Virus record (IMG/VR): IMGVR_UViG_3300035492_000012
Location: 1 to 39,727 of that record
Length of the DNA: 39,727 nt
Strand: one strand, 5' to 3'
Source of the DNA: a virus
Shown here: piece by piece, positions 1-39,727 of the stretch
Position numbering within the stretch: position 1 is the first letter of the stretch
Layout: the number at the start of each line of letters is the position of its first letter
Position numbers and translations under genes: made by a program
The notes under the pieces: model-generated
Seen by the model: the letters and a program-made list of their open reading frames with translations, nothing else
What the model was told of the DNA's origin: nothing
Database searches by the model: none

Positions 1-127
1 TCACCAGCGGGCGGCTGGCCTCGTTCGTATAGTATCCTCCATCTAGGGCATTAGTCCACGGCTTAGGTGGACACACCATCGGGTTAGCTACAGTGTGCAG
101 CCACGGCAGCTTGTTCAGCAGCTCCAT
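1..127. repeat. Terminal overlap of the contig. It is identical to 39601..39727, which indicates circular closure.
   Basis: Base-for-base identity of the first and last 127 nt. The repeat lies inside one continuous minus-strand ORF (RNAP). Confidence 0.95.
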
Positions 128-781
128 TACTGGCTCGACGATACGGTACAGGATAAGCAGGCCCTGGGATGTGCGTGAGCGCACTTGCTCGATAGCGCCT
201 GCCCGCATCATAGCATCTACACCGTAGCTGCCCAGCTGGACTAACTCCGCAGATGTCAACTGCTCGCGGGCGTCCATCTTGAGGACGTGGTACACTACAC
301 GGTCCATAGTCCGCGCAATATGCCGCGCCGACTTCGTACCAGCACCTTTGAGGTATTGCTCTGTGCGCTCAACATACACCGGACTAACTGCAGCAGCTTG
401 CTGAACCAACGTCTCTTGCATGATGGCGCGGCCCAGGCCCAGGCACAGTCGCTGCGCTGTGGACTTAGAGGAGGGCATACTCACCAGTGTGGTGCTGAGC
501 ACCTGGCGGATTGTAAGCAGTGCCAGTGTATCTAGCGGCACCGCCTGCAACCACTTCTTGTACGTGGCGCGACGGCCACGGGACGGGGCTTCTACAACTT
601 CCTGCAGATACCCACGCACCTCAGCGAACATCCTGGCAACCAGTACATTCGCAGTAGGGATTGCATCGAGGTTGCCGGACTGTACTGCTTCGTTCAGGTC
701 TCGCACGGCTCGTGCGCGGGCGGTGGAGGTCAAGCTCCTCTCTCGTTTAATCTGCTCGTCAAGCAGTGTCTGGTCAACCAT
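1..781 (-). CDS. Single-subunit T7/phiKMV-type DNA-directed RNA polymerase, N-terminal part. The ORF continues across the junction into 37958..39727.
   Basis: The minus frame is open from ATG 781..779 (GAGGA 8 nt upstream) down to position 1. Residues read from 127 downward (MELLNKLPWLHTV...) equal the first residues of ORF 37958..39727. Adding 654 nt to 1770 nt gives one 807-aa ORF. Confidence 0.9.
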   Translation of the reverse strand, partial: MVDQTLLDEQIKRERSLTSTARARAVRDLNEAVQSGNLDAIPTANVLVARMFAEVRGYLQEVVEAPSRGRRATYKKWLQAVPLDTLALLTIRQVLSTTLVSMPSSKSTAQRLCLGLGRAIMQETLVQQAAAVSPVYVERTEQYLKGAGTKSARHIARTMDRVVYHVLKMDAREQLTSAELVQLGSYGVDAMMRAGAIEQVRSRTSQGLLILYRIVEPVMELLNKLPWLHTVANPMVCPPKPWTNALDGGYYTNEASRPLV

Positions 782-1005
782 TACAAATCCTCTGGGTCTG
801 GTAGCGCGGTGCCGTCTGGGTAGGCGTCGAAGAAGTCAGCCCGGATGTCCGCGTAGTCGTCCAGGTCCAGCTGACCAGCATCGAACGCCTCTGTGGCCCG
901 CTGCATTACGCGGCAGGCTCCTGGGATGTTGCCAGTGTCTATGTGGGCCTGCATGTCGTCGGACAGGCCCCGAAACACGGCCTTACATGGGAACTCAAGG
1001 GCCAT
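781..1005 (-). CDS. Hypothetical small acidic protein (74 aa)
   Basis: ORF with a D/E-rich C-terminal half. Its stop overlaps the RNAP start (TAATG). No motif recognised. Confidence 0.65.
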   Translation of the reverse strand: MALEFPCKAVFRGLSDDMQAHIDTGNIPGACRVMQRATEAFDAGQLDLDDYADIRADFFDAYPDGTALPDPEDL

Positions 1006-1270
1006 TTGGCCTCCTCGTAAGTTTGTTGTACAGAAAGTGGCTCGCCACTATACCGAGGCTACCACCCCACCCAGACATAAACACGAACCAATGAATCGGC
1101 AGCTCGCTATGAGCAATGATGTACGTGGTCGCTGTCTGGGTGAGGGTGATTCCCCAACTCGTGAAGAACGCTGCAGCCCAGCGGTCGTCCCGCATGATCT
1201 TGCTTTGCAGGCCGAGCAGTAGGACTGTGCCGAATGCGGCCCCGAAGGCCATGCAGGACTGAGCGATCAT
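995..1270 (-). CDS. Hypothetical membrane protein (91 aa, about 3 TM segments)
   Basis: Hydrophobic stretches AFGAAFGTVLLLGL, WAAAFFTSWGITL and WFVFMSGWGGSLGIVA. Its ATG overlaps the upstream stop (TAATG). Confidence 0.7.
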   Translation of the reverse strand: MIAQSCMAFGAAFGTVLLLGLQSKIMRDDRWAAAFFTSWGITLTQTATTYIIAHSELPIHWFVFMSGWGGSLGIVASHFLYNKLTRRPNGP

Positions 1271-1740
1271 TATGCCTCCGGGCGTTTCAGCAGAGCTTCC
1301 AGGTTCGGCATAGGCGTCGGGCGGTCGTCATTCAGTGTGCCAGCTGCCTCCGCATCCAGGATTATAGCGAGGCAGGCCATAGCGTGTCCTAGGTGGTGTA
1401 CCTTAGAATCGCTGGCCACCTGCTCACCACCGTCGAAGAATAGCGCCAAGTGTCGCTGGGCTGCGTCGATGTACACCGAGGTGCTTACACCCTTCTCGCG
1501 CCAGTTCGCGGCACCGTATTTCTTAGCGCCGTCTTCTAGGGCGGCATTCAGGGCAATCAGCGCAGCGGTAGGCGAGTACCGTAGGGCAACCTTCTTCGCG
1601 CCTTGAGCAGTCTTTGGGTTGCCGTCAGGGTATGGTTCTGGCGTGGGGGAGTCGCTGAAAGCATACGGACATTCGGGCTCAATTCTCCGCACAGTTGCCT
1701 TGCAAACACAACCTCTCGGATCGTTGCATTGCCAAGTCAT
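1270..1740 (-). CDS. Putative dATP/dGTP pyrophosphohydrolase-like protein (DUF5664-type domain) with a Cys-rich N-terminus
   Basis: The ORF track start at 1875 overlaps the upstream gene by 134 nt, whereas ATG 1740 sits 1 nt after that gene's stop. The core ALRYSPTAALIALNAALEDGAKKYGAANWREKG...RHL...HHLGHAMACL matches the family as I remember it. Confidence 0.6.
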   Translation of the reverse strand: MTWQCNDPRGCVCKATVRRIEPECPYAFSDSPTPEPYPDGNPKTAQGAKKVALRYSPTAALIALNAALEDGAKKYGAANWREKGVSTSVYIDAAQRHLALFFDGGEQVASDSKVHHLGHAMACLAIILDAEAAGTLNDDRPTPMPNLEALLKRPEA

Positions 1741-1741
1741 A

Positions 1742-2710
1742 TCAGTTCCCCAGTTGGGCCTTGCGCTGCGCAAGGGTGTTCTTAGTGTACCGGCCACGGC
1801 TCCAGCCGCCGCAGGATTTGCAGTGCATCTGCTCGTACTTACCGGCTTGTGTGAAGTGGTATCCATCGTGCTCAAGCTCCTCAGAGCCGCACTTAGGACA
1901 GGCCGGAACCTCGCTTTCGCGGTAGATTGCGACGTTCGGATGGCCCACGTACCACGGGCGCAGTCGCAGGTACAGCTCTTCCATCGACACCACGTCGTCG
2001 ATGTTGTACAGCCGCATCTCCTCCCAGGCTTCCAGGTTGCCGCGTAGGCACTCGCGCCACAGATCGTAACCTGGGAACTTAGAGTGCTTGCGCTTCTTCG
2101 TGGTACACAGCACGTCCGTCAGGTGCTCCAGCTTGTTCGACGTGAACGCGAACGACTGGCGGGCCATCAGGAGGGTGTCGATAACCTTGAAGGGACGCGG
2201 CGGCAGATAGCCCTGCACGATAAACCGTGTCTGAATCTTCGGCACATCGAATCGCTTGCCGTTCTGGGCAATCACCATGTCAGCGTCGTTCAGCAGGTTG
2301 TACAGCATCTCAACCAGCTTACTGTCGTCCAGCTCAGCGCACTCACGGAGGTCGTGGTACTGCACCTCTGAGTCGCCCAACCACTTCGCACAGAAGCTCA
2401 GGATCAGCCAGTCTCGCTGGATTTGATTCAGGCCCACGTTCTGCTGCCACAGTCCCCAGACCGCCGCCTCGATAGGCGCTGTCTCGATGTCAAGCAGAAG
2501 GATGCGTGGGCCATCTGGCTGCACCACCTCCTTGCCAAGCAAGCCTAGCTTGCGGCACCAGCGGTACATGAGCTGACGAGATACTTCACCACGACCAAGG
2601 TCCCCGAGCAGGAAGCCTGCGGTAGGGATGTGGCCTTTGGCTTGCGTGTACGCAGCCTCAATCTCAGCCTTACTGAATTGGTGGATTCGTTTCGGATGGT
2701 ATCCGGGCAT
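1742..2710 (-). CDS. DnaQ/RNase H-fold 3'-5' exonuclease with a C-terminal zinc ribbon
   Basis: Exo motifs LLLDIETAP, NGKRFDVPK and YNIDDVVSM. C-terminal CPKCGS...CKSCGG. Confidence 0.8.
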   Translation of the reverse strand: MPGYHPKRIHQFSKAEIEAAYTQAKGHIPTAGFLLGDLGRGEVSRQLMYRWCRKLGLLGKEVVQPDGPRILLLDIETAPIEAAVWGLWQQNVGLNQIQRDWLILSFCAKWLGDSEVQYHDLRECAELDDSKLVEMLYNLLNDADMVIAQNGKRFDVPKIQTRFIVQGYLPPRPFKVIDTLLMARQSFAFTSNKLEHLTDVLCTTKKRKHSKFPGYDLWRECLRGNLEAWEEMRLYNIDDVVSMEELYLRLRPWYVGHPNVAIYRESEVPACPKCGSEELEHDGYHFTQAGKYEQMHCKSCGGWSRGRYTKNTLAQRKAQLGN

Positions 2711-3138
2711 TAGGACTCCTGCTTTGGCATTGACCGAACAGCTTTATGGGCACGGGTAGCAGCGCGGGCTTGCCGTTGCTTCTGGTTCCGGGCCAATCGT
2801 TTCTCTTCTTCGGTCTTGTGTGTGGGATACATCAGTCCCGTACCTTGTGATTCCAGATACGCGACCAAGTTCTTCAACCAGGGCACGATGGCCCCGTAGG
2901 ACATGCTCTTAGCACCCCACCGGCCAGCTGCATTAGCGACCTTGCCCTCTGCTGCGTTACAGGAGCGATGCAGCACACCGCGAATCTCGCCGGTATCGTG
3001 GTCGTGGTCTACCACAGCCTCTCTGGGGATGCTCATATCAATTGGCGCATCACAGAGCGGGCATCGCCCACCCTGCTTTGCCAGTTGCTGCGCAGTGAAT
3101 GGCCGCAGCTGAGTTCGTGCTAGCTTACGCATCTGCAA
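2710..3138 (-). CDS. Recombination endonuclease VII
   Basis: CPLCDAP...VVDHDHDTGEIRGVLHRSCNAAEGK is the classic Endonuclease_7 signature. Confidence 0.9.
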   Translation of the reverse strand: MQMRKLARTQLRPFTAQQLAKQGGRCPLCDAPIDMSIPREAVVDHDHDTGEIRGVLHRSCNAAEGKVANAAGRWGAKSMSYGAIVPWLKNLVAYLESQGTGLMYPTHKTEEEKRLARNQKQRQARAATRAHKAVRSMPKQES

Positions 3139-4069
3139 TCTCCAACCCGGCCTTCTTGTGCGCCAGGACTTTCAGATGGTACTCGTGCAGGGAATCCACC
3201 CATGCCCGTAACTTCGGGTCAAGGTCCAGCTCGCACAGGTACTTGTACGCGCAGTCGTCTTCGGATCGCCGCATCCATAGCACCTGCGCCTCAGCCAGCA
3301 CGTCTTGCTTGTGCTTGGCGTAGGCGTGGATAATGCGATTAGCGGCTTCACTCTCGTCGCAGATAGGACCGAGGAACTCCAGCGTCCCAGCCTCCGCAAT
3401 GAGCTTGCCGTCCAGACGGTCTAGGCCACGGATGTTATCCGCCGTGTCCCCCATGAGCATCTGTGCCCAGAAGAACTTGGTGCCGTGGCCCTTCACCTTG
3501 AGCTTCTGGCTCTCAGTGTACCCGTCCTTGATCCAGCCGAAGCGATCCTGTAGCACGTCGATCTGCCCGGTAGCCGTCTCGTAGTACGGGGTAGACGCAA
3601 TGCGCAAGTCCTTGTCGTCCGACTTGATGACCGAACTATTGCCGAACACCTGCCCACGCATCACAAGGCCGTCATCCGCCTCCCAGAAGCGATGTACGAT
3701 AATCTCTACCCCATCAGGCAGAGGCTCTGTACCGGCCTCCAGAAGCTGCCGTAGCGGCTCCAGCAGGGCTGGTTTGGCCTTGTTCTTGCGGTTGCCTTGG
3801 TAGGGCTTCCACGTAGGGTACAAATCCCGATAAGCCTTGAATCCTCCAGACGCCGTGAGGTGTACCTCTGCTGTCTCGGATTGCGTTAGGAACTTGTCCG
3901 TCAGCACCTCCTGCAGAAAGCGGCGGTACACCGTAGGCAGGGTCTTAGCAGTGGCAGCGGCGCGATAGGCCGCGCCGTCACCGTCCAGCAGGAGAATTCG
4001 ACCGGGCTTTGCGTTCTCAAACAACGGCGCAACATCTTCGTCAAGCCGTATACCGAGAATCTCGCGCAC
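3125..4069 (-). CDS. 5'-3' exonuclease (FEN / T7 gp6-like)
   Basis: LLLDGDGAAYRAA, WEADDGLV and the H3TH-like GDTADNIRGL. Confidence 0.85.
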   Translation of the reverse strand: MREILGIRLDEDVAPLFENAKPGRILLLDGDGAAYRAAATAKTLPTVYRRFLQEVLTDKFLTQSETAEVHLTASGGFKAYRDLYPTWKPYQGNRKNKAKPALLEPLRQLLEAGTEPLPDGVEIIVHRFWEADDGLVMRGQVFGNSSVIKSDDKDLRIASTPYYETATGQIDVLQDRFGWIKDGYTESQKLKVKGHGTKFFWAQMLMGDTADNIRGLDRLDGKLIAEAGTLEFLGPICDESEAANRIIHAYAKHKQDVLAEAQVLWMRRSEDDCAYKYLCELDLDPKLRAWVDSLHEYHLKVLAHKKAGLEIADA

Positions 4070-4992
4070 TACACTACCGGAGGCGGCGGCATCGACGGCA
4101 GGTCGGCACCGGGCGCATCAGGTTCAAACGGCAGATCGGCGGGTGTGTCAGCTACTGCCGGAGCAGCCGGAGCTTCTGCAGCTGGAGCAGTTTGCGGAGC
4201 ACTAACCGCAGCTGGCGCAGCCGGTTGTTCCAGCTGTTGCTGCAGCTCCTCGGGCTTGGGCAAACCGCCACCACTCAGGAGAGCTTGTAGCGGACTGCCC
4301 TCAAAGTCCACGGCAGACAGGCACTTCTCTTGCAGCCAGTTCTTGCTCTTGCCTTCGTCGTTCTTGCCTTCTATGAACAGGCTATCCCAGGTCTCTTTGG
4401 TCGGCTTGTTCCACAGGAACAGCTTGTACAGATCGTCCGGCGCTTCCGGGATTTTGTACGGCTGGCCGCTCATGTTGTCGAACGGCGGCAGCGTCTCATC
4501 CAGCTTCAAGCGGTTACGAGGACCGCCTTTGGCCTTGAGGTTCACGTCGATGCGCAGCAGGAACGGCTTACCGAGGAACTGGTAGAACTGCTTGGCCTTG
4601 CCATCGTAGTTCATCTTGTCGAACGCCTTCTTCGCTGCCGCTTTCTCATTGTTTGAGATGCGGAGGTCGAAGGTGCGAATGATGCCCGGAGAGCCGTCTT
4701 CGTTCGCGTAGTTCTGCTGCGCACCTGGAGTCGGCTCTTGTCCAGGCACCAGGTTCGCCTTACCCCAGATCGCAAAGCCCAGGCGGAAGTTCATGGCCGG
4801 AGCCTTAACCTTACCTTCGTACTCGTCCGGGTGATGGCCGAACTCGATGTACTCCACCAGTCTTGCGAAGGCATAACCGCGCTCATACAACCGCGCCCCT
4901 CCACCGCCGGTACTGGTGTCGCTCATATCAATGGCTTCCTGATCCACCGCTTCTTGGATCAGGGCTTGGTACTTCTTCAACGCATCACTCAT
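4069..4992 (-). CDS. Conserved phiKMV-group DNA-metabolism protein, possibly a single-stranded DNA-binding protein
   Basis: 307-aa ORF between the polymerase and exonuclease genes. It has a long Pro/Ala-rich C-terminal linker ending in the acidic ADLPFEPD...ADLP, which resembles SSB C-terminal tips. The function is inferred. Confidence 0.5.
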   Translation of the reverse strand: MSDALKKYQALIQEAVDQEAIDMSDTSTGGGGARLYERGYAFARLVEYIEFGHHPDEYEGKVKAPAMNFRLGFAIWGKANLVPGQEPTPGAQQNYANEDGSPGIIRTFDLRISNNEKAAAKKAFDKMNYDGKAKQFYQFLGKPFLLRIDVNLKAKGGPRNRLKLDETLPPFDNMSGQPYKIPEAPDDLYKLFLWNKPTKETWDSLFIEGKNDEGKSKNWLQEKCLSAVDFEGSPLQALLSGGGLPKPEELQQQLEQPAAPAAVSAPQTAPAAEAPAAPAVADTPADLPFEPDAPGADLPSMPPPPVV

Positions 4993-7318
4993 TTACCACC
5001 TCACTTTTCTCATACATACTGGGACCGGCCTCCACAACTGCGGGGAACGGTACATCTGCGATGTCGTAGCCAAGCCGCGACATATACTTCGGCGTGTCCT
5101 CAAAGACAGCCTTCACGGGCAGAGCTACCTGATCCAACACAGACTTGTGAACGTCCAGGTAGAGTGCATCGTGTACATGGTTCGTCAGGAAGGCACGGCC
5201 CAGCGGGAATGCCTCGTTGACGAAGAAGTTCTTGCTCAGCAGCCAGCGCATGACGCGGCCTGCTGTGATCGTCATCAGGAAGCCAGCCTCACCCTGGCAC
5301 CAGTAGTTCGCAATCTGGGTAGGCTTATAGTCCATAATCAGCTCGCCGCCACGGCGCTGAGGGTACTCTCGGAACGAGTAGCATGTGCCGCCGGGAGCTT
5401 GGTAGTACCCGCGATGGTACACAGACCAGCGGCCATCGTCTGTCTGCTCGCGGCACAGGTTCTTCTCGCCCGTCTTGCACACGGCGTCGTACACCACATC
5501 ACGGAACGCAATACTTGCCGGGAACAGCGCCGCTTCGTTCTCCAGGAACTCAGCAGCCTCGTCCAGCGTACAGCCTGTGGCATACGCAATGCCACGAGCA
5601 GTCGCTCCGTACTGCGCAGCAAAGGCACGCGGCTTGATGTTCGTTCTGGCTTCTTTGACAACCTTGTGCATCGGGTGCTGCTTGTCATGCAAGATGGCCA
5701 GCAGCGCATCGTAGTCGTGTCCCTGCCAGTCATTGCGCTTACCGGCCAGTCGGTACAGGTGCATGTCAGTACCGTCGAGCAGCTTGTCCAGCAGGTTCTG
5801 GTCCTTGGACAGTGAAGCCAACATCACGACTTCCAGCGCCGTGTAATCGCACTCGACAATTACACCATCCTCGCCAAAGCGAGAGGTGAACATCTGCTTC
5901 ACGCGGCTGGTCCCATCTCTCGGCAGGTTCTGCAGGTTCGGGTCCGATGATGACAGACGGGCGGTCACTGTAGCTGTGATGTTCAGGTTGTGGTGGATAA
6001 TGCCGTCAGCACCAACGTACTGGAGCATCCCCTTCGTTTCCTTGATGTTCCCGTCTTTATCGTACTCATGCTTCCGATAGTACGTGCCGATGTCCTTGGC
6101 CAGGGCAGCACGGCGGCGCAGCAGATCAGCTGACTCAAACCCTTGTGTAGCCAGCAGTTCCAATACCTCGCCAGAGGTGCTGTACACGGGGCTGCCATCC
6201 ACCAGGGTCAGCTTGGATACCCAGTCGCCCTTGTCCTTGTGGAAGTTCTCCTGAATCAGCACAGGTAGGTCGGAGATTTTGATCAGGCCAGGAAACTGGA
6301 ACACGGCCTCACCCCACTTTAACTTCTCCTCGGCTGTGTCCAGGCGATGCACCTTCGGCAGCCCCTTGTTCTTACCGGACTTGTACTTGTCGCAGTCGCC
6401 GTGTGCAAGCACCGCAGCCTGGAATTGCTCAGCAGTCTGCACCTCAGATACTGGCAGGAACTTATCACCGAATGAGTAGTAGTCGGCCTTGACGTACTGC
6501 TTCGGCTCGTAAGGAACCTTCACCTTGTACTTGATCGGCCCTCCGTAGATGAAAGCCGAGACCATGTGCAGGCTACCCCAGTTGAACTCAAAGGTCTCGG
6601 GCAGCTCTGGTAGAAGGTCGCTGACTTGTGCCTCGATACCCTCCAGCTCTGCAGTATGCTCTGCTAGGTTACGCTCGGCAACTTCCAGGTTCACGTACAT
6701 ACCCGCCCACTCACACAGGCTGTACGCCGTCATACCCTCACAGCGCTCCAAGTACATATTGAACATACCGGCACGCTGCAGCATACTCCGCTGGCCGAAG
6801 AACACTTTCGCAGTGTTCTCGATGTCGCCACCGGGGCCAGCAAGGTACTCTCGCAGCAAGTCTCGGTCAATCTGCGAGGTCAGGTAGCCCTGCTCCCAGA
6901 GCACCTTCACCCCATCAACCTTCTGGGTGCCGCCGTACTTAGGCGCAGTCTCGTCCAGGCTGGGATACAGGTTTGTCTGGTGGCTCAGCAGGTACTCGGC
7001 CAATTGGGTGCACAGCACCCGGCCACCCCGCTGCATGAACTTCACGAACTCGTCGCGGTAGCGGGTCAGGAACCAGCTGTTCTCAAACATGGCGTTGTGT
7101 GCCACGAGGAACTGCACACCGTCCAAGTTGAACCAAGGTTCGGACTCAGCCTGCTCACGGGAGTCAAACTCTACGCAGGGCATCCCACCCAGCTTCTGAC
7201 CGGCCCAGTCGTAATCCTGCCACGCAGCCATGACGATGTAGTTCTGCTCGCAGTGCGGGCTGGCCTTGGCCCCCAGGTACTCGTGGTTCTCCGTTTCAAG
7301 GTCGATGACCCGGATCAT
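4985..7318 (-). CDS. Family A DNA polymerase with a 3'-5' exonuclease domain
   Basis: MIRVIDLETE (ExoI), CDYTALEVVMLA (motif A), KPRAFAAQYGA (motif B) and HVHDALYLD (motif C). The start is set at ATG 7318 (ATGA overlap with the upstream stop) rather than the ORF track start at 7372. Confidence 0.95.
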   Translation of the reverse strand: MIRVIDLETENHEYLGAKASPHCEQNYIVMAAWQDYDWAGQKLGGMPCVEFDSREQAESEPWFNLDGVQFLVAHNAMFENSWFLTRYRDEFVKFMQRGGRVLCTQLAEYLLSHQTNLYPSLDETAPKYGGTQKVDGVKVLWEQGYLTSQIDRDLLREYLAGPGGDIENTAKVFFGQRSMLQRAGMFNMYLERCEGMTAYSLCEWAGMYVNLEVAERNLAEHTAELEGIEAQVSDLLPELPETFEFNWGSLHMVSAFIYGGPIKYKVKVPYEPKQYVKADYYSFGDKFLPVSEVQTAEQFQAAVLAHGDCDKYKSGKNKGLPKVHRLDTAEEKLKWGEAVFQFPGLIKISDLPVLIQENFHKDKGDWVSKLTLVDGSPVYSTSGEVLELLATQGFESADLLRRRAALAKDIGTYYRKHEYDKDGNIKETKGMLQYVGADGIIHHNLNITATVTARLSSSDPNLQNLPRDGTSRVKQMFTSRFGEDGVIVECDYTALEVVMLASLSKDQNLLDKLLDGTDMHLYRLAGKRNDWQGHDYDALLAILHDKQHPMHKVVKEARTNIKPRAFAAQYGATARGIAYATGCTLDEAAEFLENEAALFPASIAFRDVVYDAVCKTGEKNLCREQTDDGRWSVYHRGYYQAPGGTCYSFREYPQRRGGELIMDYKPTQIANYWCQGEAGFLMTITAGRVMRWLLSKNFFVNEAFPLGRAFLTNHVHDALYLDVHKSVLDQVALPVKAVFEDTPKYMSRLGYDIADVPFPAVVEAGPSMYEKSEVVNE

Positions 7319-7521
7319 CAGTAGGCTCCCCAGTAGAAGTAGATACGGCCCATGCTCAGGTTCGTACCACAACCCAGCCGATTAAGCTGTGGCCATGTCC
7401 AACGGATGCCTTTGTTATGGCCCCAACCGAAAGTCACGAACTGGTCCCGAACGCGGAAGTTCACGCCTAACAGACTAAGGTATCGGCCCTTCGGGCCGTG
7501 CGTGTAAATCTTCTCGATCAT
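7318..7521 (-). CDS. Hypothetical protein (67 aa)
   Basis: ATG 7521 overlaps the ligase stop (ATGA), and its own stop overlaps the polymerase start (ATGA). This suggests a translationally coupled chain. Confidence 0.55.
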   Translation of the reverse strand: MIEKIYTHGPKGRYLSLLGVNFRVRDQFVTFGWGHNKGIRWTWPQLNRLGCGTNLSMGRIYFYWGAY

Positions 7522-8450
7522 GCTTTTACTCCCGGCGCATAGTCCAGATCGCGCCAACGCTTGAACTTAGGATGGCGTAGCTTGCCGGAGGCGGTAGGTT
7601 CCATCGCAGAGACCTCACAGTAGCGACCAATACAGTCTAGGTTGTGGCTGGTGTACTTCTCCATATCAAACTTAGTGAGGCCGGTGGCGTTCACGGTCTC
7701 CCCGTTCTCCAGCTTCACCTGAAAGCCAACAACTTTACCATCATTGGCCTTGCCAGTCTCGCCCCAGACGTAGCCGACCACTTTACCGTCCACCGTGATG
7801 CTCGGCTTGTACTTCCACCAACCAGAGACCTTGCCGCTCTTGTACGGGATGTCAGGCGCTTTCACCACCAGCCCCTCAAACCCACGGTCGCGGGCAGCAG
7901 CGTACATAGTCTCGACCTCCGCCAGCGAGGTGCAGCGCACACGGCCCTCTCCGCATACAAGTCGATCTGTAGTCCACACCGGCAACAGGTTGCTCGTAGG
8001 TAGACGATTGTGCAGCACCCGCCCGCTAGGCTTTTGCTGCAACATCTCTGCTGTATACACCATATCGAACACCACGAACTGTACAGCAGCGTCTTCGGGC
8101 AGCGGTGCGTGCGCTCGTAGCAGCCCGGACATCGTGTCGAAGTCCATGCCCCGGATGTGAACCTCAGCATCTAGGCAAAGGTTCACGTCATACGGCTCCA
8201 GCAGTGTGCTCATCAGCTCACGGTACAGGCGGTCGTGGAAGCTATGGAGCGCTTGGATTTCAATACCCTCGCGGGTCGTGATGCTCACGCTTCCCAGTTC
8301 GTTGCCAAGGCGGATCAGGCAACGGAAGCCATCAACCTTGATCCCAGCCCAGACGTAGCCGCAGCGGTCGATGACCTTCTGCACAGCCTTGGGGTTCCAG
8401 TCCACAGCGCTGTGTGGTTTCGGGTGCCATACCCGTTCGGACTTAGCCAC
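7518..8450 (-). CDS. ATP-dependent DNA ligase
   Basis: Motif I AGIKVDGFR, EGLVVK and WWKYKP. Confidence 0.9.
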   Translation of the reverse strand: MAKSERVWHPKPHSAVDWNPKAVQKVIDRCGYVWAGIKVDGFRCLIRLGNELGSVSITTREGIEIQALHSFHDRLYRELMSTLLEPYDVNLCLDAEVHIRGMDFDTMSGLLRAHAPLPEDAAVQFVVFDMVYTAEMLQQKPSGRVLHNRLPTSNLLPVWTTDRLVCGEGRVRCTSLAEVETMYAAARDRGFEGLVVKAPDIPYKSGKVSGWWKYKPSITVDGKVVGYVWGETGKANDGKVVGFQVKLENGETVNATGLTKFDMEKYTSHNLDCIGRYCEVSAMEPTASGKLRHPKFKRWRDLDYAPGVKA

Positions 8451-8907
8451 GGATCATCGCCTCTTTAACCGCAATAAGGCGAGCGTTGAATTGTTCTGCG
8501 TCTGCTTTGTACTTGGCTACTTGCTGTTCCAGATCAGCGCAGCGACGGCGCATGGCCTTGTACTCTCGGTAGACTTCTGGGTGCCCTTCGTCCGCCAGCT
8601 TTTGAATAGCTCGCAGTGCTGCCTCCAGACCTGTCGGTGCGAAGTCTGTCCAGTTCGAGAATATCTGGCTGAGCTTATTCGCCACAGCGGCCCACGCATG
8701 GGCACACTGCTCTTGCGAGGAGTTTGTTTTGCGATAACCGAGCCGCGCCAGTGCCTCTTGGGTGGCCTTGTCCTGCAAATCTACAACGGTGGTACTCAGG
8801 TGCTGCACCTGTGGACCGATACCTGGAACGTCAGTGCGCAGCTCAGTTCTGACGGCGAACCGCTCGGAACCAGCCACGTAAGTCTTAACCTTAACTTCGG
8901 ATTTCAT
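8443..8907 (-). CDS. Hypothetical protein (154 aa)
   Basis: Coding-like ORF. ATG 8907 has GGAG 6 nt upstream and lies just after the helicase stop. The ORF track start is 8919. Confidence 0.75.
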   Translation of the reverse strand: MKSEVKVKTYVAGSERFAVRTELRTDVPGIGPQVQHLSTTVVDLQDKATQEALARLGYRKTNSSQEQCAHAWAAVANKLSQIFSNWTDFAPTGLEAALRAIQKLADEGHPEVYREYKAMRRRCADLEQQVAKYKADAEQFNARLIAVKEAMIRG

Positions 8908-8908
8908 A

Positions 8909-10183
8909 TCAAACTCCATCGGTGAATTGGCAGGTGTCTGCCTGGAATACTATCTCAGCCTCAACATGCCCAGGCTTACCGGGCATCTGAAACTTGTTCT
9001 TTGGTGTGGCTATGCCGCGCAGTTTAGACATCTCGGCGGAGTCTAGGGCACCCAGCATCAGGATGATGTCGGTTGCGCCTTGGATGCCGGTCTTACTATC
9101 CTTGAGTGCAGAGTACGGAGGAAACAGCATGTTCCCACCCTCTGCGCTGACCTGCACTGTAGCCATGCTCACAAAGTCGTGCCGAACAGCCATCTCCCGA
9201 GCCTGCTGCCACTTCTGCTCAGTCTCGTCGGCTTTGTTCACAGCACCGGCACCGGGCAGGCGGAAGTTCGCCAACATATCCCAGACCACCACGCATGGGC
9301 GCATGGCCTCGATAACCGTCTCGATTTGGGCAAGGCTGGCACCGTGCATATCCTTCACACGGATGCGGTCTGCCCGACCAACGGCCTTAGCGTACTGCGC
9401 TGCGAGCTTACCCTCATTGGACAAATGGATCAGCTCTGGCATCTTCAATCCCAGCGCCGCTTGGTACAGGCGCGGCACAATGCGCTGCCCCTTACCCTCG
9501 TTGTTCAGCCAGAGAATAGGGCGGTCTGGGTCGAAGAACTGGTCAACCTGCTTAGCGAAGTGCGCCAGAATGAAGGCGATAAGGGAGGTCTTGCCCTTGT
9601 CCGGGCGAGCGCCGATAGCGATACTAGCCCCGCCAAGCAGGCCCTTAATGTGCTCACGTAGCACAGTCGTCGGGAACTTCAAGCCGTAGTCTTCTCCCTC
9701 AGCTTTCAGGATGGACTCGATGCTGTCGTCGATCCAGTCGGTAGGGGCGGACTGGCTGATGTTGCGCAGAGTGTCCTGGGACATCCTGGAAACCTCGTGC
9801 GCCAGCTCCACCTCCCCACCGTTCTGGTACTTGGTCAGTAGACTGCCGAGCCTCCCGGCCAGCTCAAGTTCAGTGAGCTGCATCACAACGCCCGCAACCG
9901 AGTCCGCTGGGAACGTAGTCTGCAAACGACTGGCCTGATGTAGCGCTAGCTGTATCTGTTCTCGGGAGCTACTGCTGCACCGCAGCTTTATCAAAGCGCA
10001 CAACGAGTCCACGTCCAGGTACTCGTGGGTCGGGTATGCTTCCCAGTACACCGGATACCACTGCAACAACCACTGCGCATCCTGTCCCAGCATCTCCTTC
10101 GGCACCGACCCGGCAAGGGTACGGTACTTCTGCTTCTCGCGCAGCGCCGTCAGGATCAGCAGGTCGCTACTCATACAGTCCAC
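8909..10183 (-). CDS. DnaB/T7 gp4-type replicative DNA helicase
   Basis: Walker A GARPDKGKTS and Walker B-like CVVVWDML. RecA-fold helicase context next to the primase. Confidence 0.9.
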   Translation of the reverse strand: MDCMSSDLLILTALREKQKYRTLAGSVPKEMLGQDAQWLLQWYPVYWEAYPTHEYLDVDSLCALIKLRCSSSSREQIQLALHQASRLQTTFPADSVAGVVMQLTELELAGRLGSLLTKYQNGGEVELAHEVSRMSQDTLRNISQSAPTDWIDDSIESILKAEGEDYGLKFPTTVLREHIKGLLGGASIAIGARPDKGKTSLIAFILAHFAKQVDQFFDPDRPILWLNNEGKGQRIVPRLYQAALGLKMPELIHLSNEGKLAAQYAKAVGRADRIRVKDMHGASLAQIETVIEAMRPCVVVWDMLANFRLPGAGAVNKADETEQKWQQAREMAVRHDFVSMATVQVSAEGGNMLFPPYSALKDSKTGIQGATDIILMLGALDSAEMSKLRGIATPKNKFQMPGKPGHVEAEIVFQADTCQFTDGV

Positions 10184-10779
10184 CCGTACTCTGTAGCCAG
10201 CTCACGCATACGCTGGATGCGCTCTGGTCGAACCAGCGAATCCCTCAGCTGCCGCAGCGTGTGATCAGCAGGCCCCCAGATGTGCAGCTCTGGCCCCACT
10301 TTTTTGTTCGGCCAATGCCAGAACGCAACGTACTGGTTCAGGTTGAAGTCGAACTCCAGCAAAGCTGCAGCAAGAGAACCCACATCGTACTGCAACAAAT
10401 CCACCTTGCGTCTGCCGCCTGCGACCGGGGCGGCCAGGGTGACTACGTGACTAAGGTTGCGGTCCTGCAGTTCTTCCGGCAATCTACCACCATAATTCAC
10501 ATGCTCTGCAGTGATAAGCCAGCCGCGTCGCTGGTACATAGTGAACGCAACTGTACTAGCATTTGGGGACCTATAGGTTTGGTCCGGGATCACCAGCACG
10601 TCATAGTCCGTAGGTCGTCGGCCATTCACGATGTCACGCACCGCGCCCCCAGCCAAAGCAACCGTAGTACCTTGTGGCACGTCAGCGTACAGGGTCATCA
10701 GCAGCGTCTGTGCCTCAGCCCCAAGTGTGTGCTTCACCGGCTCCAGGCCGATGGCACGTAGTCCTTCAAACACGTCCAT
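10171..10779 (-). CDS. Minimal Pol-beta-superfamily nucleotidyltransferase resembling the head domain of CCA-adding enzymes and poly(A) polymerases
   Basis: LAGGAVRDIVNGRRPTDYDVLV fits GGxVRDxxxGxxxxDxD, and the downstream EFDFNLN resembles RDFTxNA. At 202 aa it has no body or tail domain. Confidence 0.65.
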   Translation of the reverse strand: MDVFEGLRAIGLEPVKHTLGAEAQTLLMTLYADVPQGTTVALAGGAVRDIVNGRRPTDYDVLVIPDQTYRSPNASTVAFTMYQRRGWLITAEHVNYGGRLPEELQDRNLSHVVTLAAPVAGGRRKVDLLQYDVGSLAAALLEFDFNLNQYVAFWHWPNKKVGPELHIWGPADHTLRQLRDSLVRPERIQRMRELATEYGWTV

Positions 10780-11566
10780 ACAACAGTCTCCTGATTTCAG
10801 CAGCAGTTAAATCTTTCGGGTCCTTGTCCGGCACACTCTCAGAGCGGCATGGGATACCAAGTCCCCGCAATCTTTTCAAGGCGTCATCAGCGCCCTTGTA
10901 CCCAGCCTTGTCGCCATCGTAGAACACTACCACCTCGGTAGGTTGCAACGATAGCACCTGCAGCACCAAGGCTTGCGCCATACGTGTGCCCAGTGATGTG
11001 AACACAGTAACCTCCGAGCGCGTAGCCCAGTCCACCTTGATTGCGCTAAGCGCATCCTCGGTGATAACTACAACGCCGCCAGTGCGCGGCTCAGGTAGGT
11101 TCAGATACGCTGGGTATCCTGCGCCAGTGCTGTAGCATACGACCTTCGGAGATACATGCGATTGGAATGACCGGCCAATGTACCCGTACCCTTTGCCGCT
11201 GGGCATACCGATCACTAGGCGCTCAGCCGAGTCACTCCACTGTAACGAGACACGGCGCAGCATAACTGGGTCTAGGCCCTTGCGTGCTAGCGCAGGGCCG
11301 AGCTTCTCCCAATCCCGCAAAGTCAGTTCACGCAGATCGCTGGGCAGCTTCTGTACCCAGTCCTCCTGCACTGCCTCTGGTGCGTACTGCACGAACTCTT
11401 TGGGAATAAAGCCCCCAGCCTTGCAGCGATGACAGTAGCAGGACCAGCCCTCTGGCTTGTTCCGTACTACCATAGCGCTGTTCGACTCAGCCCCATGACG
11501 CACCCGTTGGGAGCGGCCAACCGGGAGCGCCTGCGCCATGTGCAGCCACTCCTCGGTAGGGATCAC
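10766..11566 (-). CDS. DNA primase (zinc-binding plus TOPRIM)
   Basis: RVRHGAESNSAMVV...WSCYCHRCKAGG zinc motif. TOPRIM motifs VVITEDALSA and VVFYDGDKAG. Confidence 0.85.
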   Translation of the reverse strand: MIPTEEWLHMAQALPVGRSQRVRHGAESNSAMVVRNKPEGWSCYCHRCKAGGFIPKEFVQYAPEAVQEDWVQKLPSDLRELTLRDWEKLGPALARKGLDPVMLRRVSLQWSDSAERLVIGMPSGKGYGYIGRSFQSHVSPKVVCYSTGAGYPAYLNLPEPRTGGVVVITEDALSAIKVDWATRSEVTVFTSLGTRMAQALVLQVLSLQPTEVVVFYDGDKAGYKGADDALKRLRGLGIPCRSESVPDKDPKDLTAAEIRRLLYGRV

Positions 11567-12009
11567 GATAAGTACACCGCCAGTGTCGCGGCACCGGTCA
11601 GAGCAAGCAGCCCAGCCACAGTGAGGATACCTGTGCGGGCATTCTCAGCCCGCTGCTCGTAACTCTGGCGAGCGCCATCCAACTGCCACTCAGCCGCCTT
11701 GCGCTGATGCTCGGCGGCTTCCAGCTGACTCTGTACGCGGCCCAGGTCCAGGTGGTGCTTAATCCGCTGGTCTTCTAGCTTATCCTGCAGCACTGCCACC
11801 TCGTCGGACAGGTCGCCTATACGCTCACGGTACTTCTTGCAGTTCTCAGCGAGCTGGAGACGGCCTGCCTTCTCCTCGCGGAGTTCTTCGAGCACTTGTC
11901 CCTCGGGGCTGCTCAAGTGCGCGGCCTTGAGCTGCTGTTCCAGGTTCGCCAGCCTCTTCTTGAGTTGGCGGATTTCTTGGGCCTGTTGACCCGGCTTCTT
12001 CGCGTTCAT
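11563..12009 (-). CDS. Hypothetical coiled-coil protein with a C-terminal transmembrane anchor (148 aa)
   Basis: ATG 12009 has GAGGG upstream, while the ORF track start at 12105 is a TTG inside a hairpin. Heptad-rich sequence ends in GILTVAGLLALTGAATLAVYLS. Confidence 0.7.
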   Translation of the reverse strand: MNAKKPGQQAQEIRQLKKRLANLEQQLKAAHLSSPEGQVLEELREEKAGRLQLAENCKKYRERIGDLSDEVAVLQDKLEDQRIKHHLDLGRVQSQLEAAEHQRKAAEWQLDGARQSYEQRAENARTGILTVAGLLALTGAATLAVYLS

Positions 12010-12092
12010 GCTTGAACCCTCTTGTTTGTCGAATGCAATTTCAGCTGCGCGTGCAGCGCTACCGAGGCCAGCTGAGGCCAGTTGACTTCCCG

Positions 12093-12121
12093 AGATAGCC
12101 CGCAATTCCGGCGGGCTATCT
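12093..12121 (-). other. Stable intergenic hairpin (11-bp stem, 7-nt loop) with no U-tract. Candidate RNA processing or pause site.
   Basis: agatagcccgc / aattccg / gcgggctatct, read directly. Located between the stop at 12137 and the start at 12009. Confidence 0.5.
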
Positions 12122-12136
12122 TAGGTAGCCTACTGC

Positions 12137-12496
12137 TTATGCAGCGGCGTCGGTAGCAGCGGCTTCACCACCCTCGTGAGTCGGAACAACTTCCGGCACG
12201 ACGCGGGTGATCTTGCCGACCGGCAGGATAGCGGTCTCGGCGGAGAAGCCTTCTCCGAAGTATGCCTTCACGACGCGGCCTTTATCGGTATCCTGTACAC
12301 CCAGCACACGGGCCACAACAGTCTCGCGGACGTCTTTCGGGCCGCGCTCAAACTCGATCAGCGAGCCAGCGCCGACATTCGCCAGAGCTTCCAGGGTGGC
12401 AACTTCGGCGCGGTCGGCTTCGATCTTTGAGTTCAGGTCTGCAACTGCTGCGACGTTCTTTTCGATGCGGGCGTTCAGGGTTTCGATCTTGCTCAT
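12137..12496 (-). CDS. Hypothetical protein (119 aa; N-terminal coiled coil)
   Basis: Strong RBS (AAAGGAA) and clean coding composition. It is preceded by the TACTAC motif region. Confidence 0.8.
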   Translation of the reverse strand: MSKIETLNARIEKNVAAVADLNSKIEADRAEVATLEALANVGAGSLIEFERGPKDVRETVVARVLGVQDTDKGRVVKAYFGEGFSAETAILPVGKITRVVPEVVPTHEGGEAAATDAAA

Positions 12497-12533
12497 GGGT
12501 ATTTCCTTTCGTTGGTTGTTTACTGCATTGAGG

Positions 12534-12552
12534 TACTACAAGTTTACTACGG
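12534..12552 (-). promoter_or_regulatory. Conserved upstream motif CCGTAGTA-N5-GTAGTA (minus strand). Candidate promoter or operator.
   Basis: The same 19-nt architecture occurs at 18148..18166, in both cases just upstream of a gene with an AAAGGAA RBS. Extra GTAGTA units extend to 12568. Confidence 0.35.
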
Positions 12553-12564
12553 CACTACTAGGTA

Positions 12565-12870
12565 CTACGCGGCCCGAGCCGGAGGATATCCGGGCACTGG
12601 GTAGTTGAACTGGGTCGGTACAGACCAGTTCAGGTACAGATCGCCACTGCTGTTGGTACGCATGGTATCAACAGCAGCGAATCGCTGATCGGGATGGTTA
12701 ATCGGTTTGCTCGCAGGGCCGCTGGCTACGGCGTACTCCACCTGCTCGTCGGCAGACAACAGGTCCAGGCCCTTCGCACGAGACAGCAGGCCGAGCATCT
12801 TGGTAGGGACACCGACACAGCGGTCACGGTCACGGAGCTGTTGGTTCGTGAGGTAGATCACTTTCTTCAT
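12565..12870 (-). CDS. Hypothetical protein (101 aa; alternative start at 12924)
   Basis: ATG 12870 has AAGGA 7 nt upstream. The longer ORF start at 12924 forms an ATGA overlap with the upstream stop but has a weak RBS. Confidence 0.6.
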   Translation of the reverse strand: MKKVIYLTNQQLRDRDRCVGVPTKMLGLLSRAKGLDLLSADEQVEYAVASGPASKPINHPDQRFAAVDTMRTNSSGDLYLNWSVPTQFNYPVPGYPPARAA

Positions 12871-12920
12871 GGTAGATTCCTTCTGCTCGGGTGATGCAAA
12901 GTGCTTGTTGAATCTCCGGA

Positions 12921-13310
12921 TCATGTGTTAGCTCTCACGTAGTACCGGCGACCCTCATGCTCTACGACGTTCTGGTAAGTGCGTGCCCCCTGATGATCTG
13001 GGAGACTGACCAACTGGCCGATACAATCCCCGCCACCATTCTGCCAGCACCACACTCCGCGATCCTCGTCGAGGTACAGGTGCTGAACATTCCGGTAGGT
13101 GTTGTGAATGTCGTCATGCATAGCCAACACGTCTCCGAACGCATTGTCCGAATCTGCGTCGTGCATGACCACCATGTACGCATCTTCCCCGTCCCAGGTC
13201 ACAGCAGCCCCAGCACAGGACCAGTCTTCCTTGGCCAGCAGCGCCTCAATCTCGCTCGCCGGCAGGCCGGGAACCTTTAGGATGCCAACTGGATGTTTAA
13301 CGTCTTGCAT
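12921..13310 (-). CDS. Hypothetical protein (129 aa)
   Basis: AGGAG RBS upstream of ATG 13310. Acidic, coding-like composition. Confidence 0.75.
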   Translation of the reverse strand: MQDVKHPVGILKVPGLPASEIEALLAKEDWSCAGAAVTWDGEDAYMVVMHDADSDNAFGDVLAMHDDIHNTYRNVQHLYLDEDRGVWCWQNGGGDCIGQLVSLPDHQGARTYQNVVEHEGRRYYVRANT

Positions 13311-13337
13311 ACCTACTCCTGCATTGTCATTGCGTTC

Positions 13338-13580
13338 TCACGCATGTTGAAGTTCTCGGCCTTGCTGGCAACCTCTGCCATCAAGCACCTCCAAGTACTC
13401 CTCGCTAATGTAATCGGTGGCCCAGCGCCCATCGAAGCCGAACTCGACCTCGTAGTACATACCAGAGGCGTCGGAGTGTTTGCCAACCACCAGCCCCACG
13501 AGGCCGACCAGATGCGGCTCGGGACTCATATCGTCCTTCTTCCCCCGCAGGGCGCGGACTCGCCGCCCTACCAGACTCAT
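13338..13580 (-). CDS. Hypothetical protein (80 aa)
   Basis: ATG 13580 forms an ATGA overlap with the stop of 13577..14158 and has GGAGG just upstream. The ORF track start at 13703 would overlap that gene by 127 nt. Confidence 0.55.
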   Translation of the reverse strand: MSLVGRRVRALRGKKDDMSPEPHLVGLVGLVVGKHSDASGMYYEVEFGFDGRWATDYISEEYLEVLDGRGCQQGRELQHA

Positions 13581-14158
13581 ACCCTCCAACCCCACTGGCG
13601 CAACACGTCCAGCACGAACGCACGCTGATCCTCCGGGAAGTGCCCGTGGTCCTCGTGGTACTCGGATTGACCGGCGCTGTCGGCCACGTACAGGGCGATA
13701 CACAGGCCGTAATCGCTCGGAGGTAGGTCAGGGTACAGCTCCTGGATACCGCGCTGCACATCGTCCAATTGTGCCCGTGCGAGCTTTAGTTCTCCGAGGT
13801 AGTCCATCTCGCAGCCGGTGAGCAGGTGCCCGCAGTCGTGGAACCAGCGGAACCACAGGTTGCCCGGCTCGCCGTAGATGGACGTTTCACTGTGCAGCGG
13901 GGAGACCGGGAGGTAGCCTTGGTCGATGCAAGCCTGCAGGCCCTCTACACTCTCCGGCGCATCAGCGTCCACAGTGAGGTCAGTGTCCCAGAGCTTCGGC
14001 GTTTCAAGGTACTGTTCTACGCAGTGCTGGTACGCCTGCACTAGCCGCAGCGCAGCCTGCTCTACGGTGATGGTGGGCTTGGTGCCCTGTGTTTTTAGCT
14101 GCAGGGTGTACTGCGTGGCTGGCCGGGCGGTGGGGATCACAGCAAGTGCGGTGCTCAT
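13577..14158 (-). CDS. Hypothetical protein (193 aa)
   Basis: GGAGG RBS 6 nt upstream. Coding-like composition, with no motif recognised. Confidence 0.75.
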   Translation of the reverse strand: MSTALAVIPTARPATQYTLQLKTQGTKPTITVEQAALRLVQAYQHCVEQYLETPKLWDTDLTVDADAPESVEGLQACIDQGYLPVSPLHSETSIYGEPGNLWFRWFHDCGHLLTGCEMDYLGELKLARAQLDDVQRGIQELYPDLPPSDYGLCIALYVADSAGQSEYHEDHGHFPEDQRAFVLDVLRQWGWRV

Positions 14159-14174
14159 GTTGCCTCCAAGTGAC

Positions 14175-14270
14175 TTAGTAGAAGTGGTTCAGCAGTTTCA
14201 AGACGCCAAGGATACTTCCGCACACGATAAGCGCGGCCAGCACATTGGCGGCGAATGAATGGAAGTCCAT
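14175..14270 (-). CDS. Candidate 31-aa single-pass membrane micro-protein, absent from the ORF track
   Basis: Hand translation gives MDFHSFAANVLAALIVCGSILGVLKLLNHFY followed by a stop. GAGG lies 8 nt upstream. It fills an otherwise empty 160-nt gap. Confidence 0.4.
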   Translation of the reverse strand: MDFHSFAANVLAALIVCGSILGVLKLLNHFY

Positions 14271-14318
14271 GCGAGACCTCGTAGAACGTGGATGATTCTC
14301 GGTGCGAGTGCAGCCGCC

Positions 14319-14684
14319 TCAGCTCGCGGCTTTCTCTCCGTACCACTTAATCAGGTGATCCAGCAGACGCCAACGCGCCAGGTGGTACTCTGTACGCTTG
14401 GACCAGAAGGCAGCCGCAGACGCTACCCTGTCGTATGCCTCGGCTTCGTCCCTGCCCTTACAGTACGATGGGACAGGGTGCACAGGACAGCCGGAGAACT
14501 CTTCCCAAGCCTCGAATGCTTCCCACGACGTGTGCCGCCAGTACCGATCCACGCGAAGGTCTTGACGCAGCGCAGCCTGCGCTCGGACATTATTACAGAT
14601 GCCAAACTTCGGATTTGGGCTGCTGCGCACTGTTATCAGCGCCTGTAGAACTTTTGCTGCATACTCTTTATCTTGATGACTCAT
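14319..14684 (-). CDS. Hypothetical protein (121 aa)
   Basis: ATG 14684 has GGAG upstream and lies 4 nt after the upstream stop. The ORF track start at 14702 is a TTG. Confidence 0.7.
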   Translation of the reverse strand: MSHQDKEYAAKVLQALITVRSSPNPKFGICNNVRAQAALRQDLRVDRYWRHTSWEAFEAWEEFSGCPVHPVPSYCKGRDEAEAYDRVASAAAFWSKRTEYHLARWRLLDHLIKWYGEKAAS

Positions 14685-14688
14685 AGCA

Positions 14689-15177
14689 TTACTCCACCTC
14701 AAAGAGAACGTACCAATCCAACTCGACGCGAGGATGATCGGCAGGATCGAACACGCATTGCGTGTACCCTACCAGAACCTTGTCGGCTGGGACTGTGTAC
14801 CGCATGAGCTTGTACCCACTGTACCGGAACATCTCCAGCCACTCGTCGTCGTAGAACCATGCTCGGAGCATCTGGACGCTGGTGAAGCCACAGCGCCATG
14901 CGTGGTTCCAAGGTATATTCCAAGGTGGGAACTCTGCACCATCCGCCCAGCGAAATAGGGCATCACGCAGCTTGCTGTCATCACTCGGCGCAGGGTGGCG
15001 GACCTCATCAAAGGCGTGGAATTGCGGGAGCAGGTGTGATCGGTACGGGCCTATACCCGCCGCATCCTGAATGCGGTACACTTCCACGGTCTCAGATGTC
15101 GCGGATGGTTTTCGGTGCGACTGTAGACTCCCTGCGACGTTGGCCACCTTTGCCCATGCTTCGCTTGCTGTGCTCAT
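14689..15177 (-). CDS. Hypothetical Trp-rich protein (162 aa)
   Basis: ATGA overlap with the upstream gene and coding-like composition. Confidence 0.75.
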   Translation of the reverse strand: MSTASEAWAKVANVAGSLQSHRKPSATSETVEVYRIQDAAGIGPYRSHLLPQFHAFDEVRHPAPSDDSKLRDALFRWADGAEFPPWNIPWNHAWRCGFTSVQMLRAWFYDDEWLEMFRYSGYKLMRYTVPADKVLVGYTQCVFDPADHPRVELDWYVLFEVE

Positions 15178-15314
15178 GGCTGGTTCCTCAGTGCGTGAGC
15201 CACGGCCCCAGCGTACCGATCAACTCCGTAAGGGTACTGCTCAGGACGTGCTGCGGCGTACACGGACAGCGCAAGGCGCTGGCGGTAGCTCCGTTCTCTA
15301 GGTTTGCGTGCCAT
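15174..15314 (-). CDS. Hypothetical small basic protein (46 aa; alternative start at 15404)
   Basis: ATG 15314 has GAGGAA 7 nt upstream. ATG 15404 has no SD, and the intervening 100 nt contain an 8-bp inverted repeat (15367..15374 / 15390..15397). Confidence 0.45.
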   Translation of the reverse strand: MARKPRERSYRQRLALSVYAAARPEQYPYGVDRYAGAVAHALRNQP

Positions 15315-15414
15315 ACCCGTTTCCTCGTTGGCCGTGGTCAGTTCGTGGTTACTCAGTTGTATCTCGGATGCGCACTCAGGGTTACGGAATGCGCATCTCG
15401 GCATACTACTAGGT

Positions 15415-15612
15415 TTATTGGCAGGTCATACACTCAGGCGTACCCGGCTGGGCTGGCTTGACGGTACGCGGGACCAGAATTGCGGACCCATCCTGCAATT
15501 CGATGATATCGCCGTAGTCGCACAGGCGCTGCTCGATCAAACAGGCAAGCATAGCCTGAGCCTCCGCCGGATTCTCGGCGGTACACATGGTAGGCGCTTT
15601 CATGTTGTTCAT
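15415..15612 (-). CDS. Hypothetical Cys-containing protein (65 aa)
   Basis: ATGA overlap with the upstream gene. Five Cys residues, including a C-terminal CMTC. Confidence 0.6.
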   Translation of the reverse strand: MNNMKAPTMCTAENPAEAQAMLACLIEQRLCDYGDIIELQDGSAILVPRTVKPAQPGTPECMTCQ

Positions 15613-16100
15613 GCGGCCACCACTGCGCGGACGGATTCGGGCAGTTGTTCCAGCAGCTCAATACCTTTGATTGTCTTGCCGGATTGCTGAGCGCGAGCAG
15701 CCTTTTGGCACAAGAGTGCCAGTGCAGAGCCGAAGTCGAACTCCTCGGACGGTGCCTTCTCAGGCTTGAACGTGTACCACTGCTGTTCCTCAGCGCCAGC
15801 CATATCAGTGTTAGCATCTCGGTTGAACAGGAAAGGCTTCTCGCCCTTGGTCGCCTTGTCGTGATTCAGTTGGAGCTTACCGAAGGCGCATCCCCAAGCC
15901 GCCAGCGCATTCCGCCGCGCGCCTTTCGGCAGAGCGTGGAACAAGCGGTTGAACAGAGTCACGTCACCGTGCTGCTCGATGTGAGCCAGACAGGACAGGC
16001 CAGCGACCTGAATGTCGTGGTCAAGGCGCTTGCCTCGATTGCTGATGCTGTCAATTGCTTTGTTGATAGCGGCAGCGCCGCTGATGATTTGAATGCTCAT
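15609..16100 (-). CDS. Hypothetical early protein (163 aa)
   Basis: GAGG RBS and clean coding composition. Confidence 0.8.
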   Translation of the reverse strand: MSIQIISGAAAINKAIDSISNRGKRLDHDIQVAGLSCLAHIEQHGDVTLFNRLFHALPKGARRNALAAWGCAFGKLQLNHDKATKGEKPFLFNRDANTDMAGAEEQQWYTFKPEKAPSEEFDFGSALALLCQKAARAQQSGKTIKGIELLEQLPESVRAVVAA

Positions 16101-16109
16101 GGTATTACC

Positions 16110-16367
16110 TCAGTGGTTACGCGCTTTCAGCGCTTTGTTAATGCGAGCGGATTTGTCTTTGCCGCGTGCTGCTTTACTTCCGTTGGGCTGCCAAGCAGTG
16201 CCCAGCGTACTCCGACCTTCGCTATGGTACTGGGTATTCATAGCCTTGCGTGCTTTGCGAGCCTCGGGCGTATTCTCAATAGCCAACGCCTTGATGGTCG
16301 CAGCACGCTTAGCGATACCGGCGTAACGGCTAGCTTGGGCCTTGTGCTTTTCAGCGGGGGTCTGCAT
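16110..16367 (-). CDS. Hypothetical highly basic early protein (85 aa); the first gene downstream of the early promoters
   Basis: AGGAG 9 nt upstream of the ATG. Lys/Arg-rich throughout. Confidence 0.7.
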   Translation of the reverse strand: MQTPAEKHKAQASRYAGIAKRAATIKALAIENTPEARKARKAMNTQYHSEGRSTLGTAWQPNGSKAARGKDKSARINKALKARNH

Positions 16368-16776
16368 GGCAGTAACTCCTATCAGATGATTCAGGCAAGC
16401 GTACTCCGTTGAACGCGCTTGACTTGAAGCATCTCAGACAGTCTAGGTACTGGGGACCGGACCCCGCAAGGCTGGCGTTAGTTCGCCATAACCTGCCCGA
16501 CAATCCCTAGACTGTCACCATGCCCCACTGCACGACCGTGGACGGATGGCACCGCTCGACCCGATTCTATTATGGCAGCGGGTCTCAGCCTGCCAGCCCA
16601 TCTATAACGCCGGGGCCTTGCTTCACCTTGCCTTCCATGCGCCAGCCCGAAAGCCTTTGCACTCCAGCCGAGACATCCTGTCAAGGTGCCGATCATTATC
16701 GGGACAGTTTGCCTTGGGACTTCCAGCTTGCGCCTTGGTCCGCCAGTCCGGCCCGTTTGCCGTCTTGCATGGTGCC

Positions 16777-16805
16777 ATTCTAGCGACACCGCATCATCTT
16801 GTCAA
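16777..16805 (-). promoter_or_regulatory. Sigma70-type early promoter (TTGACA-17 nt-TAGAAT)
   Basis: Read on the minus strand: -35 at 16805..16800 and -10 at 16782..16777. It faces the early genes. Confidence 0.6.
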
Positions 16806-17075
16806 GCCTAATTTGTCCTGAATCAGTTGGCTAAGCTGAAGCCTTCTTATCTATAGGTCCGGACTGGGTACCAGAAGGCGGCTAATCGCTCCCCAGTCCG
16901 TAGGCTAGCACACGTATGTACTGCGCTAGCCTTGTGTTACCTGATGCCCGATCTTGCTTGGCTTGTCAAGCTACCAGCCTAGACCGGATCACTTGACGAC
17001 ATTGTGAGATGGGTTTGCTTTACGTCCTATACCCCGCCCGGACTTGGTAGCTCACAACGTCTTGCCATGTGCTGC

Positions 17076-17104
17076 ACTTTAGAGGATACCTAGTACCCTG
17101 TCAA
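17076..17104 (-). promoter_or_regulatory. Sigma70-type early promoter (TTGACA-17 nt-TAAAGT)
   Basis: -35 at 17104..17099 and -10 at 17081..17076. It shares the -10 context TAAAGTGC with the next promoter. Confidence 0.6.
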
Positions 17105-17166
17105 GCCTTTGGTAGGAAATTGTCATCCTACCGCAGTGCCCAGCGTTCCGTGCTGGTATGGTTCGC

Positions 17167-17195
17167 ACTTTACATAGGTTTTAGTAGGCTGTCAA
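17167..17195 (-). promoter_or_regulatory. Sigma70-type early promoter (TTGACA-17 nt-TAAAGT)
   Basis: -35 at 17195..17190 and -10 at 17172..17167. Confidence 0.6.
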
Positions 17196-17214
17196 CACAT
17201 TGTTTCAGGCCGTG

Positions 17215-17240
17215 GCTATAAAGTGCCATAATCTAGGAGA
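17215..17240 (+). promoter_or_regulatory. Inverted (plus-strand) copy of the candidate phage RNAP promoter
   Basis: GCTATAAAGTGCCATAATCTAGGAGA matches the minus-strand sequence at 37957..37932 at 23 of 26 positions. Confidence 0.4.
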
Positions 17241-17486
17241 AGTCCGCAGGGCTGCCCGCTAGGGCTGGCCGGTGGCGAACCGCGCTAGCCGGTAGGCTGG
17301 CAAGGTGCGGGTAGTGTGTCCAGTGGGGTACAGGTAGGATAGCCATAGGACCTGCATAGGATGCACATAGGATGACAGCGGGGTAGGTATAGGGATACGC
17401 ACAGGCAAAGGCGCCATAGGCAGCGTAGGCAAAGCATAGGCAAGCCGCACCAGAGTGCACACCGCAAGGTGGATGCCCATAGGATA
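17234..17486. repeat. Array of about 13 short TAGG-core direct repeats, mostly (C/G)(A/T)TAGG(A/C), with 10-11 bp phasing
   Basis: TAGG starts at 17234, 17260, 17293, 17335, 17346, 17357, 17368, 17384, 17390, 17417, 17426, 17437 and 17480. About one occurrence would be expected by chance. Confidence 0.85.
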
Positions 17487-17505
17487 CAGCATAGTACCGC
17501 ACCGA

Positions 17506-17533
17506 TTGACAGCAGCAAGCCAGCATGTACAAT
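17506..17533 (+). promoter_or_regulatory. Sigma70-like promoter on the plus strand (TTGACA-16 nt-TACAAT), pointing away from the early genes
   Basis: Hexamers read directly. No gene lies downstream on this strand. Confidence 0.45.
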
Positions 17534-17615
17534 ACACCACATGGCAAGGCATACCGCCGCGCGGTACTCAAGCTGCTGGGTACACTGTACCGCTGAAGAA
17601 AATGCAGATGCGGGG

Positions 17616-17643
17616 TTGACAGCCCCGCTGGATGGTGTACACT
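17616..17643 (+). promoter_or_regulatory. Sigma70-like promoter on the plus strand (TTGACA-16 nt-TACACT), pointing away from the early genes
   Basis: Hexamers read directly. The -10 lies within the second copy of the 12-mer GTACACTGTACC (17580..17591 and 17637..17648). Confidence 0.45.
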
Positions 17644-17847
17644 GTACCCATCGAAGCAGCGAGGGAGACGCACCGCCACAGACCCAGCACCCTGCCTACG
17701 GCAGAGGCCCAGTTTCCCACGGAGAACACCGCAGGCTGCCCAGAGCACCCGGCAGGGGGGAAGGTCGCGCGGTGATGGGTGGGAAGGCGGCTTGCATAGA
17801 CGCACCAAATTTAAGCGCCTATAGAACACGCCAAGCCACACGCACTA

Positions 17848-17922
17848 CCCACGCACAGACCACCCACGCACCAGCTCACACCACCCACAGAGCCTCCCAC
17901 AGAATCCCACAGGAGGCCACAG
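17848..17922. repeat. Array of CCCAC(A/G) short direct repeats immediately downstream of the last gene
   Basis: CCCAC at 17848, 17863, 17884, 17896 and 17906, plus GCCAC at 17916. The last four units are spaced 10-12 bp apart, and the plus strand here is C/A-rich. Confidence 0.8.
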
Positions 17923-17929
17923 TCAAACC

Positions 17930-18124
17930 TTACGCGCCAGCAGCATCCACCGCAGTCACAGCGGCCAGGGTCGCGGTGACCTGGGCATCGAACGCGGTGT
18001 TGTACTCGGCGCTCTGCGGTTGCTCATGGCCGCCTTGGGCGTGCTTCTGAGCCAGCACAGCGAGCTTGTACACTTCGTCGCGCAGGGCTTCTACTTCTTC
18101 ACGGGTTGCACTTGCAATAGCCAT
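17930..18124 (-). CDS. Hypothetical protein (64 aa); the last gene of the transcription unit
   Basis: AAAGGAA RBS, preceded by a TACTAC motif. Ala-rich and helical in appearance. Confidence 0.7.
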   Translation of the reverse strand: MAIASATREEVEALRDEVYKLAVLAQKHAQGGHEQPQSAEYNTAFDAQVTATLAAVTAVDAAGA

Positions 18125-18147
18125 ATCAGTCTTCCTTTCTTCAGTTA

Positions 18148-18166
18148 TACTACGTTTGTACTACGG
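18148..18166 (-). promoter_or_regulatory. Second copy of the CCGTAGTA-N5-GTAGTA motif
   Basis: The plus strand reads TACTAC-N5-TACTACGG, the same as 12534..12552. It lies 23 nt upstream of ATG 18124. Confidence 0.35.
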
Positions 18167-18185
18167 TTTACTTCAGGGTTGCACT

Positions 18186-18419
18186 TCAGTTGTCCGAACC
18201 AGATTCACCTCGGGCGAACCCGTTCAGACTGTTACAAGTGTCGAGCGCGAGTTGGTACGCAGAGACAGCCCTGGCCAAGCCAGCATTGTCTCGCACGAAG
18301 ATACTCGGGTGCTCACACCGGGCAGGCTCAATTGGTACAGTTACCGTACTGGCACAGCCCATCAATGACCCGATCAGGCACAGCACCGCCAGCCCAATCA
18401 GGGTTCTCTTGGATACCAC
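18186..18419 (-). CDS. Rz1-like outer-membrane lipoprotein spanin (o-spanin)
   Basis: Signal peptide with lipobox LIGSLMGC. It overlaps the 3' end of Rz (18328..18419) in another frame and extends beyond it. Confidence 0.7.
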   Translation of the reverse strand: MVSKRTLIGLAVLCLIGSLMGCASTVTVPIEPARCEHPSIFVRDNAGLARAVSAYQLALDTCNSLNGFARGESGSDN

Positions 18420-18639
18420 GGTCTACCTCCTGCCGGGACTTCCCAGCCAGTTCAAGCGCCTGGGCCAAGGCGTCTCGGGTACGCTCGGTACGGGCCTTCT
18501 CCTGCGCCAGGAGGGCCTCTGCAGCCTCAGCCCTGGCAAGGGTACTGCCTACCTTAGCAGCCGTGCCCCACAGCCCGTACAGCGCCACAGACAGGGCCAG
18601 AACCAAAGCAGCTACTACCCCTACCAGAACACGGTTCAT
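18328..18639 (-). CDS. Rz-like inner-membrane spanin (i-spanin)
   Basis: N-terminal TM segment VLVGVVAALVLALSVALYGL followed by a coiled coil. ATG 18639 forms an ATGA overlap with the endolysin stop. Confidence 0.75.
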   Translation of the reverse strand: MNRVLVGVVAALVLALSVALYGLWGTAAKVGSTLARAEAAEALLAQEKARTERTRDALAQALELAGKSRQEVDRGIQENPDWAGGAVPDRVIDGLCQYGNCTN

Positions 18640-19142
18640 CGCAGGTCCTCCACGCAAAGCTGGTACTCGGCCCAGCGCCTGTTCTCAAGGCCCCTGTGGG
18701 GCACGAGATTCACAGTAGCGCGGTAGCCCCTGGCAACCCCCTTACTGGTCTTCCAGTCCGCTACAATCGCAGCACAGGCGGCTTCCCAGCGGCCCTCAGA
18801 TAGGGGCAGCAGCACAGGGTTCTTCCAGTGCAGGAACCCAGCCACACCCACGTTGTACGCGAGGCTGAGCATACTTGCCTTGACGCTCCCAGGTGCGTTC
18901 TCAGGCACGGCAGACTCGATGCCCTGCCAGTGCCTTACCATGTCGTCTCTGAGCTGTACAGCGCACTCCTGGGCCGTGTACTGGGCCTTCTGTGGGTTCA
19001 GTCCGCCGAAGCAGTACGTGGGGACGCCGCCGGCATCTAGGTACACAGACCGGACTTCACCCTCCCGCAGGCCCACGAAGGCACCTGCAGTAGCGATGAA
19101 TGCCGTAGCACCCACCGCCAACAGTCGTTGCTTAATCCCCAC
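18636..19142 (-). CDS. SAR endolysin (GH24 lysozyme family)
   Basis: N-terminal weakly hydrophobic segment LLAVGATAFIATAGAFVGL, followed by the catalytic E-X8-D-X5-T pattern (REGEVRSVYLDAGGVPT). Confidence 0.85.
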   Translation of the reverse strand: MGIKQRLLAVGATAFIATAGAFVGLREGEVRSVYLDAGGVPTYCFGGLNPQKAQYTAQECAVQLRDDMVRHWQGIESAVPENAPGSVKASMLSLAYNVGVAGFLHWKNPVLLPLSEGRWEAACAAIVADWKTSKGVARGYRATVNLVPHRGLENRRWAEYQLCVEDLR

Positions 19143-19335
19143 GAGCCGCCCTCCGCTTCTCCCGCCAGAACTTGAAGGTCTCGTAAGCCTTCGGCAGCGC
19201 GTTCCACAGCAAGACCAGGGTGTACACCAGGGTCACTACAGCTACTACGTGGTTCAGTGTGATTGCCGAAGCCACTACCCCTCCCCAGGCAATACCACCT
19301 TTCAGGCTCTCTTGCCAGTAATTAAAATTAGTCAT
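19132..19335 (-). CDS. Holin (pinholin-like, two TM segments)
   Basis: 67 aa with two hydrophobic helices and a basic C-terminus (REKRRAARGD). Located directly upstream of the SAR endolysin. Confidence 0.75.
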   Translation of the reverse strand: MTNFNYWQESLKGGIAWGGVVASAITLNHVVAVVTLVYTLVLLWNALPKAYETFKFWREKRRAARGD

Positions 19336-21107
19336 CGGACTCTCCGTCGCAGCGCCTTCACGCTACTCTTTGGTTTCGCCCCGCGCTTCCCGTAACCCAT
19401 AGGGTCGTCTAGGAACTTGCGGGCTTCTTCCTTTTCACGATGCCGCTTCGCTTTATCCTCGTCAACGGCAAGGTGGTCCACGAGGCTGCGGCAGAGTTGC
19501 TCCAGCACATCTACTCGGTCATCCTTGGCCAGTGAGCCGCGATCCGTGGTGATGTTCTGTAGCTGGAACAGGCCGCTGTACTGCAGCCGCCGATCCATAG
19601 GGTATTGCTGTAGTAGCTCGATGTCCATATCAAGCGCCCGCTTGTGCAACACCAAGCGGTGCCGCTGCAGAATTGGACGAATAGTGTCGATGATACGACG
19701 CTCTTTCTGCCCGGTGGCGTTTGCATCGGTGATGCCAACACCCTCAACACGCTTCTTACCACGCTCGTCAAGGCCGTTGAAGTAGTTCTGGATAAGTCGC
19801 GTCACCGCACCAGCACCCATATTCTTCTCCACTACTACACGCTTGACGCTGAACTCTTTAACCACATCAACCAGCTTCTCCAGGTTGGCATCAGCAAAGC
19901 CGCCTCGGAAGCCACCCCAGGCTAGAACGTGCAGGTACGGACCAACCACACCGCCAACTGCGAATGCCAGTTCGTCCCCACCGTCGCTGGCAGGGTCTAC
20001 GCACATCACAATGTCGGTTAGAGGTCGGAACACCTCGGACATACTAGCTGGGCGATAGAACTCAGGCTTCAAGGTGCCCAGCTCTGGCGGCACTGGCCAT
20101 GCCAAGCGGGGGTCTGCTGCCCAAGTCAGCACCTCTGGTACAGAGGTAGGTGCGAAGTCCCCTACGATCAGGTCGCGGATTTTCAGCTGCTGACGCAAGG
20201 CATCCATCAACGCCGTGTTCAGCATAAACTGCAGCTCGAAGGTCTCAGGTCCTTGGTCAAGCTCTTTGTCGCACAGGTCTGCTTCATTGAAGCGATGCGG
20301 ATCGGTGGGCCATCCACGGCTACCGTCCAATCCTCCGCCAGTGCGGCAGCGGTCCCCGAGCATACCCATACGCTCGACGATACTCGGCGCAAGATGCTCG
20401 CCGTAAGCCTTCTGCTGCTTATCTGTGGGGAAGCGTCCAGGCCAGATACGCACAGCGAAGCCGCGCTGCGGGAGGCGGTTATAGATGCTATCCTTGGTCT
20501 GCGGGGTGCCCAGGTACATAATGCGCCCGTGCGTGCAGATACTGGTGAACTCTTTGGATAGCAGCTCCAAGTGCGACCGCTGCTGGGCAGTCAGGCCATT
20601 CTTGGTAGTCTCGATGTCGTCAGGAATCAGAACGTCCGCACGTAGCCCCTGCAGGGATGCTGTGATACCAATACAGTTCACACTTGCGGACTTGTCAATA
20701 CCTTTCAGGCTCCAATGCACATCGAACTCAACTGTCGATACTCGGTCTCCCGCGTACTTATCAGGGCGCAGATACTCCAGCTTATCCCACTTGTGGATCA
20801 AGCTGTGCATCAGCATCCCGTTCTCGTCGGCCTTGTCCTGCGCCCCGGAGATAAGGAGTACACGGCAGCTGGGTGCCTGTATCAAGGACCAGATACCGTA
20901 CAGGCAGGCAATGGTGCTCTTGGCCTCACCGCGCTGCGCCTCTGTCATTTGCTTGTCTGGACCGTACTGCATCCAGTCCGCAATATCTTCCTGCATCCAA
21001 GTGGTGTCGAAGCCGAGGAACGCCATAGCGTCTTTGCAGAACTCCCGGAACTCCGGGTAAAGGTCCCGCATTAACTTCGCACGCTCATAGCGTTCATCGA
21101 CTTTCAT
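19332..21107 (-). CDS. Terminase large subunit
   Basis: 591 aa, T7 gp19-like. ATPase motifs QRGEAKST and VLIPDDIET, with a C-terminal nuclease region. Confidence 0.92.
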   Translation of the reverse strand: MKVDERYERAKLMRDLYPEFREFCKDAMAFLGFDTTWMQEDIADWMQYGPDKQMTEAQRGEAKSTIACLYGIWSLIQAPSCRVLLISGAQDKADENGMLMHSLIHKWDKLEYLRPDKYAGDRVSTVEFDVHWSLKGIDKSASVNCIGITASLQGLRADVLIPDDIETTKNGLTAQQRSHLELLSKEFTSICTHGRIMYLGTPQTKDSIYNRLPQRGFAVRIWPGRFPTDKQQKAYGEHLAPSIVERMGMLGDRCRTGGGLDGSRGWPTDPHRFNEADLCDKELDQGPETFELQFMLNTALMDALRQQLKIRDLIVGDFAPTSVPEVLTWAADPRLAWPVPPELGTLKPEFYRPASMSEVFRPLTDIVMCVDPASDGGDELAFAVGGVVGPYLHVLAWGGFRGGFADANLEKLVDVVKEFSVKRVVVEKNMGAGAVTRLIQNYFNGLDERGKKRVEGVGITDANATGQKERRIIDTIRPILQRHRLVLHKRALDMDIELLQQYPMDRRLQYSGLFQLQNITTDRGSLAKDDRVDVLEQLCRSLVDHLAVDEDKAKRHREKEEARKFLDDPMGYGKRGAKPKSSVKALRRRVR

Positions 21108-21109
21108 AC

Positions 21110-21412
21110 TTAATGCCTCATGTCAGGGTACAGATCATCCAGGTCTGTTTTAGCAGCAACGACAGAGCGAGGCGCAGTCTTGCGCCTCCCCTCCATCTCT
21201 GCCTGGAACTCTGCCCGAAGTTTCTCCAATGCGTCCCCATCCATAGGGTCCGCAGTCACGTTATTATCCTTGAGGAACTTAGCCACCGCAGACTTATCCG
21301 CAGCAGGGACAGGGATCGGTGGGTCTTGGCTCATGTACCAGCGGAGTTCATTCAGCATGACCTCCGCCAGTATCCCATGCAGCTCCTCAAGGCGGTCTTT
21401 TTTAGCAGCCAT
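21110..21412 (-). CDS. Terminase small subunit (DNA maturase A-like)
   Basis: 100-aa ORF immediately upstream of the large subunit, as in the phiKMV group. The call rests on position and size. Confidence 0.65.
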   Translation of the reverse strand: MAAKKDRLEELHGILAEVMLNELRWYMSQDPPIPVPAADKSAVAKFLKDNNVTADPMDGDALEKLRAEFQAEMEGRRKTAPRSVVAAKTDLDDLYPDMRH

Positions 21413-21516
21413 AAGTCTCTTCGTCAGTTGGCTCGGACATTGCGATCCTCATATTGCAATACCTGCTCAGTGTGGTGTCATTTAGCATTGCTTGTGCAGC
21501 ACTGGGACGTTGGTTG

Positions 21517-21936
21517 TCATTTGTCATTCTCCAGCGCTTTTTGCGCGTCGCTTTCTTCCATTCCATGCCTCACCATAGCACGGACTGCAAACTCAGCGGA
21601 TGAGTAGGGCTGGCCATTCTGGTATCCGTACCTGAGCTGGGCCTTATAGCACGCAAGTTCCATCTGTATTCTGATGGCCTTGATTCGGTAGAGGGCGTGC
21701 TGCACCCATGGTGCGGTGAGACCGATGCCGTACAGCTCTGCAATCACAAAATGACCAAGTGTCGAGGCTGCGACGATGGTGCCAATCACACAATACCACC
21801 ACTGCCTAACATGCAGTTTTTCGTGCTCTAGCAGACCGTGATCGTTCCGCGCAGACGAGCTTATTTTGATACGCCACATGCGCTGATTGCCTGGTGGGTT
21901 GAGTCCGTCTTTATAGCTCAGGGAGTAGTATTGCAT
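21517..21936 (-). CDS. Hypothetical HExxH-motif membrane protein (139 aa)
   Basis: LLEHEKLHVRQ followed by the hydrophobic segment YCVIGTIVAASTLGHFVIAELYGIGL. It lies in the low-GC block shared with the tailspike C-terminus. Confidence 0.7.
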   Translation of the reverse strand: MQYYSLSYKDGLNPPGNQRMWRIKISSSARNDHGLLEHEKLHVRQWWYCVIGTIVAASTLGHFVIAELYGIGLTAPWVQHALYRIKAIRIQMELACYKAQLRYGYQNGQPYSSAEFAVRAMVRHGMEESDAQKALENDK

Positions 21937-21956
21937 CCAAAGATCACTCTAAGTAG

Positions 21957-21985
21957 AGATAAAAGAAGCCTCCGGTTAGAGGCTT
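21957..21985 (-). terminator. Rho-independent terminator downstream of the tailspike gene
   Basis: The minus strand reads AAGCCTC-TAACCG-GAGGCTT followed by CTTTTATC. Confidence 0.6.
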
Positions 21986-22000
21986 TAATGTTAGCGGCGT

Positions 22001-24379
22001 TTAAACAATCGCTCTCTTAACTAGCAGGTTAATCCTAATGTTAGAGGAGTTCGGAGCCGTTAAGTAAAAAACTAATTCAGTACCAACCACATCTACAGCA
22101 ATGTCGTAACTTGCAGGGGATGTACTCTCTTTCTTCGCTACATTAACAAATACAGGCTGGCCCCCTGATATAGTACACAGTACCTTAGTGTACACGGCCA
22201 GCCCAGCACCAGATGTTGTACCCCGTGTCCATATTTCAACCTCAAGCCAGACTCCCTCAATAACGGGCGCGTTTCCAATAAAATCGCTCAAAGTGTACGT
22301 TACCTTCTTGGCCCCGCTAGGTAACGTCTCTCCTGCTTTGTTACGAAAATTAGAGGAATAGTCTCTAAATAAAGGAAGGGGTATTGCCACCCCAAGGCCA
22401 TACACAACCTCTGCAAGCAAACCCGTTGCCTGACTTTCGGTTGTCGTTACGTAATTAGTACGTAGAATGGCGTTTAGTGCGGGGGATAGCGGGTGTATCT
22501 CCATGGGGGTAGCATATAGATCGTTAGGGTTCTCTTGCGGCAAGTTATTGCCTAGCGAACGTAAGACGTTCTCAGATATAACGCTGCCTGTTTGCAATAC
22601 GTCCATGAACATAAGAGGTGCTAGCGTAGATCCATCCGCATAATCCCCTACATACCCGACTTCTATGTTGTTCCTAGTCGTGTTTACCCCTGCTGTTGCA
22701 GTAAGATGTACAGCGGCAAAATTAGTCTGAGCACATTGGATGTAAAATTTGTTCTGTCCGCCGCCGTTGATGGTAGCTATGGCTGCCCTTGTTGCCGTCG
22801 TGTTATTGGAAAATTCAAAGTGGCATCCGTTAGCATCAGCAGTTGAATCATCGCTGCGGGATAAAAACAGAGACGTACCTATGCAATACATGACGTTTAT
22901 ATTAGTAATTTTGCTAGCGTTGCAGTTGCTATAAATCCCTCCGCCGTCCACACTCCTATTAGTACCTTTTGCGCTATTATCCACAATAACGCCGATCACA
23001 AAACATCCTGGGACTCTATCGTCAACACCGGGGTATATCTGGTAGGGTACGCGCCCTCCCTCTACAGTAACCGATTCTAATGACGCATAGCTATTGCCCC
23101 CAACACCCCTAGCAAAAAATTGATCGCCTACAATTTTCTGGTTAGTTAATACCGCAGGATAATTATCAGTACTACCCGACCCACTTACACAAATGTTGTA
23201 TACACCCGCTACTGTCCACTTAAACCTATATAAGTAATCGTTGGGGGATTTCATCACACCTATTGGGTTATTGTGGAAGGTAATAGGTACACCTCCGTCA
23301 AATATAACCATGCGCCCGATAGGATTTGTTTGTGCTTGGGCTATGTCATAGCTAGTCCAAACCACCCCTTGTGCCGTCAGAGGCCAGCCAGCGGATTCAT
23401 CCGTAACCCTTTTGCCCACATAAAAACCTAAGGCAGTCCCTGTTGATGACCTATTGCTAATTCGTGTGGGAGTCAGAATCTTCCTTACGGAATTAATTAA
23501 TACCTTTGAATTTTCATGGTCCCAAAAAGTAGTTCTAAGTGCTGCGTCAAATGCTCCCCACGAGTCATATTCTGGTACGAGCATGTTTGTATCGTTTCTC
23601 GCGCCAAACCATAAAACATTAAGCGGCAATGCATCCGCATTCATCATCACAAAGCAGCCAGTGCCTGTATCTGTTGATTCCCACCATCCTGATTGGCCGG
23701 GTGCACTAGTATGAGACGGATCTAAAATTGTTCCGCCGTTATGGTTCACCTTAGAATATGTTGGGTCATACTGATAAAAAGCGTGTTCGATAGGTAAATC
23801 GGAATAAAAAGATTTTACCAGATACCGCAAATCCTCCCGCCTCGCACTCTCTGGAATAGCCAACAAATCAGCGATACTATCAACCGCCACAATCCCACGT
23901 CCCAAAATCGCCGCCCCCTTAGCAGGGTCGGTGGGGTTGGAGAGGTCGGACTTCAATTGGGCGTTCACATCAGGGTCGAAAACTTCTTCCAACACATCCA
24001 TCCGCGCATCGAAAGTCGCAGTAGCAGTTAGCGCCTCATTCGCGATGCCTTGAGTATCATTCACAGCTTCCTGCATGACGAACAGCAGCTGGCGATTGTT
24101 TGCATCGACGTACCTTGGGAGAAAAGGTGCTCCCAGGTTGAACTCGTACTGCAGTTGCTCACCTGGGCTGTTCCGGTAGATGCGAACCTCAGCCCCGTCA
24201 GCAGGGGCCTCCGCGAACTCAATAGTCGATGCTGTAACGTAGGAGAACGGCGTAGCAACGCCGTCCACCTCAGCAAACACACCAGTGTCTTTTAGGTAGG
24301 GGAAGGTGAAATTGAACTGTGTAGTAACGCCATCACCAATCAAAGTTACTTCTGTAGCAGGCACCTGTGCCATACTCAA
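22001..24379 (-). CDS. Tail fibre/tailspike: T7 gp17-like N-terminal adaptor plus a probable beta-helix polysaccharide depolymerase domain
   Basis: The N-terminus (GDGVTTQFNFTFPYL...VDGV...RIYRNSP) resembles the T7 tail fibre N-domain. Later, LNVLWFGARNDTN resembles the start of Pectate_lyase_3 domains. The remainder is rich in G, N, S and T. Confidence 0.85.
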   Translation of the reverse strand: MSMAQVPATEVTLIGDGVTTQFNFTFPYLKDTGVFAEVDGVATPFSYVTASTIEFAEAPADGAEVRIYRNSPGEQLQYEFNLGAPFLPRYVDANNRQLLFVMQEAVNDTQGIANEALTATATFDARMDVLEEVFDPDVNAQLKSDLSNPTDPAKGAAILGRGIVAVDSIADLLAIPESARREDLRYLVKSFYSDLPIEHAFYQYDPTYSKVNHNGGTILDPSHTSAPGQSGWWESTDTGTGCFVMMNADALPLNVLWFGARNDTNMLVPEYDSWGAFDAALRTTFWDHENSKVLINSVRKILTPTRISNRSSTGTALGFYVGKRVTDESAGWPLTAQGVVWTSYDIAQAQTNPIGRMVIFDGGVPITFHNNPIGVMKSPNDYLYRFKWTVAGVYNICVSGSGSTDNYPAVLTNQKIVGDQFFARGVGGNSYASLESVTVEGGRVPYQIYPGVDDRVPGCFVIGVIVDNSAKGTNRSVDGGGIYSNCNASKITNINVMYCIGTSLFLSRSDDSTADANGCHFEFSNNTTATRAAIATINGGGQNKFYIQCAQTNFAAVHLTATAGVNTTRNNIEVGYVGDYADGSTLAPLMFMDVLQTGSVISENVLRSLGNNLPQENPNDLYATPMEIHPLSPALNAILRTNYVTTTESQATGLLAEVVYGLGVAIPLPLFRDYSSNFRNKAGETLPSGAKKVTYTLSDFIGNAPVIEGVWLEVEIWTRGTTSGAGLAVYTKVLCTISGGQPVFVNVAKKESTSPASYDIAVDVVGTELVFYLTAPNSSNIRINLLVKRAIV

Positions 24380-27300
24380 TCTCCTCGAATAGCGTCAATG
24401 AGCAGCGCGGTGCCCGGTAGTAGCGAAACTCCGGGAACAACCATAGTCGCACTCTTAACCAAATCAGCGGTTCCCTCACGGAACTCGCCAGTCATAAGCC
24501 CACCCAGACCACGCCCTGCGGTAGGTGCGGCATCCAGCACGCCGGTTAGCGGCACAGAGAATCCGCCACGCCCGCCAGTCAATCCAATGATACCCGCCGC
24601 GTCAGCAGCAAGGCCCAGTCCGGCGGTGTACCCAATACCTTTAGCCAGGATATTTTGCAAGCCTTCCTCGGATAGGTCCAGATCACCTTTACGCGCCTCG
24701 TTCAGCGCTACCATCATAGATGTGAGCGGATACTGGAAAGCCAGCAAGGTAGCCAGCGCACCGATACCGCCTTGGTGCAGCGTGCCACGCAGCAGCTTGT
24801 TGTGCGCAAGGCCCACGAATGCGCGGAACTGGCCTAGCACTTGACCTACTGCGGAGCGGCCCAGCAAGCGAGACCCAATCCCCTGCCCACTGCGGGAGAA
24901 GATCACAGCATCATCCATTATGCGCAGAGCCACGTCCATAACGTCTGAGATATCCTCTCGACGCCATGCGGCCCAGTTCATCTGCTTCGCATTCCCCCTA
25001 GTATATGTCACTTTATCTAGGGATCGCTGCACTCGCCTCCACACTTCATCAGTGAGACCGTACTGACGCAGCAGCTCCAAATCCTTAGCGCTACCCTTGA
25101 ATGCTCTTGCGAACGTATTCAGGGCAAGGTTGGCATTCATCCGAGACTGGTGCGCATGAACGAACTTCATGGCGTTCAGGTACGGTACAGCTTGCTTGCC
25201 TGCGTGGAGCAGCCTATCGAAGGCGGTATCCTGGCTCGACAAGTTCACATCATGCTGGCGCAACCAGGGACGGATACGCACGTCTCTGGCCAAGTCCACA
25301 CCCAACACAGTGCGCAGTTCATCGGCTAGGTCTGGGTCCTTTGCTGCGTCTTGCAACACCTTGCGCACACCGGGGAAAGTCCGCAGGAACTCGCTCATGG
25401 TGCGCACTGCGCCGTAGCGATGTGCTACAGTTGCATAGTCTGCAACCTGCCATAGCCCCGAGGCGCTAAGCATAGTGGCGTCTGCTATGCTCTTCAAGCG
25501 CTGCGCACCTTGCCCTAAGATGTTAGCCTCCGGGCGAAGACCTGTGAAGTCAGACAGCAGCCCATCCAAAGCCAGCATCTGATCGCGGCGGGCCTGTTCA
25601 GGCAGACCTTTCAATGTGTCTGCATACTGCCGCTTAAAGGCTTCGATACTCGCATCATCTCCACCGATACCCGCCTTAGCCAAGGCACTCCGACCAGACA
25701 TCACCTGGACGTAGTTGTCTGCCAACCGGCCCAGATCAGTGTCAATCATATCCGTCATTCGGAAGGTGCTGCCATCCGCGTTACGGATGCCTACAGTCAT
25801 ATCCAGCGGGATACGGTCCTTAGCGTACTTAACCTGCCCAGCTTCGTCGAGGTTCTGCTCTACGCGGCCCATAATAGATTGCACGCGAGCATCGCTGATG
25901 CCACTCTCTTTGAGCATAGCACGTAGCATCTCAGTGTCTGTCTTGCCGAGCGTTCCGAAGAACTCGATACCTTCGTTACGCAAGCGTGCCTGTGCCCGGT
26001 CGTAGATCGCGCCTCCAATCAAACGAGCGGCTTCGTTGTCTATCCCCGGCATACCACGTCGAGCAGCTTCGGAGATAAGGTCTACCACCTCTTTGCGAGA
26101 GCGGCTGGTTACTGCGGCAGCGTTCCAGCTGCGGTGAAAGTAGCCTTGACGAGGCTTGAACTCCTCAAAGCCACGAAGCCCAGCATCACGCGCAATCTCG
26201 CCCATACGGTTAGACATTTGCTCGTACACATCTGCCAGCCGCTGCACCCGCCCGTGAACTGCGCCCGGTATCGACTGTCCGTACTTGTTCCAGTACGTGT
26301 CTCGGCGGATCAGCTCCTCTGCAACCTGAGCTTCCAGATTATCTCTGGCATCCATGTACCGCCCTGTGCGGTCGAACTTGCGCTGTAGCCAACTGAAACC
26401 ATCCTCTGCTAGAGTCTTCTCCAACAGGTCGTCGTACTGCTTACGCCAACCGTCCATCTCGTTGAACATTAGGCGCTGGTTAGAAGCAGCGTTGCCTGCG
26501 CCGAACAGATCAGCGCGGCGTACTGGATCGTCTACAAGCTGCTTCAACAGCTCAGCACGCTCAGTAGCACCTGCAGCCTGATTCAACCAGAGCAGGTCTA
26601 CCTCTGTGGTGAACTCATTCACTGTAGAGGCTAATTTGCTCGGATTAGCCCATGTAGGCACATCCGGAGAGATGTCCCCAGGCGTGCCAGATACGTCAAC
26701 TCGTCGGGCACTCCCGCCAAGCAACGCCCCAATACCACCCCCAATAGCCGCGCTCAGCAGGTAATCCAAGCTGGATACTTCTTTACCGGCCACGTCCGCT
26801 GCCGCCAGCGGGGCTACTGTCCCAGCACCTACAGCTACGCCGGTTGCCAATCGGCCCAGACGCAGGGCCTTGGTAGTGCCGAAGGTCGCGTAGTCTGTAA
26901 GCAGCGTGAGCGGGTCTAGCATACCGATCAAGGCCATGCCGCCGTGCTGGCTAAGGATACGTTGACGCTCCTGCGCATCTGCAGCCTCGGAAGCGCGGAA
27001 GTGCAGTTCGTTAAGGGTGCCCGCATTAGCGAGCTGCAGCTGAGTTTCTCGATTGTTCTCCAGACCGTACTCGTCCAGGATACGCCCCATGTGCTGCGTC
27101 GGGTCGAAGCTGGGATCGTAGTCCTTAAAAGGCTCTTCCAGCTGCTCGGCCAAGAGCCGACCCACCCAGGCCGACTCCGACTCCTGCACTACAGCGCCGA
27201 AAACCTCGCCAGCGGTACGTGCCTCTGCCTCAATGTCCGAGGCCAGTGCGGCCTCACGTTGAGCAGCTGCAGGCTGCACCACATCTTGCAGGATAGCACC

Positions 27301-27396
27301 AACGTCATTCACGCCAGCGGTCAACGCGGCCCCTACCGGAGCGGTTGGGTCCACAGCACTAACTACGTTTGCTGGCAAAGTTTTATCAACGGCCAT
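24376..27396 (-). CDS. Internal virion protein C (T7 gp16 / phiKMV gp37-like ejection protein)
   Basis: 1006 aa. Assigned by position and size in the conserved order, with Gly/Ala-rich hydrophobic stretches. Confidence 0.8.
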   Translation of the reverse strand: MAVDKTLPANVVSAVDPTAPVGAALTAGVNDVGAILQDVVQPAAAQREAALASDIEAEARTAGEVFGAVVQESESAWVGRLLAEQLEEPFKDYDPSFDPTQHMGRILDEYGLENNRETQLQLANAGTLNELHFRASEAADAQERQRILSQHGGMALIGMLDPLTLLTDYATFGTTKALRLGRLATGVAVGAGTVAPLAAADVAGKEVSSLDYLLSAAIGGGIGALLGGSARRVDVSGTPGDISPDVPTWANPSKLASTVNEFTTEVDLLWLNQAAGATERAELLKQLVDDPVRRADLFGAGNAASNQRLMFNEMDGWRKQYDDLLEKTLAEDGFSWLQRKFDRTGRYMDARDNLEAQVAEELIRRDTYWNKYGQSIPGAVHGRVQRLADVYEQMSNRMGEIARDAGLRGFEEFKPRQGYFHRSWNAAAVTSRSRKEVVDLISEAARRGMPGIDNEAARLIGGAIYDRAQARLRNEGIEFFGTLGKTDTEMLRAMLKESGISDARVQSIMGRVEQNLDEAGQVKYAKDRIPLDMTVGIRNADGSTFRMTDMIDTDLGRLADNYVQVMSGRSALAKAGIGGDDASIEAFKRQYADTLKGLPEQARRDQMLALDGLLSDFTGLRPEANILGQGAQRLKSIADATMLSASGLWQVADYATVAHRYGAVRTMSEFLRTFPGVRKVLQDAAKDPDLADELRTVLGVDLARDVRIRPWLRQHDVNLSSQDTAFDRLLHAGKQAVPYLNAMKFVHAHQSRMNANLALNTFARAFKGSAKDLELLRQYGLTDEVWRRVQRSLDKVTYTRGNAKQMNWAAWRREDISDVMDVALRIMDDAVIFSRSGQGIGSRLLGRSAVGQVLGQFRAFVGLAHNKLLRGTLHQGGIGALATLLAFQYPLTSMMVALNEARKGDLDLSEEGLQNILAKGIGYTAGLGLAADAAGIIGLTGGRGGFSVPLTGVLDAAPTAGRGLGGLMTGEFREGTADLVKSATMVVPGVSLLPGTALLIDAIRGD
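24997..25016 (-). promoter_or_regulatory. Candidate phage RNAP promoter located inside the internal virion protein C gene
   Basis: The minus strand reads ATAAAGTGACATATACTAGG, a 20-nt exact match to 37954..37935. It is about 620 nt upstream of the tailspike start. Confidence 0.45.
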
Positions 27397-30043
27397 AGCC
27401 TCTTACCCCTGTGCCTAAGAAGTGCGGACGCATCCGCGTAATGAACTGGTTAGCCCGGTCGGGTGTCTGCTCGTACCATGCGGAGTCACGAACTGCTGCC
27501 TCAAATGCAGGCCAGTCCTTAGCTTGAATTGCAGCCGCTGTGTCACGGAACTGTCCCAGGCCCGCTTCACCTAGTTGGAAGGCAGCGCCCGCTAGTGCTA
27601 GCTGCGCGTGCGGATTAGTCACCCCTAGACGACGCCCGATACGCACACCTGCGTTCAATGCCTCGTCCGAGGATTCCCGGAACAGTTCTTCTGCTACGGC
27701 TACAGTGATACGCTCTCCTACCTCCATCTCACCAGTGACGTTCTTGCCAACACCGACAGCAACTCCATCACGGTCTGCGTAAGCCTGCAGTCGTAGGCCC
27801 TCAGCTTCTAGCAACGACTTCCGCCACTGCTGCACCATAGTCCGGTCCACTCCAGCCGTGTTCACGCCGTCAATCACCATGCGAACTGGAGTATCTTCTC
27901 CGGCGTCCACGGTCAGCACCTCTCCGAAGTTTCCTGCCTGCTTAGCTCGGACAAGCTCATCGGTCTGGCGCTGTACAGAGGCCCCAACCGCCATAGCATC
28001 CACTGGAGTACCCCTACCGCCGCCGTTAACTACTCTACCATCCTCGTCGATCTGCAGATTCACTAACCCGAGTACGGAGTCGTACTTGAATGCACTGGTG
28101 TAACCATCTGCTGCTGGAGGGTACAGGTTAGCAAGCTCCTGTCCGATACTCTCTGAGTCCGATATGCCGAACACACTTTGCACACTGACCCCGCGAGGTA
28201 GTACCAAGGCGGTGCGCGGAGTATCAGCAGCATCTCTAAAGCGGCCACCAGACCCAATCACCATAGTGCGACCCTGCACATTCGCAGCGGCTACTTTCAG
28301 TAGGCTCTCTTCGTTACCTCGGTAGAACATACCGATGTTGTTGGGGTCCTTGGTGAGATGGTTTAACTCGGATTGCACATGCATACTCAGCTGAGCTTGG
28401 TTCCACACGTCTTGGGAGGATGTCTCTCCAGTGGTCAAGCGTCCGGCCATGTTGCGCCAGAAGGTGTTTCCGTACAGCTCCTGCACCCGCTCGGTCATTA
28501 GCTTCTGGAACTCCACAGTGTGCTGCCTGCGACGGAACTCTTCCATACTGGCGAACTCTTCCGCGTTACCTGCAGCTGTGCGCATTGCAGTGGCAGGGTC
28601 AATACCTAGATCAGCTGCATCTAGAGCGTACTGAAACAGGCTACGCTGCTGTTCTGGAATTGACTGTACCAACTGGGCAGCGCTACCGGGACGGCGAGTC
28701 TCCACCTGTTTCACAACAGCCATCACATTCGTCAGCAGACTAACTTGGTCTGGGTTGAGTTGGTCGGAGCTGACACTGGCGGCAATAGCTGCGCCGATCT
28801 GCTGCCCGAACTGACGTGGCACTGTACCTAGGGGCAAGCCCCTCTGCAGACCGCTGATAATTCGGTCTGACAGGCCCATACCCCGTTGGGCAAGCGCCTG
28901 GTCTCGCAGCAGCAGGGCTTCCTCAGTAGTGTAACCTTCCGCGTGGATAGCGCCAATGTCCCCTGCGTCAAGTGACGCGAACACGTTACTTACTGTGTCG
29001 GTGTCAGATAGCGTCTTGTAGAACTGCTTCCAGACAGCCTCCATCTCGTTCACAGTCATCCGCCGTGCATCAACCTCATCCTGCAGCCACGCCCGTACCT
29101 CTACAGGATTCGTTAGTTCTCCAGCTGCTAGCTTAGCAAACATCTGGCCTGAGAACTCTGCTGCAGCGATGCTCCGACTAGCTAGTGTTCTGGAGTTTGC
29201 CTCCCGAATAGCAGTGTCGATCTTTACCCGGTCGGCAGCGGACATATTATCCAGTGCCCCAGCATCACGCAGCTCTTCAACAATGCCAACGTTGTCGTTA
29301 GATAGAACTGACAGTAGGTAGTCCCGAGCCACATCCGCCCGCATAGGCTCCGGGATGGAGTCCCCATTAAGGATGTCGTCGAAGTACAACACCATCCTTG
29401 CGGAAGCCTCAGTGTAGGCCTCTTCGTCACCTGCGTTGCTGGCAGCAGTCAGCTCTGCGTTGATCTGGTTGCCCTGAGTGATCACCCGTTTGCCAGCTTG
29501 CTCGATAGCGTACTTCGCGTGTTCGCTAGCCTGACTTCGCAGGATACTCTGTTCTAGCTGAGCCTGGGATGCGATAGCGCTAGCCCGGTCCCGAGTTGAC
29601 ATACTGTCCCGCAGACCTTCCAGCAATGGGCCGGTACGTTCGCTTAGGAGCTTGGCGAACTCCTCCGGGGGCAGGGTGCGCCCATTCCCCTGTATAAGCT
29701 GGTTCAGCTCATTAGCCATCTCAGCCTGTTGGATGCGGAAGTCTTGTGCCTCATACCCGCCCCGGATGAACGGGGCGGTGAACACATTGCTCTCAATATC
29801 CTCAATAGCCGTACCCAGGCTGCGTTGCCGCATACCCTCGATGTACTCTTCCTGGACGGCGTTGTCGAAAGACTTCTCAGCCGCCACCTTACCGATCTGC
29901 AACACACCCTGCAGAGCATCGTACAGGCCGTTCGTTTGAAGATTGGATTGTTGGGCCGATGCCCGCACAGGACCAGGAACACTGATCCCAGCCCCACCAC
30001 TCTCAGTGGGGAGGTCAAAGCCACGGTATTCACGTGTGGGCAT
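27386..30043 (-). CDS. Internal virion protein B with a C-terminal T4-lysozyme-like (GH24) domain (phiKMV gp36-like)
   Basis: The C-terminal 142 aa (LLEAEGLRLQAYADRDG...SAWYEQTPDRANQFITRMR) parallel T4 lysozyme (DEGLRLKIYKDTEG...SRWYNQTPNRAKRVITTFR). Confidence 0.85.
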   Translation of the reverse strand: MPTREYRGFDLPTESGGAGISVPGPVRASAQQSNLQTNGLYDALQGVLQIGKVAAEKSFDNAVQEEYIEGMRQRSLGTAIEDIESNVFTAPFIRGGYEAQDFRIQQAEMANELNQLIQGNGRTLPPEEFAKLLSERTGPLLEGLRDSMSTRDRASAIASQAQLEQSILRSQASEHAKYAIEQAGKRVITQGNQINAELTAASNAGDEEAYTEASARMVLYFDDILNGDSIPEPMRADVARDYLLSVLSNDNVGIVEELRDAGALDNMSAADRVKIDTAIREANSRTLASRSIAAAEFSGQMFAKLAAGELTNPVEVRAWLQDEVDARRMTVNEMEAVWKQFYKTLSDTDTVSNVFASLDAGDIGAIHAEGYTTEEALLLRDQALAQRGMGLSDRIISGLQRGLPLGTVPRQFGQQIGAAIAASVSSDQLNPDQVSLLTNVMAVVKQVETRRPGSAAQLVQSIPEQQRSLFQYALDAADLGIDPATAMRTAAGNAEEFASMEEFRRRQHTVEFQKLMTERVQELYGNTFWRNMAGRLTTGETSSQDVWNQAQLSMHVQSELNHLTKDPNNIGMFYRGNEESLLKVAAANVQGRTMVIGSGGRFRDAADTPRTALVLPRGVSVQSVFGISDSESIGQELANLYPPAADGYTSAFKYDSVLGLVNLQIDEDGRVVNGGGRGTPVDAMAVGASVQRQTDELVRAKQAGNFGEVLTVDAGEDTPVRMVIDGVNTAGVDRTMVQQWRKSLLEAEGLRLQAYADRDGVAVGVGKNVTGEMEVGERITVAVAEELFRESSDEALNAGVRIGRRLGVTNPHAQLALAGAAFQLGEAGLGQFRDTAAAIQAKDWPAFEAAVRDSAWYEQTPDRANQFITRMRPHFLGTGVRGYGR

Positions 30044-30051
30044 ACTGCCTC

Positions 30052-30615
30052 CTAGCGTTTGATTGTAGCCGTCTTAGAACCGCCTGACGAGCCGAATTGG
30101 AAGTAATTACTAGCGTAAGCCTGACCAGCCTGAGACGCACCGCTGATGGCAGAGCGCAGTAGGATATTACCGAAGCTGGGAACGTCAGCCAAGCGGCCAA
30201 GGTTAGCCCGAGTCTGGGCCAACATCGACCGTTGCTGCTCGTTGGTATTGAAGGCTTGATCAATCGCGGCGCGTTCGATACTAGCTTCCGCCTCACCAAG
30301 CTCTCGGTCAATATCTGCCGCCGCAGCATCCACGGATGCCCCCTTAACCCCCGCCGCAGCGGCTTGGGCAACTACGTCACCTGTAGCGGCCTTGGCCATA
30401 CGCCCAGCGGTGCTAAGGTCCTGCGCAGCCTGCATACGAGACTGCGCGGCCTGAATGTCTAACAGGCTCACAGAGTACAGCGTCTCCATGGTATTCGTCC
30501 GGTTCTGCTGCTTGATCAGCTTATTCTGTTGCTTGATCTGCTCGCGTTCCGCCAACCCGCCTAGGAGGCTTTGGCCAGCATTTGCTGCAAACATCATTGC
30601 TAATGCAGGTAACAT
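30052..30615 (-). CDS. Internal virion protein A (T7 gp14-like)
   Basis: 187 aa, Gln/Ala-rich with a hydrophobic N-terminus. Assigned by conserved position. Confidence 0.7.
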   Translation of the reverse strand: MLPALAMMFAANAGQSLLGGLAEREQIKQQNKLIKQQNRTNTMETLYSVSLLDIQAAQSRMQAAQDLSTAGRMAKAATGDVVAQAAAAGVKGASVDAAAADIDRELGEAEASIERAAIDQAFNTNEQQRSMLAQTRANLGRLADVPSFGNILLRSAISGASQAGQAYASNYFQFGSSGGSKTATIKR

Positions 30616-32957
30616 TACACACGCCTCCCGCTGCGTTGGTGGTATCGGTAGCCGTACTCAATACTCGTGATATTCAAGTCGTACACATCGTCAGTGGCTA
30701 GCTCCAGCCTGGAAGAGTACATATCCAATCGCGCTGGGATGTACTGGTATCCGCTCGCGACCTGAGGTAGCCCTACGCTAAGCTCTGGCGAGCCGAAGGT
30801 GAGTGTACTTGTCACGTACTCCCGCTGTGGGCGGTAGCGATCCCCGATACTGTACGTGAACTCCCCGGTGTTCTGCACCGTCACAATGTACTTGTGCAGC
30901 AGCGCTTTCGCCGTGGTGATTGGTACGTCGTTGCGGTCTCTGACCGTTGGGGACGTTGGGACCAGCAGGCTGCGGAATCTCCGCCCTACCGTGTACGTGT
31001 CCCCAGCCGCAGCACCGAGCAGCCGGTAAGTAACTTGGCCACCTGCCCGAGAAACTTCCTGTGCCAGGGTCCGCATGTACGGGTATTCACCAGAGGTCTT
31101 GAAGGCCACGGCCTCGGTCCAAGCATCTGCCAAGCGCTCATCTACAACGAACTCGCCAGCAGAATCTGTGGTGATCTGCACCTGCAAATCTAACCGGCCA
31201 GTGGTAGCTGCGGAGTCGCCAGCCCCGATCCGTAAATCCACCTGAGCATACACCAGCTCAGTGCCTACCCGAAGCAGGCAGTACATCTTATCACCAACAA
31301 ACCAAGCTGACTCCACGTCCCAATGGAACACCCACTTGTGCCAAGCATGGTGTGCCTTCTCAGCACCGGCCCACAGAAACTCATGCACGAGCAGCTCTTT
31401 CAAGTTCTCGGAGAATCCGGCCACTAGAATGTTTGAGGTGCTGGATGCCGTCATAAACCGCGTAGTGCCTTTGATGTACCTGGGGATATGGTTTGTCACA
31501 TCCCCCGCGATTAGCTGTGAGTCTGTGTACTGACTCGGCACGGCCTCCCATAGACCATCATACCCGTCGCTGCGTGGGGCGCTAAAGAACACGCTGCGCC
31601 CAGTGGTGACAGGGACCGCATCCAGACGTGCCTCGTACTGCGACATTACCGAGATGTTGGCATTTGACGGAGTGACAGCGTTCACTCCTGGGATCACACT
31701 CTGGTAGCGGTCTGCCCAAAGCACCAAGTCTTTGTTGAATGCTGTGGCCCAGGTGTAGGGAGCCGCTTGAGCTGCGGTACTGGCAACTTCTATAGGATCG
31801 TCGGACTGCAGCCCTGTGATCGTACTACGGTAGAACCGGAGCGGGTTGTTTGAGGCGCTCATGTTCACGTAGTCGTTTGCCAGAATTACCAGCCGCCCTT
31901 GGAAGGCGGCAAGCCCAGTGATACCTTTTTCGATAAACTTGGGGGTGGCGTTACTCTCATCGTCGCCTGCGGCCCGCCGTTCCCATACAGGGGAGTCCAG
32001 CGTCCACGTCCCATCAACGCGGCGCATTCGTCGGGGCATATTGCCTAGCTGTGTCAAGAACCCGTAACCGGCGTCCTCTACCCAGCGACGTTCTGCATTG
32101 TCCCAGCGGTAATACGTGGGTGTCCTAGTGGTGCCCACGCCCATAATCAGCCCGTCAGCTTCGTCAGCCAACCTGGCAGGCAAGTCGGAAAGTTCTCGCA
32201 CTTTACCAAAGTTGGATGTGCGGATGTAGTTTGTACCGGAGTCGGAACTGGTGGCGAACGCATCGTCATCTGAGGTAATGTACAAGTATCCGCCAGTGCG
32301 GTAGTATGTAAAGCCTGCGGCTGTGCCGATCAGTGCATCCGCCTCTGCCGCGTCCGCGAGCTTGTCCACGATGTACTCTGGAGTAGCTTGTGCAGCATGG
32401 TCTGCGGAACTGCCGTCCGGAGTGGTGAAAGAAACGCTAGTCGTCACCCCTGTGGTCTGGTTAGTAATAGCCAGGGTGAACGTCTTGGAGAACTGCCCAG
32501 CGGTGACAAACAAATACCCAGCCTTGGTGGGGTCTGGGTATCCGGCTTGCTCTGCAGCGATACTGGCCGTGGGCTGCACCTCGGTGTTTGCTACGTAAAC
32601 CTCATCCCCAAGGGTTGTGAGTCTCAGTGCGTTTGCATTACTGGCTTGAAAATACGTGTCCGTAAAGGTAGCCAGGACAGTACCACTTTCAGTAAGCACA
32701 CGAATACTACCGGCGTCTGTGTCCCACAAAAACACCACCCTGGCGTTCGTTACCGTGGTCTCGTATCGGCCAAGATGCTGCGAAGGTGTGCTGATACCCA
32801 GAAAGCTCAGGAATCGCAGAGGTGCTCGCCGCCGCAAATTGAAGGTCAGGTCGGAGGTCATATTGATCTGCTCCTCCACCTGCCCAGGGAGGCGATCTTT
32901 GAAGTCCTGTTGACTCACGCCGAACAGGAGTTGCTTATGGCTGCTTTCGTAGTACAT
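30615..32957 (-). CDS. Tail tubular protein B (T7 gp12-like)
   Basis: 780 aa. The N-terminus (LLFGVSQQDFKDRLPGQVEEQINM) is typical of the family. Confidence 0.9.
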   Translation of the reverse strand: MYYESSHKQLLFGVSQQDFKDRLPGQVEEQINMTSDLTFNLRRRAPLRFLSFLGISTPSQHLGRYETTVTNARVVFLWDTDAGSIRVLTESGTVLATFTDTYFQASNANALRLTTLGDEVYVANTEVQPTASIAAEQAGYPDPTKAGYLFVTAGQFSKTFTLAITNQTTGVTTSVSFTTPDGSSADHAAQATPEYIVDKLADAAEADALIGTAAGFTYYRTGGYLYITSDDDAFATSSDSGTNYIRTSNFGKVRELSDLPARLADEADGLIMGVGTTRTPTYYRWDNAERRWVEDAGYGFLTQLGNMPRRMRRVDGTWTLDSPVWERRAAGDDESNATPKFIEKGITGLAAFQGRLVILANDYVNMSASNNPLRFYRSTITGLQSDDPIEVASTAAQAAPYTWATAFNKDLVLWADRYQSVIPGVNAVTPSNANISVMSQYEARLDAVPVTTGRSVFFSAPRSDGYDGLWEAVPSQYTDSQLIAGDVTNHIPRYIKGTTRFMTASSTSNILVAGFSENLKELLVHEFLWAGAEKAHHAWHKWVFHWDVESAWFVGDKMYCLLRVGTELVYAQVDLRIGAGDSAATTGRLDLQVQITTDSAGEFVVDERLADAWTEAVAFKTSGEYPYMRTLAQEVSRAGGQVTYRLLGAAAGDTYTVGRRFRSLLVPTSPTVRDRNDVPITTAKALLHKYIVTVQNTGEFTYSIGDRYRPQREYVTSTLTFGSPELSVGLPQVASGYQYIPARLDMYSSRLELATDDVYDLNITSIEYGYRYHQRSGRRV

Positions 32958-32964
32958 AGTAACC

Positions 32965-33537
32965 TCAGCTGATCAGGTACGCCAGCCAGCGTTGGCTGCG
33001 CTTACGGTTGCGGGTACTGAACCGGCGCTGCCGTGTATGCATATTTGTAAGCTCCCCGTAAGCGTCGTTGTAATATCCCAACAGCGTCTGGTACACTGTG
33101 TCCTGCCCAACGTCTGAGCCGTACACTGAGATAGCTGCGCGGTACGTGATAGCCCTTCGCGCCGGAATCGGAAGTTGCTCAAAAGACAAGTCTACTGTGC
33201 GCGTACCTTTCACCGACTGCCCTATAATGTCAGACCCGTCACGGAGCCGAATACGGTCGCCAGCCCAGATGAAGCGGGTAGGGTCGTCTGGGAAAAAGGC
33301 GAGGGTGTCGCTTGAGACAAATACACGACCGTCCAGGTCGGGAGTCAATGTCACGTCGCTGAACCAGTTGAACCACCAACGGTCGTCTAGCAGAGCCTGT
33401 CTGGCTTCGCTAAGTGCAGGAAGGATCAAGTCCAACGTAGGGTACTGGTCATCCAGAGAAACGATGGGAGGCTCCCCCAGTTGGCGGAGGATGGTGTTCA
33501 CAGCATCCAGCTGTGTATCTAGGGGATAGTCTGGCAT
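32965..33537 (-). CDS. Tail tubular protein A (T7 gp11-like)
   Basis: 190 aa. DAVNTILRQLGEPPIVSLDD is typical of the family, and the position is conserved. Confidence 0.88.
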   Translation of the reverse strand: MPDYPLDTQLDAVNTILRQLGEPPIVSLDDQYPTLDLILPALSEARQALLDDRWWFNWFSDVTLTPDLDGRVFVSSDTLAFFPDDPTRFIWAGDRIRLRDGSDIIGQSVKGTRTVDLSFEQLPIPARRAITYRAAISVYGSDVGQDTVYQTLLGYYNDAYGELTNMHTRQRRFSTRNRKRSQRWLAYLIS

Positions 33538-33572
33538 AAGGCCCTCTCTTGTAAATGCCCTGCATGAAGACG

Positions 33573-33603
33573 CTTAAAAGAGAGGGCGACCCGGAGGTCG
33601 CCC
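33573..33603 (-). terminator. Rho-independent terminator after the major capsid gene
   Basis: The minus strand reads GGGCGACC-TCCG-GGTCGCCC followed by TCTCTTTTAA. Confidence 0.75.
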
Positions 33604-33610
33604 ACCCTAA

Positions 33611-34615
33611 TCAGGTCAGGGTGCGAGTGATCGCAACAGTTGCCACGGAATCCGGGCGGCGCTGGCCGATATTGTACGACTGGAAGGTATCCAGGACCCA
33701 GGAGAACTTCTCCTCCCATTCCCAGTATTTACCGTCCAGCGGATGCACCTGTGCAGCGTACAGGCTCATGCTCGGGATGATGGTGATCATCTGGCGCAGA
33801 ACTTGCGCAGCGGTAAGGTGGAACTCGGAGCCAAGCGGAGAGCTGGTAACAGCGGCCTGCGGGATACGCGGGGTCTCGACGATACGAATACCGTTCAGGA
33901 CTGCGATACGACCTGCAGCGAAGTTGTTGCCAACACCCACTCCGCCGCCCTGGAACTCTACGTTCTGCAGCTTCTTGTGGTCCAGCAGGATAGTGAACAC
34001 CCACGGCGACACGAAGGTTACACCCTCGGCCATTACGGCGTCACCCAGGTCTCGGTTGATCAGCTCCTCGATGCTGGCGCGGTGTGCGCGAACCAGCAGG
34101 TCGGCATCTGCCTCACCGTTGGCCGGGAGGCCGGAGATGGTGACAGTTTCTTCAATACCATCGTAGAACGCACCCGCGAGGTGGGTGGGCGCTTCGAAGT
34201 CTGCACACTTCATTGCCTGGGTCAGGCAGGCCACGTCGAATTGCTTCGCCAGAGCGATACCGTCAGCACGGCCTACTTCCTTACGGATGTCGATGCTGGA
34301 GGTCCACTCGTCGAAGTTGTCGAACTGGTGCCGGGTGTACAGCAGGGTGTCCACAGTCAGGATCGCCTTATCACTGCGGACTTGGCTGATCACGAGGTCT
34401 TCGCCGGACTTGCGACCGGACACATCCACGTTACCGATGCGGTCAATGCGGGCAGTGTTTGTGCCGCGCAGGGTACGAATGTTGGTGTACGGAGCCAGCT
34501 TGGAGCTGGTTTCAAAGACGCCATCAACGATGCCGAGGTGCTCTTCGATGTGGATGTCCACGTCAGAGTTAGCACCACCCCATTGAGGACGAGTCAGATC
34601 AGTCAGAAAGGGCAT
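33611..34615 (-). CDS. Major capsid protein
   Basis: 334 aa with a strong RBS (TAAGGAAAC). It is followed by a terminator and preceded by the scaffold gene. Confidence 0.92.
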   Translation of the reverse strand: MPFLTDLTRPQWGGANSDVDIHIEEHLGIVDGVFETSSKLAPYTNIRTLRGTNTARIDRIGNVDVSGRKSGEDLVISQVRSDKAILTVDTLLYTRHQFDNFDEWTSSIDIRKEVGRADGIALAKQFDVACLTQAMKCADFEAPTHLAGAFYDGIEETVTISGLPANGEADADLLVRAHRASIEELINRDLGDAVMAEGVTFVSPWVFTILLDHKKLQNVEFQGGGVGVGNNFAAGRIAVLNGIRIVETPRIPQAAVTSSPLGSEFHLTAAQVLRQMITIIPSMSLYAAQVHPLDGKYWEWEEKFSWVLDTFQSYNIGQRRPDSVATVAITRTLT

Positions 34616-34629
34616 AGTGTTTCCTTATA

Positions 34630-35481
34630 TCAGATGCCTTGGCGACGGCCAAGTTCACGTTGCTTACGAAGCTCCACGTACTGCTCCTCGGTGAGGCGCG
34701 GGTCCCGCAGCTTCTCTTGGTACTCAGCCTTCGACAGTCCACGAGTCGCGGACGGCTGTCCGTTAATGTGGTTGCCTGGGGCGTACACCTTACCGGCGGC
34801 GCGAGCACTATCAACAATACGTTGAGCTGCCCGTGTCATCAGACTGGTGTTCCCGGAGTCCAGCATCAGGGCAATCTCTGCACGTTCGTCGTCAGACGCC
34901 GCTTCGTTGAATGCCTGGATAGCTTGCTCCAGAACTGCTTGACCGCCAACAGCGGTGTACAGCGTTTGCATACTCTGCTCGTACTTCGCGGCACTGTACT
35001 CAAACAGTCCGGTCACCTGTTGCAGAACTGCGTCTGCATCCGCGCCCAGTTTCTCCTTGAGGTACTCCGTATCAACGAAGCGCACGTCGCTGTGCTCCGC
35101 TGCTTTACCGAAGGCTCGCTGCAGGTCTACCTCAGCCTTACTGCAGATGGCTTCAACGTAGCCAATACTCAGCTTGGCTTGAGGGTCATTCGCCAACGAG
35201 CCAGCCAGCTCTTGCACCAGCGCATTCGTATGCGGCTGAGGCTTCGGAGGCTCAGGGGCTTGCGGCTGCGGTGCTGGGACAGGTGGTTCCGGTTTCGGAG
35301 GTTCCTGACTTACACGACTCAGCATCGGGTTAGTACCCGGCTGAGGCAGGCCCGGAGGAACTTGTTGCTGGTTCGGCACTTGTACAGTTTGCGGCTCTTG
35401 CTGCGGTGCAGCAGGCTGCTGGGCTGGTACAGGTGCTGGGGCTTGCGGCACGCTCGGTGCGATTACAGTTTCGCCTGACAT
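34630..35481 (-). CDS. Scaffolding protein
   Basis: 283 aa, located between portal and capsid. The N-terminal third is Pro/Gln-rich and the C-terminal part looks helical. Confidence 0.8.
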   Translation of the reverse strand: MSGETVIAPSVPQAPAPVPAQQPAAPQQEPQTVQVPNQQQVPPGLPQPGTNPMLSRVSQEPPKPEPPVPAPQPQAPEPPKPQPHTNALVQELAGSLANDPQAKLSIGYVEAICSKAEVDLQRAFGKAAEHSDVRFVDTEYLKEKLGADADAVLQQVTGLFEYSAAKYEQSMQTLYTAVGGQAVLEQAIQAFNEAASDDERAEIALMLDSGNTSLMTRAAQRIVDSARAAGKVYAPGNHINGQPSATRGLSKAEYQEKLRDPRLTEEQYVELRKQRELGRRQGI

Positions 35482-35483
35482 AC

Positions 35484-37043
35484 TTACTCCATATTACTCT
35501 GCAGATCAGAAGCCGCAGCACCCGCTGCAGCAGCACCTGCCATCTGTTGTGTTGCGGCAGCGGCGGCGCGGGCCTGTGCCTCTTGTGCGAGTACCTCTGC
35601 GGACTTGCTGATGCTGGAGATGTCTACCCCACGGGCATTCGCAATAATCTCAACCACTTTCGCTGGGTCGATTTGATTCGACGCCTGCACCAATGCTGGG
35701 AGGATTGTAGCGATGTCGGCAGCTACGAGCCGAAGCGCAGTAACCTCCGCTGCTCTCGTCATAGCCGGGATTCCGGTGATGATCGCTGGGTACACGTCTT
35801 TGTTGATGATGCCTCGCAGAAGACTCGCGTTCGTCTGGCTCGCAGCGTACTCCGCCATAGTCAAGTATGCCAGAGGTACTTGCATACTCTCCGACAGCAG
35901 GGAGTACACGCCGCCCAGAGTGGCCTCTGCCTCCTCGGCAACCATACGGACTTCCTCTGCCGTGACCCGCTCAGCATCACGCATCATCCCAGTGTACATG
36001 AATGCCTGGGTAAGACGTTGGGTCAGCGGGGCGAGGGATGCGTTGATCGCTTGAATCTTATTGTAGTCCCCACGCTCATACGCTGTGATCGCACCAACCT
36101 TCCCAGGTACATAGTCGCCAATCTCGGCATCCTGGTAGTCGTCGATCACACCGCCTGCGGACTCGTCTACGATGTTCAAGAGTTCCAGGGCATTCAACTC
36201 GTACAGCCCAAGCGCCTCTGTGACGAGACTGAGGCGGGCGAAGTCTCCCGCGTACTCCTCTACCAAGCCGCGACCGTAGTGCTCACCATCGGCCAAGCTC
36301 CATACTGGCAGGATGTACGGACACAGGTGCTCTGGGTACTGTGTGCGTTGGAGTTCAACGCCGCAGGACTCCTCTATGACCTCTACCACACCGGGACGCA
36401 TGTAGTCAACCTTGGTGAACAATTCAATCTCAACCTTGCGTCCGTACTGCGCACCCTTCTGCTGTTGGATTTTATCCTGGTGAACTTGATCCAACTCATC
36501 GAACGGCATCCGCTGTTTCAGGATAACGCAACGCAGCTCGCCCGAGGACTTGCGGCGAACTGCATAACTCTGCCTGCTCCAGACTGTAAAGCGGAAAGCC
36601 TTGGGGTCTCGGTAGATCAGGCAGTCGCCTGTGGTAATCAGCAGCTTGCTCGCACGGACCAACTTATGCTGCCCACCGTTCAGGAAGATACGCCGGGAAG
36701 AGTTCCGCTCCATCGTTGCCAGAGCAGTCTTCAAATCGCTCTCACTCGCACCTTCCCTCTTGGCCAGTTCCTGCAACGCCTCTGATTGCTCAATCTTGAA
36801 GTTTGGCATACCCGAGGGGAACAGCGCCAGTGATACTTTCGCCGCAAGGTTATTAACCAGCAGCGAGCCGAGGCTTTGGAAGTCATGCTTGACTGCCGCA
36901 ACTGTAGTGGCCGATCCTGAGCTTTCCAGCGGGTCTACCATCAGAGATGGGATTGTGAATCTGGCGTAGTGCTCTGCACGCTCAACAGCGGCGTGGTCGC
37001 GGTAACGCTGCCACTCTCCCGCAATGTGCTCTTGCATAAACAC
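35484..37043 (-). CDS. Portal (head-tail connector) protein
   Basis: 519 aa, T7 gp8-like in size and position, with an Ala-rich C-terminal tail. Confidence 0.92.
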   Translation of the reverse strand: MFMQEHIAGEWQRYRDHAAVERAEHYARFTIPSLMVDPLESSGSATTVAAVKHDFQSLGSLLVNNLAAKVSLALFPSGMPNFKIEQSEALQELAKREGASESDLKTALATMERNSSRRIFLNGGQHKLVRASKLLITTGDCLIYRDPKAFRFTVWSRQSYAVRRKSSGELRCVILKQRMPFDELDQVHQDKIQQQKGAQYGRKVEIELFTKVDYMRPGVVEVIEESCGVELQRTQYPEHLCPYILPVWSLADGEHYGRGLVEEYAGDFARLSLVTEALGLYELNALELLNIVDESAGGVIDDYQDAEIGDYVPGKVGAITAYERGDYNKIQAINASLAPLTQRLTQAFMYTGMMRDAERVTAEEVRMVAEEAEATLGGVYSLLSESMQVPLAYLTMAEYAASQTNASLLRGIINKDVYPAIITGIPAMTRAAEVTALRLVAADIATILPALVQASNQIDPAKVVEIIANARGVDISSISKSAEVLAQEAQARAAAAATQQMAGAAAAGAAASDLQSNME

Positions 37044-37044
37044 C

Positions 37045-37329
37045 TCAGACGTTGATGCCCAGCGAACTCGACAAGCTCTGGCCGGATGTGCGGCGGCGAC
37101 GTGTGCCGGGATTCACGAGCTGCTCAGCTGTGCCCCCGGCCTCTACCTGCGTAACGTTATCCAGGGTGAGGTCTGCCTGTGCGTTCTTACGCGCAGTCTC
37201 TTGCTGGCGCAGCACAGCACTCATCTGCTTATCCGTTTGGCTACCGCCACCTGTGAGCGCTTCCCCTAAACTACCCACCAGCTTACTAACGCCAGTGGCT
37301 TTGACAATCTTACTTACCGTTTTACTCAT
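37045..37329 (-). CDS. Hypothetical virion-associated protein (94 aa)
   Basis: Small ORF directly upstream of the portal gene, as in the phiKMV group. Confidence 0.65.
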   Translation of the reverse strand: MSKTVSKIVKATGVSKLVGSLGEALTGGGSQTDKQMSAVLRQQETARKNAQADLTLDNVTQVEAGGTAEQLVNPGTRRRRTSGQSLSSSLGINV

Positions 37330-37331
37330 AG

Positions 37332-37760
37332 TTACCTCCGATATCTCACAGTGTACTGAAAGTTACCAGAGCGATGGGAGTACGCATAAGGCAAACCTTC
37401 TTCGCGGGCCAGTCTTCGTACACTGCGTATGTACTGGCCTGCGAGGCCATAGTTACGATACTCCGGGAGAACGTACTGCCACATCAACGACATGCATCGC
37501 CCGATGTGTGGGTCCTCCTCCTCAACTACTACACAACCCCCTACAGGGACATCCGAGCCTCTCGGGTAGTACACTATCTCTACCCGAGGGCATCTGAATA
37601 TGCTTTCCTCAGCTCTCTGTACAAAGGCGTTCTTCGAGGTTAGCTGCAACTCTGGTAACTCATACCATGCAGCAGTGGCTAGAGTAAGCATATCGGGGGA
37701 TTCCTCTCCCGCCGCATAGTAGGTTGTTTTACAGACTAACTCACTCTCTGCTCCCGCCAT
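37332..37760 (-). CDS. Putative GNAT-family N-acetyltransferase (142 aa)
   Basis: WQYVLPEYRNYGLAGQYIRSVRRLAREEG fits the acetyl-CoA binding motif R-x-x-G-x-A followed by a helix. Confidence 0.55.
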   Translation of the reverse strand: MAGAESELVCKTTYYAAGEESPDMLTLATAAWYELPELQLTSKNAFVQRAEESIFRCPRVEIVYYPRGSDVPVGGCVVVEEEDPHIGRCMSLMWQYVLPEYRNYGLAGQYIRSVRRLAREEGLPYAYSHRSGNFQYTVRYRR

Positions 37761-37927
37761 CCTACCACTCTCCTCTTAATACTCCTGAGAACATTCTGCT
37801 CACCAGCGTTATACATGATGTCTGCTGGGGGTGTCTTTGGAGTTACCTCTATAGCAGGGAAGGCTTTAGCCAACCAGTCATACTGCTGCTGTGAGAAGCT
37901 GGGTGCATCCTGGATATTCTGACTCAT
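37736..37927 (-). CDS. Hypothetical protein (63 aa); first gene after the candidate phage promoter
   Basis: A GGAGAG RBS is embedded in the promoter-like sequence, and the ATG is 7 nt downstream. Confidence 0.65.
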   Translation of the reverse strand: MSQNIQDAPSFSQQQYDWLAKAFPAIEVTPKTPPADIMYNAGEQNVLRSIKRRVVGWREQRVS

Positions 37928-37931
37928 GGTC

Positions 37932-37957
37932 TCTCCTAGTATATGTCACTTTATAGC
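37932..37957 (-). promoter_or_regulatory. Candidate phage RNAP promoter at the RNAP/structural-module boundary
   Basis: The minus strand reads GCTATAAAGTGACATATACTAGGAGA. A 20-nt exact repeat occurs at 25016..24997, and the GTGACA core resembles the SP6 promoter ATTTAGGTGACACTATAG. Confidence 0.55.
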
Positions 37958-39727
37958 TCAGCAGAAAAAGAACCGGCTACTGAGCACTTCTCGGATGTTG
38001 AAATCTCCTCGTAGTGGGGTCTCCACATCCTGCCCCAAATCCCGCAGAAGCTCTGCGAGTGGGTCATACTCCGCGTACAGGTCCACGAACGCTTCCCGGA
38101 TATGCTGATGCATACGATCTACATCGCTTGGGTGTGTCCCAAAGCTGTCGTGGATACAAACCATACTCAAACCGTCTGCCTGCATACGCTCAGCCACCAT
38201 ACTGAGGTGTGTTGCGTCGAGGCTGTGAATCAAGTTAGGGCTGATGCTGTTCTGCGTGCGGCGAGGATTCAGCTCGTCTGAGGTATCCCGGACCACAACC
38301 TTGCTCAGGCCGAGGCTGCGGATCGGAACCCGCTTCTCCACCTGCTTTCTGGAATCCATACCGACCAGCAGGCCGAAGCGCGTCTTCCACGTCAGGGTAT
38401 GCGATGTGCCGTGCGCCCTGGCCCGCTCACGCAACCAGCGCATACACGCTGCCGCCGCAGGTACAGTGGCCTCGATGCTTGAGAAGATCACGTCAGCCGC
38501 GTAGTTAGCCATCGCGATAACAGACGCAGCCTCGTGCCGAAAGCCAGTATCATCTAACTGCGATGCGATGTCCAGAGCTACGTTACGCTTCGTCGCACCG
38601 TATACGTAGGTCATCACAGGCTTCTTTACCATGCTGCGGGGCATATCCAGGTCTAGCCATAGCTGCGCACACAGTTGGTACTTGTGCAGCGGATTCGCTG
38701 CGTCCTTACGGAACTGCGCCTGCGCTACCTCTCCTACGCGGGTGTAGATGTCAGCCTTGCTTCCAGTGCAGTCCAGCAGGTTTGTGTACTTGGCACCAAC
38801 CGGGTCTCGTAGAATTGCCGAGAAGTGCTGCAATCCTGAACAGGTCGCATCCATGTGGATTGGTAGCCCCGTGCGATACGTCTTAGGATCGCCACTAGCA
38901 TAAGCAGCGGCCAACTCGCGCACAGCAGCAAGCGCACTCAGCGGTGCATCTGCAGCGCGGTACAGGTCTGAGTCTTCCGGGGCCACTGCGTCAGCGGCCA
39001 GCGTATCCCATCGCTCATCTACCCAAGCGACCCGCTCTGGGAAGTCGGCCTTATCAAAGCCGAAGCAGTTCGCAATATGCACCTTCAACCAGAACACGCC
39101 GCGACTACCAAGTGCCTTCTTCTCTGCGAAGTGTAGCACCGAGCGGGTCCCGTCAGTCCCTTGAGGATTCGGGGAGCCGGAGTAGTACATCCGTTGCCGG
39201 AAGTCTAGGAACACCGGAAACCAGACTTCCCGGTCGCGCAATTCGCGGAGAATCTTGACTTGGCCAGCCGCTTCGATGACGGAGCCTTTACGGCGCAGGT
39301 CTGATGTGTACCACTCGGCCATCTGTCGCTTCCAGTTCGTGAAGATAGCAGCCTGCTCTTCGGTGGCCTGGAGAAACTCAAACCCGTCTGGGAGTGGGAA
39401 GGCAGGTTTAGGATGCTCATGCCTGCGCGGCATACCGAGAACTTCCTGCCCCAACTCCCACAGATGCACCATGCAATCTACCGCAGTCGGCTCCATGTGG
39501 AATGGCGTAGACTGTAGGTAGTTCACCACATTCAGCAGACGTGGACTCTCAGCTATGCTCTCGTACACTTGGCGACGTACTGCGGGACGGGCCGATGTGA
39601 TCACCAGCGGGCGGCTGGCCTCGTTCGTATAGTATCCTCCATCTAGGGCATTAGTCCACGGCTTAGGTGGACACACCATCGGGTTAGCTACAGTGTGCAG
39701 CCACGGCAGCTTGTTCAGCAGCTCCAT
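37958..39727 (-). CDS. Single-subunit DNA-directed RNA polymerase, C-terminal 589 aa (the N-terminus is at 781..128 across the junction)
   Basis: PIHMDATCSGLQH, MTYVYGAT and CIHDSFGTH parallel the T7 RNAP catalytic motifs. Confidence 0.95.
   Translation of the reverse strand: MELLNKLPWLHTVANPMVCPPKPWTNALDGGYYTNEASRPLVITSARPAVRRQVYESIAESPRLLNVVNYLQSTPFHMEPTAVDCMVHLWELGQEVLGMPRRHEHPKPAFPLPDGFEFLQATEEQAAIFTNWKRQMAEWYTSDLRRKGSVIEAAGQVKILRELRDREVWFPVFLDFRQRMYYSGSPNPQGTDGTRSVLHFAEKKALGSRGVFWLKVHIANCFGFDKADFPERVAWVDERWDTLAADAVAPEDSDLYRAADAPLSALAAVRELAAAYASGDPKTYRTGLPIHMDATCSGLQHFSAILRDPVGAKYTNLLDCTGSKADIYTRVGEVAQAQFRKDAANPLHKYQLCAQLWLDLDMPRSMVKKPVMTYVYGATKRNVALDIASQLDDTGFRHEAASVIAMANYAADVIFSSIEATVPAAAACMRWLRERARAHGTSHTLTWKTRFGLLVGMDSRKQVEKRVPIRSLGLSKVVVRDTSDELNPRRTQNSISPNLIHSLDATHLSMVAERMQADGLSMVCIHDSFGTHPSDVDRMHQHIREAFVDLYAEYDPLAELLRDLGQDVETPLRGDFNIREVLSSRFFFC
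39601..39727. repeat. Second copy of the 127-bp contig-end overlap
   Basis: Identical to 1..127. Confidence 0.95.

Follow-up and report, generated by a model that had tools for sequence, protein, structure and literature searches.

The nucleotidyltransferase gene and its position

The window, i.e., the whole 39,727-nucleotide stretch of viral DNA that was analyzed (IMG/VR record IMGVR_UViG_3300035492_000012), carries on its minus strand an ORF at 10171–10779 that, as an earlier note made from the sequence alone had read it, encodes a protein of 202 amino acids. The reading frame, PHROG 1614, an AlphaFold (AF2) model, Foldseek, and hhalign identify the product as a small class II-type nucleotidyltransferase (NTase). 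Both flanking genes lie on the same strand. The upstream gene (10766–11566) encodes a Toprim DNA primase (PHROG 47, E = 3e-31), the final 14 nt of which overlap the NTase start, and the downstream gene (8909–10174) encodes a DnaB-like helicase of 421 amino acids (PHROG 19, E = 1e-64). From the sequence, a Shine-Dalgarno AGGAG (minus strand, 10788–10792) was read within the 3' end of the primase gene, 8 nt 5' of the NTase ATG (10777–10779), and the NTase TGA and the helicase ATG (10174–10172) were found to be fused as an ATGA overlap at 10174–10171; independent gene callers made the same choice of helicase ATG on metagenome contigs. Neither a sigma-70-like promoter nor a convincing terminator was found around the NTase gene, and the window contains no tRNA genes and no Rfam families. 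This arrangement points to an NTase that is translationally coupled to both the primase and the helicase and is produced along with the replication proteins. The ORF is a real gene, as judged by its ribosome binding site, the coupling overlaps, purifying selection, and its recurrence: the identical protein is present on seven metagenome contigs, and a 93%-identical homologue is found in the same gene order as in the window. The dN/dS ratio between the window NTase and this homologue is 0.28, and the metal- and nucleotide-binding sites are unchanged. The GC content across the gene (~0.57–0.58) equals that of its flanks and, because its composition shows no anomaly relative to them, the gene is not a recent foreign insertion.

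The earlier note had the NTase splitting a primase-helicase pair that is usually adjacent or fused. The position is as described, and in the nearest relatives, HHBS14_1 and LUZ19, the two genes are indeed neighbors, while those of fHe-Kpn01 overlap; however, the split is merely a variable slot, because the position of the NTase gene differs among the replication modules of different phages. Elsewhere, the family gene follows the helicase, the ligase, or the DNA polymerase gene, or precedes the primase gene, and in LKA1 two other small ORFs occupy the primase/helicase slot. That the gene always lies among those for primase, helicase, ligase, and DNA polymerase, and in the window appears coupled to two of them, nevertheless favors a replication-module enzyme acting on DNA, i.e., a terminal (deoxy)nucleotidyl transferase working on the 3' ends, nicks, or primers of phage DNA; the constant siting could indicate such a DNA-related role instead of the RNA-directed one that we prefer. 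Set against this are the varying position within the module and the fact that HHBS14_1 and LKA1, both close relatives, replicate without the NTase; in addition, the middle region of T7-type phages carries numerous non-replication genes. With the structural and host-range data given below, we regard a DNA-end enzyme as improbable.

A class II fold in an annotated phage family

The AlphaFold model, built with a 150-sequence alignment, had a pLDDT of 92.8 (an earlier run using only seven sequences reached 49.9 and was discarded). Foldseek matched this model to class II tRNA NTases with a probability of 1.00. The top 35 PDB matches were all class II tRNA NTases or Escherichia coli poly(A) polymerase I (PAP I), with TM(query) values of 0.55–0.58 over ~200 columns, whereas DNA polymerase mu appeared only at ranks 36–50, with TM values clearly under those of the class II matches; the presence of polymerase mu lends something to a DNA-end activity, but the best structural neighbors are RNA-end enzymes. 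In the PDB, the family profile matched both class II CCA-adding enzymes (E = 2e-11) and PAP I (E = 6e-10), the latter in a whole-length alignment to PAP I residues 20–199, and hhalign against the class II head and neck gave a probability of 98.1% (E = 1.4e-13) over residues 2–145 of the 412 of the E. coli CCA-adding enzyme (E. coli CCA). Profiles and model agree in making the NTase a Pol-beta nucleotidyltransferase head of the class II CCA-adding/poly(A)-polymerase lineage. The class II head that had been recognized from the letters is thereby borne out, and its DxD site is intact. As judged by the profile comparisons and the model, the protein comprises the head domain, a hairpin that resembles motif C, and the first of the neck helices. 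The C-terminus of the model is a single helix (residues 185–197), and the chain ends 15 residues past the motif D Arg; neither hhalign nor the model shows motif E, a body, a tail, or any more of the neck. The neck, body, and tail had all been described as missing, which is correct for the body and tail; the neck is partly kept, as the hairpin and the helix bearing the motif D Arg.

The NTase is not an oddity of this phage. Residues 27–201 match the large, annotated family PHROG 1614 ("nucleotidyltransferase"; E = 5e-23). When 1.84 billion proteins were searched with a profile, 189 representatives scored E ≤ 1e-3, almost all of them as full-length matches, and these ~190 clusters are stand-alone proteins of 145–273 amino acids (median 194). 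Named members among the structure-library matches come almost entirely from phiKMV/T7-type podophages, the best BFVD matches to the model including LKD16, PP2, and phiNV3. A word-indexed homology search gave only one close relative of the window NTase and, from LUZ19 gp16, five phiKMV-group proteins; an alignment of these relatives found no further homologues, and the single NTase protein as query found no related loci in IMG/VR. Species-representative bacterial and archaeal genomes were scanned with two narrow peptide patterns only and gave no relative, which does not establish absence from cells. Literature searches found no biochemical characterization of any PHROG 1614 member. On the profile evidence, the window NTase is thus a divergent member of a widespread, already annotated but uncharacterized family of phage proteins, about 170–230 amino acids long, and not a new system; what is new here is the divergent member and its locus, as the label "nucleotidyltransferase" was already in use by annotators.

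The Pfam PolyA_pol head (PF01743) is matched by 87 of 150 family members, and the window NTase alone scores 17.4 bits, under the gathering threshold of 23. Taken by itself, the latter score would suit a chance motif match, or a decayed or structural remnant without function, but the conservation of the active site across about 150 members, the dN/dS of 0.28, and the strong profile and fold matches effectively refute that reading, to which we give next to no credence. NCBIfam provided just two far-sub-threshold PcnB matches, both limited to motif A, and the longer family members contain no informative extra Pfam domains. PF26128, precomputed for one homologue, was not reproduced with Pfam and was left unused.

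Conserved and missing catalytic residues

The class II motif A, GGxVRDxxLGxxxxDxD, is present as GGAVRDIVNGRRPTDYD (residues 44–60; minus strand, 10600–10650), and this lines up with GGAVRD...DRD in E. coli CCA. Over 153 family members, G44, G45, D58, and D60 are invariant, and R48 and D49 are found in at least 98%. D127 (minus strand, 10399–10401), in a VDL that corresponds to h[DE]h on a model strand spanning residues 122–131, is probably the third metal-binding carboxylate; it is Asp in 93% of the family. The pattern of the Pol-beta superfamily is thus satisfied by A43-G44-G45 (hG[GS]), D58-Y-D60-V ([DE]h[DE]h), and V126-D127-L128, and the model that shows the strands bearing these residues is a confident one. 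The motif B-like FDFNLNQ (residues 143–149; minus strand, 10333–10353) pairs with RRDLTINA in E. coli CCA and with RRDFTINS in PAP I. The resemblance to motif B had been noted for DFNLN (residues 144–148). Only half of that motif is there: D144 (100%) and N148 (94%) are conserved, but the Arg-Arg of the class II RRDxxxN is missing, being E142-F143 here and x-F in the family; a ribose-binding motif lacking Arg-Arg is also a point in favor of a DNA-end enzyme. What remains of motif D is VRPERIQR (residues 183–190; minus strand, 10210–10233), in which R187, unchanged throughout the family, lines up with the EDxxR Arg. The templating Glu-Asp, in contrast, has not been conserved: the family reads [VIL][TS]PER and the window NTase VRPER, with R184 at a position that is Thr or Ser in most of the family and Gln in the 93%-identical homologue.

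The conserved positions correspond to the class II residues that contact metal, ribose, and base (PMC7730189), and those that bind metal and nucleotide are kept across about 150 diverse family members. Sequence and model together suggest an active-looking nucleotidyltransferase core; it is not, however, a bona fide CCA-adding enzyme because it lacks Arg-Arg in motif B and Glu-Asp in motif D and has no motif E, body, or tail. Lacking the body and tail that measure the tRNA, as well as motif E and the Glu-Asp that templates C and A, it cannot be a faithful CCA-adder. The term CCA-adding-like therefore holds for ancestry but not for mechanism, EDxxR being reduced to its Arg, and an annotation as tRNA or CCA nucleotidyltransferase should not be read literally, as the template Asp is missing.

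These losses bear directly on whether the NTase is instead a genuine minimal CCA- (or CC- or A-) adding enzyme that mends tRNA 3' ends damaged by host defenses or toxins, the role that the earlier note had put first. Its nearest structures and profiles are those of CCA-, CC-, and A-adding enzymes, tRNA 3' tails are known immune targets of Cas12a3 (PMC12851939), toxSAS (PMC11559606), and MenT (PMC10435456), and the full-length CCA-adding enzymes of jumbo phages have been interpreted as serving RNA repair (PMC7824862). Yet in the human CCA enzyme (HsaCCA), selection for CCA or A repair tolerated no substitute for either the Asp or the Arg of EDxxR (PMC11784652), and the templating Asp is precisely what the phage protein has lost, along with motif E, the body, and the tail. 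Further, the window has no tRNA genes, hosts possess a CCA-adding enzyme of their own, and the toxicity of a homologue in E. coli (see below) would not be expected of a repair enzyme. We judge tRNA repair to be unlikely.

The same pattern of loss can be read differently, namely that the NTase does not extend a nucleic acid at all and nucleotidylates a small molecule or protein, for example by producing or capping a signaling nucleotide or by AMPylation of a host protein. The donor-binding residues are kept and the acceptor-side motif E, body, and tail are gone; moreover, the protein is small and acidic (pI 6.3, with a family median of 4.9), and has no nucleic-acid-binding module. Some GenBank records label homologues "putative ppGpp synthetase", but this label was rejected: no RelA_SpoT domain was matched by the window NTase, by any of 150 family members, or among the top 50 fold matches. 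Identity with a CD-NTase or defense NTase was likewise discarded, as no PADLOC defense-system model matched the window NTase at E ≤ 10 and the Pfam CD-NTase models matched 0 of 150 members; no other signaling NTase appeared in the Foldseek top 50. A small-molecule or protein substrate is thus also an unlikely explanation. MenT/AbiEii identity was rejected as well: the match to 8an4 (E = 2e-3) covers motif A only, Pfam AbiEii matches 0 of 150 members, and the neighboring genes are those for primase and helicase.

Proposed activity and comparison with known systems

Gp22 of Klebsiella phage fHe-Kpn01, which belongs to the family (hhalign 99.7%, E = 1e-25), proved toxic to E. coli on expression by itself (PMC7291057). 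Because no other phage proteins were present, the family would act on a conserved host component without needing phage partners; toxicity in an uninfected cell argues against an enzyme of phage DNA ends, and it fits a host-damaging activity better than repair. Of roughly 550 Autographiviridae surveyed, about 97 contain the family: 37 of 46 Pectobacterium phages and 60 of more than 500 others (PMC7693777). This enrichment follows host genus and not phage lineage, which is a further argument against a replication function and, like the variable locus, is typical of an accessory gene for host interaction.

The explanation that we favor, tentatively and at a little less than an even chance, is that the NTase is a catalytically intact, stand-alone core that transfers NMPs without a template to the 3' ends of host RNA or tRNA. 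It would bind a nucleoside triphosphate and move the NMP onto a 3'-OH, most probably at the end of an RNA or tRNA of the host. The residues that are conserved comprise the two-metal site (D58, D60, and probably D127), GGxxRD, D144/N148 of motif B, and R187, the counterpart of the base-contacting Arg in motif D; characterized enzymes of the class II lineage all add NMPs to RNA 3' ends (PMC7730189, PMC11784652). The RNA ends may in this way be tailed or otherwise altered with a different or relaxed nucleotide specificity, which is more likely than CCA addition, and the role would most likely be host take-over or counter-defense, not DNA synthesis itself. The donor nucleotide, the sugar specificity, and the acceptor cannot be read from homology because motif B has lost its Arg-Arg and motif D its Glu-Asp. 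Unaided RNA binding is doubtful, as the family is acidic and has no recognizable RNA-binding domain; in pI, the family resembles the head and neck of E. coli CCA and contrasts with the basic head of PAP I. E. coli CCA depends on its body and tail for tRNA binding.

A bolder claim, that this head-only family has an activity new for class II NTases, either non-CCA tailing or capping of host tRNA or RNA 3' ends or the synthesis of a nucleotide product, is possible but we consider it rather doubtful. If the tailing or capping were true, the phage would possess a weapon, either a MenT-like take-over toxin or a neutralizer of immunity directed at tRNA ends, and enrichment in the phages of particular hosts would mark the specific host defense that it counters. 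The family, as a minimal class II NTase core, also occurs in therapeutic phiKMV-type phages, and bacterial immunity has lately been found to target the 3' ends of tRNAs; learning whether the family repairs, blocks, or mimics tRNA-end modifications would be useful to phage biology, and it might be a source of small RNA-tailing enzymes.

Among known systems, the closest is PHROG 1614 itself (LUZ19 gp16, the phiKMV and LKD16 homologues, PP2/PP47, and fHe-Kpn01 Gp22), which the window NTase resembles in length class, full-length architecture, the invariant residues GG, RD, DxD, D, FDxNxNQ, and ER, and a neighborhood in the Autographiviridae DNA-metabolism module. It differs in being only about 29–33% identical to any member from an isolated phage, in having R184 in place of the usual Thr/Ser, and in its unique location between primase and helicase. 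The member in the Pectobacterium phages PP2 and PP47 is annotated "tRNA nucleotidyltransferase". With the class II tRNA NTases (PDB 3wfo–3wfs, 3h37, 1vfg, 4x4w, 1miv, and 6ibp), the NTase shares the head fold, motif A, Asp and Asn in motif B, a hairpin like motif C, and the first neck helix with its motif D Arg, but it is half their size and has neither tRNA elbow binding nor C/A templating.

PAP I (PcnB; PDB 3aqk–3aqn) aligns at motifs A and B and at the motif D Arg, and its known activity, RNA tailing that is not specific for tRNA, is template-independent, as that of the NTase is predicted to be. However, PAP I retains RRD and EDPVR, which the window NTase does not, and has a strongly basic head (pI about 9.3–9.6) and a C-terminal RNA-binding region, whereas the phage family is acidic and stops after the first neck helix. 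The MenT/AbiEii (DUF1814) toxins are of similar size and also stand-alone, and NTases of this type are toxic through nucleotide addition to tRNA acceptor ends (PMC10435456, PMC11541572). They are of a different family, and the NTase has no antitoxin partner; what they offer is a functional parallel to the toxic effect of Gp22.

The NTase gene and the phage that carries it

The small nucleotidyltransferase (NTase), 202 amino acids long, is encoded on the minus strand at 10171..10779, from an ATG at 10777-10779 to a TGA at 10173-10171, and both strings quoted in the earlier note were found in it, motif A (GGAVRDIVNGRRPTDYD; nt 10600-10650, minus strand) at residues 44-60 and DFNLN at residues 144-148. 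The minus strand 5' of the start reads TGAAATCAGGAGACTGTTGT-ATG, in which AGGAG, with a spacer of 8 nt, is the ribosome-binding site. The upstream primase ORF (10766-11566, minus strand; Toprim_2; PHROG 47, E = 3e-31) overlaps the NTase start by 14 nt at its 3' end (10766-10779, minus strand), and the NTase TGA overlaps, as ATGA, the ATG (10174-10172, minus strand) of a DnaB-like helicase (PHROG 19, E = 1e-64); the same helicase start, giving 421 amino acids, was chosen in independent gene calls on metagenome contigs. Past the helicase come a 158 amino acid orphan, an ATP-dependent DNA ligase, and a family A DNA polymerase. Neither a sigma-70-like promoter nor a convincing terminator was found within the primase-NTase-helicase-to-polymerase stretch, and the GC content of the NTase gene is that of its flanks.

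Two neighboring ORFs may be described here. The orphan (8443-8919, minus strand) overlaps both helicase and ligase; it has no PHROG match and matches Pfam coiled-coil models at noise level only, and LKA1 and HHBS14_1 carry other small ORFs at this site. On the 5' side of the primase, which it overlaps by 4 nt, a 180 amino acid ORF (11563-12105, minus strand) has a marginal PHROG match, a long Glu/Gln/Leu-rich middle part that is probably coiled-coil, and a hydrophobic C-terminal stretch (TGILTVAGLLALTGAATLAVYL); its product may be a membrane-anchored early or middle protein.

The NTase gene belongs to a real phage and is maintained in it. Seven public metagenome contigs encode an identical protein; two of them (39,630 and 39,556 bp) match the window in length and gene order and are the same phage assembled from other samples. 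The contig of a 93% identical homologue, P0001, shares the primase-NTase-helicase order; the two genes have a dN/dS of 0.28, and their 14 substitutions all leave the family-invariant residues untouched. That the NTase is non-functional we regard as scarcely credible. The phage genome, of phiKMV type and complete at about 39.6-39.7 kb, is circularly permuted in the window: the window ends cut the single-subunit RNA polymerase gene (37958-39727, minus strand; PHROG 414, profile positions 227-816), which runs off the right end, and the N-terminal part should therefore be found at the left. Shortly before this gene and 3' of exonuclease genes is a 201 amino acid ORF (1270-1875, minus strand), which we read as MazG-like (PHROG 2252, E = 9.5e-42; PHROG 801, "dATP/dGTP pyrophosphohydrolase", E = 1.8e-24). 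At the DNA level its kinship to Pseudomonas phages LKA1 and HHBS14_1 is distant (about 73-75% identity over a few kb), and it probably represents a new lineage, at genus level, of Krylovirinae-like phages.

A family of small class II-like proteins

The Pfam PolyA_pol head model alone is weak evidence for the NTase (17.4 bits against a threshold of 23, residues 42-64 only), but the protein matches PHROG 1614 ("nucleotidyltransferase", E = 5e-23) over residues 27-201. By tblastn, full-length homologues of 28-31% identity were found in 96 phage genomes, mostly of phiKMV-like Pseudomonas phages, including phiKMV and LUZ19 (gp16), and a profile search run exhaustively over 1.84 billion representative proteins gave 189 relatives at E<=1e-3. 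Nearly all of these are stand-alone proteins of 145-273 residues (median 194) that match end to end; the contigs bearing the gene reach about 48 kb, the complete ones being 39-48 kb, the genome size of podophages. The NTase is no peculiarity of this phage; it adds a new and divergent member to a family that is known and annotated but functionally uncharacterized. PolyA_pol is matched by 87/150 family members and the RelA_SpoT, AbiEii, and CD-NTase models by none of the 150; PADLOC gave no match. The only long matches in the profile search were two proteins, P0009 (1455 amino acids) and P0137 (1347 amino acids), built of tandem complete CCA-enzyme-like class II units. P0009 has four copies of motif A, and P0137 has four matching stretches, three of them located with a stricter motif A pattern; they may be real multi-enzyme polyproteins or artefacts of gene calling or assembly. 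Homologues are named inconsistently in GenBank ("hypothetical protein", "nucleotidyltransferase", "tRNA nucleotidyltransferase", "Poly A polymerase head domain"); "putative ppGpp synthetase", confined to a few records, had no support in any search performed.

The class II and poly(A) polymerase ancestry proposed earlier proved right. Searched against PDB, the family profile matched CCA-adding enzymes (E = 2e-11) and, over its whole length, residues 20-199 of E. coli poly(A) polymerase (PAP I; E = 6e-10). With hhalign, the family matched a small class II head and neck alignment (E. coli CCA and PAP I, and the tandem units of P0009/P0137) at 98.1% probability (E = 1.4e-13), pairing NTase residues 39-198 with residues 2-145 of the E. 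coli CCA enzyme. An AlphaFold2 model built from a 150-sequence alignment is confident (mean pLDDT 92.8, pTM 0.88; an earlier run on seven sequences, pLDDT 49.9, was set aside), and its top 35 Foldseek matches in PDB are all class II tRNA nucleotidyltransferases, among them the A. aeolicus CC-adding (3wfo-3wfs), T. maritima CCA (3h37-3h3a/5hc9), A-adding (1vfg/4wbz/4wby), and human mitochondrial (4x4w) enzymes and E. coli PAP I (3aqk-3aqm). These class II matches (E down to 1e-6, probability 1.00, TM(query) 0.55-0.58) cover about 200 columns, in effect the entire protein; lower in the ranking come DNA polymerase mu and a TUTase (TM 0.35-0.38). Among predicted viral structures the best matches are small Autographiviridae NTases, including those of phages LKD16, Pectobacterium PP2 and DU_PP_II, Dickeya Ninurta, Pseudomonas phiNV3, Aeromonas phiAS7, Yersinia fHe-Yen3-01, Pantoea LIMEzero, Providencia PS3, Proteus phiP4-3, Acinetobacter fBenAci002, Caulobacter Cd1, and Ralstonia RSB3.

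What the active site retains

Using the motif definitions of PMC7730189, motif A, the two-metal DxD, is fully present. Motif B (RRDLTINA in class II enzymes) reads EFDFNLNQ, the family keeping its Asp (100%) and Asn (94%) with Arg-Arg replaced by x-Phe, and motif C, the flexible hairpin region, is recognizable by G169, L175, and R179. Of motif D (EDPLR), which reads VRPER in the NTase and [VIL][TS]PER in the family, R187 alone is kept (100%), and the protein ends 15 residues later. Motif E, the remaining neck, and the body and tail that position and bind tRNA are absent; the earlier note was correct on body and tail, but of the neck, which it also listed as missing, the first helix is there. 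G44, G45, R48, D49, D58, D60, D127, D144, N148, and R187 are invariant or nearly so across 153 sequences, and the family thus retains the class II residues for the metals, the ribose, and one base edge. The residue at position 127 is the presumed third metal ligand, yet in about 7% of members its Asp is replaced by Gln, Asn, or Glu; either this ligand can be dispensed with or part of the family is inactive. By these comparisons the Pol-beta/class II active site is intact and is carried on a scaffold of the head and first neck helix.

Judged from its motifs, the family is without what gives CCA-adding enzymes their specificity. When the three template positions of the human enzyme were randomized and CCA or A repair selected, only EDxxR and GDxxR were recovered, and replacement of the Asp or Arg never was (PMC11784652). 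The template Asp position is R184 in the NTase and Gln in P0001, and is thus not constrained. Ancestry favors a true CCA repair enzyme, but the motif D Glu-Asp, motif E, body, and tail are all missing; we do not regard the NTase as a bona fide CCA-adding enzyme and consider CCA repair unlikely.

Genomic position and probable role

Primase and helicase are adjacent in HHBS14_1 and LUZ19 and overlap in fHe-Kpn01, so their separation by the NTase, as the earlier note described, is real in this phage. What occupies the junction varies within this clade: LKA1 has two small ORFs there, of 60 and 69 amino acids and unrelated to the NTase (locus L035, 2960-3348), and HHBS14_1 has a 77-nt gap with no ORF (locus L001, 7139-7217). 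The position is not mechanistically telling, and the family gene is found at varied sites. In phiKMV-like phages it lies between helicase and ligase (helicase first); three IMG/VR contigs have it about 1 kb before primase, two contigs have it after ligase, and contigs with what was taken to be a T7-like layout have it 4-5 kb beyond ligase. In fHe-Kpn01 it directly follows DNA polymerase. The NTase is an accessory gene moving within the DNA-metabolism module.

No biochemical characterization of any family member was found in the literature. Evseev et al. recorded "tRNA-nucleotidyltransferase" genes in 37/46 Pectobacterium Autographiviridae and in 60 of >500 others, giving their role as unknown (PMC7693777), and in the work of Spruit et al. 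a 182 amino acid protein of Klebsiella phage fHe-Kpn01, Gp22, proved toxic in E. coli and similar, by HHpred, to CCA-adding enzymes (PMC7291057). On its alignment to the family (hhalign, 99.7% probability, E = 1e-25, invariant Arg included), Gp22 is a member.

The NTase would bind two Mg2+ ions together with an NTP, whose NMP it would transfer, template-free, onto a 3'-OH. We favor an RNA end as the acceptor because, to our knowledge, all characterized enzymes of the lineage act on RNA ends, because one family member is toxic by itself in E. coli, and because the host-genus-biased distribution of the family suggests a role in host interaction. Modification of RNA or tRNA 3' ends other than by CCA addition is therefore our tentative preference, at somewhat under an even chance. 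Nucleotidylation of a small molecule or protein is doubtful, and a role at DNA ends is rather improbable. The weights given to the five explanations reflect both the arguments for an RNA end and three cautions, namely that the gene always accompanies replication genes, that the ribose-motif arginines are lost, and that the family is acidic (median pI 4.9; 142/153 members below pI 6), like the E. coli CCA head and neck (pI 5.3), which needs body and tail to bind tRNA, and unlike the basic head of PAP I (pI 9.3-9.6).

Follow-up and report, generated by a model that had tools for sequence, protein, structure and literature searches.

A probable concatemer junction and left-end control region in the genome of a phiKMV/LKA1-like podophage

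Genome context and coding content

The window, that is, the whole stretch of 39,727 nucleotides analysed here (IMG/VR record IMGVR_UViG_3300035492_000012), is a circularised contig with a unit of 39,600 bp, in which positions 1 to 127 exactly repeat positions 39601-39727. All genes of this unit lie on the minus strand and the RNA polymerase ORF spans both window ends. Further assemblies of this phage, with lengths of 39,630 and 39,758 nt, are 100% identical, so that there is zero variation among them, and they are likewise circular with the junction read through unbroken. The large terminase subunit TerL (591 aa, 19332-21107) falls into the T7-type Pfam family PF22530 (Terminase-T7_RNaseH-like); it is 62-64% identical to its homologs in LKA1, MR5, phi-2 and the other Krylovirinae listed, and about 57% identical to those of phiKMV-type phages such as phikF77. 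Judging from its sequence, the genome also combines a gene for a single-subunit phage RNA polymerase with predicted cognate promoters, as is characteristic of the T7 supergroup (Autographiviridae). The phage is a new phiKMV/LKA1-like podophage of this supergroup and, since its TerL shares no more than 62-64% identity with the nearest Krylovirinae, LKA1 included, it probably represents a different genus. A search for tRNAs found none.

The subject of this study is the 1.56-kb stretch 16368..17929, bounded by the last late gene on one side and by the first early gene on the other (Table 1). The former, whose match to phrog_7375 is weak, has the same length as phiKMV gp48 (64 aa), and the early gene that follows the first one matches phrog_1448. 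Three ORFs can be delineated mechanically in the region (103 aa, 16478-16789, minus strand; 202 aa, 17233-17841, minus strand; 193 aa, 17469-18050, plus strand). Comparison of these ORFs with PHROG and Pfam profiles returned zero matches while the flanking genes do match, in agreement with the claim of an earlier note on this DNA that no convincing gene lies between the stop codon at 17930 and the ATG at 16367. A terminator scan of the region yielded nothing meaningful.

Table 1. Features of the intergenic region and related elements in the window.
Feature	Position	Strand	Remarks
Assembly overlap	1..127 (= 39601-39727)	.	inside RNA polymerase gene
First early gene, 85-aa basic protein	16110..16367	-	phrog_5722 (E 7e-12)
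Long imperfect hairpin GACAGTCTAGG...CCTAGACTGTC	16437..16516	-	between RNA motif and first gene; z = -2.8
Conserved leader RNA motif, ~80 nt	16519..16600	-	H-type pseudoknot, then two hairpins
Rightward early sigma70-like promoter, TTGACA-17-TAGAAT, 11/12 matches	16777..16805	-	promoter scan
Rightward early sigma70-like promoter, TTGACA-17-TAAAGT	17076..17104	-	promoter scan
Rightward early sigma70-like promoter, TTGACA-17-TAAAGT	17167..17195	-	promoter scan
Leftward 24-mer copy TATAAAGTGCCATAATCTAGGAGA	17217..17240	+	points at repeat
C-rich short-repeat array, ATCCTAT / TGCCTA units, partly 11-nt spacing	17330..17490	-	straddles predicted right boundary
Predicted direct terminal repeat, one collapsed copy	17420..17784	-	starts TCCCACCC at 17784 (or 17785)
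Leftward sigma70-like promoter, TTGACA-16-TACAAT, 11/12 matches	17506..17533	+	inside predicted repeat
Near-palindrome GGGTACACTGTACC, two copies 57 bp apart	17577..17650	.	repeat/inverted-repeat scan
Leftward sigma70-like promoter, TTGACA-16-TACACT	17616..17643	+	inside predicted repeat
Conserved pre-terminus block, AAATTT (17812-17807) + 22-nt spacer	17785..17812	-	alignment with relatives
G/T-rich short-repeat array, CTGTGGG / GTGCGTGGGT units	17840..17925	-	just upstream of predicted left end
Last late gene, 64 aa	17930..18124	-	after endolysin, Rz, Rz1; phrog_7375 (weak)
Third 24-mer copy	24994..25017	-	inside 1006-aa ORF
24-mer reference copy	37932..37955	-	immediately after RNA polymerase stop codon (37958)

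Host-type and phage-type promoters

The region contains seven sigma70-like sites where 0.9 would be expected. Three strong promoters had been reported to face the early genes and were recovered, two with a TAAAGT and one with a TAGAAT -10 hexamer; two more TTGACA hexamers, at 16969 and 16684, are followed by poor -10 regions. Equivalent clusters are present in LKA1, phiKMV and the compared loci L004 and L006, and in LUZ19 the early host-type cluster has been mapped experimentally, with transcription start sites (TSSs) at 950-1284. Two outward-facing sites had been proposed as well, and both exist as leftward promoters on the plus strand. The phiKMV repeat carries a single equivalent (146->119, TTGACA-16-TAGAAT) versus the two found here; LKA1, L004 and L006 have none, and among the LUZ19 promoters compared (P001-P009), no TSS corresponds to these sites.

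A 24-mer of the form TATAAAGTG(A/C)CATA..CTAGGAGA, which resembles promoters of the T7 type, occurs three times against zero expected. Two copies are on the gene strand and the third is on the opposite strand, at the place where an inverted phage-promoter-like element had been noticed. The 1006-aa ORF enclosing the structural-region copy matches the LKA1 internal virion protein in size and position, and we take the low-GC 792-aa ORF about 600 nt downstream of that copy to be, by position, the tail-fibre gene. This distribution (behind the polymerase gene, within the structural region, and antisense among the early elements) is the Phikmvvirus promoter layout (Putzeys et al. 2024). In LUZ19, the counterparts are P007/P008 for 37955-37932, P009 for 25017-24994 and P001 for 17217-17240. 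P001 is an antisense promoter of LUZ19 and other Phikmvviruses (PMC10914365), with an experimentally mapped TSS at 732(-) in LUZ19. LKA1 possesses both the post-polymerase and the antisense left-end copies, the latter at 476->452, and L004 and L006 carry the leftward copy likewise. The counterpart of the leftward 24-mer is thus P001 of LUZ19 and the Phikmvviruses and not T7 phiOL. The 24-mer itself reads TATAAAGTGACATATACTAGGAGA, which does not match the Phikmvvirus motif GgtTATGTCACacACAnnGG and differs also from the LKA1 motif AATTGTCGCACTAGCATGAG; since the architecture is the same while the motif, and with it the specificity, differs from that of the Phikmvviruses, the phage is not a Phikmvvirus. 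The antisense left-end phage promoter, previously described for Phikmvvirus, is extended here to LKA1 and to a more distant lineage, and its presence in both argues for a conserved function.

Short-repeat arrays and the predicted terminal repeat

Two short-repeat arrays had been pointed out, one of CCCAC and one of TAGG, and both are far denser than chance would allow. On the minus strand they read as five copies of GTGGG in 17925..17840 (0.11 expected, P 1e-7) and ten copies of CCTA[TC] in 17490..17330 (0.27 expected, P 5e-13). From the stop codon of the last late gene to the predicted cut, the sequence is composed of 41% G and 9% A, and equivalent G-rich arrays precede the repeats of LKA1 and phiKMV. 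The place of the C-rich array is taken by CCTGG/CTTGCCT arrays in these two phages and by CCTAAAG arrays in T7. Their position on either side of the ends annotated in LKA1 and phiKMV, and of the terminal repeat of T7, ties such arrays to the termini; arrays on both sides of the repeat, followed on the right by clustered host promoters, are the arrangement that marks terminal repeats in the T7 supergroup. Between the arrays, the upper copy of the near-palindrome GGGTACACTGTACC overlaps the -10 hexamer of the leftward promoter at 17616-17643.

When the entire region was compared by blastn with 50,697 phage records, the single similarity was an RNA element of about 90 nt, and the boundaries are therefore argued from motifs and not from alignment. 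Direct alignment around the left boundary gave weak matches of 64-68% to three IMG/VR relatives only. The left end is marked by a signature at 17812-17755 consisting of AAATTT, 22 nt, TCCCAC, 18 nt and a C6 run (17760-17755) that would fall inside the repeat. This signature coincides exactly with the points at which the repeats of LKA1 and phiKMV are annotated to begin, and also with the start of the 160-bp terminal repeat of T7; the spacer after AAATTT measures 22 nt here versus 21 nt in LKA1, phiKMV, L003 and L006. When the gene strand of each locus was scanned for TCCC-N17-24-CCCCC, the pattern appeared once per locus, always at the junction; chance alone would, by rough estimate, produce TCCC-N-CCCCC a few times in 40 kb, and the pattern draws its force from its position and conserved flanks. 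The last stop codon precedes the cut by 113 bp in LKA1 and by 144 bp in phiKMV; here the predicted cut follows it at 145 bp. The records of phi-2, MR5, pphageT12 and HHBS14_1 were rejected as boundary calibrators since they do not start at physical ends or have over-called junction ORFs. A search for the phiKMV nick consensus, CGAC-N5-CCTACTCCGG, produced no convincing match.

From these motifs, we predict a direct terminal repeat, collapsed to one copy in the assembly, that would start at 17784/17785 and end at about 17445-17420, for a length of about 340-365 bp; the annotated repeats of LKA1, phiKMV and LUZ19 measure 298, 414 and 472 bp. The earlier note had likewise postulated a collapsed repeat, and its premise holds, as the exact 127-bp end overlap circularises the window. 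Its placement within 17490..17850 stands in part: the predicted left cut lies inside this interval, while the predicted right boundary is 45-70 bp outside it.

On the right side, the annotated boundaries of LKA1 and phiKMV correspond to the first (C)CTTGCCT motif within the C-rich array. The first such motif here is at 17444 and the candidate boundary is one of three TGCCTA copies (17442, 17431 and 17422), among which the poor alignment (45% column identity) allows no choice. This repeated motif and ambiguous alignment leave some room for a repeat with other limits, ending near 17490 before the CCTAT array or running through the whole array to about 17330, and L002, the nearest metagenomic relative, has a contig end that aligns to about 17480. 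That contig end may be a mere assembly break, and in both LKA1 and phiKMV the annotated boundary lies within and not before the C-rich array, so that we regard these other limits as rather unlikely, though not negligibly so, and retain an end at about 17445-17420. The contigs of the metagenomic relatives L001, L002 and L003 end 33, 309 and 282 nt past the predicted repeat start, a suggestive observation that is not counted as evidence.

Comparison with T7 and with Krylovirinae junctions

The T7 layout given in the earlier note was checked on the T7 record, which lists in order a repeat array, the 160-bp terminal repeat, a CCTAAAG array containing the leftward promoter A0 (224), phiOL (405), A1-A3 (498/626/750) and gene 0.3 (925). 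The window presents the same order of elements. The similarity extends to the A/T-rich block, the cut, TC(T/C)CAC (TCTCAC in T7) and the 25 nt leading to a C5 run. A leftward host-type promoter, a phage promoter, three strong host promoters and a structured leader are also shared (PMC3276506). Several details differ: T7 phiOL is directed rightward whereas the phage-type promoter here is leftward, T7 has A0 on the right of its repeat whereas in this phage the leftward sigma70-like sites fall inside the predicted one, the repeat units are CCTAAAG in T7 versus GTGGG and CCTAT, and the predicted repeat is about twice as long as that of T7. Unlike in T7, the RNA polymerase gene is not early in this phage group.

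The resemblance to phiKMV, LUZ19 and LKA1 covers the whole succession: a last small late gene, a G-rich array of about 110-145 bp, the left-end signature, a repeat of 300-470 bp, C-rich repeats straddling the right boundary, a leftward phage promoter, three to five sigma70 promoters, a long untranslated leader and a small first ORF. A single short signature (A/T block, about 21 nt, TC(C/T)C and a C5 run 25 nt after the cut) marks the repeat start from T7 to phiKMV/LKA1-type phages, and it could serve to place the termini of many circularly assembled metagenomic Autographiviridae contigs.

Probable packaging and early transcription at the junction

Taken together, the genome is very likely linear and terminally redundant, of the phiKMV/LKA1 type within the T7 supergroup, with this region as its concatemer junction and left-end control region. 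The 1.56-kb gene-free stretch is probably the site of the packaging cut and also of the start of early transcription by host RNA polymerase. The terminase would cut replicated concatemers immediately 5' of TCCCACCC (17784/5, minus strand), and the 340-365 bp or so down to about 17445-17420 would be duplicated and carried at both ends of each virion DNA, which would then measure about 39.95 kb. The left end would enter the cell first at ejection, allowing host RNA polymerase to start at the promoters at 17195, 17104 and 16805 and to transcribe a leader of about 410-830 nt together with the early genes. Later, the phage polymerase would use the 24-mer promoter behind its own gene and the one in the structural region, and would also fire leftward from 17240 across the repeat. 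In LUZ19, such leftward transcripts have 3' ends that lie within the repeat, about 15 nt from its right boundary, or they continue into the preceding genome unit. Such leftward transcription may block read-through from late to early genes or assist junction processing. With a left end predicted at nucleotide level (17784/5) and an approximate repeat, the contig can be re-linearised and annotated correctly, and spurious junction ORFs dropped.

T7 replication origins are promoter-associated, and LKA1, L004, L006 and the Phikmvviruses share the leftward phage promoter found here. On this view, the arrays together with the leftward promoters and the A/T-rich block might mainly constitute a transcription-primed replication origin rather than packaging signals. 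We consider this improbable given that such arrays border the annotated termini of LKA1 and phiKMV as well as the terminal repeat of T7; the roles of origin and packaging site are not mutually exclusive. Headful or otherwise circularly permuted packaging, which would leave no fixed terminal repeat and reduce the region to transcription control, would also produce circular assemblies with an unbroken junction such as those available. Assemblers, however, routinely collapse short repeats into circular contigs, the T7-type TerL is 62-64% identical to that of LKA1 and other Krylovirinae, repeats are annotated in LKA1, phiKMV and LUZ19, and the left-end signature of LKA1, phiKMV and T7 occurs here as far from the last gene as expected, all of which makes permuted packaging very improbable. 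A real gene at the junction is also very improbable: automatic gene callers annotate a 77-aa product at 17259-17552 in other assemblies of the same phage, and the MR5 and HHBS14_1 junctions carry similar annotated ORFs, but this 77/97-aa ORF has no PHROG or Pfam match, consists of CCTAT array sequence and extends across the predicted boundary of the repeat.

A conserved structured RNA in the early leader

Downstream of the early promoters, the leader contains an RNA motif whose pseudoknot is formed by the stems P1 (TGGCAG/CTGCCA) and P2 (GACCCG/CGGGTC), followed by a CGG/CCG hairpin and a second hairpin with an invariant CCAC...GTGG. The motif exhibits strong covariation in 20 phage sequences. 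The carriers found are exclusively phages or phage-like contigs, mostly of 42-51 kb (Krylovirinae, Slopekvirinae and relatives infecting Erwinia and Vibrio), and no match was encountered in 185,579 bacterial species genomes. Both phiKMV and LUZ19 possess it, the LUZ19 copy, at 1402-1496, lying inside experimentally mapped early leader transcripts, while T7 lacks the leader pseudoknot motif. Where the context is readable, the motif occupies the untranslated leader, with host-type early promoters before it and a small first ORF for a basic product after it. Such an ORF lies downstream in most carriers checked, and the 85-aa early product belongs to a loose family of these small basic proteins shared with several other phages. 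The search pattern GCCAT.A.AGAA....GT.GAGCGGT and part of a second pattern also gave false positives in coding regions, and loci L022-L027 and L029-L031 were left out as carriers for that reason.

With Rfam 15 covariance models, the region of the window gave no match at E<=1, and five further carriers gave none covering the motif at E<=10; the motif corresponds to no ribozyme or riboswitch family of Rfam. Inspected by eye, it fits neither the hammerhead core nor the strand order of HDV-like ribozymes, and both were discarded. We tentatively propose, with slightly less than even confidence in the two together, that 16600-16519 represents an undescribed class of cis-acting structured RNA and that leftward transcription is also coupled to junction processing. 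The RNA could render host RNA polymerase termination-resistant while it transcribes the long untranslated leader, or it could act as an operator for the small basic protein encoded downstream. For this motif only, the HK022 put RNAs and the T4 gene 32 leader pseudoknot, cis-acting structured leader RNAs in phages, may offer an analogy: the resemblance would lie in a compact structured RNA within an untranslated leader, shortly after strong early promoters, whereas the fold here combines an H-type pseudoknot with two hairpins. The leader RNA is a candidate for a new RNA regulator of early operons in phages. The long imperfect hairpin that separates it from the first gene sits at the same position as the RNase III site R0.3 of T7 and T3, described in T3 (PMC3276506), and its cleavage is putative.

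Organisation of the junction region

The junction region, the gene-free stretch between the last late gene and the first early gene (16368-17929), is the genome-end and early-control region of a phage of the T7 supergroup. The earlier note, which had likened it to the concatemer junction of T7, correctly read an ordinary and well-precedented structure, and all the elements that it named were found. The ORFs called mechanically between 17930 and 16367 match neither PHROG nor Pfam families; the flanking genes do match. The CCCAC array comprises five GTGGG in 17925-17840 (0.11 expected) and the TAGG array ten CCTA[TC] in 17490-17330 (0.27 expected). A consensus scan detected seven sigma70-like sites against 0.9 expected, three of them strong and rightward (toward the early genes) and two strong and leftward. 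The inverted phage-promoter-like element is a genuine repeat, the 24-mer TATAAAGTGACATATACTAGGAGA, present in three copies at ≤3 mismatches with none expected.

The closest layout is that of phiKMV, LUZ19 and LKA1 rather than that of T7 itself. Counterparts of the rightward sigma70-like cluster were observed in LKA1 (three to four), phiKMV (four) and the relatives L006 (four) and L004 (two). Those of LUZ19 were mapped experimentally, with transcription start sites (TSSs) at 950, 1029, 1182 and 1284, and the corresponding promoters P002-P005 are active in E. coli reporter assays (PMC10914365; supplement of 10.1101/2023.10.13.562163).

Features of the junction region and related elements of the window
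Feature	Position	Strand	Remark
Last late gene (64-aa ORF)	stop 17930	-	after endolysin, Rz and Rz1 genes
First early gene	16110-16367 (start 16367)	-	
Strong rightward sigma70-like promoters	17195, 17104, 16805	-	consensus scan
Strong leftward sigma70-like promoters	17506-17533, 17616-17643	+	consensus scan
TATAAAGTGACATATACTAGGAGA copy	37955-37932	- (gene strand)	directly after RNA polymerase stop
TATAAAGTGACATATACTAGGAGA copy	25017-24994	- (gene strand)	
TATAAAGTGACATATACTAGGAGA copy	17217-17240	+ (opposite strand)	leftward
Leader RNA motif (~80 nt, H-type pseudoknot and two hairpins)	16519-16600	-	also in loci L018-L021, L028, L034-L055
Long hairpin	16516-16437		z = -2.8; position of RNase III site R0.3 in T7 and T3

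Predicted terminal repeat

Direct terminal repeats are annotated in LKA1 (298 bp) and phiKMV (414 bp). Both junctions have one order of elements: 113-144 bp of G-rich short repeats after the last gene, an A/T block (GAATTT or CAATTTT), a further 21 nt and then the repeat, whose first bases are TCCCAC or TCCCGAC and whose C5 run begins 25 nt in. The window shares this left-end string, ...TTAAATTTGGTGCGTCTATGCAAGCCGCCT/TCCCACCCATCACCGCGCGACCTTCCCCCC.... (slash, cut), and the T7 record carries the same signature, ...CCATAAAAATCTGAGTGACTA/TCTCACAGTGTACGGACCTAAAGTTCCCCCATAGGGGG, with the 25 nt from cut to C5 run seen in LKA1 and phiKMV. When the gene strand was scanned with the loose pattern TCCC-N17-24-CCCCC, the window, LKA1, phiKMV, HHBS14_1 and five IMG/VR relatives each gave a single match, every time at the junction: at 17784 in the window and at the annotated repeat start in LKA1 and phiKMV. 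From the signature common to the window, LKA1, phiKMV and T7, we predict a left end at 17784, which becomes 17785 if the 21-nt and 25-nt spacings are to be preserved. This prediction of the left terminus at nucleotide level, based on conserved position and sequence as for both ends, is one of three additions made here to the earlier reading.

The right boundary of the LKA1 and phiKMV repeats is the first (C)CTTGCCT motif, within a C-rich array. TGCCTA occurs in the window at 17442, 17431 and 17422, three candidates among which alignment offers no choice; the right boundary, less certain than the left end, likely lies at ~17445-17420. The predicted repeat would thus run from 17784 to ~17445-17420, and its 340-365 bp fall between the length in LKA1 and those in phiKMV and LUZ19 (414 and 472 bp). 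The interval 17490-17850, proposed earlier for the repeat, does hold the predicted left cut but ends 45-70 bp before the likely right boundary.

The predicted repeat contains the two leftward sigma70-like promoters, for which phiKMV has one counterpart (146->119) and LKA1, L004 and L006 none. Two copies of a near-palindrome, GGGTACACTGTACC, also lie inside it, 57 bp apart (17577-17590 and 17637-17650), the upper one overlapping the -10 hexamer of the 17616-17643 promoter; an akin TGTACA core occurs at ~17530. These copies look like putative operators or a binding site for a dimeric protein. The end of the phage phi-2 record bears little resemblance to the junctions of other relatives: it consists of a 105-bp tandem repeat with embedded 17-mers, present in 5.8 copies (42527-43144). 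The start of this record is apparently not a physical end.

Leftward phage-type promoter

A leftward phage-type promoter at this location is an already known feature. In LUZ19, the antisense promoter P001 (TSS 732, minus strand) bears a phage-specific motif, its transcripts traverse the repeat and continue into the genome unit before it, and equivalents were reported in 15 other Phikmvvirus species; the authors of the LUZ19 study proposed that antisense transcription stops read-through into the early genes (PMC10914365). LKA1 is organised in this way around a motif of its own, AATTGTCGCACTAGCATGAG, with copies following the RNA polymerase gene (17847) and, leftward, at 476->452; in L004 and L006, too, a leftward copy occupies this position. 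The three-copy layout of the window agrees with that of LUZ19 and LKA1 and differs in sequence. The second addition is evidence that the antisense left-end phage promoter reaches beyond Phikmvvirus.

In LKA1, three copies of AATTGTCGCACTA..ATGA (17847-17871, ~21832-21850 and 476->452) occupy positions typical of phage-polymerase promoters. They are distinct from the 'putative phage LKA1 specific promoters' of the GenBank record (e.g. 2757-2786), which are probably mis-assigned.

For the leftward transcripts of LUZ19, 3' ends were mapped to 457 and 141 (supplement of 10.1101/2023.10.13.562163). The former lies within the 472-bp repeat, 15 nt from its right boundary, and could reflect pausing or termination, a template discontinuity tied to junction processing or a mapping artefact. 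In the T7 record, the ATCTGTT signal begins directly after the repeat. In the window phage, leftward transcription could conceivably be linked to the processing of the junction.

A conserved leader RNA

Within the junction region, only 16619-16521 resembles known phages at the nucleotide level. This segment aligns with non-coding DNA that precedes the first early ORF by ~55-65 nt in Erwinia phage Micant, Salmonella phage KKP 3828, Enterobacter phage SDFMU_Pec and Vibrio phage BA6; further BLAST matches, in Klebsiella Drulisviruses and other VPp1-type Vibrio phages, have their first annotated ORF ~120-145 nt downstream. Pattern scans yielded 20 distinct copies of the motif, nearly all in ~42-51-kb phage records or contigs; 185,579 bacterial species genomes yielded no copy.

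Four helices were proposed and tested on an 85-column alignment. P1 (columns 6-11 with 23-28) and P2 (columns 17-22 with 38-43) interlock into an H-type pseudoknot, followed by P3 and an invariant P4 hairpin. Paired cells amount to 93.8%, against 38-48% with the partners slid, and compensatory changes affect 13 pairs, including all six of P2; no shuffle reached the observed values. The motif matches no Rfam 15 family, and this candidate new structured RNA is the third addition. A covariance model recovered divergent copies in phiKMV (1391-1485) and LUZ19 (1402-1496), the latter falling within early leader transcripts that have been mapped; it gave no match in LKA1, L004, L006 or T7.

Where the context is readable, the motif is flanked by the host-type early promoters on one side and by the first ORF on the other. 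In most carriers checked, L028 and L040 excepted, this ORF encodes a small basic protein of 63-85 aa from a loosely related family (pattern M[GK]Y..KL..QF.GL..LSG..L.KRRD.LN.AG...ATFS), represented by the first early gene of the window and in L018, L019, L021, L039, L045, L048, L049, L054 and L055. Their PHROG families differ (5722, 9286 and 33973), none with an assigned function. The association suggests an RNA-plus-protein module. As a working hypothesis we favour an RNA acting in cis on the long untranslated early leader, where it might guard against premature termination or processing, or be an operator for the downstream protein.

Phage identity and assembly

Both window ends share an exact overlap of 127 bp within the single-subunit RNA polymerase gene, the same N-terminal peptide being read at each end, which identifies the window as a circularised assembly of a 39,600-bp unit. 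All its long ORFs are carried by the minus strand. Further public assemblies contain this phage, namely Logan SRR11791770 (39,630 nt), JGI 3300035494 (39,758 nt) and SRR11791835, and the junction is 100% identical and read through in every one. Its large terminase shares 62-64% identity with the enzymes of Pseudomonas phages MR5, pphageT12, LKA1 and phi-2, and at the DNA level only a few replication genes resemble known phages, namely LKA1 and phiKMV-type phages. The phage is a new lineage in the phiKMV/LKA1 group (Krylovirinae-like) of the T7 supergroup. Just before the small-terminase region, a 792-aa ORF (22001-24379), by position the tail fibre, has a GC content of ~46% against 57-59% elsewhere, which suggests a recently exchanged receptor-binding module.

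Follow-up and report, generated by a model that had tools for sequence, protein, structure and literature searches.

The sequence analyzed here (the window) is the whole 39,727-nt virus record IMGVR_UViG_3300035492_000012, a circularly assembled and reverse-complemented genome in which all genes lie on the minus strand, the two window ends overlap by 127 bp and the terminal repeat is collapsed. We found that it belongs to a Krylovirinae-like podovirus of the T7 supergroup. Pfam matches included RNA_pol, DNA_pol_A and Head-tail_con, the recorded families were Terminase-T7, T7_gp14 and Phage_T7_tail, and a single-subunit RNA polymerase was present together with T7-type terminase, portal and tail genes, as in other Autographiviridae-type genomes. 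The large terminase subunit (TerL) was 57–64% identical to its Krylovirinae homologs. The genome has one large gap (16368–17929, 1.56 kb), located between the lysis cassette and the early genes, and a cluster of short direct repeats with a TAGG core (the array) lies inside it. The array occupies non-coding DNA ~300–550 nt inside the predicted left terminus (301–524 nt when measured from the shared junction block), just upstream of the rightward early host-type promoters that begin at 17195.

In coding orientation, which is also used below for left and right, the elements follow in the order last late gene, G-rich right-end repeats, junction block with the left terminus at ~17784, terminal repeat, pyrimidine-rich CCTATG array, leftward antisense promoter and rightward host-type early promoters (Table 1). 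The junction block, aligned with LKA1 and three other related phages (relatives are denoted by L and a number), was also found in L083 and L081. In LKA1, whose end has been mapped, the terminal repeat is annotated from 41295/6. Pairwise alignment of the window with the right end of LKA1 was not significant alone; the placement of the terminus rests on the multi-phage block, from which the physical left terminus, that is, the start of the terminal repeat, is predicted at ~17784 (± 3). The G-rich repeats before the block are the right-end counterpart of the array and occupy the same position as the right-end repeats of T7. Both leftward sigma70-like promoters overlapped copies of a palindrome, GGTACACTGTACC (n = 2). 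The two terminase subunits are candidate proteins acting on this genome-end module. Besides, an unannotated pseudoknotted leader RNA was observed at 16522–16597.

Table 1. Features of the genome-end region and related elements in the window (positions are those of the window).
Feature	Position	Strand	Details
All TAGG cores of 17234–17486	17234, 17260, 17293, 17335, 17346, 17357, 17368, 17384, 17390, 17417, 17426, 17437, 17480	+	n = 13
Array core	17335..17495	+	Ten TAGG cores and one CATAGT; spacers unconserved
TAGGA subfamily	17335, 17346, 17357, 17368 (exact 11 bp) and 17480	+	
TAGGC subfamily	17417, 17426, 17437	+	
TAGGC(A)A units, coding strand	17415..17446	-	GCTTGCCTATG / CTTTGCCTACG / CTGCCTATG
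Outlying TAGG cores	17234..17296 (17234, 17260, 17293)	+	Without CA prefix
Phage RNA polymerase promoter, antisense (leftward)	17216..17240	+	CTATAAAGTGCCATAATCTAGGAGA; 3/25 mismatches to the copy at 37956-37932
Phage promoter	37932..37956	-	CTATAAAGTGACATATACTAGGAGA; directly after the RNA polymerase gene, before Shine-Dalgarno and ATG
Phage promoter copy	24994..25018	-	4 mismatches; structural region, inside a 1006-aa gene upstream of the tail-fibre gene
Rightward early sigma70-type promoters	17195-17167, 17104-17076, 16805-16777	-	Facing the first early gene (16367-16110)
TTGACA	16969	-	Among the rightward early promoters (16777..17195)
Leftward sigma70-like promoters	17506-17533 (11/12 match), 17616-17643 (10/12)	+	Between the array and the predicted terminus
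Conserved junction block	17777..17831	-	GCGCTTAAATTTGGTGCG...GCC/TTCCCACCC; alignment with LKA1, L003, L004 and L006
G-rich short repeats	17835..17925	-	CTGTGGG (3-4 copies) and GTGCGTGGGT (2-3 copies); just before the junction block
Terminase large subunit	19332-21107	-	
Terminase small subunit	21110-21412	-	

Repeat units and the adjacent phage promoter

The initial annotation of this DNA had counted 13 TAGG cores on one strand where about one would be expected by chance. All its coordinates were right and the excess was far beyond chance: 0.76 cores were expected in 253 bp from the window-wide plus-strand frequency (Poisson P ~2e-12), and 1.29 in 20,000 shuffles of local composition, among which the maximum was 7. 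Elsewhere in the window a 253-bp stretch held at most 5 cores, and the opposite strand at most 4. The longer form CATAGG(A/C), described as frequent, was likewise concentrated in the array, with 6 of the 8 CATAGG[AC] copies of the window inside it and none on the other strand. The spacings given for 17346/17357/17368 and 17417/17426/17437 were also correct, and the 11-bp run proved to have an additional member, 17335, making four; three successive equal gaps of 9–12 bp have P ~0.001 under random placement. The description of the array as helically phased applies to this local run but not to the whole array, whose best Rayleigh R (0.57 at 11.2 bp) was matched by 30% of random placements. Phase coherence of the ATAG[GT] subset had P ~0.11.

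The conserved part of the units was ~6–8 nt, (C)(A)TAGG(A/C)(A/T), and nothing was common to the spacers. The array thus combines a short conserved core, variable spacers and a single strand, with a GC content of 0.565–0.585. Among the three outlying cores, that at 17234 is part of the promoter initiation region (CTAGGAGA), and those at 17260 and 17293 may be degenerate units or chance occurrences. Because the outlying cores lack the CA prefix and one of them belongs to the promoter, the true array has ~10–11 units within 17335–17495.

A plus-strand phage promoter had also been proposed directly upstream of the repeats, and this was confirmed. The window contained three copies of the promoter (0, 3 and 4 mismatches), and all other matches had at least 9 mismatches, which is the chance level. 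By analogy with T7-type promoters, transcription from the antisense copy is predicted to start near G17236, which would place the array within the first ~250 nt of the transcript. Inverted copies were recovered independently in phiKMV, LKA1 and L004, where they sit between the genome end and the early promoters as they do in the window. In position and orientation, the antisense copy is the counterpart of LUZ19 P001. According to PMC10914365, the same promoter distribution was mapped experimentally in LUZ19, and 15 other Phikmvvirus species conserve it; in LUZ19, a transcription start and leftward transcripts were observed, antisense transcripts cross the genome end, and P001 was proposed to block read-through into the early genes.

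Read on the opposite strand, the TAGGC(A)A units of the array are TTGCCT-type motifs. In the window, TTGCCT was found at 342, 353 and 377 nt from the predicted terminus (P = 0.0015). In both LKA1 (boundary 298, TTGCCT 298) and phiKMV (boundary 414, TTGCCT 417), this motif begins 0–3 nt from where the inner boundary of the terminal repeat has been mapped, and in 7 of 7 phages TTGCCT was rare genome-wide and clustered near the terminus. By analogy with these phages, the inner boundary is predicted at ~17443–17447 in the window, which would give a terminal repeat of ~338–341 bp.

Repeat zones at the same position in related phages

Strand-specific short-repeat zones with different cores were found at the same position in T7, LKA1, phiKMV and six metagenomic relatives; relatives with arrays at the equivalent place include L003, L004, L006, L081 and L083. 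In Krylovirinae-type phages, the array always lay between the terminus and the conserved antisense phage promoter. A TAGG/CCTA cluster was sought in L001–L006, L081 and L083 and was absent, other cores being found in that position. The initial annotation had asked whether relatives keep the array while the flanks drift. The answer was divided: the TAGG sequence was replaced in every relative found, but another short-repeat array was always there.

Close comparisons showed that whole units are exchanged between relatives. The terminase genes of L003 and L006 are 95% identical, and their arrays (distal units) differ by unit indels and replacement; the repeat sequence does not co-vary with terminase in this pair. 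Between L004 and L006, cores were conserved no better than spacers (0.71 vs 0.65). Unit turnover and the parity of cores and spacers argue against tight sequence-specific recognition of each unit. In L081, which represents the closest lineage, the core on the coding strand is G-rich, and hence neither sequence nor strand composition is universal. The phi-2 record has a 105-bp tandem repeat (5.8 copies) in its end region.

Further searches added few informative sequences. An exact look-up of the TerL protein found three more assemblies, which were 100% identical across 16300–18200 and therefore uninformative on drift. In IMG/VR and metagenomes, TerL identity of relatives was at most 74–77%, and the 77% match was too short. 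The sole match of the non-coding region in a nucleotide search of GenBank phages was an unrelated leader element, the 64-aa ORF was all that local blastn could align with the relatives, and the junction motif used as a DNA probe detected only known relatives and chance matches. When the pattern CATAGG-N5 (three units) was searched for, 50 viral contigs were found, mostly with unrelated perfect tandem repeats. Eight of the 50 were T7-like and had the array shortly downstream of TerL, a placement that speaks for the genome-end reading given below. In these eight contigs, orientation with respect to TerL was mostly opposite, and the shared core is therefore coincidental.

Interpretation of the array and alternative explanations

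The best explanation is that the array is a zone of short repeats located on the inner edge of the direct terminal repeat and part of a concatemer-junction module, a reading on which we hold belief and doubt in about equal measure. Its position, architecture and conservation across relatives and the identity of the promoter were observed directly. T7/phiKMV-type phages carry such short-repeat zones, and the backward-pointing phage promoter beside the array is already known in this group. In replicated concatemers, the packaging and maturation machinery would use the units as redundant cis sites, above all those of the TTGCCT type, a motif that in relatives coincides with the mapped terminal-repeat end. 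These sites would set both the cut by which one genome end is formed and the edge of the terminal repeat, and leftward transcription from the antisense promoter would deliver phage RNA polymerase to the junction or stall it there. Such coupling to terminase action would mirror T7, in which RNA polymerase pausing at the concatemer junction has been linked to gp18/gp19 (PMC3276506). Among the functions suggested in the initial annotation, terminase recognition sites gave the best fit, since TAGGC(A)A is the reverse complement of the TTGCCT motif of the LKA1 and phiKMV boundaries, but the cores do not co-vary with terminase as this suggestion would imply.

A more specific proposal, which we offer only tentatively, is that the antisense promoter acts jointly with the array as a transcription-coupled packaging and end-formation site mirroring that of T7. 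In T7, polymerase from phiOR reaches the junction from the right and pauses; in the window, as in Krylovirinae generally, the start would be inside the left end. From there, polymerase would transcribe the repeats leftward, and the TTGCCT-type units would be where it marks the inner terminal-repeat boundary; this mark would serve terminase cutting or prime duplication of the terminal repeat via a purine-rich R-loop. If true, both the puzzling antisense promoter and the repeat arrays, for which there has been no explanation since the T7 sequence was published, would gain a function.

It is rather unlikely, though well worth weighing, that the array is a by-product whose sequence has little or no specific function. 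Nicking, strand displacement and recombination recur at the terminal-repeat edge, and slippage or unequal exchange there would create and replace short units, with just composition or length being constrained. This would accommodate the whole-unit indels and replacement between phages with nearly identical terminase genes, cores that are conserved no better than spacers, the different core in every lineage and the tandem repeat in the phi-2 end region. However, a kept core and exact 11-bp spacing among unrelated spacers are unlike recent slippage, and the by-product reading does not sit well with strict strand specificity, the same position from T7 to Krylovirinae and the coincidence of TTGCCT units with mapped boundaries in two phages.

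We consider it improbable that the antisense transcript acts as a primer, with purine-rich RNA from 17236 hybridized to the pyrimidine-rich template as an R-loop from which DNA synthesis is primed leftward across the terminal repeat. The R-loop would be a secondary T7-type origin or would allow the terminal repeat to be duplicated before packaging. Of the earlier idea of a transcription-primed, T7-like origin, this is the closest variant to survive; such an origin fits the phage promoter but not the downstream DNA, which is 56–58% GC and not AT-rich. The real promoter directly upstream, the crossing of the genome end by LUZ19 antisense transcripts and the composition of the antisense-transcript strand (in the window, LKA1, phiKMV, L004 and L006, 59–66% purine vs 47–48% genome-wide, GC skew being positive) are consistent with priming. 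On the other hand, the array region does not resemble the AT-rich T7 origins, strand composition is opposite in L081, and GC skew has been used to locate the phiKMV origin within the DNA polymerase gene (PMC3765740).

The chance is small that the array is part of a transcriptional insulator, in which antisense transcription, possibly pausing on the repeats, collides with late read-through across the concatemer junction and shields the early genes. Such a role has been proposed for the homologous P001 in PMC10914365, and the promoter of the window is placed exactly between genome end and early promoters; but the promoter alone would suffice, leaving the repeats, their strand specificity and the boundary-linked TTGCCT unexplained. 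Besides, a terminator-like site was sought in the array and none was found, which also counts against an insulator.

Two other explanations are very improbable, and to about the same degree. The first, also taken from the initial annotation, is that an initiator protein binds the units cooperatively, which would make them classical replication-origin iterons. To our knowledge, T7-group phages do not use iteron-type initiators. Multiple same-strand repeats and local 11-bp spacing would suit iterons, but there was no global phasing, no AT-rich unwinding element and no adjacent initiator gene. The array is flanked by promoters and the genome end, with the replication genes at a distance of more than 7 kb; none of the relatives has the core, and the location of the phiKMV origin cited above is at odds with iterons as well. 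The second is that the repeats act as RNA, antisense CAUAGGA(U)G motifs titrating ribosomes or a host regulator of the CsrA/RsmA type that binds GGA. The transcribed strand has seven TAGGA units 3' of a real promoter, and on the same strand LKA1 has CCAGGGA and L003 CCAGGA(C/U)G. However, units of L004, L006 and L081 lack GGA, the array motif is one nucleotide longer than the CANGGA consensus, and the RNA folded no better than shuffles (z = -1.24), which gives no evidence for presentation of GGA motifs in hairpin loops. RNA folding of the array region was not significant for either strand, and no relevant match came from Rfam (E ≤ 1) or tRNA scans of the region.

Finally, a protein-coding region with repeated peptide units can practically be dismissed: all three minus-strand frames are open across the array and gene callers called a 77-aa gene at 17259–17492 on the minus strand in three assemblies, but the frames are open because the strand is poor in purines, the 11-bp period spreads the core over three different frames, a PHROG search with the four ORFs overlapping the array gave no match, and the equivalent regions of relatives are unalignable as protein. 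The initial description of the array as not typical of coding sequence therefore stands, and structured RNA, coding sequence and origin iterons are not supported as its identity.

Comparison with known genome-end systems

Arrays at terminal repeats have been known in T7-group phages since the T7 sequence was published. The value of the present observations is comparative, in that the position of the array is constant across T7, LKA1, phiKMV, the window and six metagenomic relatives while its cores turn over fast. The end positions and the ~340-bp terminal repeat are predictions that can be tested cheaply, and the same approach allows circular metagenomic assemblies of such phages to be searched for their probable physical ends. 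It also provides a testable model for how terminal repeats are delimited, a long-standing loose end of T7-type packaging.

The R sites of lambda cosB and the pacL/pacR sites of SPP1 are recognition arrays of the terminase small subunit. The array resembles them in consisting of several short oriented repeats in non-coding DNA next to a terminase cut site, which is a predicted one here; unlike them, its cores vary between phages with nearly identical terminases.

In T7, the arrays were checked on NC_001604 and consist of CCTAAAG heptamers in or beside the 160-bp terminal repetition. They are said to have been named SRL and SRR by Dunn and Studier in 1983, and we know of no function established for them; a literature search for their description returned nothing usable. 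Similar to the window, T7 has short cores with variable spacers in a single orientation, and both coding-strand cores start with CCTA. In both phages, the array is non-coding and lies upstream of the early host promoters, at or beside the terminal repeat; another array is present on the right-end side of this repeat, and a leftward host promoter (annotated as A0 in T7) is close by. The two differ in core sequence and in period, which is 11 bp in the window and ~13 bp in T7. In addition, the nearby T7 promoters phiOL and phiOR point rightward, and no antisense phage promoter is annotated in T7.

LKA1 (NC_009936) is a relative with mapped terminal repeats of 298 bp. It has the junction block and the TCCCAC terminus in common with the window, its array (10 CCTGG copies, 191–364) straddles the boundary at 298, and an inverted phage promoter (458–481) is followed by host promoters from 475. 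The LKA1 core, however, is (C)CCTGGT, and a different motif is labeled ‘phage-specific promoter’ in its record.

Phikmvvirus (LUZ19/phiKMV) differs from the window in promoter sequence (GgtTATGTCACacACAnnGG vs AAAGTGACATATACTAGGAGA in the window), in dominant core (CTCCCTGG or CCTCTG vs TCCTATG) and in TerL, which is merely ~57–64% identical. The available part of PMC10914365 (Putzeys et al. 2024) does not discuss the repeats at the LUZ19/phiKMV left end. The left-end module, with its terminal repeat, C/T-rich short repeats and antisense promoter P001, has the same order of elements as in the window, and phage promoters are placed alike, with one copy just after the RNA polymerase gene, one in the structural region and one in antisense between the genome end and the early host promoters. 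The likeness extends to a TCCC-type left terminus after a TAAAT/TGG junction block, a leftward sigma70-like site in the terminal repeat (at 146–119 in phiKMV) and TTGCCT units at the boundary of the terminal repeat, which in the window is the predicted one.

Composition and setting of the TAGG array

All long ORFs of the window were on the minus strand, which is the coding strand, and its gene set included T7-type terminase, portal, tail and internal-core genes, a family A DNA polymerase and a single-subunit RNA polymerase. TerL identity to Pseudomonas Krylovirinae (LKA1, phi-2, MR phages and phiKMV-like phages) was 57–64%, and the phage represents a lineage without a close cultured relative. 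An exact terminal overlap of the k=127 assembly indicated a circularly assembled unit in which any terminal repeat was collapsed. The RNA polymerase ORF that begins at 39727 is probably cut by the artificial contig end and extends further upstream beyond it. The array was located in the single large non-coding gap (16368–17929), flanked on one side by the first early gene and on the other by the late genes, whose end comprises holin, endolysin, Rz/Rz1 and a 64-aa ORF; three further assemblies of the same phage were 100% identical in this region. All three minus-strand frames were open across the array because this strand is purine-poor, and gene calling yielded a 77-aa gene in this stretch. 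Use of the array as coding sequence was poorly supported: the 11-bp period shifts the core through three reading frames, and a PHROG search of the ORFs spanning the array gave no match.

We recovered all thirteen plus-strand TAGG cores of the initial annotation, whose view that they exceed chance was also borne out. The number expected in 253 bp was ~0.8 by the window-wide frequency and 1.3 by local-composition shuffles, none of which exceeded 7 in 20,000 trials; other stretches of this length in the window had at most five, and the opposite strand at most four. Six of the eight CATAGG(A/C) copies in the window were inside the array, and none was on the other strand. When units were aligned on TAGG, the conserved columns were limited to (C)(A)TAGG(A/C)(A/T), with unrelated spacers. 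The cores at 17234, 17260 and 17293 had no CA prefix, which leaves a real array of ~10–11 units (17335–17495). The proposed helical phasing held only locally: one run of four units kept a spacing of exactly 11 bp, and a further three were 9 and 11 bp apart (P ~0.001 for three consecutive identical gaps of 9–12 bp), whereas coherence of the whole array was not significant (best R = 0.57 at 11.2 bp, matched by 30% of random placements).

Putative genome end and predicted terminal-repeat boundary

A junction block after the last late gene, GCGC(C/T)TAAATTTGGT.CG ... CC/TCCCAC in coding orientation, was common to the window, LKA1 (NC_009936) and the metagenomic relatives L003, L004 and L006 in a multi-phage alignment, and was present too in two others, L083 and L081. 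In LKA1, the 298-bp terminal repeat is annotated as starting at the slash before TCCCAC, and the mapped end of phiKMV likewise begins TCCC. Since pairwise similarity of the block alone was weak, we inferred the left physical terminus from the recurrence of the block in several phages at a constant position, which puts it near 17784 (minus strand); the table gives distances from this point.

Features of the window, with distances (nt) from the putative left terminus at ~17784
Feature	Position	Strand	Distance	Remarks
Exact 127-bp terminal overlap	1–127 and 39601–39727			Circular k=127 assembly, unit 39,600 bp
Leader element, ~75 nt	16522–16597 (alignment 16515–16612)	minus		Early leader
First early ATG			1417	
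Rightward early promoters, first			589	
Antisense phage-RNAP promoter copy	17216–17240	plus	548–568 (start)	3 mismatches
TAGG array	17234–17486	plus	301–524	
Leftward sigma70-like promoters	17506–17533, 17616–17643	plus	278 and 168	11/12 and 10/12 matches; inside presumed terminal repeat
Palindrome GGTACACTGTACC, two copies	17577–17590, 17637–17650			Associated with leftward sigma70-like sites
G-rich repeats, CTGTGGG x3–4 (~11-bp spacing) and GTGCGTGGGT x2–3	17835–17925	minus		Directly before junction block
Phage-RNAP promoter copy	24994–25018	minus		4 mismatches; structural region
Phage-RNAP promoter CTATAAAGTGACATATACTAGGAGA	37932–37956	minus		Directly after RNA polymerase gene, before Shine-Dalgarno and ATG

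Repeat arrays were found at the same place in other phages. For example, LKA1 had ten CCTGG units (191–364) straddling the terminal-repeat boundary at 298, and phiKMV had CTCCCTGG, TTGCCTCT and CCTCTG units at about 230–680, around the boundary at 414. Among the metagenomic relatives, L004 contained (CC)TGTGC x12, L006 CCTGTGC x13, L003 CCTGCGC followed by TCCTGGTTCG x5, and L083 several repeat families, while L081, the closest lineage (74% TerL identity), contained (C)TGGGGTTG(C) x11–12 at 340–660 nt from its putative terminus. A TAGG/CCTA cluster was sought in these relatives and none was found. Thus, the position and strand specificity of the array are conserved across phages and its sequence is not. 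The G-rich repeats before the junction block are the counterpart of a right-end array; the right-end-type repeats of relatives were TGGGTGTAGGTGC in L004 and CTTGAG in L081. A Krylovirinae genome end with far larger repeats was that of phi-2 (NC_013638, 42242–43144), annotated with a 105-bp tandem repeat x5.8 and many alternating 17-mer copies.

The boundary itself may be marked by TTGCCT, which was rare on the coding strand (6–11 copies per genome in seven phages) and clustered <800 nt from the terminus in all seven. In LKA1 a copy starts at 298, exactly the mapped boundary, and in phiKMV copies start at 417, 435 and 450, with the boundary mapped at 414. In the window, TTGCCT occurred at 342, 353 and 377 nt from the putative terminus (P = 0.0015); read on the opposite strand, the first two correspond to TAGGC units 17437 and 17426, the unit at 17417 reads CTGCCT, and the copy at 377 is just outside this triplet. 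By analogy, these positions predict a terminal repeat of ~340 bp ending near 17443–17447, inside the range of 216–428 bp reported for phiKMV-like phages (PMC3765740).

The two leftward sigma70-like sites were strong matches opposed to all genes. phiKMV carried a comparable site (TTGACA-16-TAGAAT at 146–119) within its terminal repeat, and the T7 record lists a leftward host promoter, A0; LKA1 and L004 were checked for such a site and had none. By eye, a possible hydrophobic ORF of 30 aa (MEAIVIGYLVVAAVATLACWLGCGMACKAL), with a good Shine-Dalgarno sequence, was read on the leftward, antisense strand of L083 (67% TerL identity; ~6843–6935), inside the presumed terminal repeat.

Antisense promoter and early-leader element

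The promoter-like element that the initial annotation placed upstream of the array is real: it differed from the phage promoter at 3 positions, as against at least 9, the chance level, for matches in the window other than the three promoter copies. The TAGG at 17234 belongs to its initiation region. Only two coding-strand copies were detectable in the whole genome, which implies transcription units of great length, like those reported in phiKMV-like phages. The antisense arrangement was recovered independently in three relatives: phiKMV (reverse complement of 709–735, GGTTATGTCACACACAATGG, matched on the coding strand after the RNA polymerase gene and in gp37), LKA1 (458–481, with inverted copies at ~17842–17865, ~21820–21843 and ~31505–31527) and L004 (13656, inverted copy at 9690). 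Published cappable-seq mapping of LUZ19 gave the motif GgtTATGTCACacACAnnGG, with two promoters directly behind the RNA polymerase gene, a third in the structural region and an antisense one, P001, in the early region; P001 is shared by 15 other Phikmvvirus species, and its transcripts cross the genome end leftward (PMC10914365). Judged by sequence, the arrangement in the window and its relatives matches this mapping. With the antisense promoter just upstream, a predicted leftward transcript would include the array in its first ~250 nt. The four-copy element of LKA1 (coding-strand form AAAAGAATTGTCGCACTAGCATGA) showed the LUZ19-type distribution, including the antisense copy at the left end; the "phage LKA1 specific promoters" of that record (CCGCTGCACTCGCAGC) are a different motif, and the annotation probably needs revision.

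The leader element was nearly invariant in distant podoviruses of Erwinia (Micant, Loshitsa2), Salmonella (KKP 3828), Enterobacter (SDFMU_Pec) and Vibrio (VPp1, BA6, Ph19S9E2, G1) and in five IMG/VR contigs (L091–L095). Most of the GenBank copies examined lay in DNA without annotation; those of Micant and KKP 3828 were close upstream of an early gene. Modelled as four helices that include an H-type pseudoknot, the element had 96.4% of cells paired, compared with 34–52% in slid controls, and compensatory changes in ten pairs. Its loop (YGCCAUrAWAGAA) and its 3' hairpin (CCACGGUnGUGCAGUGG) were both invariant. A search of Rfam 15 gave no match. Inspection by eye and local blastn, without a model search, did not reveal the element in the closest relatives, indicating a patchy distribution. 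It may be a putative leader RNA acting on host transcription, and may be more interesting than the array itself.

Interpretation of the repeat zone

The best-supported reading, to which we give about an even chance, is that the array is the phage's repeat zone at the terminal-repeat edge. Such a zone would act in cis in the processing of concatemer junctions, with binding and cutting steps presumed, and would be transcribed from the conserved antisense promoter.

Unit turnover bears on how precisely such sites are kept. L003 and L006, with terminase and lysis genes 95% identical, had arrays that differed by whole-unit indels, CCTGTGC/CCTGCGC interconversion and replaced distal units; between L004 and L006 the region was indel-rich and core columns were conserved no better than the rest (0.71 vs 0.65). 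The overall picture is of apparently redundant, fast-turnover units rather than precisely conserved operators, and repeats arising as a mere by-product of slippage are an unlikely but serious alternative. Unlike these comparisons, the window had unrelated spacers while core and spacing were kept. L003 also carried ~700 bp of extra coding-looking sequence between lysis genes and junction block (13111–13809), missing from L006 (~4800–4855), which suggests an insertion hot-spot adjoining the genome end.

The antisense-transcript strand was purine-rich in five phages (window, LKA1, phiKMV, L004 and L006; 59–66% vs 47–48% genome-wide) and not in L081; that this RNA serves as an R-loop or primer seems improbable. 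A transcriptional insulator, an idea proposed for LUZ19, we consider more doubtful still. The replication-origin iterons of the initial annotation are poorly supported, as there was no AT-rich element, nearby initiator gene or conservation, and in phiKMV the origin has been assigned to another site (PMC3765740). Support is also poor for a structured or sponge RNA, whose fold was no better than shuffles (z = -1.24).

For the repeat zone at the terminal-repeat edge, antisense transcription may parallel T7, in which the polymerase pauses at the junction and this pausing is coupled to gp18/gp19 (PMC3276506); a similar coupling here is conjectural. The TTGCCT-boundary coincidence and the constant order of terminus, array and antisense promoter are useful comparative observations that yield a testable prediction, not a new mechanism. 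Repeat arrays of T7-group genome ends have long been known: on the T7 sequence checked here, the first 340 nt held 11 copies of the heptamer CCTAAAG, within and beside the 160-bp terminal repeat, and related units preceded the right-end copy of that repeat. Likewise, the antisense promoter has already been published for Phikmvvirus (PMC10914365).
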